DNA of 63,028 bases, counting the filler, from Craspedostauros australis (lineage: Eukaryota), in assembly GCA_030167865.1 (NCBI GenBank). It is 14 parts of 14 records of this genome, joined end to end, with 100 filler letters (N's around TTAATTAATTAA, not from the genome) between each part and the next. Parts side by side here need not be neighbours in the genome. Positions count along the whole stretch, not along the records: positions 36,125 to 43,840 come from JALAGF010000308.1; positions 43,941 to 45,766 come from JALAGF010000309.1; 12 more parts are not named here. One strand, 5' to 3'. Below the pieces are notes generated by a model. The model did not search any database. It was not told the origin of the DNA and saw only the letters and a program-made list of their open reading frames with translations. This document shows, piece by piece, positions 1 through 63,028 of the stretch (the stretch's first letter is position 1; every line of letters starts with the position of its first letter). The position numbers and the translations under genes were made by a program.

Positions 1-700
1 GCACCACACAGTATCACGCGATTCACAGATTTGGATACCAGCATCTCTTCCAGATGGATTTAGATACCCACAAGCTAATAATATGCCCATTGGAATGCTC
101 TCCATGCTCTTATCTTGTTAGAATGAAATGTTTTTGTCCTTTCCATTGAACGTGTCGTCAGAATACGCTCCACATCACAAGGAATTGGAGCAAACAGATG
201 GATGATGTACACATCTACAACTAAGGTAGCCATTTATTCCTTTTACTAGATGCATTAAATTTTAGTGGACTATTTGATTGCATTCTATGGTGATTATGCT
301 AAACATGTATGATGTGGCTTATACTTTTCGTGTGTAGTGCAGGTAGTCTACATTTATACCTAAACTTGCGAGTCGATGTGAGATTTTGTGTCCACGGGAC
401 GTCGTATGGACATTTGGACGTTTTGGGTCGCTAAGAAACACAAAACAGGCTGGTTGATGCAAATCGGCACTTCAAAAGGGCTGGTTAATGAATTTCCTCG
501 TTTCGTGATGAATTCGTCGCACGTCTGATCCGACTATTCGATTCGTGGATTGGAATTGCAAAACCCAAACGCGGTTGGACATCAAAGAGCAGAAAACAAC
601 GAAACACGCAAAAACACATGTGCGAGAGGCTGATGTCGATCGCGGTGAGGTCGCACCCCTGTTGGATTCCAGAAGGGTCGAGGAAGAACACAGAGGAGGC

Positions 701-742
701 CAAGCCAAGGCAAGCCAAGGCAAGCCAAGGCAAGCCAAGGCA
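701..742. repeat. 10-bp tandem repeat (CAAGCCAAGG) x4
   Basis: Direct reading of the sequence. Confidence 0.9.
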
Positions 743-1195
743 GGTCCGCGGTGGATCGTCATACTCTCCGCATTGCATCAATCAACGACGCTTCTCACAA
801 GTGTTACAATTAGAATAGAATAACATACATCCATCACCTGCTTTCGTCCCTCCGAGAGGTCACTGTCTCGTCTGTTCCATCCACAGACGTGCTACGACAA
901 AGTCCTGCGCCTTCTTTCTGAGACACATCCGGGGCGGCGCATCACAGGCTGTCGTCACTGCTGTGTAACTCCTCATTGTAACCGCGTGGCGATTCCTCCG
1001 TTCTGCGACATCAACTCGAGCAACGCAGCCAACGATCAGCAATCGACACGCGATACCATCACACGAAGAACACAGATCATGACCAGCAGTCAGTCAAAAG
1101 AGTGAGGTGATTGTGATTGTGATTGTGCTTGGCATGGCCTGGCATGGCTTGACTGGCTGGGGCGAGTCTGAGTTTGCAAGAGCACGATTCTGATC

Positions 1196-3541
1196 ATGAT
1201 GACAACTCTCCTACTCGTGCTCCAAACTCACATTCCTGCTTTCCTCCATCCATCCATTCCACCATTCAACCATCCATCCATCCATCCATTCAATCTGCAA
1301 CCTCGACTACCCTACTGTACATCTCTTTCGGCAAAATGGTGCAATATCAATGAACCCATACCATTACGTACGAGGACGGATAGTGACGACGCCACCTGCG
1401 AATGGATCAAACAGGTGCACCTTGCATGTCAAAAGCATGACTTGGCAATGGTTCAAGGTCTCGTCGAATCTTATGCGGATGCGGTGGCCATTCCTTCCAA
1501 CACGGTAGACCATGGCGGCAACACTGTGCTTCATAGCGCATGTCGGTTTGGACACACGAGTATCGTCGAGTACTTGGTGAACTCTGGTCGAATCGATGTG
1601 GATGTCAACATCCAAAACAAAGAAGGGTTCACACCATTCCATTTTGCGTGTCAGTTTGGACACATGGGCGTAGTTGAGTTCTTGGTAGAATCGAATGGAA
1701 TAGATGTGAATGCCAACATCCAAGCCAACAATGGTTGGACACCACTCTACCTTGCTTGCTGGACTGAGCACATGGCTGTTGTTGAGTATGTGATGGAGTC
1801 AGATCGAATTGACGCAGATATCAATATCAAAGGCAGTGACGGTCTGACAGCACTTCATGTTGCCTGTTGGCACGGCAACAGAGATCTTGTTGCATATCTG
1901 ATGGAATCTGGTCAAGTCCGGGTTACCATGGAAAGCAACCGCGGCTACACCTTGATTTATTACACCTGCTGGAATAAGCGACCCGATGTGCTCGAGTACT
2001 TGGTGCAATCCAACCATATCGATGTTGACGCCTACATCAACAAACAGAACGATCAGGGCGACACGCCACTGCATGCCGCGTGTGCCTTCGGTGGCATCGA
2101 TCTGCTGAGGTATGTGATGGAGTCGGATGAGATCGGCGTCGATATCAACGTCAACGTCCGAAACGATATGGGGGATACCAGCCTCCAATTGGCCTTTCGC
2201 CGCAAAGAACAGGAGATCATCGCATATTTGTTGGAGTGGGATTGGCTCAGTTTTCGACCCGAGGCGATGAGGCCAAACCGCGATGGTGACTCGTTGCTGC
2301 ATGTTGTCTGCGAAGGGGGGACAAGAGATGCGATTGCAAGCCTGATGGAGTCCCATTACATCGATGTCAACAGCATGCTTGGTATTGATGGTAACGGCAA
2401 CGGTAGCATGCGGAACAGCAAAGGAGACACACCACTCCACACCGCTCTGAGCTCTTGCACCGAGGTGGGTGCGGTTGAGTATCTGATGAACTATGATCGC
2501 ATCCTCACCAGCATCCAGCTTCACACTCAGAACAATGATGGGAATACGCCGTTTCATATTGCGTGTGGGAATCCATCATTCTCCTGGCACGTCTTTTGGT
2601 GCTTGAAGGACTGCAACCTACTCAACATCAATCACAACACCAACGTCAACGGAATCAATGCAAACGTCGACAAAGATGACATCTTCAACATCCAAAACAA
2701 GCATGGGAATACGCCACTCCACATTGCTTGCTTGAAAGGAGACGACTACTTCATCCAGCATCTGCTGCTGTCGTGCAAGGTCAATGCTAGCCTGAACATC
2801 CAAAACAAAGATGGTGACACACCCCTTCACATTGCGTTCAACAGGGGCATGTTCTTCACCATCAATCATGCCGCCAGACTTCGTCACGTCTTCGACTTCA
2901 TCCAACGGCAGGTCGTTCCCACAGCCAACCTCAGCGTTCTCAACATTAAGCATGACGGCGGCGGTAGTGATGGTGGTGGCGATACTGTTGGCGCGATGAG
3001 GATCATCCAACAGCTGATGGAGAATGCCACAGCAATCGCGAACATCCAGAATCATGAGGGCACCACGCTCCTCCATCTTGTGTGCGAGAAGGGCGACGAT
3101 TTCGTCCTTCGAAATCTGATCGGATGTGACTCAGTGGATGCCACGTTACGGAACAGCAAAGGCGATACAGCATTGCACTGCGTTTGTATTTTCAGAGGCG
3201 CAGATGGAGAACCGTCGGAGAATGGGAAAGAGAGCGATGATGGTAAGATGCGAGTTGCGAAGATGGAGACGTTGGTGAAATCGCCGAACGTGAATGTGGA
3301 TGTGAACATGACGGACGGCGAAGGTGATACAGTGTTACACCGTGCAGTGAAAGCTGGTTGTTTAGAGGTGGTTAAGTACCTGGTGACGCTGAATACGACC
3401 GATCGCCATGCGCGGGGCAAACATGGCCTCACACCGTTGCAGTGCGCAAAGAGGGGACATTGCGCATGGAAAATGTTGGCAGCGTTGATGTCGAAGCCGG
3501 TCGATCGTGCCATAGAATACGACCGACTGCGATCGTGGTGA
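1196..3541 (+). CDS. Ankyrin-repeat protein (roughly 15-18 repeats), single exon; true start may be downstream (e.g. Met at 1448)
   Basis: 781-aa ORF with recurring G-x-T-P-L-H-x-A-C...G-x-x-x-x-V-x-Y-L motifs (GNTVLHSAC, GFTPFHFAC, GWTPLYLAC, GDTPLHAAC, GNTPLHIAC, GDTVLHRAV). The first ~50 codons include a CCAT microsatellite, so the start is uncertain. Confidence 0.9.
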   Translation: MMTTLLLVLQTHIPAFLHPSIPPFNHPSIHPFNLQPRLPYCTSLSAKWCNINEPIPLRTRTDSDDATCEWIKQVHLACQKHDLAMVQGLVESYADAVAIPSNTVDHGGNTVLHSACRFGHTSIVEYLVNSGRIDVDVNIQNKEGFTPFHFACQFGHMGVVEFLVESNGIDVNANIQANNGWTPLYLACWTEHMAVVEYVMESDRIDADINIKGSDGLTALHVACWHGNRDLVAYLMESGQVRVTMESNRGYTLIYYTCWNKRPDVLEYLVQSNHIDVDAYINKQNDQGDTPLHAACAFGGIDLLRYVMESDEIGVDINVNVRNDMGDTSLQLAFRRKEQEIIAYLLEWDWLSFRPEAMRPNRDGDSLLHVVCEGGTRDAIASLMESHYIDVNSMLGIDGNGNGSMRNSKGDTPLHTALSSCTEVGAVEYLMNYDRILTSIQLHTQNNDGNTPFHIACGNPSFSWHVFWCLKDCNLLNINHNTNVNGINANVDKDDIFNIQNKHGNTPLHIACLKGDDYFIQHLLLSCKVNASLNIQNKDGDTPLHIAFNRGMFFTINHAARLRHVFDFIQRQVVPTANLSVLNIKHDGGGSDGGGDTVGAMRIIQQLMENATAIANIQNHEGTTLLHLVCEKGDDFVLRNLIGCDSVDATLRNSKGDTALHCVCIFRGADGEPSENGKESDDGKMRVAKMETLVKSPNVNVDVNMTDGEGDTVLHRAVKAGCLEVVKYLVTLNTTDRHARGKHGLTPLQCAKRGHCAWKMLAALMSKPVDRAIEYDRLRSW

Positions 3542-4830
3542 CGATGATAGCGATGGCACCGAGGCTGCAGTGGTAGAGGTATTGAACAGAAAGAGGCGAT
3601 TTCGGGATGTCGCACGCTGTCCGTGAGAAACGAGTCAAGCGCCAAATGAGAGATGGAAGCGGTCTCATCGGGGTCGTCGCATTTCAACCAGCCTAATCTC
3701 CTATTCTGCGCTGGAATAAGGCGAAGTGCGCATGATATTATGGAAAATAGCATGGATACGAATGGCAATGCTGCTGTGGAGTGCACTCTAGAGTCCTCAT
3801 AATCACAGAACTCTCATCCATCACTACCCTCCTCAATAACGCTCTGCATGGCACACCATCGTTGCTCCCGCAACACATGTCTCGGCGGTGCAGTCTCCCG
3901 CACTCCTCCAATCGCCACCGCAGCCAGCTGCCGACGGATCGCTTCCCGCTGCGTATAGTAATGTTGATCTCACTTTGATTGGCTTGAACACCCGAGCGTC
4001 GCTGGTGGAGATGTCCAAAGACGTCACCGTTGCACACACTCGTTGCACCGCCACATGTTTCCGTGCAATCACAATCCCTTCAATTGCGTGGTACGGAGGA
4101 TCTGCTCTACACCAAATCGTAGACTTCACATGACCACGACTAAAAACATAGCAAGTGCAATCGTGGACAAATCCAAAGTCCATTCGTGGCATCATATGCA
4201 AGATCCACGACAGAAAAGACACATCATGTTGCGCAGAGCGTGGAAGCAACAACATCACCAAAGCAGACGAAGACGCAACCAAACAGAAGAGAAGATTGCA
4301 ACAAGACAGCAACGCTCTGATGCATTGATGGGCTGATGCACACCTATTATACTTCTCTTGGTCTTCAGGTACCAGACCTGCTCGCGCCCTGATCTCCACA
4401 AGAACCGGCCCGAACTGATGCGCATCGGTTGGAAACCGGACCAACCTCATTGCTATTGATCTGCAACAGCGGCGCTGCGCTCGCATTGGTGCCACCATCT
4501 TACTCATAGTAGTACTGCGAGCTGGAGCACTCCCACTGCCTTGCATTTCCTTGCATCGCCTTGCACCGCAGGAACACCACAGTCTCGCAGGTGGTGGACA
4601 AACGGATAACACCAGCGAGCATCAAGGTGAAACGCATTCGAAAGAGAAAGTGCTCAACACGAACATCACGCCCGTACATATTGCACATATTGCGCATATC
4701 GTGCATATCGTGCATATCGTATCAGTAGTCGTACAGCCAGAAAGCAACATAGCAACACAGCAACATAGCAATACAGCAACACGATACTCGTACGTCTTCC
4801 CAAGAGGACGATCTCCATTGCATTGGCAAG

Positions 4831-6225
4831 ATGGGAAGTTGTTTGTCGTCAGGATCGAGCAATGCCAGATATGGCGAATACGAGACCAGGAACATCGGCA
4901 GGGCGGTGGTGGCAATGTCGGAAGGCAAGGTGGATCTGGAGCAGCTGCTGAAGCTGTGGCAATCTTCCAACAGCCACCGGAATGAGGCTCTTCGGATGAT
5001 ACCCGGACGCGTCGCCGCATGCCCGCACGAAGCCAGAAAGAAGGACAAGCACGATGACTACCCCATCCACACCCTCTGCGATCACCACCCAACCATGGAA
5101 GCTAATAATACCGACCTGATCAACGCCATCAACGCGCTCGTCGGTGCATTTCCGGAGGCCCTCTTGATTGAGAGTGGGATGGCCTCGCTCCCGTTGCATA
5201 TGGCCAGCAGCTATTTGCCAGCCGAGGTCGCCAGCCGCGTTCTGCAGCACAATACCGAGGCTGCATCCAAGCAGCGCCGGTACGGAGGCCTGGCACTTCA
5301 TTGGACCGCGATGCGCTATGTCGAGCGCGCGGAAGCTGGGCAGCTCAGTTTCTTGATAGAGCAGCTGTGGGCTTATCCTTTGGGTTCCACGACGAATGAC
5401 TACGAAGAGAGAACCGCGTTGCGCAGAGCGTGCTGCGTCGATCTGGAAGATGTTCGAGTGGACGGAGACTCGGCGAACACGATGATGGGGGCGAACGTCC
5501 TCCTAGAGCGCTGCTACGTGGTAGCTGTCATCATGCTGCTCTTCGCACAGTACGCGGCCACGTCCGAAGATGACGACGTTGAAAAAACTGGCGCTAGCGG
5601 TGCAGTGAACAGCACCGCAAACGATGTCGCCGGAGATGCAGCCAGTGACGAAGGCGACGGCAACGACAATATCGATAGCGAAAGCGATAGCGATAGCAAG
5701 GAGAAGACACCCAGTGCCCCAAACAACGACGAGACGAGGCAACAGCCACAGCAGACGAAAAAGGAGAAGTTGGCGAAGATACTGGCGACACTTCTGGAAG
5801 CGGCGAAGGAGGACACGTTATCATGCGTCCAAGTTCCAGGAATCCTGTTTGCATTGGCACAGCACTACAGCTCCTGCCAGGTCCCCGAATTCATCGTCCA
5901 AATGATCACCAGCCGGCACCAGTGCCAGTTTCTTCAGTGCGAAGGACGCAGCGGGAAGTTTCCAGTGCAATGCATCGCACCATGTGGCGCGTGGCACGAT
6001 ATTGATGGAGAAGACTTGACGTGGGTGTTCCGCCGTCAGCACGAAACCATGCTCTTCACCATGCTGCGCGGCTTTCCGTGGGAATTCGCTCCACCCCTCA
6101 GCAACGTCAACAGCAACAGCATTCTCACTGACAAGATGCCGCCTGGCAAAGACGGTTGTGACGATGAAAGTCAGGCCGAGGAAGTGGAGTTAGAAGAGCT
6201 GTCACACAACATTGATGGCGCATGA
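4831..6225 (+). CDS. Hypothetical protein with N-terminal myristoylation/palmitoylation-like motif and degenerate ankyrin-like repeats
   Basis: 464-aa ORF beginning MGSCLSS (MGxxxS with Cys). Diatom-type degenerate ankyrin motifs YPIHTLC, LPLHMA, LALHW, TALRRAC. Acidic low-complexity linker. Confidence 0.75.
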   Translation: MGSCLSSGSSNARYGEYETRNIGRAVVAMSEGKVDLEQLLKLWQSSNSHRNEALRMIPGRVAACPHEARKKDKHDDYPIHTLCDHHPTMEANNTDLINAINALVGAFPEALLIESGMASLPLHMASSYLPAEVASRVLQHNTEAASKQRRYGGLALHWTAMRYVERAEAGQLSFLIEQLWAYPLGSTTNDYEERTALRRACCVDLEDVRVDGDSANTMMGANVLLERCYVVAVIMLLFAQYAATSEDDDVEKTGASGAVNSTANDVAGDAASDEGDGNDNIDSESDSDSKEKTPSAPNNDETRQQPQQTKKEKLAKILATLLEAAKEDTLSCVQVPGILFALAQHYSSCQVPEFIVQMITSRHQCQFLQCEGRSGKFPVQCIAPCGAWHDIDGEDLTWVFRRQHETMLFTMLRGFPWEFAPPLSNVNSNSILTDKMPPGKDGCDDESQAEEVELEELSHNIDGA

Positions 6226-6807
6226 GAAACCATCACGAACTAACGACAAGACGACAAAATGACGACGACGACGACGACGCAGGAAGCAGCTATCCATCAC
6301 ACGAGCGCAATACAATGTTACATTCTCTGAACATCAAATCTATCTCACCCGTATGTGGGCTTTGTGGCATCGGTGTTACAATGCACATGCTCCTCGTTGC
6401 CATGCACGATGACTTCGCTTGTACAACGTTGATGCATTGCGCGTACGAAACAGAGAGTGCTGTCTTGCAACCGGGGGACACATACAGTAGGAGAATTCCA
6501 TCCATCGAATGCCGATACGATGCGGCGATTCGTGATGTCTCTCCATGGCAGCCCGTCCAAGGAAACGAAAGTGGCTCCTCCACACGTACAACATGTCGTA
6601 CACAACGTGGCAGATCGGTTGGTGCTGACAGGAGAGGAATACACAAGAGAGAGAGAGAGAGGTTGTTGATCTATTGATGGTCTTACTATGCTCGTGTCTA
6701 AAGTCAAGGCATGCCGTTGATCCAGACAAACAGCCCAAACTGGCCCTTAATTTAGGTTATTCCACCTGAGTTGCATGTTGCATACATACTTGGATACATA
6801 TTCTACC

Positions 6808-8673
6808 CTAGTAGCGTCTGCCATGACGCCGTTGCTTGGCGTGGCGAACCCACTGATTGGGCATGTCGACGTAGACCTTGCGCTTTTCCAGGTAGGGAGC
6901 GAATTCGTCGCCGTTGCTGGGCGAATGCGCCGCATGGAAGGCCTCAATGACATGGCGATCGACGACACCCAGGTTGGCCGCCATGTCCCAGAGCGTGACG
7001 GTGATGTTGCCGCGCGTGCGACAGGGAGGCAGGAGGAGGCGGACGATCTGCAGCATGTAGGTGATGGTGGCGGCGTTGCGTTGGAGACGGCCCGTCTCGC
7101 TGTGGGTGAGGGCGTCGAGGAGTCCGAAGGCGTTGGCCAAGGCCTGATCCCGACGTTCCTCGTGCTTCTCCCACTGGATGGGCATGTTGGCGATGCATCG
7201 CAGGACGGCGTTGTAGGATTGCATGGTGGGGACGGTGTGGGGGTTGGTGTTGTGTTTGTCGCCACCATCGAGCTGATGCGCGGCGTGGATGGTGCGGAGG
7301 ACGTCGGAAACATCGTCGGGTGACCAGGAGACGGAATCGGGTTCGTGGATGGTGACTGCCGCCATGGCGTCCAGGAGGATATCGTAGCACGCCGTGGATG
7401 CACCCGGCGGCGCAAAGTCTTTGGTTGTGTCGCGCTCGCCGAGATCGAGGTTGGGGTTAGATTCTCCGTCTTCTTGCTGGACTTCCTCGCCGTTGCGATT
7501 GTCTTTGCGATTGTCTTTGCGATTGTCGTTGCGATTGTAGTTGTCGTTACGATTGTAGTTGTCGTTGCGATTATCGTTGCGATTGTCGTTGTCGTTGTCA
7601 ATGCGATTGTCAATGCGAATATCATTGCGATTGTAGTTGTCTTTGCGATTGTCATTGCGATTGCGATTGTAGTTGTCATTGCGATTATCATTGCGATTGT
7701 CGTTGCGATTATCATTGCGATTGTAGTTGTCGTTGCCAGTGTTATTGACACGCGACTCAGCAGGCACGGAGACATCGATGGGAGCATCCACCGCAAAATT
7801 CACGGGCACCGAATCGAAGAAGGGATTGTCTTCCATGCGCTTCGATCGTTTCGCTGCCAGCTTGGCCTGCAGGGCCTTCTCCTTCTGCTTGGCAGCCAGC
7901 TTGGAGTGTCGCAGGTCCATGTAGGCGCTGCCCTCCTCTTCGAGCCTCTTGATGATGGCCTGCATGAGCATGATGTGATGCGTGGGCTGCAACGGGGATG
8001 GCTGCGAGGACGCGTCGCCGTTGGCCGCCTTGATCTCCTCCTCGTCCTCCGCAACGATGGAATGGGGAATGTGGCTGGCGTGGCCCCTGAGGAGGTACTC
8101 CGCCAGCTGAACGGCATGGTTGGCAGCGTGCCACGCATGGTCCGAGCTTTGCGCGAAGTCGGCGCCGCCGTCCTTGGTGTCGTTGTCTTCGTAGACGAAG
8201 AGCGATCCCACGTCCGCATGCAGCATCTGGTCAGTGAGGTGCTGGAGCTCGTCAATGTCGGTGCAGACCCTAGGGGCTTGCTTTCGGGAGTGGCGCGTTG
8301 GGAGGCCACCGCCGCCGTTGCTGGGAGTGGCCTGCTTCTGCTTCTGCGGTGGCTCCGATGCAGTTGCAGTTGCAGTTGGAGCCGTAGTTGGAGTGGAAGG
8401 TGCTGCGCTAGCGACATCGTCCGCAGAGGACTTGAGAGCAGTTGCTGCGCTGCTGAACGCACCGTTCTGCTCATGCTGATATCCATGCTGATGTCCATGC
8501 TGATGATTGTGCTGCGCTTGTTGTCCAGCACGGAACTGAGTCTGCGCAGTCACGATCGTGCATGCAGGTCTGACGCAAGCTGGTGAGGCTGACAAGGGCA
8601 GGAGATGCCGCCGTGTTGGCGTGGACCAACAGCGAGCCGCGAAGCTCCGCACGACACTCCGGCTTCGAATCAT
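6808..8673 (-). CDS. Probable mitochondrial PPR-like (pentatricopeptide-type) RNA-binding protein with N/R/D-rich insert
   Basis: 621-aa ORF. Arg/Ser-rich, acid-free N-terminus (MIRSRSVVRSFAARCWSTPTRRH) resembles a mitochondrial presequence. C-terminal PPR-like helices ACYDILLDAMA, PTMQSYNAVLRCIA, RNAATITYMLQIV. Confidence 0.75.
   Translation of the reverse strand: MIRSRSVVRSFAARCWSTPTRRHLLPLSASPACVRPACTIVTAQTQFRAGQQAQHNHQHGHQHGYQHEQNGAFSSAATALKSSADDVASAAPSTPTTAPTATATASEPPQKQKQATPSNGGGGLPTRHSRKQAPRVCTDIDELQHLTDQMLHADVGSLFVYEDNDTKDGGADFAQSSDHAWHAANHAVQLAEYLLRGHASHIPHSIVAEDEEEIKAANGDASSQPSPLQPTHHIMLMQAIIKRLEEEGSAYMDLRHSKLAAKQKEKALQAKLAAKRSKRMEDNPFFDSVPVNFAVDAPIDVSVPAESRVNNTGNDNYNRNDNRNDNRNDNRNDNYNRNRNDNRKDNYNRNDIRIDNRIDNDNDNRNDNRNDNYNRNDNYNRNDNRKDNRKDNRNGEEVQQEDGESNPNLDLGERDTTKDFAPPGASTACYDILLDAMAAVTIHEPDSVSWSPDDVSDVLRTIHAAHQLDGGDKHNTNPHTVPTMQSYNAVLRCIANMPIQWEKHEERRDQALANAFGLLDALTHSETGRLQRNAATITYMLQIVRLLLPPCRTRGNITVTLWDMAANLGVVDRHVIEAFHAAHSPSNGDEFAPYLEKRKVYVDMPNQWVRHAKQRRHGRRY
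7493..7735 (-). repeat. Coding minisatellite (~12/18-nt units) encoding (NRND/NYNRND)n
   Basis: Repeated GCGATTGTCGTT-like units on the + strand; translates to NRNDNRND... in the PPR-like ORF. Confidence 0.85.
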
Positions 8674-10182
8674 GATGCGCTTGGGAGTATGCTCCGCTCT
8701 ACTCTACTCTGCTCTGGCTGGCTGGCCGTTCAATGGATGCTGAGTGGGGGGATCTTTCGCATCTGCCGCTTCCTCCTGCGCCAACTCATGGTGGGCGCCA
8801 TGGTCGACATCATCTCCAGCCGTCAACACCATTGCTCACGACATCGCCGTCACCATCACCACACAACAACACGAGATCTGCTTGTCCATGCCCACGGGAG
8901 ATGTCCAGACTGCGATCATGCTCAATGTAATCAATTCGACTATTTCGATCACTCTTGATTCAATCGTGTAAATGGAAGTTGTGTCAATATATATGTTATT
9001 CACTTTAATTTGAAAGGGAGTTTCATCACAGTCATCTCGATTGGAGAACAGGTCATTGAAAACACGATCACAAGAACCATTTTGTGAGTGCATTGGGATC
9101 ACGCTCAACTCAGCGAAGCACGTGCACGTATGACGCCAATGGGAGCAAAACACAGTCGACACTTCCAGCCACACAAAATGTCCCCGCCGAATTCTGTTTT
9201 CTCTTTCAGATGGCAACAAATACTTGAAGCAAGACCAAGCGTGCTTTTGGACGAGAAATGTGCAATGGACCAACGCTGTGGTTGACCAAAGTTGTTCGTG
9301 AATCCAAGAATGACGTTGGCGTGTTCGTGATATCGCTAGATTTCTGTCAGTTGTGACCAATCAGAACTTGTCCACCATTTCGCATCGTGAAGGGCCGAGA
9401 TGTTCGTATGCAATTTTTCTTTATTATTAAGCCTGGAGGAGCGAATGATGCGAACGAGCATGACCGTTGATAAGCCGATTGTGATCCTATCTCCCCAGTC
9501 ACCTTTTTTGGGTGGACTGAACCAAAGCGTTTCCGATTCATCCAAGTCTCACCAACAAGCCAATGATTTCTCGCAATCTGTTGTGGACCATGACAGAGCT
9601 TGTCGGATGTTGTCAGACACGCTGATCTCCGACAAGGTTCACGGATCAAATCGCGCTGCATTCCTCGTCACAACATGAATTCCGCTCGTGGGTTTTCTTC
9701 GTGGGCAACATGGGAGCGCCGGAGGAGCGAGGGAGATACAGATGGGAGGGAACCATGCCAACGTACAGTGAGTATGGTGCGAGCGACAACCACGAGTAGA
9801 GTCGGAATAATAAACACTGAAGAGTATTGGTACTGAAATGCCGCTGGCAACCATCTGGACTCCCTCTTGCCCAAGCACGTGATACGGAGGACGAACATCA
9901 CCCAACAGATCCGTGGAACGCACGCGGAGTCCAATGTCCGCATGGGCCGCCACTCCAAGGAGAGCAGAACCATGAATCGCGAAGAGATTCCCTCCTTCGC
10001 TGACCTGTTGGAAACCATTTCTGTATTGTGCATCTTGCTGTTGCCGTCTTTGGTATCGTCATCGCTCCCATAAAATTACTCCCATCACTGCTCATCTCGA
10101 TCACATAATATAAGACAATAGCGCTCCAACACAGCCAGCAATACCCCCAACTCACTCGCAGCACCATAGCAACACAACCAAC

Positions 10183-13100
10183 ATGGGAACAATGGCATCC
10201 GAAAACACGCCAGCCAATGCGCAGAGAACAGAGATGCAAGGCGTTCCGCAGGACATGGGCGACTCGGATGGGGGATACAGCAGCACCTCATCTCATTTCT
10301 CCTCCAACTCGTCAACAAGCCCTGGTGCCAGTCAGGTCTCCGACATGCAACGATCCACCGAATCTCCTGACGGCAACAGCAGCAGCTACCGCCGTCGGTC
10401 CAACAGGATCTCGGGTGTGGAGTCGAGGCGTCTCTCGTGGCTGCGGGTCGTCGTCTTTGGCTGTCTCCTCGCCTCTGCCTTCGCCACGGCTGGATTGGTC
10501 TACCGCTACATCCGCCTGGATCAGGAGAGGGACTTTCGGGATCAGTACGACTCTCACGTAAGTCTCCTCCTTCTCAACTTTATGTTGCTACTGTTAGGTC
10601 GTATAATGCTCATGTTCGCACCTATGCTTGAGTGATAGTGCGGGCACGAGTGCGGCATGGACCTCCAGTGTTCTCACCTCGTCTCTTCTTCCAACACACT
10701 TCGCTTTCGCATTCCACGGTACATACTATTCTGTGCTTCACCACTATACGTACACAACTTCAGTCCAACCGGGTCTTCCAGCTCTTTCACAAGTCGCTCG
10801 ATGACATGCTCAGGGCATTGGACAACTTCTCCATGTCCATCACCATGTACGCCAAGGAATCAGGCTCCACCTTTCCCAATGTCACCGTTTGTAAGTATAA
10901 CATAATACCATACAGCGCAGCACGGTCGAGCGGATGCAGCACGCTGCCTGCTCCAACCCATCCAATCTCTGCTCGTTGTTCATCATACATTCATCACTGT
11001 GCTTCGCACAAGTACTTTTCATTCTCTGACCACCATCTATGCTGCTCTACTCTACTCTACGAAACACTGCCGCACACACTGCCGCACACACTGCTGTACA
11101 CACTCGTACACACTGCTGTGTTCGACTATTATACATTCGATTCCATTCCAACCACAGCCAACTTCGAGGTGAGAGGAGCCAACGCCCGCATCCTGTCAGA
11201 GGCATCGCTCATCTACTACCTCCCGCTCGTCAACGATGAAGATCGTCTCGGGTGGGAGGCATACTCGCGCGAAAACTATCAGCAAGTCAGGGAGTCTCAT
11301 GTGAGGGATACGGAGTTCAGACTGGACCAGGATCGACGATTCGGATACGGCGACGGGGGCCGGGCACTTCATAGCGCGGGTCAAGCGGATCAAGCGCACC
11401 CGCTTCCCACCCCTCATGGTCCCCAGGATCGCCGTCTGCATCTCAACGGCGGCAAAATGCATCCGTGGATTCACACGTACGATTACACGGAAGACCAAGG
11501 CCCAGAGAAGCCTTTGCCGTACGGAACAGGCCCCTTCCTGCCGCTGTGGCAGATGTCACCAGCGCTCAACCTCACGGACGTCGTCAACATGGACTTCTTG
11601 AGATTCCCACACCTGACTGAAGGGCTCGAAGCCTGCATGACCACGGGCGAAGCGATCGTCGACAAGGCGCACAACCTCCAGGATCCCAATCCGGAAGAAT
11701 CCCTCGGAGAAGTCAACAACGACATATTCGCATCCATCCTCGCTCTGGGACAGTTCCGCCATGACAGCGGGGATTACTTGGGAGACCCGGTCAGCGCCAT
11801 GAACTACCCCGTCTTCGACACCTTCGATGTCACCAGCCGAAAGGTCGTGGGCGTGGTGTACAGCATCGTGTACTGGAGGTTGCACTTTCGCAACCTCCTT
11901 CCCGACGATGTGTCCGGCATCGTCTGCGTCGTCACCAACCGCCACGGCCAGGAATTCTCCTTCCGCGTCGACGGTACCGAGGTCACCTACCTGGGCAAGT
12001 CGGATCTGCACGATCCCAGCTACGACTCCATGGTGCGCGAGGCCGATCTGGTGCAGTACATCAACTCCATCAAGTCCCCGCAGACACGATCGTACACGGC
12101 CGCGGAGCTCAACAAGGAATTCGGTGGCTACAAGCTGCGGGTGTACCCAACATCCATGCTCGAGGACGATTACATCACGTCGAAGCCGTTGCTGTACGCC
12201 GGGATTGTCCTCGCCGTCTTCCTCTTCACGTCCGCTGTGTTCATCCTGTACGATTGCCTCGTCGAGAAGCGGCAGCGTGTTGTGATGGATCAGGCGTTGA
12301 AATCGGACGCCGTCGTGTCGTCGCTGTTCCCGGAGACCGTGCGAGAACGATTGTACGGAGAGCATGGCAAGCGCACGCCTGGGCAGGAGGGCAAGCCCCA
12401 CGGCGCCGTCAAGAACCCGCTCAGCCAAGCCAAGTGGAAGTACTCGAGCAAGGCGGGTGATCATTCGGAGAGCGCCAGCACTTCCCTGCGAGATGACAAC
12501 AAACCGAGCGATGGATCCATGAAGAAGACGGGCGAGAGGTTCAGCACCACGCCCATCGCGGATAAATTCGAGCACACGAGCATCCTGTTTGCAGACATCG
12601 CCGGATTCACGCGTTGGAGTTCCTCGCGGACTCCAGAGGACGTGTTCCATCTGTTGGAGACGCTGTACGGAGGCTTCGACCGTCTGGCCCGCCGTCGCAA
12701 GGTGTTCAAGGTGGAGACCATTGGAGACTGCTATCTGGCCGCGACTGGATTGCCAGCACCGCAGGTACGTCTATTCGTACCACACACATGGCACATTCAC
12801 ATTTTGAAGTGACTGTGTGATTCCATTGGTTCCGCACCGTAGCCGTTATCGAATCATGACATTGGCATGTACACAGCATCAGCTCACCTCCCGCTCTCTC
12901 TATCTATCTATCTATCTATCGATCTCTTCTCCGACATTCACTGCACGGTGCTCGTGCGAACACGCAACACGCAACACTCTCCTCGTGACCAAATGCAACG
13001 TGCGACACACACGGCAGGTTGAACATGCCGTGATAATGTGCCGATTCGCAAGCGATTGCCTGAGGAAGATCCATCACATCCTGACGGAGCTGTCGCAGGA

Positions 13101-13476
13101 GCTTGGCAAGGACACGATGGATCTGGCGATGCGCATCGGAATCCACTCCGGTCCTGTGACTGCCGGTGTGCTGCGCGGTGAGAAATCCCGCTTCCAGCTG
13201 TTCGGCGACACCGTCAACACGGCCTCGCGGATGGAGAGCACGGGCGAGAAGAACCGCATCCACTGCTCCCAGTCCACGGCGGATGAACTGATCATGCACG
13301 GTTGGGGGCGGTGGCTGTCCGCTCGCAAGGGGTTGGTGTCGGCGAAGGGCAAGGGGGAGATGCAGACGTACTTCGTGTCGTTGGAATCGTCGGAGAGAAC
13401 GAAGCGAGTATCGATGAGCGAAAGCAACCAAGGCAGCAGCAGTCATCCTGACGAACCGTCCGAGAGCTATGAATGA
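10183..13476 (+). CDS. Receptor-type class III adenylate/guanylate cyclase (2 TM flanking a CHASE-like sensor). Exons 10183-10557, 10764-10890, 11158-12764, 13018-13476
   Basis: GT-AG introns 10558-10763 (GTAAGT..CAG), 10891-11157 (GTAAGT..CAG) and 12765-13017 (GTACGT..CAG) join the ORFs in frame. Cyclase motifs SILFADIAGFTRWSS, KVETIGDCY, RIGIHSGPVTAGVL, RFQLFGDTVNTASRMESTG, KGKGEMQTY. TM helices near LRVVVFGCLLASAFATAGLVY and LLYAGIVLAVFLFTSAVFILYD. Confidence 0.92.
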
Positions 13477-13964
13477 ATAAATGAATCGATGTAGTGGATG
13501 CAGTGGATGCAATAGGTGCAATGGATGCAATGGATGCGCCGAGAGCCACAGGGGAGAAGGAAGATAGGGGGACTTGCAAAGCCATGCGAATCAAGGTATG
13601 CACGTACGCACGATGTGAGGGGAAGGGAACCATTTGTCATAGAACTATCGTGCTATACTAGTACGAGAATGGAACACCGTGTTTGAACCATAGCCTGATG
13701 GAGTACTTGAGAGCACCATCATGCTGTTATACGTACGAGTATTATTCATTTCTACATCTTGCCATTATGTGATTGTATGCACTCTGCTCGGATGTACTGG
13801 TGTGTTGCCATCCTTTTGGCGAGATCGACGGACATATCAAAGCTGTGCGAGAAGTCTGCGAAGCTGCAAAGAGACGAAGCTGCTCATGGGTGCACTCATA
13901 GCTCATACGCCCGTGAGTAGGGTGTAAGACAAGAGTACTGCAGTGGCATGCTGGATGCCTCTCC

Positions 13965-14042
13965 CACTATTGTTCACAAATTGCCCGGCATCGCTCCCAA
14001 TGCTGGGAGGAGCCACAGAAACAATTCGGTCATTCAGAGCGC
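13965..14042 (-). promoter_or_regulatory. Candidate (non-canonical) SECIS element in the 3' UTR of the DsbA-like gene
   Basis: Minus strand reads AUGAC-CGAAUUGUUU...CUCCCA-GCAU-UGGGAG...GGGCAAUUUG-UGAA. This gives a UGAN/NGAN core (14033-14029 / 13976-13973), a 10-bp helix II and an apical mini-stem. It lacks the usual unpaired AA and is slightly long. Confidence 0.4.
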
Positions 14043-14254
14043 TTGATCTTTGCCTTCGCTTCACTTCCGTCCCCACGCGTCTCATTCCGTTCCTCTCATC
14101 GATGCTGCTGTCGATGTTGACGCGATGATACTCTTCAAATATAATATAATCGAATGCAGTACGTACGTATGGTACGCCTGCACATCGCGCAATGCCATGC
14201 AACGCAACGCGATGCAATCCTGATGCGATGCGAAAGGAAGCCGCAAGCACAGGT

Positions 14255-14953
14255 TTATGCTTGGGCCGCCTCTTCCAGCTGCTCCGCGATGACATCGGCC
14301 GGGTAGGCACCGGAGAAGGCCGTGGGGGTCTGGTTCGGCTTGTTGGAGTCGATGACGACGAAGGGCACGCCGCGCACACCGAACTTCCTGCGGGTGGCGT
14401 CCACCTTCTTCGTGACCTCGGCCTGCTTGTCTGGCGTCACTGCGGCCGCGACTTCTTCCGCAGACACATCCACGGCCTTGGCAAAGGTAGCGAGTACTTC
14501 GGTATTCGAGATGTCAGCGCCCTCCTCGAAGTACTTCTGGTACATGACCTCCATGAGACGGTTGGCCTTGTCGTTGGCGTCAGCGCCGCCGTTTTGCTGG
14601 ACGTAGTCGATGAGGGCGTGCGCCTTGTGCGTGGCGTAGACGTTGCGATCTGGGTCCCACTTGATGCCGTTCTCGCGCCCCATCTTGTTGAGGGGGGCGT
14701 TGGGATCCCTGAGCCTCGCCGCAGCAGCAGGACCGTACTTGCCGGCCAGGTGCTCCTCGATGGTCTCCGGCTTGGCCGTGGGATCCATCGAGGGATTGAG
14801 GTAGAAGGGCAACCACTCGAGGGCGATCTTCACGTTGGCCGAAGCGCTTGCTTTCTGCAAGTGCCTCAGCACAACGTAGCAGAAGGGTCACACGACGTCG
14901 CTGATCACGCGGACCCGCACGGGCTTGGTTGCTGCGGTTGCTGCCGAGCTCAT
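14255..14953 (-). CDS. DsbA/FrnE-like thiol-disulfide oxidoreductase, probable selenoprotein (Sec22 in a UxxC motif), 232 aa
   Basis: ATG at 14953 gives MSSAATAATKPVRVRVISDVV-TGA(14890-14888)-PFCYVVLRHL..., in frame with the 205-aa ORF. The TGA sits exactly at the first Cys of the DsbA D-x-x-C-P-x-C motif. cis-Pro loop GVRGVPFVVI and W-x-P-F-x-L-N-P motif are present. Confidence 0.88.
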
Positions 14954-14970
14954 CTTGCTTCGAGTCTACC

Positions 14971-15045
14971 TGATGTGTTCAACGATTGATGTGTTCAACG
15001 ATTGATGTGTTCAACGATTGATTGATGTGTTCAACGACTGATGTG
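14971..15045. repeat. 16-bp tandem repeat (TGATGTGTTCAACGAT) x~4.5 immediately upstream of the DsbA start
   Basis: Direct reading. Confidence 0.85.
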
Positions 15046-16318
15046 CTGAATAGTCTATCGGAAGATCCTTCTTACCTTTCAACTGTCGCAGCGTATCTGT
15101 TTTATGGCAGCTTCATCAGCATCAACACCAAAATCAGCGCCATCCACCAATGCACATCGACAGCAACATCTCCAATGTCAGCAACATGAACGGCGTCGAC
15201 AACGCCATCGCCATCGCCACGTCCCACGTCAACAGACAACACGTCTGCGAACGAGAAGGAGGAGCGAGAGCGGTATCACAGAAACTGCCAAGGAACACAC
15301 CATGGTGCGCATACTATCGACGCGATGAGAAGCGTCCTTGCATGTCGCCGTCCTTGTTCTCCGGAACCACCTTAACTTCACCGTTTGGAGTGAAGTGACA
15401 AGCGGGAAGTTGACATCTAGTGCAACGACTATTCGGCAGAATTCGATCGAATTCCGAGGAGGGTCACCCTCTTGGCAGCATCGACCTGGTCGACCACAGG
15501 CTTGTCGATTCCATCGACCAACTCGAACAGTTGAGAATGTGACAACCATGTCGGATACTCTACTAAATTTTGTATTGGTTTCAGACATGCCAAAACTTCG
15601 TTCTTGGTTCTTCTTGAGGTTCGCATTGGGTTCCCATTATTATCTTCTCGTCGGCAATAGTAATGTTGATCGTTCTCTGGCTTTGCCTTTCTGTCCTTGT
15701 GCACAATCTGGCGCCTGCGTTCAGGTTGTCATGTATTCTATTCTACAATCTATTTGCTGTGATGGTGGAGTGCGGGTTGGCACAGTTGCTCATGCAATGG
15801 TCTTCGAGCAGAGTCACTGTTGGCACAACAAGTACATGTGATTGTGGAAGCAAAGGTGTTGAGTTGGTGCTGTTGGGGAGTGTTGCAGCCGTACCGTCTC
15901 TGTTGTTGGCGAAACCAAGCAAAGCATCTCAGAATTCAGTTGAAGAAAGATGTGTTCGTTGACGTCATCGCGACTTTGGGGTGTTGACACATATTTCTCT
16001 AGATTGTTCGTTGTAGACTTCTCGTCCATGTCTTCAAAAGATGCCACCAACCGGACATCAAAAAGAAAAATCCAAATGACCGGCGTCGGTTGTTTGCCAC
16101 CGACAACCAAACCAAAAGAAACGAAGCCAACACACACAAGAATGCATGTGCAAGAGGAGACAGGAGAGCTCACAAAAACAAGAGACAATCACCATACCAA
16201 TCCTCGTGGTTCATCTAATACTTCATCACACAGCGTCTCGCTCTTTGCCTCTTCACCCTCACCCTTCGCCCTTCACCAGCACCATGCCCCGCAGAAAGAA
16301 ACAGCGCACCAACAAGGC

Positions 16319-16418
16319 NNNNNNNNNNNNNNNNNNNNNNNNNNNNNNNNNNNNNNNNNNNNTTAATTAATTAANNNNNNNNNNNNNNNNNNNNNNNNNN
16401 NNNNNNNNNNNNNNNNNN
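16319..16418. other. Artificial scaffold linker N44-TTAATTAATTAA-N44 (recurs at ~27880, 30184, 36025, 43841, 45767, 47381, 50062, 51599, 55690, 58143, 59838, 61759)
   Basis: Identical 100-bp linker carrying stops in all six frames. Confidence 0.97.
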
Positions 16419-16420
16419 TT

Positions 16421-16595
16421 GAGTACCTTCACCTACTCTGGAGTACTTTCGTCGAGTCTGGAGTACTTTCACCTAATCCTAATTACTTTCGTCGAGTCTG
16501 GAGTACTTTCACCTACTCTCGAGTACTTTCGTCGAGTCTGGAGTACTTTCACCTAGTCCTGAGTACTTTCACCTACTCTCGAGTACTTTCACCTA
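16421..16595. repeat. 20-bp minisatellite with alternating variants (GAGTACTTTC+ACCTACTCTS / GAGTACTTTC+GTCGAGTCTG), ~9 units, truncated by gap
   Basis: Direct reading; 40-bp higher-order periodicity. Confidence 0.9.
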
Positions 16596-16936
16596 TTTTG
16601 TTTTTGAACCAGGATTTGTCTTGATTTGAATTTACAGACGTTAATTAACGTTATAACTACTGCATGCAAGTATTCGGTTTAGTCAAACAGGCAATCCGAA
16701 CAGGACAATTGGCAGAGAAGTCGTACCGACTCACGACTCAGCCTGATCGTGTTTCGTCGGTTTTCCCGTGTCTTGCTGCACAGATGTGGATACACACAAA
16801 CGGTTCGTTCTATCAACTGGCGCCAACCTCTAAACTGCACATAACCAATCCGCGACTCCACTGGTTTCCCTCGTTTTGTGTTGTCTCTCTCTCTCTCTCT
16901 CTCTGGACACTCCAACGCAAGACAAGACAAGGCACC

Positions 16937-19241
16937 ATGACGACCTTTGACTTGAAGAAGAGCAAGTCGCAGTCGTCGATGGGTTCCAACGAAGACAGCC
17001 GCAACAGCCGTGGCTTCTACGGAGACCATGGAGACAACGAGGACAGCTTCAGCGAGAGCAGCTTCGACGACAGCACTGACAGCGGCGACGAGAGCAAGTG
17101 CGAGCTGCAGCCTCCCAACCTCCACAACCGCGCTCGCAGGCTCGGCCACGCTCCCAGTCCTTCCGTAGGCCAGCACAGCAGCAAACTCAACAACTACACG
17201 CCAGGTTATACACCAAGTCCCGCCAAGGGCATCACGTTCATGCGCAGGCGGAGGCACAAGCCCAGCGGCAGACGCGGCGACGAACCATTCCTGCGCCTGT
17301 TCGCGAAGGTGGGCGTCCGCGTCTGCGCCATCTTCGCCACGATCTACTACATCATCGTGGCCGACATGCTGTCCCTCCTGCGCAGAGATCATCAGACCAA
17401 GATGGACGATCAGCTGCGCGCCAACACCCTAGACTACCCCGCCTTCTCCAGGGACCGGGCCACTGCCAACGATGAGGAGCTCCTGCTGCGCACCAACCTG
17501 CAGCGGCTGAATGAGGCTGATGCCCAGTCTCGCGGCAAGCAGCTGCGCGCCAACGACCCGCTCGACTTCCCGTCCTCCTACATCCTCCACGACTTCACCA
17601 ACCAGCCCGATGCCTTCTCCATCTACCAGCAGCGCAAGGATCGCTCTTACAACGACCCGCATGCCGTCTTCTGGAAGGAGGCGTACGAACTGCAAGCCGA
17701 CTTTGCGCATCACTACGGCGACGACAACGAGCACCTCGCTCGCGCCGTCATCCACAGGAGCTTCCAGTTCCTCACAGAATCAAACGTGTCCCAGGAAGTG
17801 GCGTTGCGGGCCTTCGGAATGTCCATGCAGCAGTCCCATACCCTGTCCGTCGTCGTCTTCGGATCATCCTCGGCCGCCGGCTACGGCAATCTCGCGCAGC
17901 ATGCCTACCCCAACCAGCTCACGCAATTCCTGGGCATCGAGGATGTGCACATTCACAGCCTTGCCAGAGAACGCGGGGATTTCGAACCCACGCTCTTGTG
18001 CTCCGACCTTCCCTCGGCCGACATTGTCATTTACGATCAACCCAACGCGGATCTATTGCATCTCGAGGCCACGTTGCGCCATGCCATCAGCAAGTCCAGC
18101 CATCCATTCGCGCTCATTGTCGTGCAAGCTTCCGTTCCGGATGCGCAAACGCAGTTGCTGCAGAGGTGAGTTGCGAGACATTGCATTGCACTGCGTCGTT
18201 TTGCGTTGCGTTGTGTTGCGAACTATTGTATTATATGTTGCATCAAAGTGCAGCTGTGATCCGTTGCTGCATTCCATCACGTGCCAACTCAACCAACCAT
18301 TTCCCCACTCTCTTTCATCATCTCACAGCTACGTCAATAAGGGCTACGTGTCGCACGTGCTCTTCGTCGACATCGAGGCGTCCGCACGACCATTCCTCAA
18401 AGTGCCGCAATCCGAGCGACCGCAAGGATTCCATCTGTGGCAAGATTATGCGTCCAGGTATCCATTCGGAAGGAGAAAGCCCAATTTCACCAAGCGGCAG
18501 CACGATTTCTTGGCGTCCCTCATTCGCATGCACATTCTCTCGGCCTTCCAGTCGGCGTTGTTGTCCGGCGGCAGTGGAGCACTGCGATTGCACACCATGC
18601 CTGCGTTGGAAGCACCCCTCGTGGAACATGACGACAAGTCGGCGCTTCTCCTTGGAAAACAGTCGTCACTAACAGATGTATGGACGATCGCAGATGTGCA
18701 GTGCAGAACCACATACAGGCCCTTGACGGATCAGATGATGAGGCTCGAGGATCTCCTCGAGTCCGGGACGGTCGCGACTGACCTGGATATTTTCAAACCG
18801 CGCGGCACCCGCCAGTATCACAGCGGCTGGGTCTACGATATCGATTCCACCAAACGCACCGAACGCAGTTTGCTGCTCAACTCCGAGCACGCCGGCTTTT
18901 TGGATAAGAACGCGGCGTACTGGGGCGTGGCATCGTCCGGCACCATCACCTTCGACATCCCCTTTTCCCATCAGTCCACGCTGATGCTGTGTGGAATGGA
19001 GCGCATGGATGTCTCCGACCAGCAATCGCCGTCTTGCCAATTGGACAAAGATATCGAATTCCAATTCACGCCGTCCAACCAACCGCCTTCCATTGAAGCG
19101 TTGGGATCCAGCAACTGCATTCTGGTTCGCGGAGTTCCTGTCCTGGAGAATGGTCCGTTGCAGTTATCGGCGAGGGTCACCAATACCCACGTCAACCTCC
19201 AGGATGGTGCCTGCTCCATCTCTCACATCCTCTGGTGGTAA
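16937..19241 (+). CDS. Type II membrane protein with SGNH/GDSL-like luminal domain. Exons 16937-18165, 18329-19241
   Basis: Intron 18166-18328 (GTGAGT..CACAG) joins QR/S-YVNKG in frame. Acidic/Ser N-terminus, single TM (VRVCAIFATIYYIIVA), SGNH block-I-like VVVFGSSSAAGYGN. Confidence 0.75.
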
Positions 19242-19383
19242 GCCGTTGTTGCAAAGTTCTGCATGTTTCATGGATGAGTTCATCATCCGTTTGCGGAAAC
19301 AGAATACACATCTGTACGTGATGCTATAAGTCTAAGTCAATTCTTTTTCTCTAATGCATTTATTTATATTTGATGTCGTAAGC

Positions 19384-20736
19384 TCACGCTGCGAGGCCGA
19401 CTCGTGCGGGGAACGGCGCGCGGTTCATCATGGACGGCGACACCCACTGGAAGTCGATGTCGCGCAGCCGGTTGATCCTCTTCGCCGTCAGCGTGGATCG
19501 TTGCCCGCTGCTGTGCAGGCGATACTGCCGCCGCTGTCCCTTCACCCAGATGCCCAGCGACGGGTTGTTGCTGTACACCGTGGGCACGTTGGTGTGACCG
19601 GTTCTGGCCTTGAAGGCGAGCAGGTCCTGGTACCGGTACTCCCAGGCAACCTCGTGCGAATCCCACACGAAACCCAGGGACTCCAGCTTGCTCTGCCGTT
19701 CGTCGGTCAGCGTGGTGTGATTGCCGTCCTGCTTCAGCTTGTACTGGCAACGCTGTCGCTTGATCCAGTGGGACAGGGTGCGGTCCGTGTTGGAATCGAC
19801 GAGGCAATGACCGTGCGTCTCGCGGTACTGGATGAGCTCGTGGTATCGTGCCTCCCACTGGTCAGCTTGGTACTTGCGGAATTTGATTGGTGATGCTGCG
19901 TTGTGGTGGTTGTGGAATGGTGCAAAGGGCGCAGCCTTGGTGGATGTCGGCGAGATTCTCGTGTCGCTGATCACTCTTCGTATCTTGGATGGAGGTGGGG
20001 ATGTCGCCGATGTCATCGAAGTCGACGATGGTGCAGATGTGGAGCACAGCAAGGAATGATGGGAATTGAACATGTCCATGTCGGCATGGAATCCGATCAG
20101 ACTCGCGTCGCCGTCACGGCAATGGTCGTTTCCGCTGTTGCTGATGCTGCTGCTGTTGCTGCTGCTGCTGATGTTGCTGGCATTGCTGTTGACACCCGCC
20201 TCCATGTCCACCAAGAAATGACGGACATCAGTGAATGCGTCAATCGGCTCGTTGTTGCATTCGACGTGGACGCTTCGACCTTGCGGAGGGCTGGTGTTGG
20301 TTGACCCGTCGGTTGCAACGGATGCGGGACTGCGGTGGTACGCGTCTTCTCGGAACAGCGATCGCAGGAAGGTCTCGACTTCATGCATTGGGACTGCCGA
20401 ACCGCACGAAGCGTCGCACGTGCAGTCGTTGTCCATGGTGGCGCCGATTTCTGCGTTGGCGTTGGAGTTGCGGCATTGGCCGAACGTGTCCTCCAATCGA
20501 ACCTCGTTGACGATGCGCATTCCTGTGTACTGGATGGGATCCGGGCCGACATCCTCGTCGTGATCATGATGGGATTTCCTCTTCTGGTTGCGCACCATGC
20601 CGTTCATGTTCATGGCGGTGGTCATGTTCATCGTCATGGTTGCGCTGTCGACTGGAAAGAAGACATCGTTGTCGGATGTGGTGACTATGGTGTTGCTGTG
20701 CTTGTATTGTGTGGAAGTTGGTGTGAACATCATCAT
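19384..20736 (-). CDS. Helicase-associated (HA) domain protein, paralog 1 (two C-terminal HA domains); ORF is open back to 21000
   Basis: KFRKYQADQWEARYHELIQYRETHGHCLV...LSHWIKRQRCQY...LESLGFVWDSHEVAWEYRYQDL...GHTNVP...LGIWVKGQRRQY...LRDIDFQW. Start placed at MMMFTP after a CA-rich leader. Confidence 0.85.
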   Translation of the reverse strand: MMMFTPTSTQYKHSNTIVTTSDNDVFFPVDSATMTMNMTTAMNMNGMVRNQKRKSHHDHDEDVGPDPIQYTGMRIVNEVRLEDTFGQCRNSNANAEIGATMDNDCTCDASCGSAVPMHEVETFLRSLFREDAYHRSPASVATDGSTNTSPPQGRSVHVECNNEPIDAFTDVRHFLVDMEAGVNSNASNISSSSNSSSISNSGNDHCRDGDASLIGFHADMDMFNSHHSLLCSTSAPSSTSMTSATSPPPSKIRRVISDTRISPTSTKAAPFAPFHNHHNAASPIKFRKYQADQWEARYHELIQYRETHGHCLVDSNTDRTLSHWIKRQRCQYKLKQDGNHTTLTDERQSKLESLGFVWDSHEVAWEYRYQDLLAFKARTGHTNVPTVYSNNPSLGIWVKGQRRQYRLHSSGQRSTLTAKRINRLRDIDFQWVSPSMMNRAPFPARVGLAA

Positions 20737-22888
20737 GGCGGCGTTGTTGTCGTCGTTGATGTGGATTGCTGTTGGTTGATGTGGGTTGGTGCAGGTCGGG
20801 TGGATGGAATTGGCGGTTGCTCGGTTTTCGACTTTCTGCTTTCGCTTCTGGTTTTCGCTGTGCAGTTCTGATGAGCTTCTTACGTGACTGTGAGCGATAG
20901 GGGAGTGCGCTTGCGGGGTGATTGTGTGTGATTGTGGGCTGGATTTGGATCCGGATGGATTTGAAATTGTGAGCATGAAGGTGTCAGAGGAATGAGGCAT
21001 CTGCCCAAAGCAGGTTGTGATCGGCGTGACCAGACCAACAAAATGTGGAAGCGACCCCAGTCACGTCAATCAATCTGCGTAATTTTGCTCTTGCTTGCAC
21101 TCGCACGACCGCCCATCACACACATCACACACATCACACACATCACACAGCACACCAACGCACAACACGGATCAACGAACAAACCAACACCACAGAACCG
21201 ACTCCGCAACAACGAACTCGGATAAATGAAGCACGGGAACGACACATATGACCCATTGGACTAGTCGAAACGCAACCAAAGAACATACAAATCATCCGAT
21301 GTGACAACATAGTATTTAACGCAATGACCCATCTGCTCTTCAGACGTGTTCAACATTTAGCAACCTCAACACGACAGCGAAATTACACACAACAAAGCCA
21401 TCAACTGCAACCCGAACTCTACCCGATCCCCGCCCGGCGAACATCATCTGCCTTCGATATCTCCGTTGAGAGCGTCTTCTGCACGTCTTGATCTGCTCTG
21501 AGTATGCTCTTTGTGTTCCACGCATCGAATTGCATAACGATTGCGAACATCCCCGACACCTCACAACACAATCTGACGTATCAACACAGTCCCACAACCA
21601 CGCAGTCCCCACCGAACCCAACCAGAACCCTACTTTGCGGCGTTGTTGCGTGTCTCGCCAACTCCGATCCCGTAAACCACTTTCTTTCGCCAAGGTCCAT
21701 TTCCGCCTCGAAAATGACTTTCCCTCACATTTTTAGATGGGTGGGAAGACGCCCGAACAAGCACCGCAACGCGACGGGATGAGACGCAATGGGATGCAAC
21801 GCAATGCCATGGATCTTACGATGCGGCGCGAAAGCATGGGACGAATCCAACATGCGCACAAGCGACGTGCAGCCAACGATGACGGTCGACACTCTACTCG
21901 TACTGGCATCAGCGTGTCAATCCAACCGACGGCAACAGAGTGGACGCAGACAGCCGTCAGAAATGCAGCATCACAGCATCGCATTTCCTCGATGGTGGTT
22001 GTGGCATACGACGACGGGGCAGAGTAGGAATGGGAGCAAGATCCTGATGGGCGGCAGTTCAACGTCGGCATCGGCGTCGGCATCGATAGCAGCGGAATGG
22101 AATACGCAAAGAGTTACCGATGATAGTGACACTACCGCCGATAATTTCCACCATTGATGGACCTGTGAGAACGAGTGGGTTGGTTGCGTATCGCGCCCAA
22201 CTTTCGCAAGGTGCGAAGCGGCCATCCTCTACTATTCACTGACGGTGGCATAGACATACCATCGAGATCATGAGCAGAAGAATAAATCTCGACAACCGCA
22301 GCGCCCACATCCGAAGTGCAACGCAAAAAACACCGCAGATTCGCCAGCCGTTCTGAATCTGTGCAGTGACGTGCAATGTGGTACTTGACGGTGCGATGCG
22401 ATGCAATGTGATGCGATGCAATGTGATGCGATGCGATTCGACCTGGTGCATAGTCACGCCCCGTTCCACGCGCAATGCGATATAGCGCCACACTACATCG
22501 CCGTTGTTGAGTGTGCGATACTGTGTGACCTCCCTTGATCCTATCCCATCGCCATCGTCACCATCGTATTCACGCCACCGCAATGGGTTACAGACGGGTC
22601 GCGTGGCGCGTGTATTACCTGGACCTGTTCATCTCTCCGCCTCACCAGCATTCATGGACTACCCTAACCAGTCTCACAATCCCTGCGCAAGTATCGACGC
22701 ATCCACTCTACGTACTCCGCTCAACTCCACTCAACTCAACTCTAGCACACGAATACTCTATTCCATGAATTTATGCAGTGCTATGTCGGTACTTCGTTAT
22801 GTATAATATGTATTCGTGTTGCTGTGGTCATGTACATACATGCATGTATGCATGCGCTGGCCAGTTGATCAGCTCGTCGACTCCGTGC

Positions 22889-24505
22889 CTACCTTGCCTG
22901 CCCGACAGTCCCATACAAACCCACCAGATCGCCGACAACAGCCGACCCAAATGTCTCCTTGATGGCTCCCATCGGCGTAGGACGCACCATCCACGGAAAG
23001 CCAACCGCATTCAGTCGATCCATGCGTTTGGTGGTCATCGTGGACTTCTGCCCGTTGCAATGCAGCCGGTACTGACGGCGTTGACTCTTTGCCCAGATTC
23101 CCAACGAAGGATTGTCGCTGTACATCGTGGGAACATTCGTGTGGCCGTGCTTTGCCTTGTACAGCATGAGATCGCTGAACCGCCTCTCCCAGGCCTCATC
23201 GTGAGAGTCCCACACAAAGCCGAGCTGCCGCAGCTTTCCTTGTCGTTCATCAGTGAGAGTGGAGTGACGCCCCTCCTGCTTCTGCTTGTACTGGCATCGT
23301 TGGCGCTTGACCCAGTGAAAGAGAGTCTTGTCGTCCTTCGCTTCGACGAGGCAGTGATTGTGCTGCCTGTGGAAGCGAACGAGCTGTTGGTACTTGACGC
23401 TCCATTGGCTGGACTGATAGTGCCGGAACTTGACGAGGTTCTTGCCGTTGCTATTGTTGCTGCCGTTGATACCGCTGCTGCCATTGCCCGGAGCGTGTTT
23501 GGTTGTTCGAGGTGTCTTGGAAACGTTCTTGGCGGCCCTCGTTTTGGTCTTCGGCCTTGTGGCTGTCCTTGCTCTTATCTTCGCCTGCGATCTGTGCGTC
23601 ATTGTTGTGGCTACCGCCGCTGGTGCTGTGATCGACGATCCTATTCGCGGTGAAGTCCAAATGCATTGAGCAGCAGCAGTCGTTGCAGCATGTGGTTCCA
23701 TGTTTGGTTGACGGCACATCTCAAGCACTGCGGTGGACGTGTGTTGATGTGGCGTCATGTGCTTCGTCACGGATTGGTTGGTGTCATAAATGCTGCCGAT
23801 ATCGAAGTCGACATCGAAGTCGATGATACCGATGGAGTCAGCGTCGTTGGTATCGCCGCGATTGCTGCCACATGTATGAGGGAGCAATGCATCATCGAAT
23901 CCTCCATCGAAGTCTCCATTGAGTTCGTCCTCGAAGTCTCCGAAGTCGTCCAAGAGTTCTCTCACGCCAGCGAAATCGCACGCCTCATTCATGCCGACCG
24001 CTTCGTTGATAGGCTCTCTCTCCATGATGGCGCATAGGCCATCAACCTCGCTCTCGTGTTGGCCACCGTTTCTGCTTGCGATTTCCGTCGTCTCCAAATC
24101 CGCATCGATTGTTGATGCTGAAATGGAGCACTCGAAATGCCTCTCCCAATCGCACTCATGCTGTGGTGGCTCATCGGTGTGATGCTGGGAGCAATCAAAT
24201 GGGCGGAGGACCTGGTGGATATCTTGGATATGATGGCGGTCATGATTCGCGAAAGTGTCCATGAGCCCCACGGAGTGGACCACTCGGGTGGAATTGCAGC
24301 CGATGGGCGCTGGTTCCAATGGGTTGCTGCCGACTGCACTGCTGTTGGTTGGGCCGGTGTTGGTGTCGACGTCGGCGTCGATATCGATACCAGATCGAGA
24401 ACCACGGCCGAGAGCGAGGTCCATAGTGATGTTTGGATATGTTGCGATACCGATGTTGATATCCACCACGCCGTCGCCCACTGCACCGATCATCATGCCA
24501 TCCAT
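22889..24505 (-). CDS. HA domain protein, paralog 2
   Basis: 538-aa ORF with the same tandem HA signature (QWSVKYQQLVRFHRQHNHCLV...LGFVWDSHDEAWERRFSDL...GHTNVP...LNAVGFPW). Confidence 0.88.
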   Translation of the reverse strand: MDGMMIGAVGDGVVDINIGIATYPNITMDLALGRGSRSGIDIDADVDTNTGPTNSSAVGSNPLEPAPIGCNSTRVVHSVGLMDTFANHDRHHIQDIHQVLRPFDCSQHHTDEPPQHECDWERHFECSISASTIDADLETTEIASRNGGQHESEVDGLCAIMEREPINEAVGMNEACDFAGVRELLDDFGDFEDELNGDFDGGFDDALLPHTCGSNRGDTNDADSIGIIDFDVDFDIGSIYDTNQSVTKHMTPHQHTSTAVLEMCRQPNMEPHAATTAAAQCIWTSPRIGSSITAPAAVATTMTHRSQAKIRARTATRPKTKTRAAKNVSKTPRTTKHAPGNGSSGINGSNNSNGKNLVKFRHYQSSQWSVKYQQLVRFHRQHNHCLVEAKDDKTLFHWVKRQRCQYKQKQEGRHSTLTDERQGKLRQLGFVWDSHDEAWERRFSDLMLYKAKHGHTNVPTMYSDNPSLGIWAKSQRRQYRLHCNGQKSTMTTKRMDRLNAVGFPWMVRPTPMGAIKETFGSAVVGDLVGLYGTVGQAR

Positions 24506-26506
24506 GCTGGAGTTCGTTCACTTGTTCTGCTTGATGGTGTTGACAGCAATGCTGTATTTGGTCATGTCTTCACGGTCACGAGACAGGAAGATCAGGATAC
24601 TGGTGCAATCGTGGTGTTGCCGATTGTGAGTACGTGATTAGTTGTGCGTGGTGGTCCGATGTGGCGATCTGTTTTGGTGTGATGTGATGATGTGATGCTG
24701 TGATGTGTCTGTAAATTGTGAGAATCCTGTGGTGAGGGTCTTTTTGTGAGATCTCTTGTTGTGTTGTCCTGTGGTGGTTCTGTGATGGTTCTGTGATGGT
24801 TCTGTGATCGGTGAAACAGGGAGAAAGGCGGCAGTGGCCTTTGTGCCACACAAAAACTCCGTTGTGCTTCGTGCTCGTATCGTGTGTGTGTATTTTTTCG
24901 CGGTACGAGAATGTACGTGGTTGTGGTTGCGTGTGTGAAGGATGATGCTACCATTCGCCACGTCACATGAGGGTTCTGTTTATGCCACGTTGCCCCGATG
25001 CCGTGTTGGGTATTAAGTGTTGGGGGTCATGTGACGCATCGTCATAAGTGTAATACCAGCGAAAGGTAGAAATCAAATACAATGCGAAACAAAACGACCA
25101 ACTGCAATCCACTGCAATACAAGTGCTGCACCTGCGCATGAGGAGAACATCGAAGAGTTGTAGTACGGACACAACGCCGTTCGTCATCGGAGTGACACGA
25201 ACAACTATTCGACCGATAGATTCCAGACAACACAACCCGGGTTCATCGCTTTGCAGATACTGTGCGGCCTCACTGCTGTTGCTAGCGTTGTTGTCGACAC
25301 GCTGTTGTGGGACGTGGAAAGCATCAAGCCAATGATCCAACCCGAACTGCAAGAGGTGAACAGAAACAATGTGTCTGCGCGCATCTCCGCTGTTTCGGGT
25401 CTCGTCTCTTCATCGTTCTCTTCGTCCTTCTCTTCGTCCTCCTTCTCTTTCTCCACCAAAGAGATCTCTCCGATGCGCTTGGGTCTGGACACAAGTCTGA
25501 GGTTGGGTCTGGAGCTGAAGCTGCAGGTCCCCTTTCTGATGTCTGTAGAATGATGACGATGCTCACGTCTGCGGACACGGCGGTCGTCGATGATGTTCTC
25601 ACATCAGCCACCCCAAGAGGCAGGTGTCTTCTCAGATGAGTGCAGATGCTGTGGATTGGTCGACGTTCTTCTCTCGGAAGTTGCAATGTGCTGCAAATCG
25701 CACTCTTACCAACTCGAATGACCGCCACAGCAATGACAAGAACGACAGCAACGATGGTAAAGACAGCAACAGGTACTCTCACGAAGATGATACTCTGCTC
25801 AACTCCAAGTCTTCGACAAGCAAACGTGCAGCACTCGTCTACACCACTTCACTCGACTCGACTCGAGGTCAGGTTTCCTCCACTCTCGTTGAACTCCATA
25901 GTATCCCATGTTCTCTGGTCTACAGTTATCCTTGTTGCTCCAGTGGACTCCATTGCACATACGAGTGTTCGTATACCCGCAGTCCTCGTCGCTTGCAGGT
26001 CACTCTTACTTGCGCTCTCTGTCACACATGGAGAACAGTTCGTCGTTTGTGATTAGCTTAGATTACGGTCGCTACCACTGAGTATGCGGGTATGGCACGT
26101 GGTGATGGGGACAGTGTTGTTGGTCCCCAAACTGCATCACAACTTGTCCCCAAACTCAGAAATCCGCGATCGGACATTCTCTCCTATTTGTGGTCTTGTG
26201 CGGGGCAACTTCGCATCAGTTTGCTCGCAGACACGTACGGTACAAGTATGTGCGAGTGCGTACCAGTACTTGCACAGACATGAAGCTGCAAGCCACAACA
26301 CCACACAGACATGTACGAACGTGGGAGCACAAGGACGGATGCGAACAGGAACGAACGAGAAGGGAACAACAGAAACTTGAAACGTGGCCGAACTCGGTGG
26401 TTCTCATCGACAAACATGACGCAGACAGAAGACCTTCTCCGGCGAAGTGAACCTTCTGTCCCTTTTGCAGATCCTGTGGACTGTTTTCCGCCTGCTAAAC
26501 AGATGG

Positions 26507-26538
<32 letters not shown>

Positions 26539-27305
26539 CAACAGAACGAACAAAGAGGACAAAGCGACAAGCGAATGGCGAATCCATGTCCCAAAAGCGA
26601 GTTTGGCTTTCCTCCTTCCACCTCCATTCTTCTCCGCAAAACGGTACGACCACGAGTGCTCGTGTGAGCTGGCACGGAGTTGTGGTCGCTGCGCTGTGGC
26701 CTCAACCCAGCGCAAACCCATCTGAGCTCTGCTGCAAGTCTGCCGTAGGATCACCCAGGGATCCGCCGCAGATTGAGGCAGAGCCAAGCGACGAGAGAAC
26801 GGGCGGACCAGCTCCGATCGAAATGAAGGGACGCGGAGCGAGGGTGTGGCAGCGCGGAGATCGAGACGAGATGGAAGGAGAGAAGAGAGAGAGAGAGAGA
26901 GGAGCTGAAGAGAAATTAGGGTACCTACAGCATGGCGGCGTAGCTGATTCACGGCACCTCGACGTAACGATGGTGATAGCAGCACAAGTACCGGACAGGC
27001 CACGCTCTGTGACCGTCCACAGGTGGCATACGTACACCATACAGATGAGCTTGTGTGTATGAGTGTCTACACTCGCGTTTGATTGTGTGGACAAGTGAGA
27101 GGATATAATCAAAATTGATGTTCTATATAGAGTGTCGAGTAGAGTATCTGGATGTGTCTGCATACGTCTGAATCCATTTGTGTACTCGGACATGGTCACC
27201 GTTCTGCTGTGTTGTGTCGGTGTAGGTGCCGGTGCCATCGTCTCCCGCCACAGCCGCCGTCAGCGCAAGCGCCAGCGACATGGGAATGCCACTTCAGCGG
27301 TTGCT

Positions 27306-27879
27306 TTACGACGATCCCGACGACTTGGAAGATCCAGACGAGCCAGATGATGAACGAGTCATGCGAGATGCGCGGATGGCCCAGACGAAGCCCATCGCAT
27401 TCAGGCGCTCGACGCGCACGGCGGTCAGTGTCGACTTCTTGCCAATTGAATGCAACCGATATTGCCGGCGCTGTCCCTTCACCCAGATACCGAGCGGTGG
27501 GTTTGGCGCATACTGAGTGGGGACATTCGTGTGCCCTGTCGCCTTCTGAAAGTCGATGAGCTCTCGGAAATGGAACTCCCAAGCGGCCTCATGAGTGTCC
27601 CACACGAAGCCGAGCGCCTGCAACTTGCTCTGCCTGCCATCCGTGAGTGTGGAATGGTTGCCATCCATCTTCTGCTTGTACTGGAAGCGCTGTCGCTTGA
27701 TCCAGTGCGAGAGCGTTTTGCTGTCGTTTGGATCGACGAGGCAGTGCCCGTGCTGCTTTTGGTACTGGACGAGCTCATGGTACCGCTGTTCCCATTGGTT
27801 GGCCTGGTATTTTCGGAACTTGATGGGCGTGGATGCGGATGTGGATGCGGAAGTAGCTTCGGTTGCGGTTGCGGTTGCG
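27306..27879 (-). CDS. HA domain protein, paralog 3 (3' part; 5' end lost in gap)
   Basis: Frame is open from the gap: ...TPIKFRKYQANQWEQRYHELVQYQKQHGHCLVD...LSHWIKRQRFQY...LGFVWDTHEAAWE...GHTNVP...LNAMGFVW. Confidence 0.85.
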
Positions 27880-27979
27880 NNNNNNNNNNNNNNNNNNNNN
27901 NNNNNNNNNNNNNNNNNNNNNNNTTAATTAATTAANNNNNNNNNNNNNNNNNNNNNNNNNNNNNNNNNNNNNNNNNNNN

Positions 27980-29725
27980 CGTTTTGGTGCCTGGCACGAT
28001 GATTGGATCAATGAAATGGCCGGCGTATCACTGCGACAGACTCGAAAATAATAATTTAGCCACAAAGTCGACACATCAACCATTTCCCTGTTGGACAGCG
28101 TAGAGTACTCTAGTTCATGATGTTGTTGATGAATCCTGTTGAGCAGAGGGTCGGACCTGCTATATTGCATACTGACATCAGCCATTGGCATGTACTTACC
28201 TTGGAATGGTCTACATCCAACTACAGGGAGATTCAGATCACATGTAGTCAGTTCCTGTGATATCGTTCGGTCACTGTGTGCACTGTGTTGGTCATATGTG
28301 CAAACAAAAGGTCAAGCAGAATTGATTATAGCAATCCCATCACTCCAAGCACACTCCAAAGGGTACGGCCACGAAGTTTGAGGTCTCTAATCCGTCTGGA
28401 AGGTACTCATATCTGAAAATCTGGATATGATATGGTGCTGTGTGTGACGGTAGTGTGAGCTACGCATCTGGATGTATAGTAACTCGACCATTTGTCCATA
28501 TAAAATGTCAGTCGCGATCCAATCCAACACTACCACCACTCCAAGCACACTCCAAAGAGTACGGATAAGGAGTTTGAAGTCTAGAATCAGGGTGGAAAGG
28601 ATCGAAATCTACGAATGGGGATCTCGCATGGAAATGGCTGGCGTCGTTAAATGGGGCTCACCTGCACGCATGCCAATACCCCTTTCTGACGGATCTAACA
28701 CTTCAAACTCCATAGCCGTACTCTTTGGAGTGTGCTTGGAGTGGTGGTAGTGTTGGATTGGATCGCGACTGACATTTTATATGGACAACTGGTCGAGTTA
28801 CTGTACAGTTTGATGCGTACCGTACTGTACTGCCCCCACAGCATCACATGACATCCTGGTCTGTAGATTTCGATCCTTTCCACATGAATTTATCACTTCG
28901 ACCTCTATATCCGTAACCTTTGGAGGGAGTTCGGAGTCATTGAAGTGTTGGATTGGAATATGATTGACTTTTTGTATGCACACATGCTCAGCATTCTGTA
29001 CAGCGCGATGCGTACCGTTCAGTACTGCTTGGTATCAGCATCCGTAGAATTTGATCCCTTCTAAACGGATCTAGGACTTCAAACTCGGTGACCGTACTCT
29101 TTGGGGTGCGCTTGGAGTAGTTCAGCTGGTTGGATCTCTGAAAACGGCCTGTGCAATGCATCGATATGCATAATACTGCACAAAACGATGCGTACCGTGC
29201 AGTCTCGTCCAATACAGTACTGAGGGATATCAACATCCGTAGAATTCGATCCCTTCCAGACGGATCTAACACTGCAGGCTCCATGGCCGTACTCTTGGGA
29301 GTGTGCTTGGAGTGGTGCAGTTGGTATCATCAAATATGCTTGACCTTTTGTATGCACAGTACGCACAGTGACCGAACGGTATCGCAGGAATGGACTACAT
29401 GTAATTGAAACTCCTCGCAGTTGGGAATGGATCATCCCAAGGTAGGTACATGCCAATGGCTTATGTCAGTATGCAATATAGTTGGTTTAACCCTCTACTC
29501 GTATTCCACAGAACAGGATTCATCAACATCATCATCGACTTGTCTCGTCTACTCTACTCTACTGGGAAACGGTTGGTGTGTGTGTGTTCGTGGCTAAATT
29601 AATATTTTCGTCGTTGTCGCAAGGACACGCCTGTCAACAGTCCGGCCATTGTGATTGGCCAGGCACCAAAACGACCTGGTTAGTGAACTTTGGCCTCAAA
29701 AACGACCTGGTTAGTGAATTTGCTC
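27980..29725. mobile_element. Non-coding foldback (long imperfect palindrome) element, copy 1; left end lost in gap
   Basis: CGTTTTGGTGCCTGGC at 27980 vs GCCAGGCACCAAAACG at ~29657-29672. 28150-28290 is inverted at ~29355-29485. Near-perfect inner arms ~28478-28585 / 28693-28803. Subterminal direct repeats AAAACGACCTGGTTAGTGAA x2. Homology with copy 2 ends at TTTGCTC. Confidence 0.75.
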
Positions 29726-29729
29726 GAAT

Positions 29730-29950
29730 TTTTTCGTTGGAGTTGGATTTTCGTGTGCTGTTGTGACACGATCCGGAAGGGATGGCCTAGTTGACTGCCA
29801 GATTCGAGGAATCTGATGATGAAGTCAACTTGGGGCGACCGTCTGGGGATTAGTAGTTAATGACAATGAAGTAGATTAGTGTTGTTGTGCTGATCTTGAG
29901 TTGTGCTATTTGTTATTTGAATAGTCTGCATTGTGAGTTTGATAGAACGA
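29730..29950 (-). repeat. Inverted partial copy of the ~750-bp dispersed repeat
   Basis: Reverse complement matches 32620-32840 (e.g. GTGCTGATCTTGAGTTGTGCTAT, AGTCTGCATTGTGAGTT). Confidence 0.75.
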
Positions 29951-30283
29951 TATTGAAAACGAGGGTAACTTACTGTACGCCGAAGGGTGATCAATCCGTG
30001 GTAGTGCAGTAGGTTGGTGAGTTTGTGTGTGAGTGTGTGTCTTAGTCTTTAAAAGCTGATACGAATCCAAATGAGACTTTCAAAAGGATTGTGAGCAGAT
30101 GATGAGCAGCATCCATTAGAGCTGGATCTGCATCATCTCTATTAGTAGTGGTATAGTGGAGCGTTGAGTCTCCCACGTGCAATNNNNNNNNNNNNNNNNN
30201 NNNNNNNNNNNNNNNNNNNNNNNNNNNTTAATTAATTAANNNNNNNNNNNNNNNNNNNNNNNNNNNNNNNNNNNNNNNNNNNN

Positions 30284-32019
30284 CGTTTTGGTGCCTGGCA
30301 CGATGATTGGATCAATGAAATGGCCGGCGTATCACTGCGACAGACTCGAAAATAATAATTTAGCCACAAAGTCGACACATCAACCATTTCCCTGTTGGAC
30401 AGCGTAGAGTACTCTAGTTCATGATGTTGTTGATGAATCCTGTTGAGCAGAGGGTCGGACCTGCTATATTGCATACTGACATCAGCCATTGGCATGTACT
30501 TACCTTGGAATGGTCTACATCCAACTACAGGGAGATTCAGATCACATGTAGTCAGTTCCTGTGATATCGTTCGGTCACTGTGTGCACTGTGTTGGTCATA
30601 TGTGCAAACAAAAGGTCAAGCAGAATTGATTATAGCAATCCCATCACTCCAAGCACACTCCAAAGGGTACGGCCACGAAGTTTGAGGTCTCTAATCCGTC
30701 TGGAAGGTACTCATATCTGAAAATCTGGATATGATATGGTGCTGTGTGTGACGGTAGTGTGAGCTACGCATCTGGATGTATAGTAACTCGACCATTTGTC
30801 CATATAAAATGTCAGTCGCGATCCAATCCAACACTACCACCACTCCAAGCACACTCCAAAGAGTACGGATAAGGAGTTTGAAGTCTAGAATCAGGGTGGA
30901 AAGGATCGAAATCTACGAATGGGGATCTCGCATGGAAATGGCTGGCGTCGTTAAATGGGGCTCACCTGCACGCATGCCAATACCCCTTTCTGACGGATCT
31001 AACACTTCAAACTCCTTATCCGTACTCTTTGGAGTGTGCTTGGAGTGGTGGTAGTGTTGGATTGGATCGCGACTGACATTTTGTATGCACAACTGGTCGA
31101 GTTACTGTACAGTTTGATGCGTACCGTACTGTACCGCCCCCACAGCATCACATGACATCCTGATCTGTAGATTTCGATCCTTTCCACATGGATTTATCAC
31201 TTCGACCTCTATATCTGTAACCTTTGGAGGGGGTTCGGAGTCATTGAAGTGTTGGATTGGAATATGATTGACTTTTTGTATGCACACATGCTCAGCATTC
31301 TGTACAGCGCGATGCGTACCGTTCAGTACTGCTTGGTATCAGCATCCGTAGAATTTGATCCCTTCTAAACGGATCTAGGACTTCAAACTCAGTGACCGTA
31401 CTCTTTGGGGTGCGCTTGGAGTAGTCCAGCTGGTTGGATCTCTGAAAACGGCCTGTGCAATGCATCGATATGCATAATACTGCACAAAACGATGCGAACC
31501 GTGCAGTCTCGTCCAATACAGTACTGAGGGATATCAACATCCGTAGAATTCGATCCCTTCCAGACGGATCTAACACTGCAGACTCCATGGCCGTACTCTT
31601 GGGAGTGTGCTTGGAGTGGTGCGGTTGGTATCATCAAATATGATTGACCTTTTGTATGCACAGTACACACAGTGACCGAACGGTATCGCAGGAATGGACT
31701 ACATGTATTTGAAACTCCTCGCAGTTGGGAATGGATCATCTCAAGGTAGGTACATGCCAATGGCTGATGTCAGTATGCAATATAGTTGGTTTAACTCTCT
31801 ACTCGTATTCCACAGAACATGATTCATTGCCATTATAACTTGTCTCATCTACTCTACTGGGAAACGGTTGGTGTGTGTGTTTCGTGGCTAAATTAATATT
31901 TTCGTCGTTGTCGCAAGGACACGCCTGTCAACGGTCCGGCCATTGTGATTGGCCAGGCACCAAAACGACCTGGTTAGTGAACTTTGGCCTCAAAAACGAC
32001 CCGGTTAGTGAATTTGCTC
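30284..32019. mobile_element. Foldback element, copy 2
   Basis: Apparently identical to copy 1 over the first ~700 bp, scattered substitutions after that, different right flank. Confidence 0.75.
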
Positions 32020-32084
32020 AAAAAACAAAGAAACAGGATTCCACGCACGGACACACTCAACAAAGTTGAAGTTAGTTGAAGTTT

Positions 32085-33575
32085 ATCTAAAGAACAGACT
32101 ACTTTCCACTTAGTGCATGCTGTGTCGCACCACGAAATTGTATTTGGCGCCAATTTTGGCGCGAAACCCTCCACCTACAAACACGGAAAACCCCTATTCT
32201 ACCTCGTTCTCCCACTCTCACTCACGAATCACTGCTGATTCAAAACTCACTTGAATCATCGAGATCAATGTACTCCGGGAACTATATGCTCCTCTGAAAT
32301 ATCGTGTCACACCTAACTCTGATTCCATTGTCAGCCATGCCAACTACCAACTTAACCCGACAACAACAAGGAGATCCTCCCTGCTTCAACATGAGCAGGG
32401 AATCTAACACCAATTCCTGTTGCCTGACAACCTGTGTTCTCAAAACACAACCTCAACCAAGATGTCAAGCCTTTGTACTCAAGCATAGAACAACTACCAC
32501 AGATAGCAGAGAGAGAAAGAGAGAGGAAGAGATCATCTGTTCTCAGCACTGAACCTCTTATGATCAGTGCAGAGCCACACTATCCATCTGAGCATCGTTT
32601 CTTCATCCTACATCTCAACCTGATCAACTCACAATGCAGACTATCAAATAACAGATAGCACAACTCAAGATCAGCACAACTCAAGATCAGCACAACAACT
32701 CTAATCTACTCATTTTCAACAACTACAATCTTTCCAGATGGTCGTCCATAGCCAACTGCAGCCCCAGCTTTGTTGAGACTGGCAGTCGGCTAGACCTTCC
32801 CTTCTGGATTGCGTCACAATGATACACAAAAATCCAACTAAGTTCAATAAGGGACAGACGATGTCAAACTTACGGTGTCCCACGCTGATGCCTGAAATTT
32901 ACTTTTGGGGCGATGCCTTCCGACTCCGACGACCGCAACACCCTCCTTCTTCTCCTCCCTCCTTTCGTCATTCACGGATAATTGCTGACTCAAACCACTT
33001 GATTGACTCGACTCAAGTTATTCTTGGAACCATGCTCCTCAGACTCCTTTCGACTGCACCTTGTCTTGATTCCCTCCATGACTATGGCAACCACTATGTT
33101 GCCACAGTCATGGCAGGGAGATCCAACTTACTTAAACCCAAGCAGGGAATCCGATGGTGAATCCCAACAATAACTGCTGCTACATCTTCTTTGCAACTTC
33201 AACTCAATGTTGAGTTGCAATGCTCTATACTTGAAGACAACAGCAGATGGAGAGATAAGTAGAGCAAGGACCAACGTCCGCCCTCAACACTGAACCATGT
33301 GGATCAGTGCAGAGCCGCACCAACTGTGCGAACATCGTTTCTTCATCCTAGTACAGCAACTAACTAACTCATAATAGCACAAGCCGAGATTAGTACAAAC
33401 AGCACTCCTCTATTCACCGTTGCAGTAACACTACTTCGCCAAATGCTCACCCCTCGCGAACTGCATCAAATGGTTTCTTTTGACCAGCAGTTCGCAGGGT
33501 TTCCTTCCAGATCATGTCACCAACAGCGCACGAATTCCAACTAAAATCAACAAATTCAAACCAACACAAATTTAG
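32085..33575 (+). repeat. Two diverged tandem units (~750 bp) of a dispersed repeat family
   Basis: Shared blocks such as CACTGAACC..GATCAGTGCAGAGCC..CATCGTTTCTTCATCCTA at ~32548 and ~33288, and TGCTGA(C/T)TCAAA..CACTTGA at ~32232 and ~32983. Confidence 0.7.
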
Positions 33576-33843
33576 AAAATAGGCTAAGCTAGTCTATTCG
33601 CGAGAGAGAGAGGAGAAGTCGATTTCCTGTACTCGTAGAGCTGTATGGTACAAGCTCTGCACGCCGCAGTGAACGATCACATCCAGTGGCATTCTCACAA
33701 GCACGATAAGCTCTGGCATGAACCTCCCCTCGGTTGTGTTCTTGGGGAGGCTCGATTCGCGTTCTTTGGTCTCTCTTTTTCGCGAATCCTGTTCGCATGA
33801 AGCATTCATGCACACATTCATGCATGCGCGCATGAAGTGTCTT

Positions 33844-35271
33844 TCACACAAGTCCGCAACAACTCTTCCAGTTGTTGATCTCGGTTGTCACAGCCTTCAA
33901 CAGTTCCTTCATGGGCACGCAAACACCCACTCCGCGTACCTGGTTGAGATTGATAGCATTTGCATGTCCCTCGGCGGTCTCTGCCTCTATGTCCACTCCA
34001 AGGTACACATGCGAATGATTGATGCCTGAAAGACTCGAAAGCGTCCCGAAGAAATTTGGAATACCATATCCATGTGGGAATATCTCAATCAGCGATCCGC
34101 ATCGTGGCATCAGGAACAAGCCAGTACACTGGGCACCGTGAGGCGTGACCAAGATATCGACATTCGCAAATGCCTCTGCTTGCTGCTCGAATGACACCCC
34201 CTCGAAGAATATCACCGGTGGCTGGTACGTCAGATCGAAGTGTTCCTTCAGAAGCGTAGATACGATTGTCACATTCATAAGTCTTCGATGCCTCTGTCGA
34301 CTGAGGATCACGATACGTGGCTGTGGATCTGTCGCCAGGAGTGAGAGCTGGGCTCTCTTTGATTGCGTTGAATTTGCGTTTGTGTAGGCAGCGAGATCGT
34401 CGACAATCAGGGCCTTCGAGCAGGAGGTGGCGGGGGCTGTGTAGCCCGGAATGGAGTCTATGACTTTTTGTTTGAAGTGCTGCATATCATTCGTGTTGGC
34501 CATCCTGTAATGGTCGAGGTTCGATGTTTCGGAAACTAGTAGTTTTGATTGATCAGATGGATAGTCCCTGACGAAATCTTTGGGTCTACTGTGGATGATT
34601 GTGATGTTGTTTTGATGCAGCATGTGGGTGATCGCTCTGTTGAAGGCCGAGTTCTTCAGCATTTCGCTGAATCGGTACTCACCAACCATCATGATGTGGG
34701 TTGCATTCGGAAAGTGGTTCCACAACGACCAGCACTGGAGGATATGCTGCATGGAATGGGGAAAATGATTGGCGAATTTGTACTGCTTGAAACTGCATCC
34801 CACCGTGTCAAACTCCGTGCTTGGAGGTGCCTTGCTGGACGCCCAGACTTCTCGGAAGTCACCGTGCATTTGTGTGATGAATTCAGTTGGAGGGTAGGAT
34901 TTGGGGAAGTTGCTGACCTCAAAGAATCCTGGTAGAGATGGGTCCGTCACATCGCAAGTGCGTTTGGTTAGGTGAAGGGGTTCCACGAATATGGTCTCTT
35001 GTGTCATGAAATCTGGGAATGATGTGATGGAGCGCGAGATGGAATCCGGCTGTGTAGTTGAAGTGCGTGGATCTGGTCCTGCGAATCCAATATCAAAGAG
35101 CACCTGTTGTGCACGTGTACTCGTCGTGGAGTAGACGCGACCGCTTTGCGAGATAATGTTCAAAATCGTCAACCCCACCACTATCATGGTTGCGATGATG
35201 GCCTGCTTCATGTTTCGCTTCCTTCCGACGGTTGTGACGACCACATGCTTTGCGCGTCGCTTCCTTTCCAT
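33844..35271 (-). CDS. Glycosyltransferase family 61 (DUF563-type), type II membrane protein
   Basis: Intact intronless 475-aa ORF. Basic N-tail plus one TM. GT61 C-terminal signature RIVILSR..RRLMN...FFEGVSFEQQAEAFANVDILVTPHGAQCTGLFLMPRCGSLIEIFP. Confidence 0.88.
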   Translation of the reverse strand: MERKRRAKHVVVTTVGRKRNMKQAIIATMIVVGLTILNIISQSGRVYSTTSTRAQQVLFDIGFAGPDPRTSTTQPDSISRSITSFPDFMTQETIFVEPLHLTKRTCDVTDPSLPGFFEVSNFPKSYPPTEFITQMHGDFREVWASSKAPPSTEFDTVGCSFKQYKFANHFPHSMQHILQCWSLWNHFPNATHIMMVGEYRFSEMLKNSAFNRAITHMLHQNNITIIHSRPKDFVRDYPSDQSKLLVSETSNLDHYRMANTNDMQHFKQKVIDSIPGYTAPATSCSKALIVDDLAAYTNANSTQSKRAQLSLLATDPQPRIVILSRQRHRRLMNVTIVSTLLKEHFDLTYQPPVIFFEGVSFEQQAEAFANVDILVTPHGAQCTGLFLMPRCGSLIEIFPHGYGIPNFFGTLSSLSGINHSHVYLGVDIEAETAEGHANAINLNQVRGVGVCVPMKELLKAVTTEINNWKSCCGLV

Positions 35272-35604
35272 GGTGAGGGCGCGAACACTTTCAGCACGAA
35301 GAGACGAGACGAGCGAGGTTGGAGCAGACTTGTGAATGCACGTGGTATGGTGATGACAGTGCGACTGTACGTTGCTCTTGTGATAGTTTTGGGATGGAAG
35401 CTGCCGTCACACCAACGAGTGGTATAGTTTGTTTGCTGTTCAAGTTGCTTGTGTTGTGTTGGCTCCTGCAGTTCGCTCTGTGCAGTGTTTGATGTTCAAT
35501 CATTATTGTGGCGTGCGTTGGAACTGTCGCTGCCTCTTCTCCTGTCCCAAGGGTTTTTCGAGAGTCTGTGTGGAAATACGACTTTCCTCACTTCAGGAAT
35601 GTGG

Positions 35605-36024
35605 AAAATAGTTAGGATTCGTGCGTAGGCGTCGCGAATCGGTGGAGAATGCCTCGTGAATCTGCCGGCTTCGGGATAGCCGTGTGATGCAGTTCAAGAG
35701 AGGTGTGCTGTTTGAATAGTTATAACTTGTAACGATGAGAAGTAGAGTGCTTTGTAGCTAATCCTAGTCCGTTATTATGAGTTAGCTTATTGGTGTTAGT
35801 AGGGTGAAGAAACGATGCCACACAACTTGGCNNNNNNNNNNNNNNNNNNNNNNNNNNNNNNNNNNNNNNNNNNNNNNNNNNNNNNNNNNNNTTGCTCTCC
35901 GCACATGTAGTTACACTGCAGTGTAGGTCATGACAATCAGTGGTGACGGTCATGAAGCAGTGGCTGTGGCTGAAGCTGACACTCGGATTCCATTGCTTGA
36001 GTTGAAGCAAGTTGGATACGCATG
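35605..36024 (-). repeat. Inverted copy of the ~750-bp repeat on the 5' side of the GT61 gene
   Basis: TAGTTAGGATTCGTGCG, TGATGCAGTTC, TTATTATGAGTTAG, GTGAAGAAACGATG and CGGATTCC..TGCTTG.GTT.AAG.AAGTTGGAT match the reverse complement of 33115-33555. Confidence 0.7.
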
Positions 36025-36124
36025 NNNNNNNNNNNNNNNNNNNNNNNNNNNNNNNNNNNNNNNNNNNNTTAATTAATTAANNNNNNNNNNNNNNNNNNNN
36101 NNNNNNNNNNNNNNNNNNNNNNNN

Positions 36125-37440
36125 CTATCTTGATGGCCCTTCCAATTTCATAGGTGGAGTTGCCAAGGTAGTCACAGTCTCTCATTCATTTTACCAGAGT
36201 CCACCAGATATGAGAAGGAATCTCCTTGTCTGTCATTCCCTCCATGGTGACCTTGGTGGGTGAGTCTGACTTGAGGCAATTGACCATGTCAACCAGTTCT
36301 TGTCTCATGTTTTCAGACAAGGTATTGGCTGTGACCAAGTGATATGGTCTGACAACAGGGAGCAGCTCGCCCTGATACTCTGGATGAAGCTGTTCCACTT
36401 TGAGCTGGTCCATGGAATCAACTTGCTCACCATGCATATCAGCCCTGTCTGACAGGCTTCTGAAGTATAGCCTCAGGGCATTGGAAGTGGTAGTGTAGTT
36501 GTCAATGATCCTGGCATTTGCAGGGCCCACTGAGATTGGCTCCCCCTTGAGCTTGGAGTTGCAGATCACATCATTGATCTTTCCAGTTCTGGCTGAGTGT
36601 GCAGAGAAGTATCTGAGAGGGTAGCCTGCATGGTAGCAGAGAGCTCTGATGTTGATGCAAATCTGTTCAGTCTGGGCAATACCAAAGAGATAGCCAGGAT
36701 GTTTCCACTTCTGCAGTCTGTATGTTCTCAGATATCATCCCATGGCCACAGAGGCCTCAACACTCAGCACTGCCTCCCTTGGTGTCATATCAGTTGCTGT
36801 CCATTTCTGTGACTTGAAGTAGATGACATACTGTTTGGTGTCTTTGTTGTACATGAGCCACTTCATTGCTTTGCCGACTGCTGCCTTGCCTCTTGCTCCA
36901 GTTTCAAATAGGAAGAAGAGCAAAGCAATATCCCTGTGTTCATTGGGTGTGGGAGGTGCACCTCGTTGCAGCCTTCTGATGTCAGGGAGTGTGAGTGGCT
37001 CTGACCTCTGTACAGCCTGGGCTGGCCATATGTTGATTCTTTCTAGGTTGTGGTAGATAATGGAGAACTTTGGGGAGCTGTGAGAGAGGGCCTTGAGCCC
37101 TGCAGCTGTATTGTTGATGGTGCACCAGTCTGGGAACCTCTTGGAGATTTCATTGTATGCCCTTCTGGCATCCTTGGTCACAATGGTGTGGAGGCTGATG
37201 GTAGGGATTCTGTACAACACAGCCTATGTGATGTACAGAGCCAGGCAAGCTCCCATTTGATCTCCAGAGAGCAGTGACTCTCAGGTCTCATGTAGGTTGA
37301 AGTCCATGGTGTCTCTGTTTGGGTCTTTGTCTGGCCTGTCATTTGGTAAGTTGTCATCTTCATGAGTGCTGTGAAGGAACAAATCGTCCACTAGCTTCTC
37401 CATTCTGTTCAACTCTTGCTTCTCTTTGGGTGTGAGATAC
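36125..37440 (-). pseudogene. Tyrosine recombinase (YR) gene, N-terminal and catalytic part, with in-frame stops
   Basis: One frame with stops at 37281-83 (TGA), 37224-26 (TAG), 36735-37 (TGA) and 36186-88 (TGA). Motifs RDIALLFFLFETGAR (catalytic R), FSAHSAR (HxxR) and SNALRLY (candidate catalytic Y). Confidence 0.8.
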
Positions 37441-37643
37441 ATCTGTTGATTGTCCTTCACATTGTTGAAAAGTTGAACATCCCATCAGTGCCTGGAAACC
37501 TTTCCTCTGCTGGCACATCAGGGGCATCTACATTAGTTGAATTTGTTGGTTGTGTTGTGTTGTGATGAATGATGGCTAGAGATGCATTGGTTAGTTGCTA
37601 CTGCTATAGACAACTTGGCTGGTTTCAGGCTGGCAGGGAGGAA

Positions 37644-37914
37644 GTGGATGGCTTGTGGATGGCTTGTGGATGGCTTGTGGATGGCTTGTGGATGGCTTGT
37701 GGATGGCTTGTGGATGGCTTGTGGATGGCTTGTGGATGGCTTGTGGATGGCTTGTGGATGGCTTGTGGATGGCTTGTGGATGGCTTGTGGATGGCTTGTG
37801 GATGGCTTGTGGATGGCTTGTGGATGGCTTGTGGATGGCTTGTGGATGGCTTGTGGATGGCTTGTGGATGGCTTGTGGATGGCTTGTGGATGGCTTGTGG
37901 ATGGCTTGTGGATG
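37644..37914. repeat. Perfect 11-bp tandem repeat (GTGGATGGCTT) x~24.5 upstream of the YR gene
   Basis: Direct reading. Confidence 0.95.
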
Positions 37915-38760
37915 ACATGTGGATTGGTGGTGCTGGTGTGGCCTGTTGAAGGATGGACACCAGCTGGGTGGCCTGTTGGCAGTGGGACACAAGGTGGTCT
38001 GAAAAGTGAAATGGCGCATGCTGGTCGATTGCTGTTTTTGTTGTTTCGGTTGTTCAGGACTGGGTACCATGGGGAGTCAGTCACATTTGGGTCCGCTCAC
38101 AATTTGGGATCGATGCGTGTCACAAAAGCATTCCGACAGTGCCAGCTTTTGCAGGGCAACGAGCTCATGGAACTCATGGGATTCTACACAATGAAGCACT
38201 AGATCTACCGCGTTCCTCCCCCCTTCCCTTGCTTGCCACAGAAATCCACTTTTGGACATCATTGCAACTCATATTCATGCTCAGAAGTTCCATAGTTCCC
38301 CAACTTGCACCATTGCTCCAATCACCAGCATACATACTGTGCTCTGACAGCCCAAGCACACATCACACGAAGCACGATCAAACACTCCCAAACGCACCAA
38401 AAACGCTAAGGAAACGAAGAAAATCAACTTCATCAAGACCAAAAATCTGGCAAAAATCACCCATAACACGGCAACGAGCCCTCGTTCTCTGACCTACTGA
38501 TCAGGCATCGAGCATCAGGCGACAACATCAAGAACAAACATCAGCAAAAATCGACAAAAACACTGCAACAGCGAGCATCAACCACAAGTAAGTCGTCTCG
38601 AACAGAAACACTCTCTCAAAAACAGCACATCACAACACAGCGCATCTCACTGTATCTCACTGTATCTCACTGTTTCTCATTTTATCTCTTTGCATCTCTT
38701 TTCATCTCGTTTCATCTCAGTATTACAATATAGAGACACACTGCAGAAATTTGAAACACA

Positions 38761-39312
38761 ATGAGTCAACCCCACCTGTCCCCGCAGAAGCACTCAGAGT
38801 CGGAGGAGGCCAGTGTCATTGTCATTGTCATTGAGGGAGGAGATACCTTGGGCATGGAGGAAAACCTTGTTGGTGTCTGCGCCAAGGCTTGTTGCATCAA
38901 GCCAAAGCGCACCTACGACATGAGGGGCATCGAGTTTGGGATGCCCTTGGTGGATCGCCGCATTGCCAAGAAGGCAAGGTTGTCTCCAACAGAGAACCTT
39001 GAGGACAGCATTGATTCGGATGAGGAGAGCTACTTCAGTGCACCATTTGATGAAAAAATCATGGATGCCACCGCAAGAAGCACCGGAACAGGCACATGCC
39101 TCACCTGCAGCAGTGTGGGTTCAACCGGAACCATCTGCAAGAACTGCATTCAGCTCCAAATGCCACCGGAATACATTAGGGTTAGTGATGTATCCAAGAT
39201 GATGGACCTGGCCCCATTTGAAAATCGATGTGCCACCAGGTCCTCAATTGATCTTGATGACCCAATCGGATACTTCTCCTACGGCACAGAAATGACCAGC
39301 GAAAGCACTTGA
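38761..39312 (+). CDS. Hypothetical protein with CxxC-x9-CxxC zinc ribbon, divergent from the YR gene (possibly degenerate)
   Basis: 183-aa ORF, CLTCSSVGSTGTICKNC. Preceded by a putative 5'UTR intron 38588-38720 (GTAAGT..TCTCAG). Confidence 0.45.
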   Translation: MSQPHLSPQKHSESEEASVIVIVIEGGDTLGMEENLVGVCAKACCIKPKRTYDMRGIEFGMPLVDRRIAKKARLSPTENLEDSIDSDEESYFSAPFDEKIMDATARSTGTGTCLTCSSVGSTGTICKNCIQLQMPPEYIRVSDVSKMMDLAPFENRCATRSSIDLDDPIGYFSYGTEMTSEST

Positions 39313-40479
39313 GAAAAATACGCTGTTTTGGGAGGTGCGGCAATCACAGGATAATTCGGCGAAATCGTATCCTGGATCCCTGACCGGCCTAAACATCATT
39401 TGAGATGTCAACACGCCATGCACAACCTAATTGCAGGTGTCCATTGTCTAGGATACTGCATTGGACACATCACAATACAGATGGGATGACTTGGATTGTG
39501 AGTCAGGATTTGTTTCATAGCGTGTCCCTGTGTGGTTGGATCTGTGAGCGAAGGAAGTATCGGTTCAGCACACAAGCACACAGACTCATCAGAAAATGGA
39601 TCAGGTGGATCATGTGGTGTGCTCATACTCTTGATATACAGGGAGGAAAGCCTACAAGATAGTCAGAGTGTGTTCATCTTTGATAGACCCATTGGTCTAT
39701 CATTGGCAGGCTGGGAGGAGCGGCAATCACAGGTTAATACGACTAAACCGTACCCTCAATTCCTGACACCTGCCAAGCCTCAACCGATGGAATTGATGCA
39801 GCGCTGCATGTGACTGCGATACAAACGGATTTGATACTCTGCTGATGATGATGAGAAGATCTGCTTGTCCAAGTGTGGTATGTTGTTTTCACAACCTACG
39901 TGGCTGTTTGGGAATAGCATGCTCATGCACAAAAATGACCACTAGAATGAATACAAATGATTTGCCAGTAAATTCTGGTGTCTGTTGGCACAGTTTGTCT
40001 TCTACAGAGCAAGTACGGTCTCATGCCCATGGATGAATATCTGATCGTCTCCTTGGCGCTCTTGTTCAAGCCAACGAGCAATAATTGAGAGCTGCATGTG
40101 CATTGCCCACTTGCTTTGTTCCAACTCACTGAAGCTGAGATGCAGCAGTGGGGCAATGACAAGTTGGTTGCATTGGATGATTCGGCCAACCAACACTCTC
40201 CGTAGCGTTGACATGCCGCGCATCGCCTTTATCAGCATATATCCGTTTAGTGGTAATTCCGGTACTCCCGTAGCTCCCACTATCTATAAATTACACATTT
40301 GTCCGTTTCAGCAACTGCAACACCTGTGGCTAAACAGCAGAGAACCAGTAATTCTACCTGAGCTTCCGGGTTCGAATACCAGCATTCTGCTTTGCTTTTC
40401 CACTGACAGTGTGATTTTACAATGGAGTTGAAATTCACTTAAGGACAGACTATTTTTCTTTTAGTGTGTCCCATGTCAT

Positions 40480-41030
40480 TTCCTGAAATTCACTGTTGCG
40501 CAAACTCTTCCAACCCTGACAACTGTCACCCCTTTTTCTCTTCCCATATTTTATTCACAGACCATCACTGACTCAAAGGCATGATTGACTCGATCCAAGC
40601 TGTCCTGGGAACTAAATGCTCACTGAACCTGTGTACTGCGACCCACCCCAATTCCCTCCTCAGCTAGGACATCGGCTCTCACAACATGATGATAGCAAGG
40701 AAATCCAACCTGGTTCAACACAAGCAGAGAATCTAACTCTGAATTCCAATAAACAATCTGCTGTGTCTTCATATGCAACCTCAACAAGGTGTCAGGTGCC
40801 AGTACTTACTACTGGATGACAACTGCAGATGGAGAGATCAACAAGAGCAAGGCGCCTTGTCAGACGTCAACACTGAACCCCTGAGGATCAGTGCAGAGCC
40901 ACACCAACTGTGCAAACATCATTTCTTCATCCTATCTACATCAACTGATCAACTCATATTCCCCTTCCATCCAAATGCAATAGTACAAGAAAAGATTAGT
41001 ACAAACACCACTGCTCTACTGGTTGTTGAT
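40480..41030 (+). repeat. Further diverged copy of the ~750-bp repeat
   Basis: CACTGAACCCCTGAGGATCAGTGCAGAGCCACACCAACTGTGCAAACATCATTTCTTCATCCTA at ~40871; GCAGATGGAGAGAT; GATTAGTACAAACA. Confidence 0.7.
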
Positions 41031-41065
41031 ACAACTCCATCCCCAGGCGCTCATGCTGCGCAAGC

Positions 41066-42640
41066 TGTCAATAGTTATTAGCGTGTCCCTCATCTCCAAA
41101 TTGATCGTTGTGTCCTCGTCAGGCATCAGACATTGTCTTCCTGTGCCTGGTGTGGAGAACGATGCCCGGTGTTCCGACGAAACCGTATCGAGGACGGTTC
41201 CACTGGCCCGAATTTGGTGGTCGGAGAGCAGCGTTACCCGGCTATCGACGTTCAGGGCGGCTTCGTAGACCCGAAGGATCACTTCATTGCCTTCCTTGAT
41301 CCTGGTCTTGATGCTCGCATCTACCACCGCGAGGTTGTTCTTCCTCATCGTGCTTGCTACGGCACCGACGATGTTGTATGTCCAATGTGGATATACGTAG
41401 TCGATCTTCCAGACTCGGTCCTTGTTCCCGATGACGCAGCATTGCGCGCCGCCGTCGCATACTGCGTAAGTCTGCGGGGAAATGTCGCAAGGTTGATCAG
41501 TTGTTCGGGTACTGATTGGCGTTGCTGGGAGGCTGGCGGATGGATGGGGTTTGTTGCGTCGGATGGACGGGGTTTGTTGCGTCGGATGGACGGGGTTTGT
41601 TGCGTCGGATGGACGGGGTTTGTTGCGTCGGATGGACAGGGTTTGTTGCGTCGGATGGACGGGGTTTGTTGCGTCGGATGAATCACTCATTGTGATCATC
41701 TTCACGAGCCGATCGTTGTCATTGTCCTCGTGTCCTCTATATTCGACCAGAAACTTGGCCAGTTCTGATGCGTCGATCGAGGACAGGTCCGAGCCATTCT
41801 CGTTCTGGGAGTCGGTTCCTTCGGTGAATCCTGGGGTGCATCTGGCCAGGTTTTCATGGGTTATGCCTCCGTACTGCTTGTGCGGCGTGGCTTCCTCCCC
41901 TTTTCTGGGGGCTTCACGCTGGCAGGTGGTTGGTTGTCATCCTGCTCCTTCTTGTTTTCGACGCGGGTGAACCCGGATCCGTTCTGGCCGTTGCTGCGGC
42001 AGCCCATTGGAGTGAGCTGCAGAGCTTCATGATGACCCTTCGGACCTTTTCGGGTAGTCCGTCGAATACCTCTTGCGAGATGAAGGTAGGATCTTCCTGG
42101 AGTTTCTTTGAGATGGCATTGATGACCATCTCGGTGTTGCGTTCGCCGTGGTCTTGGCTGATCTCGGCGGTTGCCTTGAAGATTTGGCGTTTCCCGGATC
42201 TTGATCCACGCTGGTTGTTGGCAACTGCGGTGTCTCTGGCGGACTCAGAGATGAGATACATGCAGGTGGCTCCCATCGACTGCATGTCCGGGCTTCGCTC
42301 GATGCTCCGGACCATGGTGCGTACGTTGATGTCGTCGCAACCGATGAGGTGGTTGAGGAGCGTACGACGTTGTTGCGCGTCGGAGACTTGTTGGTCGGGG
42401 TTGGTTGCCAGGAAATTCACATTTGCGAATATGTCCTGGATTTCTTTCATGTAAGATCCCAGGTCCTGCCTGCTGGGGTTGAACTCGTGCACTCTCTTCA
42501 TCAGAGAGTCGACTTCCATTCCTCTGATCCAGTCGTTGTCGTAGGTGTTGAGGAGCTCATTCCAGAATAGGATACCGTCCTCGGTGAGGAGTCCGTGTGC
42601 TGGGCCACCAGCAAAGACGGAATATAGTCCCAAGTTAGAG
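41066..42640 (-). mobile_element. Ty1/Copia (diatom CoDi-like) gag-protease fragment, frameshifted and truncated
   Basis: Gag-like DGILFWNELLNTYD. Protease motif AVCDGGAQCCVIG followed by TLLSDHQIRASGTVLD. Gag and PR lie in different frames. Confidence 0.7.
41539..41681. repeat. 23-bp tandem repeat (GGATGGACGGGGTTTGTTGCGTC) x~6 inside the Copia fragment
   Basis: Direct reading. Confidence 0.9.
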
Positions 42641-43684
42641 TTGATGGCCTCCCACAGACAATGGTGGGACTCCCTAATGATTTCAATCAAAGAGGTCCAA
42701 TTTGTCACCTTTGTTACCTTCTGTGCAGTCTTTTGTTTTGCACGGGCGAAGACTGACCATCACCCTCACAATTGCACTAGCGTGAGAATCAAACCAAGAC
42801 TGCCCATTGTGATCTTCAACTTCCATGCAGGAAGGTCAAGATACATTTCCTGGATCTATGCAATGTGCTGCTGTCAAGCCATAATAGCTGATGCATGCCA
42901 CAGGATTCCAACATTGGCCTATGCTAACATCACATTCATTCAAGACCAAATGTATGCCTGCAACATCAAACAGAGATCTCCCAAGACCTCTAGTCTTGGC
43001 ATGAGTGGACAGGCATGGAAAGTCATACTTGTGGGGCAATGCATTGCACGAAATAATGTGTCAAAACAGGCACGATCGATCATCTGAACATCCTGGGAGG
43101 TGCGGTAATCCATCGGTTTTGAAAGACTCCTTTTTGTATTTACTGATCTTAATGTAGAATTCACGTGACTCCCAACGGGCAACATCTGGTACTATTTTGA
43201 CTCCCGCATCCAAACAACCAACGCGCACACACACCTGTTGCCCCCCAAGCTTGGCATCAACAAGCCAATGCAACACATTCATGGCACGTAACTGCAAATA
43301 CACTGCAGAGAGAGTTGAGGATACTGAATCACTGTTACTCTAAATTGTCCACTGCACTGTTTCATTTCACATTCTCTTGGCTCACATTCATTTTCTTCAA
43401 TTGGCTGCATGTGTATTCTCCTCCTGACTGTCACCACCAATCCCATTGTAGCCTGGGAATTGGTGGATGAAGTGGTTGAGGGAGAGCTGCCCATCACCCA
43501 CTGCTATCTCCGCTGCTGCTTCTTCTGCTGCTTCCTCTGCTTGTTGTTCTGCTGCCATTGCCAATGGAGCTGCGCCTGCCAAGAAGCCTTCTGCCCGGTT
43601 TTCAGCAGCCAGCAGAGCTCTTGCTTCTGCTCTTGCAATCATCACAATGGATGCAAGATAACCTGGTGGGAGTCATGGTGGCAA

Positions 43685-43840
43685 TGGTGGTGCTGGTGGT
43701 GGTGCTGGTGGTGGTGCTGGTGGTGGTGCTGCTGCTGCTGGTGCTGTTGCTGCTGGTGCTGCTGCTGGTGCTGCTGCTGCTGGTGCTGCTGCTGCTGGTG
43801 GTGCTGCTGGTGCTGCTGGTGGTGGTGCTGCTGGTGGTGG
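43685..43840. repeat. (TGG/TGC)n trinucleotide tract; encodes a Pro/Ala-rich segment of a degenerate minus-strand ORF
   Basis: Direct reading. The minus frame continues ...PPAPPLPP*LPPGYLASIVMIARAEARALLAAE. Confidence 0.8.
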
Positions 43841-43940
43841 NNNNNNNNNNNNNNNNNNNNNNNNNNNNNNNNNNNNNNNNNNNNTTAATTAATTAANNNN
43901 NNNNNNNNNNNNNNNNNNNNNNNNNNNNNNNNNNNNNNNN

Positions 43941-45641
43941 TGCTACCATGCAGGCTACCCTCTCAGATACTTCTCTGCACACTCAGCCAGAACTGGAAAG
44001 ATCAATGATGTGATCTGCAACTCCAAGCTCAAGGGGGAGCCAATCTCAGTGGGCCCTGCAAATGCCAGGATCATTGACAACTACACTACCACTTCCAATG
44101 CCCTGAGGCTATACTTCAGAAGCCTGTCAGACAGGGCTGATATGCATGGTGAGCAAGTTGATTCCATGGACCAGCTCAAAGTGGAACAGCTTCATCCAGA
44201 GTATCAGGGCGAGCTGCTCCCTGTTGTCAGACCATATCACTTGGTCACAGCCAATACCTTGTCTGAAAACATGAGACAAGAACTGGTTGACATGGTCAAT
44301 TGCCTCAAGTCAGACTCACCCACCAAGGTCACCATGGAGGGAATGACAGACAAGGAGATTCCTTCTCATATCTGGTGGACTCTGGTAAAATGAATGAGAG
44401 ACTGTGACTACCTTGGCAACTCCACCTATGAAATTGGAAGGGCCATCAAGATAGACATGGCCACAGATCATTTCAGAAGTGTTGGCAGGTGCTTGAGGTT
44501 CATGATGGCAACTGGTGAGCTCACCATCAACAAGCTCATCAAGTTGCCAGAAGATGCCATTCTTGAGGTCAGTGAACATGTGCTGATGTACTTCAGATTG
44601 CCCAGGCTCAACAAGGGAGACAAGAGACAGCTCATGGAGAGACCCAAGACCAAGTTTGATGCCTTGGAGTCAACCAACATCAAGCTTTACAACAAAGGAC
44701 TCAAGAACAGGCTCCAAATTCGTACAGAGGGTATTGTCATGGTGGCATCCACACAGTACAATGCAACCAAGCTGACTGACAACCAGGTGGCCATGATAGA
44801 GCAAGCAAAGCAGAGTGGCCAGAATGTGGATGAGATGGCTTTCCATGAAGCAGGACCAGATGCCAAGGTGACAGATCAAGTCACTGCCTCAGTCTACGAA
44901 TGATCTGGTGAAGAAGAGGAGGAGGAGGTTGCCAAAGCCACAGCAGCAATATATGAACCTTCTGATGAGGAAGATGAAGAGCCAGTTTGGGTCATGGGAG
45001 GAGGCCCCCAGTATGAGCCTTCTGATGAGGAAAATGAAGAGACACATCCTGCTGTTCCAAGGAGACCACCACAGAAGCCTGCATCTCCACAGCATGATGA
45101 CATGGAGTCCTCCTCCTCTGAAGGAGATGAGTGCAGGGACAAAGGCTGGATGGATCCTGTGAATTCCACTGCTCTCTCTGGTGAGTCATGGGTTCCTTCC
45201 TCATCTGAGGTGGAGAGTGATGACAACAACTCTTCCCATTTTGCTTCATGCCTCCCCAAGATGATCCACATTCATGACACTGACAGTGAAGATGGTGCTG
45301 GAAAACCATCTGTCATCATCTCACCCTCCGCATCTCCTTTGAAGAGGCCACACAGGGCAACCAGGGATGCACCTCATGCCCAACACATTGCAACCATGTC
45401 AGTTGCTGCAACAATGAATGAGAACATGCAACAGACCATACGGAAGCAGCGCAGAAAAATAGAGAAGCTTGAGCAGAAGTGCACTAGCCTTGAAATAGCC
45501 AACACAGTGATGCAGGAGCACATGAAAGGATACACTTCTCTTCTCCAACAGATCTGGGTTCTCAAGATGTAAAAAGAGAAGTTGGAGAAAACCATTGCAG
45601 CGTTCCAAGGTGATGAAAGCAATGAAACCAGTGGCAGCTAG
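43941..45641 (+). pseudogene. YR gene, catalytic end plus long C-terminal extension (acidic region and coiled coil)
   Basis: 43941-44454 is the reverse complement of 36125-36638. The single frame continues through TGA 44391-93, TGA 44901-03 and TAA 45570-72 to TAG 45639-41. Confidence 0.75.
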
Positions 45642-45868
45642 TTGCATTACCAACTAGCAGTACTTACCATCAATGTCTATCTGCATTCCACAATGTTTCC
45701 TTGTCTTAGCACCATCAGGTGATAGTGCTAGTGCACCTTGTTTTCATAGAGCATGTGCATGGGCTGNNNNNNNNNNNNNNNNNNNNNNNNNNNNNNNNNN
45801 NNNNNNNNNNTTAATTAATTAANNNNNNNNNNNNNNNNNNNNNNNNNNNNNNNNNNNNNNNNNNNNCC

Positions 45869-46411
45869 AGTTGGTATTCCGTGTCTTTCGCACGTTATCA
45901 GGAGGATGGTCTGTCCTTCAACCGGTTTTGACGCCGTTTGATGTTGAGGACAAAGCTGTATCAGATGATGATGTAACTGTAGTAGACTCGGGAGTAAGCT
46001 GTGAAGATTATTTCTGATTGCTTGTTTTATGTGTTAAGCTTACTGTTGATAAGACGATCGAGTAAAAAGGTGGGGTTCATGCTGTCATGCTTCAGCCGTT
46101 CTTTGTTGCGCAGCAGCATGCTGTGGTGGTTCTGCACACATACAGTCGTCCAGTATCATCACCCATAGAGCAGCAGCTGATCCATTCACATGGATATGCT
46201 TCAAGATAGGTGCATGTTCGGCAGGATGACGAGCTGGACAGGTGGCAGGGGTGCATGAGCTGGAGGGCGAGCAAAGCGTGGATTGTGGTTCAACTACACT
46301 TCGCGTGTGCGGTAGCCTTTCATCACAGTATCGGTTTTGGATACCGAATACCGTGTGCGCGGAATGGACAGTCAAGTCCCGGGTCAGTCCCGGAGGTAGT
46401 CTGTCCCAACT
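45869..46411 (-). mobile_element. 543-bp insertion element (redundant inverted copy of 47481-48023)
   Basis: Reverse complement of 47481-48023. TSD copy ACTCC (GGAGT on the minus strand) at 46412-46416. Confidence 0.8.
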
Positions 46412-47035
46412 ACTCCCATGGCTGGCAACGCTGCTTGGAGCATCGGACGCATGATATTGCCAGCCGCCATCTTGGTGAAGGTAGCACTGGCCAGCGGGTA
46501 TTCCAGGGTCTTCATGATAGTGGCATGCAGCGCCACCTTGGCTTGCCCTCGGAGCAACCCTCCCCTTCTTACCGCGTCTGCCCACTTGCAAGCCTTCTGG
46601 GTGTACATTCTTTCGTTGTCTTCCTGAGCCCCGTCGTGACGCACCATCACTCCTAACGCTTTGCGCGCTTGGTTGACTGAGAGGCGCTGCAGCTCTGATC
46701 TTTCTTCACTGTCGGGCTGCCTGATGCTGATGTTGCCTGGGACCTCAGTTTCCTGCTTGTATTCCCATGCTTTGCCATTCCACTTGAACGCCAACAGGTA
46801 CCAGTAACTCTTTCGCGGCTCCAGTGCTCCTCCCATTGCTCGGAGCACCCCTTCCCACATGTCAACCACTTGTTGCACTTCCTGTATGCACCCCGTTGAG
46901 TCCGTTGCGTCGGCTTGGATGGTGTGAATTATGTCAGTATCGTCGACGAATGAGAAGCATACCAATTGGGTTGATTCGCTGGTGATTGGGTGCTGCGATG
47001 AGAATCCGTAGCCTCGATCTGCCATGATCTTCATG
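46412..47035 (-). mobile_element. Non-LTR retrotransposon ORF2, reverse transcriptase C-terminal half (Ambal-like)
   Basis: CFSFVDDTD (YxDD-equivalent), WEGVLRAMGGALEPRKSYWYL, RKALGV, KTLEYPL. Confidence 0.85.
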
Positions 47036-47380
47036 TGTTGGCAAGTTCCGCTCACGGTAACCTACGATCGTGGAAGATGGTGTTGGTTGATAGTCGTCTG
47101 TTTGCTATTTCATTACTTGGNNNNNNNNNNNNNNNNNNNNNNNNNNNNNNNNNNNNNNNNNNNNNNNNNGCGCTTCAATCTGTTTCGTAGATTCAGTCTC
47201 CGACTATGAGTCGGTACGCGAGATCCTCTCTCGCTCCTCTCTGTATTCTCTCTCTCTCTCTCTCTTAGCATCGTGTGCTTGTGCTACACGATACTTCGTG
47301 TTCGATGCATACTCCGCATTCGACACTCCATTCATTCAGTACTGGCTCCTACTCCATGAGTACTTACCATTTGAAGTTCA
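47036..47380 (-). mobile_element. LTR family A, 3' end (..CTTGCCAACA on the minus strand) inserted into the LINE RT
   Basis: Matches 58374-58716; abruptly replaces RT coding sequence at 47036. Confidence 0.75.
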
Positions 47381-47480
47381 NNNNNNNNNNNNNNNNNNNN
47401 NNNNNNNNNNNNNNNNNNNNNNNNTTAATTAATTAANNNNNNNNNNNNNNNNNNNNNNNNNNNNNNNNNNNNNNNNNNNN

Positions 47481-48023
47481 AGTTGGGACAGACTACCTCC
47501 GGGACTGACCCGGGACTTGACTGTCCATTCCGCGCACACGGTATTCGGTATCCAAAACCGATACTGTGATGAAAGGCTACCGCACACGCGAAGTGTAGTT
47601 GAACCACAATCCACGCTTTGCTCGCCCTCCAGCTCATGCACCCCTGCCACCTGTCCAGCTCGTCATCCTGCCGAACATGCACCTATCTTGAAGCATATCC
47701 ATGTGAATGGATCAGCTGCTGCTCTATGGGTGATGATACTGGACGACTGTATGTGTGCAGAACCACCACAGCATGCTGCTGCGCAACAAAGAACGGCTGA
47801 AGCATGACAGCATGAACCCCACCTTTTTACTCGATCGTCTTATCAACAGTAAGCTTAACACATAAAACAAGCAATCAGAAATAATCTTCACAGCTTACTC
47901 CCGAGTCTACTACAGTTACATCATCATCTGATACAGCTTTGTCCTCAACATCAAACGGCGTCAAAACCGGTTGAAGGACAGACCATCCTCCTGATAACGT
48001 GCGAAAGACACGGAATACCAACT
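47481..48023 (+). mobile_element. 543-bp insertion with AGTTGG...CCAACT termini and 5-bp TSD GGAGT (probable solo LTR with non-canonical ends)
   Basis: Removing it plus one GGAGT restores the LINE frame ...AALPAMG-VQRNVSRALAFGP... Confidence 0.8.
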
Positions 48024-49977
48024 GGAGTGCAAAGAAACGTCTCCCGCGCACTGGCGTTTGGACCGCGACGACATCTGGGACTCGGAATTCCGCACATCTA
48101 TTACACTCAAGCCACACGACACATTGAAGAAATCGTCAAACACTGGAAGGGCGACACAATCACGGGCAAACTGATGCGAAATGCAATGAGCATCCTAGAA
48201 CTACAGGCGGGAATGGACCAAGTCTTCACCAGACAGCAGGACCAATGGAAAGGCGTCATCAATGAGTCTTGGATGCAATCCGTCTGGGCGGAACTAAACG
48301 ACCTGGGCCTAACGATGCACTTCGAGCACTCGGATCTGGCGACACCAAGGGAAGGCGACACCTTCATCATGGAGCATATGCTGCCCCTCGGCCTGCCCCA
48401 AGCAACGTTGCAAATGGTCAACCATTGCAGGATCGCAAAGCAAGTGCTATGGGTGTCGGACATCGCGAACGTGGAAGGAAACGCCATACTGCCAACCTCT
48501 GTTTCTCCAGGGCCAGCACCGTTCCGACGAAGCCGGATACAATGGCCCCCGGTCGGCGAGCCAACCACCAGGCAGTGGAAGGCGTGGGAGCAAGCCATCA
48601 GCCGATGCTTCCCGGCATCCCGAGGACCGACGCGACCGGTAGTCCCACCACTTGGCCACTGGCGAAGCTACACGTCGCAAGTCCCCCGATATATGAGAGA
48701 TCCTAGCACAGACAGAGTGACGCGTCAACACCGCACCGATATATACTACAGACGGATTCCCAGACGAGGACGACGAAAGGAGTATGTCGAAACGACAGGA
48801 ACGACGATGCCAGGCACGGACCCAGTGGATGAGTACTTCAATGGAAACAACATGGTGATATCGGGAAGTTTGCAGGGCATACACCCGGAGCCCCGATCAC
48901 ACACCGCAACTCTTCACGAAGTGATCCAGCAACTTCCCGAGGGCTCCGCGTGGGCGATCGAAAGATGGGAAATCTTGGGCGAGGAAAAGGTCCTAGGCAA
49001 AGCTTTACGAACCGGCACAATGGTAACTTGCAGCGACGGATCAGTGACGAATGACAAAGGAGCTGCGGGCGCCGTCATCACAGGTAACAGTCAAGGCGAA
49101 ACAACCAAACTGTGGGTAACGTGCCTGACGCCCCGAAGCAGTGACATAATGCAATCACATCGAGCCGAGCTGTCCGGTCTGTACAGCCTTATGGTGGCCA
49201 TCCAAAGTATCTGTATCTCGCAGAGAGTGGAGTCCGGTCACATCACAATTGGTTGCAACAGCACTGGAGTGTTCAAGGCGCTGGACGAGGATTGGCACCT
49301 GTCAGCTCAATCCACAGATGCGGACCTCATGAGGGCAACACGCAGCAAGATGAAGCAGCTCCCGGTGAGAGTCACAGGCCGGCATGTAAAAGGACATCAG
49401 GACAACGGGAAACCGTGGCAGGAGCTCGATGACTGGGCAAAGATGAATGTGGAAGCCAACAGGCTGGCCGGTGCTCAACGACGGACCGCTGGAGAATTCT
49501 TACCCTACGACGGCGTCATTGAAGGCGAGGAAGTACACCTTCGCAGGTGTATGAAGATAACCTCTGTGCGCTACGTGCACATAGCAGAGGAAGGTCTGGC
49601 CAACGAAGCCTTCGAAGTGATGCGACGGAGGAAGGTGATGAAGAACGCGGCAGGAATCAGTTGGAAAGCAGTCGGCAAAGCCGTTCGAAGCCTGGACCAC
49701 CCGAAAGCCACTCTAACATTCAAATTGGTGACGGGGGAAGCGGCCGTGGGACGCAGAATGAAGCAATGGGGTCACCGGCAATCAAGTCAGTGCCCGAGTT
49801 GCGACGCCGAGGAGACATTCTCGCACGTGTGGGAGTGTCCGGCTGAACATCGAGCGGCAGCAACGGCCAAACATATCACAGGCATTCGAATATGGATGAT
49901 GAAATACCTGACAAGTCCACAAGCCGCGAAAGAAATTGTGGCCATACTGACCAGTCAATTTGCCAGCACAGTACATC
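48024..49977 (+). mobile_element. Non-LTR retrotransposon ORF2 continuation: RNase H and C-terminal CCHC zinc finger (Ambal-like)
   Basis: GPRRHLGLG; RNase H motifs CSDGS, SHRAELSGL, HVKGHQD, MNVEANRLA; CPSC..EETFSHVWEC. Confidence 0.85.
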
Positions 49978-50061
49978 TGTCGAGATGTACATGTGAGTAT
50001 ATGTCAAGATGTACGTGTATATGTGCATCGTCCACCCGCTATTCTCTCATACGCACTTGGA
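49978..50061 (+). mobile_element. LTR family A, 5' end (TGTCGAGATG...) inserted into the LINE 3' region
   Basis: Matches the reverse complement of 59085-59166 and of 51699-51780. Confidence 0.8.
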
Positions 50062-51384
50062 NNNNNNNNNNNNNNNNNNNNNNNNNNNNNNNNNNNNNNN
50101 NNNNNTTAATTAATTAANNNNNNNNNNNNNNNNNNNNNNNNNNNNNNNNNNNNNNNNNNNNATCCTTCTCTTCTTCGAGTTCGCACACTCCGACACCACT
50201 TTTTCTGTGAGAACATCACCAACGAGAATCTCCGACTAGTATGACTATGACCGTCGCAGTTGATGAATGATCTTTTTGGCGCCAAAAGAAACACAAAGAA
50301 CCTGATCGATCACATGTTTGACACAGTTGATTCGAACTGTTCGTTCTGTGTTCTCATTGGTCCAACTTGTGTTCTCTCTTGTCTCACTTCATCACAGTGT
50401 TGTGTGTTGAGATGTGCCCAGTCCCACCAAATGTGTGTATCACGATCATCATTAGCTTCTTTCGTGGGAACTCCAAATCCAACTCTCGCCGAAAAAAGAG
50501 ATCTTTGAGAATCAATCCACACAACGAGAACAACAACGATGACGACGCCAAGGAGAGGCCAAGTGAAGGAGGGAACACCAAGATGGACGATGATCGCAAT
50601 TGCAATCGTAATCATTGCGAACCATGAGGCATCCCACGAGAAGTCCAGTCGGTGACATGCTTCGTTGAGTACCGAAGTTGAGTGGTGCGCGGTGGGTTGG
50701 ACGATCATGTTCCCAACAACTTTGGCCAGCAAGTCATCCACGCTTCTGATGATGATGATGACCCGCGCTTCCACTTGCCGATACTCCAGTACTCCCGTAC
50801 TCCACAAAGCATTGGGGGTGCCAATGCATCGGTCGTGGTTGAAGAACAGTGAGCACTTCACATGACCCATGACCCATGACCCATAACCCATGACAACGAA
50901 GAAGGAGAAGCGACAGCCTCCACACTCACTTCTCTCACACCCTTCATAACAGCACGTCTGCGAGTCAATGCACACTCACAGTTATCAGACGCTTCACCAT
51001 CGTCACTGCTGCTGCTGACGATCGCATCCCACCCTTGCGGCCAATGATGCCATCACCATGCTTCATTTTTCCAAAAGAAGATGAATTCCGTGGGACCTCC
51101 TGTGAGAAACCTATTATACTCCTTCCTACTCGTACGACCACAGCCATGAATGCGCACAGTGGTGGCTATCGCGATACATCCCAACATCATTGCATCATTG
51201 CAGTATTGCACCATGAGGCCTGCAACAGGCAACAGGCAACAGACACCGAGAAGAAGTGCTGCAATCTCCACCCTCTCTCCAACCTCTCATGAAACTGAAT
51301 CAGCCACAAACTGACACATCCAGCAACTAAAGCAGAAACTATAACACCAACCTAAGCAGCAACCTACAACAGCAACACCCAAAC

Positions 51385-51598
51385 ATGAAGCTCATCGCCA
51401 CCACCACCCTCATCTCCATGATGGCATCGGCCTTCACTCCATTCGCTGACGCTGCTGGATACACCTGCGGTGTCCATGCCCACTTCGGCATCGACAGCAA
51501 AGTCGATCATGCCTACAAGCCAACCATCGAGGAGATCCAACTTCTCTCGTCGCATGTTCATGAAGACCTTCCATGATGTGCACCCAGACCTCTCCTTT
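51385..51598 (+). pseudogene. 5' fragment of a signal-peptide-bearing protein (ASAF-like motif), frameshifted or truncated at gap
   Basis: MKLIATTTLISMMASAFTPFADAAG after a CA-rich leader. Stop at 51574-76; an alternative frame (MFMKTFHDVHPDLS) runs to the gap. Confidence 0.35.
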
Positions 51599-51698
51599 NN
51601 NNNNNNNNNNNNNNNNNNNNNNNNNNNNNNNNNNNNNNNNNNTTAATTAATTAANNNNNNNNNNNNNNNNNNNNNNNNNNNNNNNNNNNNNNNNNNNN

Positions 51699-51780
51699 CA
51701 AGTGCGTATGAGAGAATAGCGGGTGAACGATGCACATATACACGTACATCTTGACATATACTCACATGTACATCTCGACA
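51699..51780 (-). mobile_element. LTR family A, 5' end inserted into the Sola-like transposase
   Basis: Same TGTCGAGATGTACATGTGAG start on the minus strand at 51780. Confidence 0.8.
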
Positions 51781-54700
51781 TTCGCAGCCCAACCAGGCTC
51801 AGCCAATCGCGGGTGTTCTGTTGCTGCTGTGGTGTCCTGCAGCACAGTACTTACGTCAGGTGTCTCCAAGGCTGCCATGTTGATCGCTTCGAGGTACGTC
51901 AGCGCCTTGCTTTCGGTGGCACTCTTCGCGAACCTGAGGGTCTTTTTCTGCTTCTGCGATGATGTTGCTGTGAGCGGTTGTTGCGTCGATTGGTGTTCGT
52001 TGATGATGGGAACCTTGGAATTCATGACATCATAGTCTTCCCATTCAACTTCCTCCACATGCACAGGATCAGTGACATTTGAAGCCGCAAGCAAGTCTGC
52101 GTAGCCGTTTCCGTGTTGCATCTAGTGCGTTGATCGTACATTCATGCCCTTCGCACAGAACCTGTTGCGTGGATTTGTCTTGTGCATCACACAGCAACCT
52201 TCCAAACCTGATGCATCAACCAAGACGGTGGTAGTACCTCTGATATTTCCCATTTGCATTGCATCGAAAATTTCATGTTCAGTTTGAATCTTGCCACCAC
52301 TTTGCACGTAGGATCGTAGTATGATAGTGATGTAGGCAAAGTGAGTGTCGATTCGCCCTTTGCCTGTTTGGGCTTCTGTGTAGATCCAAACGACAAATTG
52401 GGGAAGTCCGTTGCGTGACGCATTCTTGTTGATCCGCGATGAGACGAGCGTGATGTGCTCATGGCTGGCGAAGCAGCCCGCGTTGTCCGACTGCAGGATG
52501 ATTTCTGTCACTGATGGCAGGAGATCGTGTACCTTCTTCTGGATGATTTTGAGAAGCCCACCAACTTGAAGTGTGTCTTGGGTTGGCTGGCCATGAACAA
52601 TTATGTCAACAAAGCGATATGTGAATTCGTCATCTTTGCAGGTGACAATCATAACACCAAGGAGCGACATGCCCTTCTTGCCCCAATACTCTGTCTGCGA
52701 TTCTCCTTGCGCCGTTGGCAGAATCCTCTGCTTATGGTCGATGACAACATAGGCGCACTTGTCATTGTTGTTGAGCTTGGCCTTGTACTTGTTCATCTGA
52801 TCAAATTGGACCTTTGCTCTCACTTGGTGTGCCATGTATGCAGTGATCTCATTGTTGAAGCCTGGTACCGCCTCCAGCATACTGCCTAATTCATCCTCAT
52901 GGTCGCCAAGATGATTGGCCTTGAGCGTCTTGATGAATGGTGCGACGCGAACATCCATGAATCGCATCGCTTCTCCACATCTGTCACATACTTTGCCTTG
53001 TTGATTGTGAGCGATGGGAGAAAGGGCATTGGTGTCACACTCTGTTGTTGCTGTAGGAGGATGAATGACCATGCATGTTGTATCGGTGCTGGCAGGAGCT
53101 GTTGTGGTGGTGGTGCTGAGTGTAGATTGAGCCTGTCGCGTTTTTGAATCTCAGCGAAGCACGAAATGAGCGCATTGCATGGGGTCTTCTTCACACTTGA
53201 TCTGCATGTGCAAAGCAGTATACTCCCACTTGAAGAATGTGATCATTAGGTCCAGATCGCGCACCAATATCTCACAGGTTTGAATATATTCAATTGTTGC
53301 ATCGTCGCGTGCGTCATCACCATTGAATGAATCCTCCAGGAGAGCGCTCAAGCGCACGAGCATCTCCTTCAACGTCTTCATTGCCATCCAGAAGTAGTTT
53401 TCAAAAGAGGAGAGACCAGTAACCACTTTGCCTCTGTGCGTGAGCAGTCCTGTCATTGATCGGAATGCTTGCTCGCCAACTGGGTTGTTCGTCGTAGTTT
53501 TGTACATTTGGAACAGTTCGCCCACGCTCGTTCCGCCATATTCGAATACTGGCACATTTTCAAATATCACCCCTCCCCACTTGATATTGTGACAAAGGCC
53601 CGCCTTGTATGTGGTTGTGTTGCTGATGAAGGACACCATGCCAGTCAAGCTGTAAGTGCTGATGCGATAGTTGTAGACAGCAGCACCAGCCATGTTGCCC
53701 TCGCGCAACAGCTTGTAGTAGTTGCGCAGAGTGAGGGGCTGGCCCTGCGTGACGGTGTATTGCTGCAGCAAGAGTCCAAGACGCTGAACGTCAGGAAGTT
53801 CGCCCTTGGATCAGGTGAGGAGGTTCGTGCACTGGCGTGGCGAGGCAGACATGGCGAGAATGCACCTTGCTGTTCGTGCGATGTTCTTCTCGCCGACGAG
53901 GCAAATCGTGTATAGGTTGGGAGCCAGCTTGACTGGCGGCAAGTCCACTCCTGCGCGCACGAACGCAACCACTTGCTCCATCTGCGGAACTGGCAAGGTC
54001 ATGGCTGGGATCAGTGCTTTCCACAGCGCATTGGAGGCCAATGCGAAGATCTTCTTTGCTTTGCTCCAAACTTGCTTGTCGGAATTGTGCCCCAACACAA
54101 ACCTGAAACGCGGCAAGTCGGCCAGCACAGTTGCAAGGTTCTTCACTCCGAGCTCTTGCAAAACCTCGTGGATGGTTTCAAACGCATCTCTCTTGTTCGT
54201 GTTGTGCTTGTTTTGGAATCTTCCTGCATTTGATTTCCTGCTCTTGATTCTGTTGCGTCCCTTGGGGCGGAAGGCTTCGTCGTCGCCAGCCTTGCAGCAT
54301 TGGATGCGCTTGCCTTTCTTTGCTGGTTGGATAGTCGGTGCGGGAAGGGGCGCGGGGAAAGCTGGAGGAGTCGGGACGCAGACTTTGACATGCACTTTTG
54401 TCCCAGCATTGGGGCCCTGTCCAAAGGCCTGCACTGTGACCTTGGAGGTGTCAAGAATCATGCCATTATCGGTGGTGATGTGCACACAGACGAAGAGCTT
54501 GTCGTTGGTTGCATGGAGTGTGCGATTTTGCTCGTGGTTGCCTAGGATCTCAACGTCACACTCGTTGTCGAAGGTCGCGCCTTCGAGCACAGGAGGGAGG
54601 AGCTTGTCTGTTGCAGAAGTTGGATTGTGCTGCTTACCATCCATATCCAATGGAGGCAAGAGCTTCTCAGCAGTAGATGGCGCGAAGAGTTCCTTGCGAT

Positions 54701-55550
54701 CAATCGGATTGGATGGGAAGGGACGCACGGATGGAGAGGATGGCAAGCGCTGCTTCTTGGAGGGAGAAGGATTGGCGTCCTTCGACGCAGCTTTCGTGGT
54801 AGAGACGGGCATGATGCTGATTGGTACTGAAGGGTGGATAGAGAAGACTAGGATTGATGGAAGTGAACTGAGCAGGAGGAGTGCAAGAAGGTGACAATAC
54901 AAGAACTACATGAACAAGCCACAAGCACAGCACACCACCGCAGAAAAGCAAAACTCGATTTGGCAGCAAAATGTGAGGAGATTTGTGACGTGTGACGAGA
55001 GTCAAATTTGAATTTGAGAATTAACATCTACTAACGGTTAGTTATTTCAAAAACGTGTTCGGACAGGCTGAACGATGACATCGCTGAAATGTCAAATTCC
55101 GTGCGCAACCCGTCAAAAAATTTCTCTCCCGAACGTGTCTGCGCACATTGTGTTGTTTGCATCGGAAAAGCTAATCAATCCCTTGCGATCATCACGGAGC
55201 ATTGTGCATATTCGACCAAGAGGACCGTAAATCTACAAAGGTGGATAAAAATTGAAATAAGACATTAAAGCAAAATCGGCGTCCACTATGATTCTTATAT
55301 TTTTCTCTAGTTTATGAATATGTGCGTGGTTTGGTTGAAATCCCCGTAAGTTGCCACCCCTCCAGGACCGACTGCAGGTCCCGTCACACAACCGGGTCCT
55401 ATGGCAATACATGTCCTCGTTCTGTGTAAGAGATCATTGTTGTACTTGCGTACGACTACGTGCATTGATGGAGGTGTCAGCCAATGTGTCATAGGACCCG
55501 GGTTCAACAGGATCGATGGATATTCCCCGATGATTCCAAATTGCTGCCTC
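51781..55550 (-). mobile_element. Sola3-like DNA transposon (5' portion); transposase pseudogene 54812->51781
   Basis: One frame of ~1000 codons with stops TGA 53811-13, TGA 53151-53 and TAG 52122-24. DDD-type motifs VIDHKQRILP..GESQTEYWGKKGMS, LQSDNAGCF, TEAQTGKGRIDTHF. The minus strand reads TTAA|GAGGCAGC at 55554-55543, matching the Sola3 TTAA target and GAG terminus as I recall them. Confidence 0.7.
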
Positions 55551-55789
55551 TTAAACTTCACACATCGATAGCCCTATGTGTGAGGACCCTACACAACCCT
55601 CAAGACCCCCCCCCTATCTCCTTTAGTTTATAAGTTATAAGAGGTTAAAGTTGGGTCATCGCGCCGGCCGGCCAAAAGATTTTCTCGCGNNNNNNNNNNN
55701 NNNNNNNNNNNNNNNNNNNNNNNNNNNNNNNNNTTAATTAATTAANNNNNNNNNNNNNNNNNNNNNNNNNNNNNNNNNNNNNNNNNNNN

Positions 55790-58142
55790 CTCCTGTTCTT
55801 GCATCATCTTCAGGGACCGCTGCAGTTGATGCCAGTGTTGCAGTTGGCGATGGCATCCCGATTCTAGATATTTTGGCTCCTGTTGTTGATGCTGGTGATC
55901 GTGGTGATGGCATTGCCTGCGTCTCTGTCCGTGTCTCTGTTTGTGTTCTGTGATGGGTGTCAACTGCCTGGGCTGGTAGGATCCATACAGGTGACCCCGC
56001 TGCTGCTATCCCCTCTGTCTGTGCCCTTACTCTTCCAATGTCTGAGCCTTCCACCAATGCTCCTGCTGGTGATCGTGGTGGCATTGTCTGCGTCTCTGTT
56101 TGTGTCCTGTGATGGGCATCAACTGCCTGGGTGGTAGGATCCATTGAGATGATGGGAGAATGCAACTTCTCCGGCTTCTTTCATCCATGTTAGGGCGTTG
56201 GTGCATGTACTGGTCTAAACCAGCTCCCACACCTACCACAACTGTTGCCACGGGACCTTGACAAGCTGATCTGCATGCCGACTGGCCAGCAACATCAACC
56301 AACGCTGCATCGAGGGAGATCTCCTTGTGCTCCCACCATTTGTTGCCATTTGGGGAGACGTCAACATTGACTTCAGGGACACCTGACAGGGGCACTTCTT
56401 TTGCGAGGTGGGACTTCCTCATTGCTTGGATTTCTTCATTGACATCTCCAAACAATCTGGATCTCTGTTGCAAGGTGTCCTCCCATGCCTTCTTTGCGTG
56501 CTTTGCCTCCACCTTGAGAGCCAGCTGAGACTCCATCATCTCAAACATTGCCCTCTGTATTTCAGTGCGATCTCTCATTAGTTCAGTACTGTCCATCAAG
56601 ACTGACATGAAGTCTTCAGTGGCAGTCAGGGTTGCTGTCTGATGACTGATTACAGAAACTGTGGGCGTGGCTTGTTGGCCATGCAGCCTTGGCTGCATTG
56701 CCGATGGTAGTTGTCCGTTGCTGTTGCGCAGACTGTCCCCTGTCAGCGTGGAGCAGCGACCTCCTAGGTTGATTGTGGATTGGGGTGTTGAGGGTGTCAT
56801 GTTGTTGCCAGCCATGGCAGCTGTGGTGCCGACAGTCGTGTTCCTTGTGCTCGTCATGGTGTTGTTGATGTTGTGGGTGGCAATGTCCGTGCTTCAGTTA
56901 GATGTGTTCGTTGCTTCTGTATTGCAATCCTGATGGCTTCTGTCACCATCTGTAAGGCCCAGACCATGGTATACAGAGAAGTGCTGGGTCACACCAACAT
57001 TGGTTGCGCCCTTCAAACGTACCAATATTGTAAGGATGTTGTGGGTGGCACCATCATTATCCCTCACAACATGATGAAGCCAGATCACTCCTCCCAATCT
57101 TCAGCATGGTGTGTCACAGAAGATGGTGTCAATTGGAAATGGCATTGGTACCAGCATGTCGGATCGAAATGACTCTGTGAAGTCTTCATTCCGAAACTGT
57201 TGCATATGGGCAGAACGTTTCTGGCCTGAGTCTGAGAATGGATGTCCCAACTTGTCAATGGGCATGTCGAAAATGCTTCTGCCATGACCGAAAGCGACTG
57301 GTGGTTTGCAGAGCAACATCAGGAACATCCAATGTACTCCATCCACTTTCCGACTTTTGATGGTGACCATAGCATCATTGCTGGCTGTGCATGAAGGCAT
57401 ATGGAAATCCACCACAACCATGCAATACCTTTCACCATGAGGTCTCCACACCTGGGTTTGTGGAAGACCTCAATGGTTTGACTCTGCTAATGAAACCTTG
57501 CAACTCATTCGGACTCCGATACCTAAAAAATGTGGCTAATCTTGCAGGGATAGGGCCATGAGGGGTGGTTGTAAATCTGCTTGAGCCTGGTTTGTTGGTA
57601 GTGCCAAAGTACGCAATGTCATTGTCGGAATCAGTGTCATCAATGTTGTCCGATGCTTTGTCATACCTATCCCATGCGCTGCTGCTGCTCTCATCTGTGT
57701 CATCGGTTCCAATAGAGGGCAGTGTCACCTTCATTTGATGCTTCATACATGCTGCCACGTGTCATTCGTCTGTTGGTGCCGTTCCTGTTGGTGCTGTTCC
57801 TGTTGGTTCCGCTCCTGGTGCTGTTGGTGTGGCTGTTGGTGGTGTTATAACTGGTTGCAGTGTTGGTATCATGATTGGAGGTTGCCAACTCAGCATCATT
57901 GACTGCTGGTTCAACCAAAGGACAGATGGTGGCACCAAGCCTATGGGTTGAGATCTCGTTCCGCTTGCCGTCCTCTGCATTGGATGATGAAGAGATGAAG
58001 GTCATATGTTGGAGTCATAGGAAAGAGAAAAAGAGATGAGAAGGCACCTGAATACAATCAGACGAGTTCATGATGGAGCTTTGATTATGTGGCTGGGCAT
58101 GCAGTACTTACGGTGAAACAAACCCTTCTTCACCAATGTCCG
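55790..58142 (-). pseudogene. CpG-eroded remnant of an unknown gene (probably TE-borne)
   Basis: ORFs 57101-57451, 56894-57097 and 56027-56857 share one frame separated by TGA stops. Strong CpG depletion. Internal duplication ~55890-55985 / 56065-56142. No recognisable domain. Confidence 0.45.
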
Positions 58143-58242
58143 NNNNNNNNNNNNNNNNNNNNNNNNNNNNNNNNNNNNNNNNNNNNTTAATTAATTAANN
58201 NNNNNNNNNNNNNNNNNNNNNNNNNNNNNNNNNNNNNNNNNN

Positions 58243-59166
58243 TAGCCGGATTGGACAGAGGGATGTCTTTCAATTCCTCTTCCTCGCTCATTCAGCCTGC
58301 TGCTCTCGAATGATGTTCGTCTTCCTTGCACGATCCGATCCGCGGGCTCGCCCTGATCTATCGTTTATAAACGTGTTGGCAAGTTCCGCTCACGGTAACC
58401 TACNNNNNNNNNNNNNNNNNNNNNNNNNNNNNNNNNNNNNNNNNATTTCATTACGTTGGCACTCCGATACTCTCGGTGTCCGTTCGTTCTCTTGCCCGAT
58501 GCTCTCGGCGCTTCAATCTGTTTCGTAGATTTGGTCTCCGACTATGAGTCGGTACACGAGATCCTCTCTCGCTCCTCTCTGTATTCTCTCTCTCTCTCTC
58601 TCACCATCGTGTCCTCGTGCTACACGATGCTTCGTGTTCGATGCATACTCCGCATTCGACACTCTGTTCATTCAATACTGGCTTCTACTCCATGAGTACT
58701 CGCCATTTGAAGTTCACCTTCAGTATCCATGATCTTCATGGGTCATCGTATCTTCGCCTCCTGCTCTGACTTGGAGACAGCTGTCAACGTGGTGACATGT
58801 TGACATCCTGTCGACGTCAGTAGATGTCCTTCTGCTCTCCAGATGTCACGTTCCATTGGTGATGCAGTAGTCTGTCAGATGATATCGTCATCTGAGGTTT
58901 AGTTGGGAAGTACNNNNNNNNNNNNNNNNNNNNNNNNNNNNNNNNNNNNNNNNNNNNNNNNNNNNNNCAGAAATCGTTATTTGCAAATTTCCTCCAGAAA
59001 TCTTGCCCCTTTTGGTGTGTTCCATTTCCCCTGTAATTCTGACGAATCACAGTATACTATCGACATGAGTATAGTTATACCGTCCAAGTGTGCATGAGAG
59101 AATAGCGGGTGAACGATGCACATATACACGTACATCTTGACATATACTCACATGTACATCTCGACA
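58243..59166 (-). mobile_element. LTR family A: near-complete 5' LTR (59166->58374, ~790 bp including gaps, TG...CA) plus leader and start of gag-like ORF (ATG 58291)
   Basis: Termini TGTCGA.../...CCAACA. No TSD match, so not a solo LTR. Followed by CGTTTATAAACG and ORF MSEEEELKDIPLSNPA. Confidence 0.7.
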
Positions 59167-59837
59167 TGCGTGGTGTGCTGAGAAGTCAACCCCTGCAATC
59201 TGCGAGTATCCGCATGCGACGAGTCTTGCACGGAATACACCATTCCTCTTCTCCTTGAACACCCATTTGGTCTTCACGCATCGCCGATCCTTCGGCATTT
59301 GGTTCATCTTGATCTTCTCCCATACTCNNNNNNNNNNCATATCGTTGAACTCCTTGTTGATGGCCTCCCGCCATTTCGTTCTCTTCTCAGGATCTGCATG
59401 ATCCCAGCACTCCTCGAATGTGGTAGGGTCTAGCATCATTGCAACATTAGCTTGCTCGTACCCCTCTTCGAGTGATCGTTGGTCCAATCCATGGCTCGCA
59501 GTGATGAAGTCGTCGAGTCTCATCTTACCATGAGTAGTATCTATCATCATACCTGCGACGTCTCTGTTGAATGTTGACCAATTCGTGTGGAAATNNNNNN
59601 NNNNNNNNNNNNNNNNNNNNNNNNNNNNNNNNNNNNNNNNNNNNNNNTCTCCTTCATCTGATTCTGACTCTCCACTGGATCCTAGGTCTCGTTCCTCCAT
59701 TGGAATGGGTGAATTGTTGAACCCCGCGAGAGCCTTCAGCATCCTTGGCATGCCTCTAACAGGTGTTGCGACTGGGACCTCGTCTTGATCGTATGGTCCC
59801 TTCTCGTCGTCCCTTCCGGATTCATCGTCGTTATCAN
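59167..59837 (-). mobile_element. Ty1/Copia pol fragment (RT N-terminal), interrupted by LTR family A
   Basis: PTTFEECW..KWREAINKEFNDM..VW..KTKWVFKEKRNGVFRARLVACGYSQIAGVDF. Confidence 0.9.
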
Positions 59838-61858
59838 NNNNNNNNNNNNNNNNNNNNNNNNNNNNNNNNNNNNNNNNNNNTTAATTAATTAANNNNNNNN
59901 NNNNNNNNNNNNNNNNNNNNNNNNNNNNNNNNNNNNGTTGTGTTGGGTGCAATCTCTCCAAGTTCGCCAACCTCTATCGCACCCACACACCACAAGCTAC
60001 GATTCCAACAACAACAACAATGACAACAACAATCTAACCACAAAAGCAGCTCCTGAAGAATCTGCGTTGTGACCGCCAGTTGTCATGATCGGAGATCGTT
60101 CCATGGAAGCGATTGAAAGCACAACCGGCATCCACTACTGAATTCATTGTTGGGGGCAACACGCATCTCGCACACTCAAAATTTGTCACTCTGCCTGGGA
60201 AACCTTTGACCGTGCGAGATGTGTGCNNNNNNNNNNNNNNNNNNNNNNNNNNNNNNNNNNNNNNNNNNNNNNNNNNNNNNNNNNNGCATTGTCCACGTCG
60301 CGTGCAATGATTGGTGCAAAAACAAGTCCATCCGGTCGAGGGTTGTGACATGTTGGTGATTCCTTCGGTCTCTCTTGGGTCATTCATCCAAGGAATGTCG
60401 GATGAAGGATCAGGCGCGTGCCGCCGGGATCGATCAGTGTTTGCAGATTGAGATGGTGGCACTCAAGTATCAGATCGGTGTTGCCCCTGGCATCTGGCCT
60501 AGCACAAGTATCCATTTGATTTTCATTCTTTCCATGCTTTGTGACTGACAGCAAAGGTATGAGCTTAATGCTCGACTCGATTGCAGCGGACAATGATGAT
60601 GGCGATAGTAGTATTTAATGACATGAAAGTCGCTGGATGGTCCAAGTGTTGAGGGTTCACACACAGCAGTATAGCATGATGCATGCCATGCAACAGAGAT
60701 GAAGAACAACTCCAACGCAATACGCACCATGTGGTGTCAGAGTCTGAGCCACGAATGCAATGTTCCCATACACGCACAATGCCATCACCGATGCACTTAC
60801 CTGGTGCAGGGCACCCCATCTTCTGCATGCTTTTCGCAATCCCCCCATCGACCCTCTTCCGGTATCGCCTTGCGCATATGGACGACTGACCCGTAGAAGC
60901 AACGTCTGCACGAGGCAACCGATCTCGCGATTGGCATATTCCAACAACAATGGACCCCACATGACAGGGTATGTGAGCAGTCATCTCCCCTCTTCCAATA
61001 TCTTCTCTTCCAATATCTTCTCCTCACTTCTTTCCATTGTCAGGCGCACCCTGATATGAAGCCAGCATACGTCTCAAGTCTAGTATATGCCATCTGGGAT
61101 CTGTGCACATGGCCGGTGTAGGAAGGCATTATATCGCCAAGGCCCAAGCTCCAACTACGTGGCAACCGACTTGTGTACGTCGCTGCTGCGTATTCTGGTG
61201 TACGCAGAGCCTGACAGGACTGTTTCCATGACTGTACCGAATGCTGATCGCTGGATGCACTAAAACACTGACATTGGCGCGTGTGTAGAGGCAGCATCTT
61301 TGCCCAGTTGCCAACAGCCAAGCTCTCGCAACCTGGGCACATTCCATGCAGACATATAGATGTGGCGCATCGCTAGTCCCATGCATTGTTGCCTCCTCCT
61401 CATGATCGTAGCCTGCGTTGCAACACATCTCACCTATTTTAGTCGTTCAACGCTGCCAAGCCGGATACCCTGGGCGGCCAAAGCGCTCTTGTGGTATGAT
61501 CGTTGCTCGTTGCATGTGATCGTNGCCAAGTTTCTGCCAAGTATTTGAACGGATTGACTGATGACAATTGTGAGCCAAAAGAATCNATTCTGATGGTGCA
61601 GAGGCCGTCAGCAATGAACCGCGACCGTGCTCATGACATACCATTTCACTGTTGCCATTGCCCTTGTCATGGCGCATTTGACATGTTCCATTCTCCAATG
61701 ATGCAGGTTGGGCACGAAGCCCGACACGCAGATTCGCATCAGCAATCTGGCCACCACANNNNNNNNNNNNNNNNNNNNNNNNNNNNNNNNNNNNNNNNNN
61801 NNTTAATTAATTAANNNNNNNNNNNNNNNNNNNNNNNNNNNNNNNNNNNNNNNNNNNN

Positions 61859-62854
61859 TCTCACCGCATAAGGAGGGCTGTCGCTTCCAAGGATTTGGCG
61901 CCGTTGGAGCTTCTCGGCTGGTGTCACAGGCACGTCTCCCTTCGGTCCTCCTGGGATGAGGATCAAGAATGGGCAGAACGGGCAGTCAACACACCACGAG
62001 AACAAAGGCCCTTTGGTCAGGCACAGTGGGCACCACGCGTTGTCTCTGTCGCGTCGAGACACGGTCTCGATCAATCCGTCCAAGTAGGAGCGGATGGGGC
62101 GCACGTTGTAGATCGGCTCTGGTCGCCTTGCTGAGGTTGTCGCGCGGAGGTCAATGCCGGGCATTGCAATCTCGTTGCTTTCGGTTTCGTCAGCTTCGCT
62201 CTCATCAGACGAGAACAAGTTGTCGCTCATCATGCGATCCGCGTTGACTTGTGGTCCGTAATAACCGTAGTCGTTCGGGCTGCGAATACCAACCACTTCG
62301 ATCGATCCATCGTCGTTGTTGTTGTTGGTCCCGTTGTAGAACCCTGTGGCCAGGTCTCCATCGACGACCATGAGAGCCATGTCCTCCATGAGGTTTTCGA
62401 TGTTGCTCTCCGTGTCGTGGGTGCGTGTTGTCACAATTTCGTGGTCGGTGAGAGTTTTGGCTTCGCTCACATTTTTGATGTTGCGCGCGATTTCTCCATC
62501 CTCTGCGATTTCGTGACACAACATCACATCATCGATGGTGACCAGCGCGACGTCGTCCATGCCGTCCATCCCGTCAGTAGCCACATTGGCTGAGTCTGCG
62601 TCCTTCATCGCTGCTTTCAACTTGAAGCATTGCAAGATTTTGTGACCTGTCTTGCCACAAAACTTGCACTTGCCGTTGAAGCCTCCGGCGCTGAAGTTGC
62701 CGTTGTTGCGGTTGCCGTTGCCGCGGTTGCCGTTCTTCTTGGCGCCACCGCCTTGCTTGCCGTTGCCGCTCTTTGTAGGAGAGCGACAGTCCGTCTTCTT
62801 GTGTCCGTAGATGCCACAGTTGCGACAGTTGCCCTTGAACCCGCCGATCGTGGC
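61859..62854 (-). mobile_element. Ty1/Copia gag C-terminus with two CCHC zinc knuckles and an extra CxxC-x9-CxxC motif
   Basis: CRNCGIYGHKKTDC, CKFCGKTGHKILQC; WCPLCLTKGPLFSWCVDC. Confidence 0.8.
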
Positions 62855-63028
62855 TGTTAGAACGTAATCGTAGATGGGTTTGAAGATACCGCACCGAGAA
62901 CGTAGAGTGATCAAGTCGTTGTTGTTGGTGAGGAGAGTGTTTGGTTACTGTATTATTCGTATGGTAGTAGGAATGCTGTCGAGCTCACAAGATTGTCTTC
63001 TTGGAACTGTGAGCATGATAGAGGCATG
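62855..63028. mobile_element. Probable end of another LTR (TGTTAG...) inserted into the gag
   Basis: Gag-like coding character stops at 62854. The junction reads ...GTTCTAACA|GCCACG on the minus strand. Confidence 0.45.

Follow-up and report, generated by a model that had tools for sequence, protein, structure and literature searches.

The locus described here is interpreted as a Crypton-like DNA transposon from a new lineage, present as a dead copy, with a tyrosine recombinase as its only enzyme; we give this reading a probability of about 0.55. The window is the whole stretch of DNA that was analyzed (63,028 nucleotides), a string of 14 records with spacers of the form N44-TTAATTAATTAA-N44 between them, and the recombinase gene runs across two of these records (36125-43840 and 43941-45766).

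The contig overlap claimed in the original prediction was recovered at full identity, positions 36125-36638 and 43941-44454 being reverse complements with 514 of 514 bases identical; each of the two stretches opens its own record, and the records therefore join start to start. The merged sequence of 9028 bp carries a frame of 811 codons from a putative ATG (37442-37440, minus strand) to a TAA (45570-45572) with five in-frame stops, while the remaining five frames over the same stretch have 21-51 stops each. Alignments showed no frameshift and a frame colinear with intact homologues across the record junction, so that one long frame interrupted by point stops only, as had been proposed, is what the DNA contains; the motifs RDIALLFFLFETGAR, SAHSAR and SNALRLY named with it are all present in the translation. 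The best reading of this recombinase gene of about 811 codons is an intronless dead copy. The record pair starting at 45867 and 47481 overlaps in the same manner (545 bases, 100%). The parts of the gene are as follows.

36125..37442, minus strand: 5′ part of the recombinase pseudogene, which encodes an N-terminal domain of core-binding-like type, then the catalytic domain and the first portion of the C-terminal extension (from translation, homologues, alignments, AlphaFold2 model, Foldseek and hhalign to Cre)
37283-37281 (TGA), 37226-37224 (TAG), 36737-36735 (TGA) and 36188-36186 (TGA), minus strand: in-frame stops of the 5′ part
36893-36891, minus strand: codon of the catalytic Arg (ETGAR)
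36806-36804, minus strand: codon of the catalytic Lys (SQK)
36599-36597 and 36590-36588, minus strand: codons of the catalytic His and Arg (SAHSAR)
36467-36465, minus strand: codon of the catalytic Tyr (LRLY)
43941..44454, plus strand: overlap copy in the second record, the same DNA as 36125-36638 and no second copy of the gene
44455..44855, plus strand: remaining portion of the C-terminal extension conserved in the family, reaching to the motif FHEAG (aligned colinearly with the ORF of contig L001 and with 13 full-length homologues)
44856..45572, plus strand: acidic tail of low complexity, interrupted by an in-frame TGA at 44901-44903 and closed by the terminal TAA at 45570-45572
45573..45766, plus strand: 3′ flank of about 195-197 bp up to the record end, without Pfam match in the three plus frames

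The long C-terminal extension of the earlier description was also found, with 485 residues past the catalytic Tyr; across the family about 247 of these are conserved, and about 238 make up the acidic tail, which is unconserved except for short acidic ends. The protein would be built of a Cre-like N-terminal DNA-clamp domain, then a catalytic part and, specific to the family, an extension of about 250 aa that leads into the acidic tail.

Structure prediction and profile alignment together show that the gene encodes a very divergent tyrosine recombinase, with a predicted two-domain fold of the Cre/Int/Xer type and the catalytic positions in register. An AlphaFold2 model of the 345-aa core was built on a 17-row alignment (pLDDT 75.7, pTM 0.69), and Foldseek of this model against PDB returned 37 matches at E<=0.001. 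Cre chains headed the list (best E 1.1e-7, probability 1.0, about 300 columns, TM 0.47-0.52), followed by XerA, XerH and a staphylococcal integrase, with type IB topoisomerases lower. The family profile was aligned to phage P1 Cre by hhalign over 222 columns with E 4.6e-4 and a probability of only 32.8%, and in this alignment Cre R173, K201, H289, R292, W315 and Y324 fall on GAR, K, SHS, SxR, GxW and Y of the family. Counted from the putative ATG, the catalytic set of the window copy is R184, K213, H282, R285, Y316 and Y326; in it R, K, H, R and Y are retained, and a Tyr (Y316) stands at the position of Cre W315. In core numbering, R111 and Y253 are conserved in at least 90% of the 17 aligned rows. 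The identification as tyrosine recombinase made in the original prediction is in agreement with both the fold and the register.

Sequence searches of Pfam, PHROGs, NCBIfam and PDB returned nothing significant, as expected from the claim that the protein belongs to no named family. The window protein matched 0 Pfam families and did not reach the gathering score of Phage_integrase (PF00589); among 16 homologues this model gave one sub-threshold match (18.5 bits, cut-off 27.1), and the integrase models of PHROGs and NCBIfam matched 0 of 14 family members. The proposal that box I is phage-integrase-like was not borne out by these counts.

Decay of the window copy is visible at the stops themselves, two of which stand at columns having Trp in 6 of 6 close homologues and one at a column reading R, R, R, R, K and M in six close homologues; the copy would have died through a few transitions (TGG to TGA, TGG to TAG and probably CGA to TGA). 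Its end branch is the longest of its clade (1.39 vs 0.24-0.50). The gene also lies in a zone of unusual composition.

36125..38015, continuing at 44455-45766, no strand: near-CpG-free zone with 10 CpG against 181 expected (observed/expected 0.05)
37644..37924, no strand: 11-bp satellite GTGGATGGCTT in 25.5 copies with 99% match, immediately before the gene, where the CpG-free zone begins

The last dense CpG stands at merged position 5825 (window 38016), and observed/expected CpG is 0.61 in the 1 kb before the gene zone; the two largest records that carry genes have about 1.0. This CpG-free, AGR-coded zone of at least 2.8-3.2 kb comprises the recombinase gene and the satellite only; peptide repeats of the type PSTSHPQAIHK are the satellite read in three frames. 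The arginines of the gene are coded by 2 CGN and 35 AGR codons, against 150 CGN and 52 AGR in six nearby ORFs that are treated as host genes, five of them carrying Pfam domains, and Arg is retained at 16 of 21 conserved Arg columns. Because the arginines are coded AGR at 35:2 while the neighbours use about 3:1 CGN, the avoidance of CpG is older than the death of the gene. The element lineage may have been long under host CpG methylation, in which arginines kept by selection came to be coded by AGR instead of CGN. In a diatom model, methylation disappears and young transposons are de-repressed once DNMT5a is lost (PMC9998398). The window copy may be a small clear case of a transposon gene which adapted its codons to CpG methylation while it was functional.

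By sequence, the relatives make up a small unnamed protein family of tyrosine recombinases. The homologue search gave 16 clusters at E<=0.001 among 1.84 billion representatives, four of them below 1e-30, with the best homologue 41% identical to the window protein; a second search added three clusters, which came solely from ENA, bore no name and contained no Pfam domain. The members are intact, measure 550-1283 aa and share the C-terminal extension in alignment, and one of them, of 596 aa (hhalign probability 96.9%), is the sole gene in 3.4 kb of a JGI metagenome contig (L001). The family is rare and of low copy number in databases (1-4 contigs per 90% cluster), a WW domain is fused to one member, and the first catalytic His is replaced in several members and the second Arg in two. 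These features would suit a pseudogenised copy of a non-mobile, domesticated host gene family derived from a recombinase, as would the repeated domestication of Crypton recombinases reported in a part of PMC3212892. We consider such an origin quite improbable, since the clade closest to the window copy keeps all catalytic residues, the lineages of the family tree are deep and patchy with at most about 30% identity between them, and the dead copy sits in a CpG-free, presumably methylated patch beside the satellite and other repeats.

For the Crypton-like reading it matters which other enzymes accompany the recombinase. Domains of RT, RNase H or integrase were not found in the 6.4 kb upstream (six frames of 37441-41041 and minus frames of 41016-43840), in the 197 bp downstream, which is all the sequence present there before the record end, or in 1.4 kb upstream of the L001 gene; the earlier statement that no RT or RNase H is visible accords with these scans. 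Neither element ends nor an empty site were found, nor any terminal direct or inverted repeats within the merged 9 kb, and the element ends may lie beyond the record; inverted repeats of at least 18 bp were absent from record 36125-43840, long direct repeats from the merged 9 kb apart from tandem arrays, and a second copy of the gene from the window. The sequences TATGG and CTGTAAG were absent at any plausible element end. The 3′ flank has a palindrome with 8-bp arms and a 6-bp spacer at about 45637-45658, which is at chance level (two such in 9 kb).

In DIRS-1 the recombinase ORF precedes the RT ORF, and a recombinase of a DIRS-, PAT- or Ngaro-type retrotransposon, with its RT/RNase H ORF past the record end, would fit this order, as only 197 bp follow the stop codon and leave room for an RT ORF beyond. 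These eukaryotic elements also have a recombinase with a box II of the HSxRxG type, there is a gag-like lead on the same strand further upstream, and the Phatr3 table of a diatom genome has 14 DIRS entries (PMC5859163). However, the 9 kb here are without RT, RNase H, methyltransferase and terminal repeats, be they inverted or split direct ones, the 1.4 kb upstream of the L001 gene are equally empty of RT and RNase H, an intact member stands alone on its 3.4-kb contig, and the gag-like upstream ORF differs strongly in CpG and codon make-up. DIRS-type recombinases are not known to have a conserved C-terminal extension of about 250 aa. For CryptonS such a conserved extension is described in PMC3212892. 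We consider a retrotransposon of these types unlikely.

The Crypton-like reading draws on CryptonS, which in Kojima and Jurka (2011, PMC3212892) is a tyrosine recombinase element with a conserved C-terminal region and no RT, of 2.5-4.7 kb, from oomycetes and Phaeodactylum. The locus resembles it in that apparently no enzyme other than the recombinase is encoded, the catalytic domain is succeeded by a conserved C-terminal region and no RT is visible; it is further alike in compact size, the compositionally distinct unit here being at least 2.8-3.2 kb, and in a stramenopile host if the genome of the window is that of a diatom. By eye the two differ in their boxes, with ETGARG, QKRRG and SSHSxRAG in the family against GRxSD, RVKT and TSHSFRRGGAQHAN in CryptonS (supplement of PMC3212892). 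With phage P1 Cre and Xer the family shares the two-domain fold and all six catalytic positions in register, but identity is only 13-16%, the family adds its extension of about 250 aa, and the context is eukaryotic. Annotations of Crypton and DIRS already exist in diatom genomes, as parts of PMC3212892 and PMC5859163 record.

In the Crypton-like reading the recombinase would be the sole enzyme of a compact element of about 3-5 kb, which would move by recombinase-mediated excision as a circle and then by site-specific integration at a short matching core, and the C-terminal extension may act as an extra module for recognition of DNA or element ends. More tentatively, and with less than even odds, the family may represent an undescribed lineage of eukaryotic tyrosine-recombinase elements at superfamily level, neither Crypton A/F/I/S nor DIRS-like, with its own DNA-recognition module of about 250 aa, intact and possibly active members in marine protists, and AGR codons recording a long arms race with CpG methylation. 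Among eukaryotic transposons, those with a tyrosine recombinase are the least understood class. Transposition has been studied for no Crypton according to PMC3212892, and the intact homologues of 550-760 aa are new candidates for studying how such elements cut and rejoin DNA. The family escapes Pfam, PHROGs and NCBIfam, and therefore profile-based repeat annotation may miss it in diatoms and marine protists.

Further upstream of the gene the following features were found.

41917-42759 and 41019-41936 (together 41019..42759), minus strand: two overlapping ORFs of 281 aa and 306 aa, on the same strand as the recombinase
38755..39312, plus strand: the "Zn-ribbon" ORF of 185 aa with one CxxC-x10-CxxC, divergent to the recombinase gene
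40431..41018, no strand: dispersed repeat of roughly 590 bp, which begins directly after the 306-aa ORF

Neither of the two overlapping ORFs has a match in Pfam or PDB, and a homologue search with the 306-aa ORF gave none; the Atlas pointed only weakly to clusters of zf-CCHC, gag_pre-integrs and Pol_BBD, its scores of 0.82-0.90 being at chance level. Their observed/expected CpG is 0.87 and 1.09 and their arginines are coded CGN:AGR at 24:18. Because CpG is ordinary and the arginines are CGN-coded, their history differs from that of the recombinase gene, and they are probably a separate element or gene and not cargo. The suggestion of a possibly large and gene-carrying element finds no support in this composition, since the CpG-free zone is limited to the gene and the satellite. 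The 306-aa ORF has a 23-bp tandem repeat inside it (41537-41680).

The order of gag-like ORF, protease-like ORF and recombinase on one strand within 9 kb, along with the Atlas leads, could be taken for a single composite element, retro-like and of novel type (gag, protease, recombinase). This is very improbable, as the leads are at chance level for ORFs lacking a Pfam or PDB match and, for the longer one, any homologue, an RT is lacking, the ORFs and the recombinase are kept apart by about 3.4 kb of repeats and non-coding DNA, and the two parts differ sharply in CpG and arginine codons. The location of the gene at the edge of assembled sequence would suit an integrase or "captain" at the border of a much larger cargo or virus-like element (Starship-like, Polinton-like virus or integrated virus), and its CpG-poor, AGR-coded make-up, unlike that of neighbouring ORFs, could also mean a foreign origin. 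Against such an element, which appears rather unlikely, two completed scans of IMG/VR viral contigs gave no relative, Pfam gave no capsid, polymerase, packaging or DUF3435 domain in the window protein, the 16 homologues or the upstream sequence, the CpG-free zone ends upstream of the gene instead of spreading over its neighbours, and the intact L001 member is alone on 3.4 kb.

A divergent Zn-ribbon gene had also been proposed upstream; its CxxC-x10-CxxC motif is present in 38755-39312, while a match to a family was not obtained. The dispersed repeat at 40431..41018 is 68% identical to 32840-33412 and 69% identical to 32367-32631, beside a GT61 gene of another record.

Records A (36125-43840) and B (43941-45766) share their first 514 bases in reverse complement, with an identity of 514/514. 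Joining of the reverse-complemented A to B gives a merged sequence of 9028 bp. The spacer between records has the form N44-TTAATTAATTAA-N44, and the 14 records of the window are not one chromosome stretch. The neighbouring pair of records starting at 45867 and 47481 also shows a start-to-start overlap (545 bases, reverse complement, 100%), and because it overlaps in the same way the A/B overlap is an assembly write-out and not a genomic inverted repeat. The frame across the junction is colinear with intact homologous proteins, so the join is biologically sound, and the original prediction was right that the two overlapping contigs reconstruct one long frame. This frame, a tyrosine-recombinase (YR) pseudogene, has the following features.

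37442-37440 (-) to 45570-45572: recombinase frame of 811 codons, from putative ATG to TAA
37283-81: in-frame stop TGA
37226-24: in-frame stop TAG
36737-35: in-frame stop TGA
36188-86 (same bases as 44391-93 in record B): in-frame stop TGA
44901-03: in-frame stop TGA

The five alternative frames over the same stretch contain 21 to 51 stops vs 5 in the recombinase frame, and alignment with six close homologues required no frameshift, which bears out the earlier claim that the frame is interrupted by point stops alone. Two of the stops fall at columns having Trp in 6/6 close homologues (TGG to TGA in one, TGG to TAG in the other), a third falls at a column reading R,R,R,R,K,M and is consistent with CGA to TGA, and the remaining two lie at a variable column and in the unaligned tail. 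Stop-codon reassignment was excluded because both TAG and TGA occupy conserved Trp columns; TGA as a sense codon is further contradicted by its presence at an Arg/Lys column. The TA dinucleotide is strongly depleted across the window (observed/expected about 0.4), which explains why TGA/TCA trinucleotides are 3- to 5-fold above TAA or TAG in every record, and therefore most chance ORFs end in TGA. The surplus of TGA among the stops was thus rejected as a special signal, the same bias being found in all records.

The identity of the protein was analyzed by sequence libraries and by structure prediction. The window protein matched 0 families in Pfam and gave 0 matches in a word-indexed homologue search, and neither the PDB sequence search with the protein nor the profile search with the alignment gave a recombinase match. 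The PHROGs and NCBIfam integrase models matched 0/14 family members, and Pfam Phage_integrase matched 1/16 members at 18.5 bits, below the cut-off of 27.1. A 345-aa core was modelled by AlphaFold2 from an input alignment of 17 rows (pLDDT 75.7, pTM 0.69), and Foldseek search of PDB with this model gave 37 matches at E<=0.001. Chains of Cre, the phage P1 recombinase, were at the top (E down to 1.1e-7, TM 0.47-0.52, alignments of about 300 columns), followed by XerA, XerH and staphylococcal integrase, with type IB topoisomerases lower. Alignment of the family profile to Cre by hhalign gave E 4.6e-4 over 222 columns, at a probability of only 32.8%, and placed Cre R173, K201, H289, R292, W315 and Y324 in register with GAR, K, SHS, SxR, GxW and Y of the family. 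The catalytic Arg, Lys, His and Arg are retained in the window copy, as is the nucleophile Tyr; a Tyr also occupies the Cre W315 position. Together the Foldseek matches, the alignment to Cre and the retained catalytic residues show the tyrosine-recombinase fold and catalytic register, and the protein is a tyrosine recombinase as originally proposed.

Homologues were collected by scanning all 1.84 billion representative proteins with HMMER, which gave 16 at E<=0.001, four of them below 1e-30, the best being 41% identical over 292 residues. A profile search of a 5.8-billion-cluster collection, in which only the 8000 candidates with most words in common were scored, gave 6 proteins among these candidates; 3 were new, and the proteins are of ENA origin, nameless and without a Pfam domain. 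The full-length members are intact (549-1283 aa), and in all of them the catalytic Tyr is followed by a shared C-terminal extension of about 250 residues, in which motifs such as QLHPxL, GPFR, YFxLP, ST(N/D) and NRxxxR occur. In the maximum-likelihood tree (17 rows; the fragments below 300 aa, P0008, P0012, P0016 and P0019, were excluded) the window copy is sister to a clade of the protein clusters P0018, P0001, P0002, P0003 and P0017 with support 93/96. Its end branch is 1.39 vs 0.24-0.50 for the sister-clade members, and its identity to the six nearest relatives is 27-32% across roughly 580 columns of the alignment. Literature searches for recombinase elements of diatoms and algae gave no description of the family, and it may already stand in Repbase or Dfam under a Crypton label.

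A single related metagenome locus was found, a JGI contig of 3405 bp (L001) whose 596-aa protein is an intact, distant member of the family (hhalign: E 1.6e-10, probability 96.9%). The 1.4 kb upstream of this gene holds no Pfam domain, no other ORF of the contig exceeds 175 aa, and the search for related loci gave none in prokaryote genome contigs. Another reading places the gene at the edge of a large element, cargo-carrying or virus-like; we consider this improbable, at about one chance in ten. No relative was found in the viral contigs scanned.

The base composition of the recombinase gene gives further information on its history. The sequence is nearly CpG-free from merged position 5826 onward to its end (in the window, 38015 down to 36125 and then 44455-45766), with 10 CpG observed vs 181 expected (ratio 0.05); the ratio is 0.61 in the preceding 1 kb and about 1.0 in the two largest gene-bearing records. 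In this zone TpG (1.75) and CpA (1.59) are raised and TpA (0.38) is not, which is the trace left by deamination of 5-methylcytosine, not by RIP. RIP-like hypermutation was also rejected on the changes at conserved columns, about 17/89 of which are single C-to-T/G-to-A. The arginines of the recombinase gene are encoded by AGR in 35/37 and by CGN in 2/37 cases, whereas the counts in six nearby ORFs, five of which carry Pfam domains and which are assumed to be host genes, are 150 CGN vs 52 AGR. Arg is kept in the window copy at 16/21 columns where it is conserved in close homologues. Decay of CGN codons would destroy those arginines, so purely post-mortem CpG loss was rejected and the lineage was already CpG-poor while the protein was under selection. 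We infer from this a long residence of the lineage under host CpG methylation; methylation-dependent control of transposons is documented in a model diatom (PMC9998398).

The recombinase gene is immediately preceded by an 11-bp satellite, GTGGATGGCTT (37644-37924, 25.5 copies, 99% match). The satellite makes up roughly the initial 300 bp of the CpG-free zone, so the upstream edge of the zone lies somewhere between 38015 and 37643. The 'PSTSHPQAIHK' repeats were rejected as an N-terminal protein domain, being this satellite in three frames. CpG is also scarce in a second record, 55790-58142 (observed/expected 0.39), which has a 288-aa ORF of no known family at 56030-56893 (-) with 6 CGN vs 13 AGR arginines and may represent another methylated repeat.

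The surroundings of the gene contain the following features.

41917-42759 (-): 281-aa ORF, same strand as the recombinase and upstream of it
41019-41936 (-): 306-aa ORF containing a 23-bp tandem repeat (6.3 copies)
40431-41018: dispersed repeat of roughly 590 bp, starting exactly after the 306-aa ORF

Both ORFs are intact; they overlap in a +1 arrangement, with about 20 bases in common. No library gave a family for either: searching Pfam, PDB and the Atlas yielded chance-level retrotransposon leads only, and one search of longer proteins with the 306-aa ORF likewise gave nothing beyond such leads, so that their reading as retrotransposon gag and protease is a guess. In CpG ratio (0.87 and 1.09) and arginine codons (24 CGN vs 18 AGR) both are host-like, so their history is not that of the recombinase gene, and a composite gag-protease-recombinase element is accordingly very improbable. 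Two other copies of the dispersed repeat (32840-33412 and 32367-32631; about 270-590 bp, 68-69% identity) are both located in another record, downstream of a GT61 glycosyltransferase gene (33847-35406). The Zn-ribbon ORF of the original prediction (38755-39312, +) does have one CxxC-x10-CxxC and matches no family.

Pfam frame scans of the A/B flanks, with X at stops and E<=0.05, gave no RT, RNase H, integrase or other domain (six frames of 37441-41041, three minus frames of 41016-43840 and three plus frames of the 197-bp 3' flank), in agreement with the earlier statement that the element has no visible RT/RNase H of its own. A DIRS-type retrotransposon would need its RT downstream, past the record end, and is regarded as unlikely, with odds of roughly one in eight. 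No inverted repeats of at least 18 bp were found in record A, no long direct repeats besides tandem arrays in the merged 9 kb, and no genes by tRNA and Rfam scans. A perfect palindrome, GCTAGTTG-6 nt-CAACTAGC, is located at about 45637-45658, 60 bp past the recombinase stop; it was rejected as a recombination site, since 2 such palindromes in 9 kb are at chance level.

The best reading of the locus, with a probability of roughly 0.55, is that a compact DNA transposon of Crypton-like type left a dead copy here, its lineage being absent from the searched libraries. The gene is pseudogenised, its methylation-type composition is confined to the gene, satellite and repeats lie around it and its family is deep and patchy, which argues for a mobile element over a host gene; the alternative that a domesticated host gene left this decayed copy is quite improbable, a little less so than the composite element. 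The interpretation given originally was partly upheld: a divergent recombinase of an unnamed family is present, but the copy is dead, and nothing points to a large or cargo-carrying element. Kojima and Jurka (PMC3212892) describe CryptonS elements of oomycetes and Phaeodactylum as having a lone recombinase, a conserved C-terminal region and no RT. The window gene resembles them: its C-terminal region is conserved too, and in the stretches scanned it appears as a lone recombinase gene without a visible RT. It was not filed as CryptonS because the box motifs of the family, compared by eye, are unlike those in the published CryptonS alignment and neither TATGG nor CTGTAAG is present at a plausible end. 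By analogy, such a Crypton-like element would be excised as a circle and would integrate via site-specific recombination, and the C-terminal extension may act as an added DNA-recognition module. Crypton and DIRS entries are present in diatom repeat annotations (PMC5859163, PMC7466962).

Other loci were also observed in the window. The joined records 45867-47380 and 47481-50061 read as a LINE-like retroelement with an 'FVDD' box and an RNase H-like stretch, having a weak zf-RVT match (E 0.0044, below cut-off) and none to Pfam RVT models. The records 27980-30183 and 30284-36024 have the same initial roughly 1.74 kb on the same strand (97.9% identity); they probably represent a single locus, either as two alleles or as two branches of the assembly. 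Diatoms carry many helicase-associated (HA) domain genes, and consistent with this three paralogous ORFs (19387-21060, 22892-24517 and 27309-27878, -) end in tandem HA (PF03457) domains, with E values of 1e-35 to 1e-38 and mutual identity of 59-68% in the HA part.
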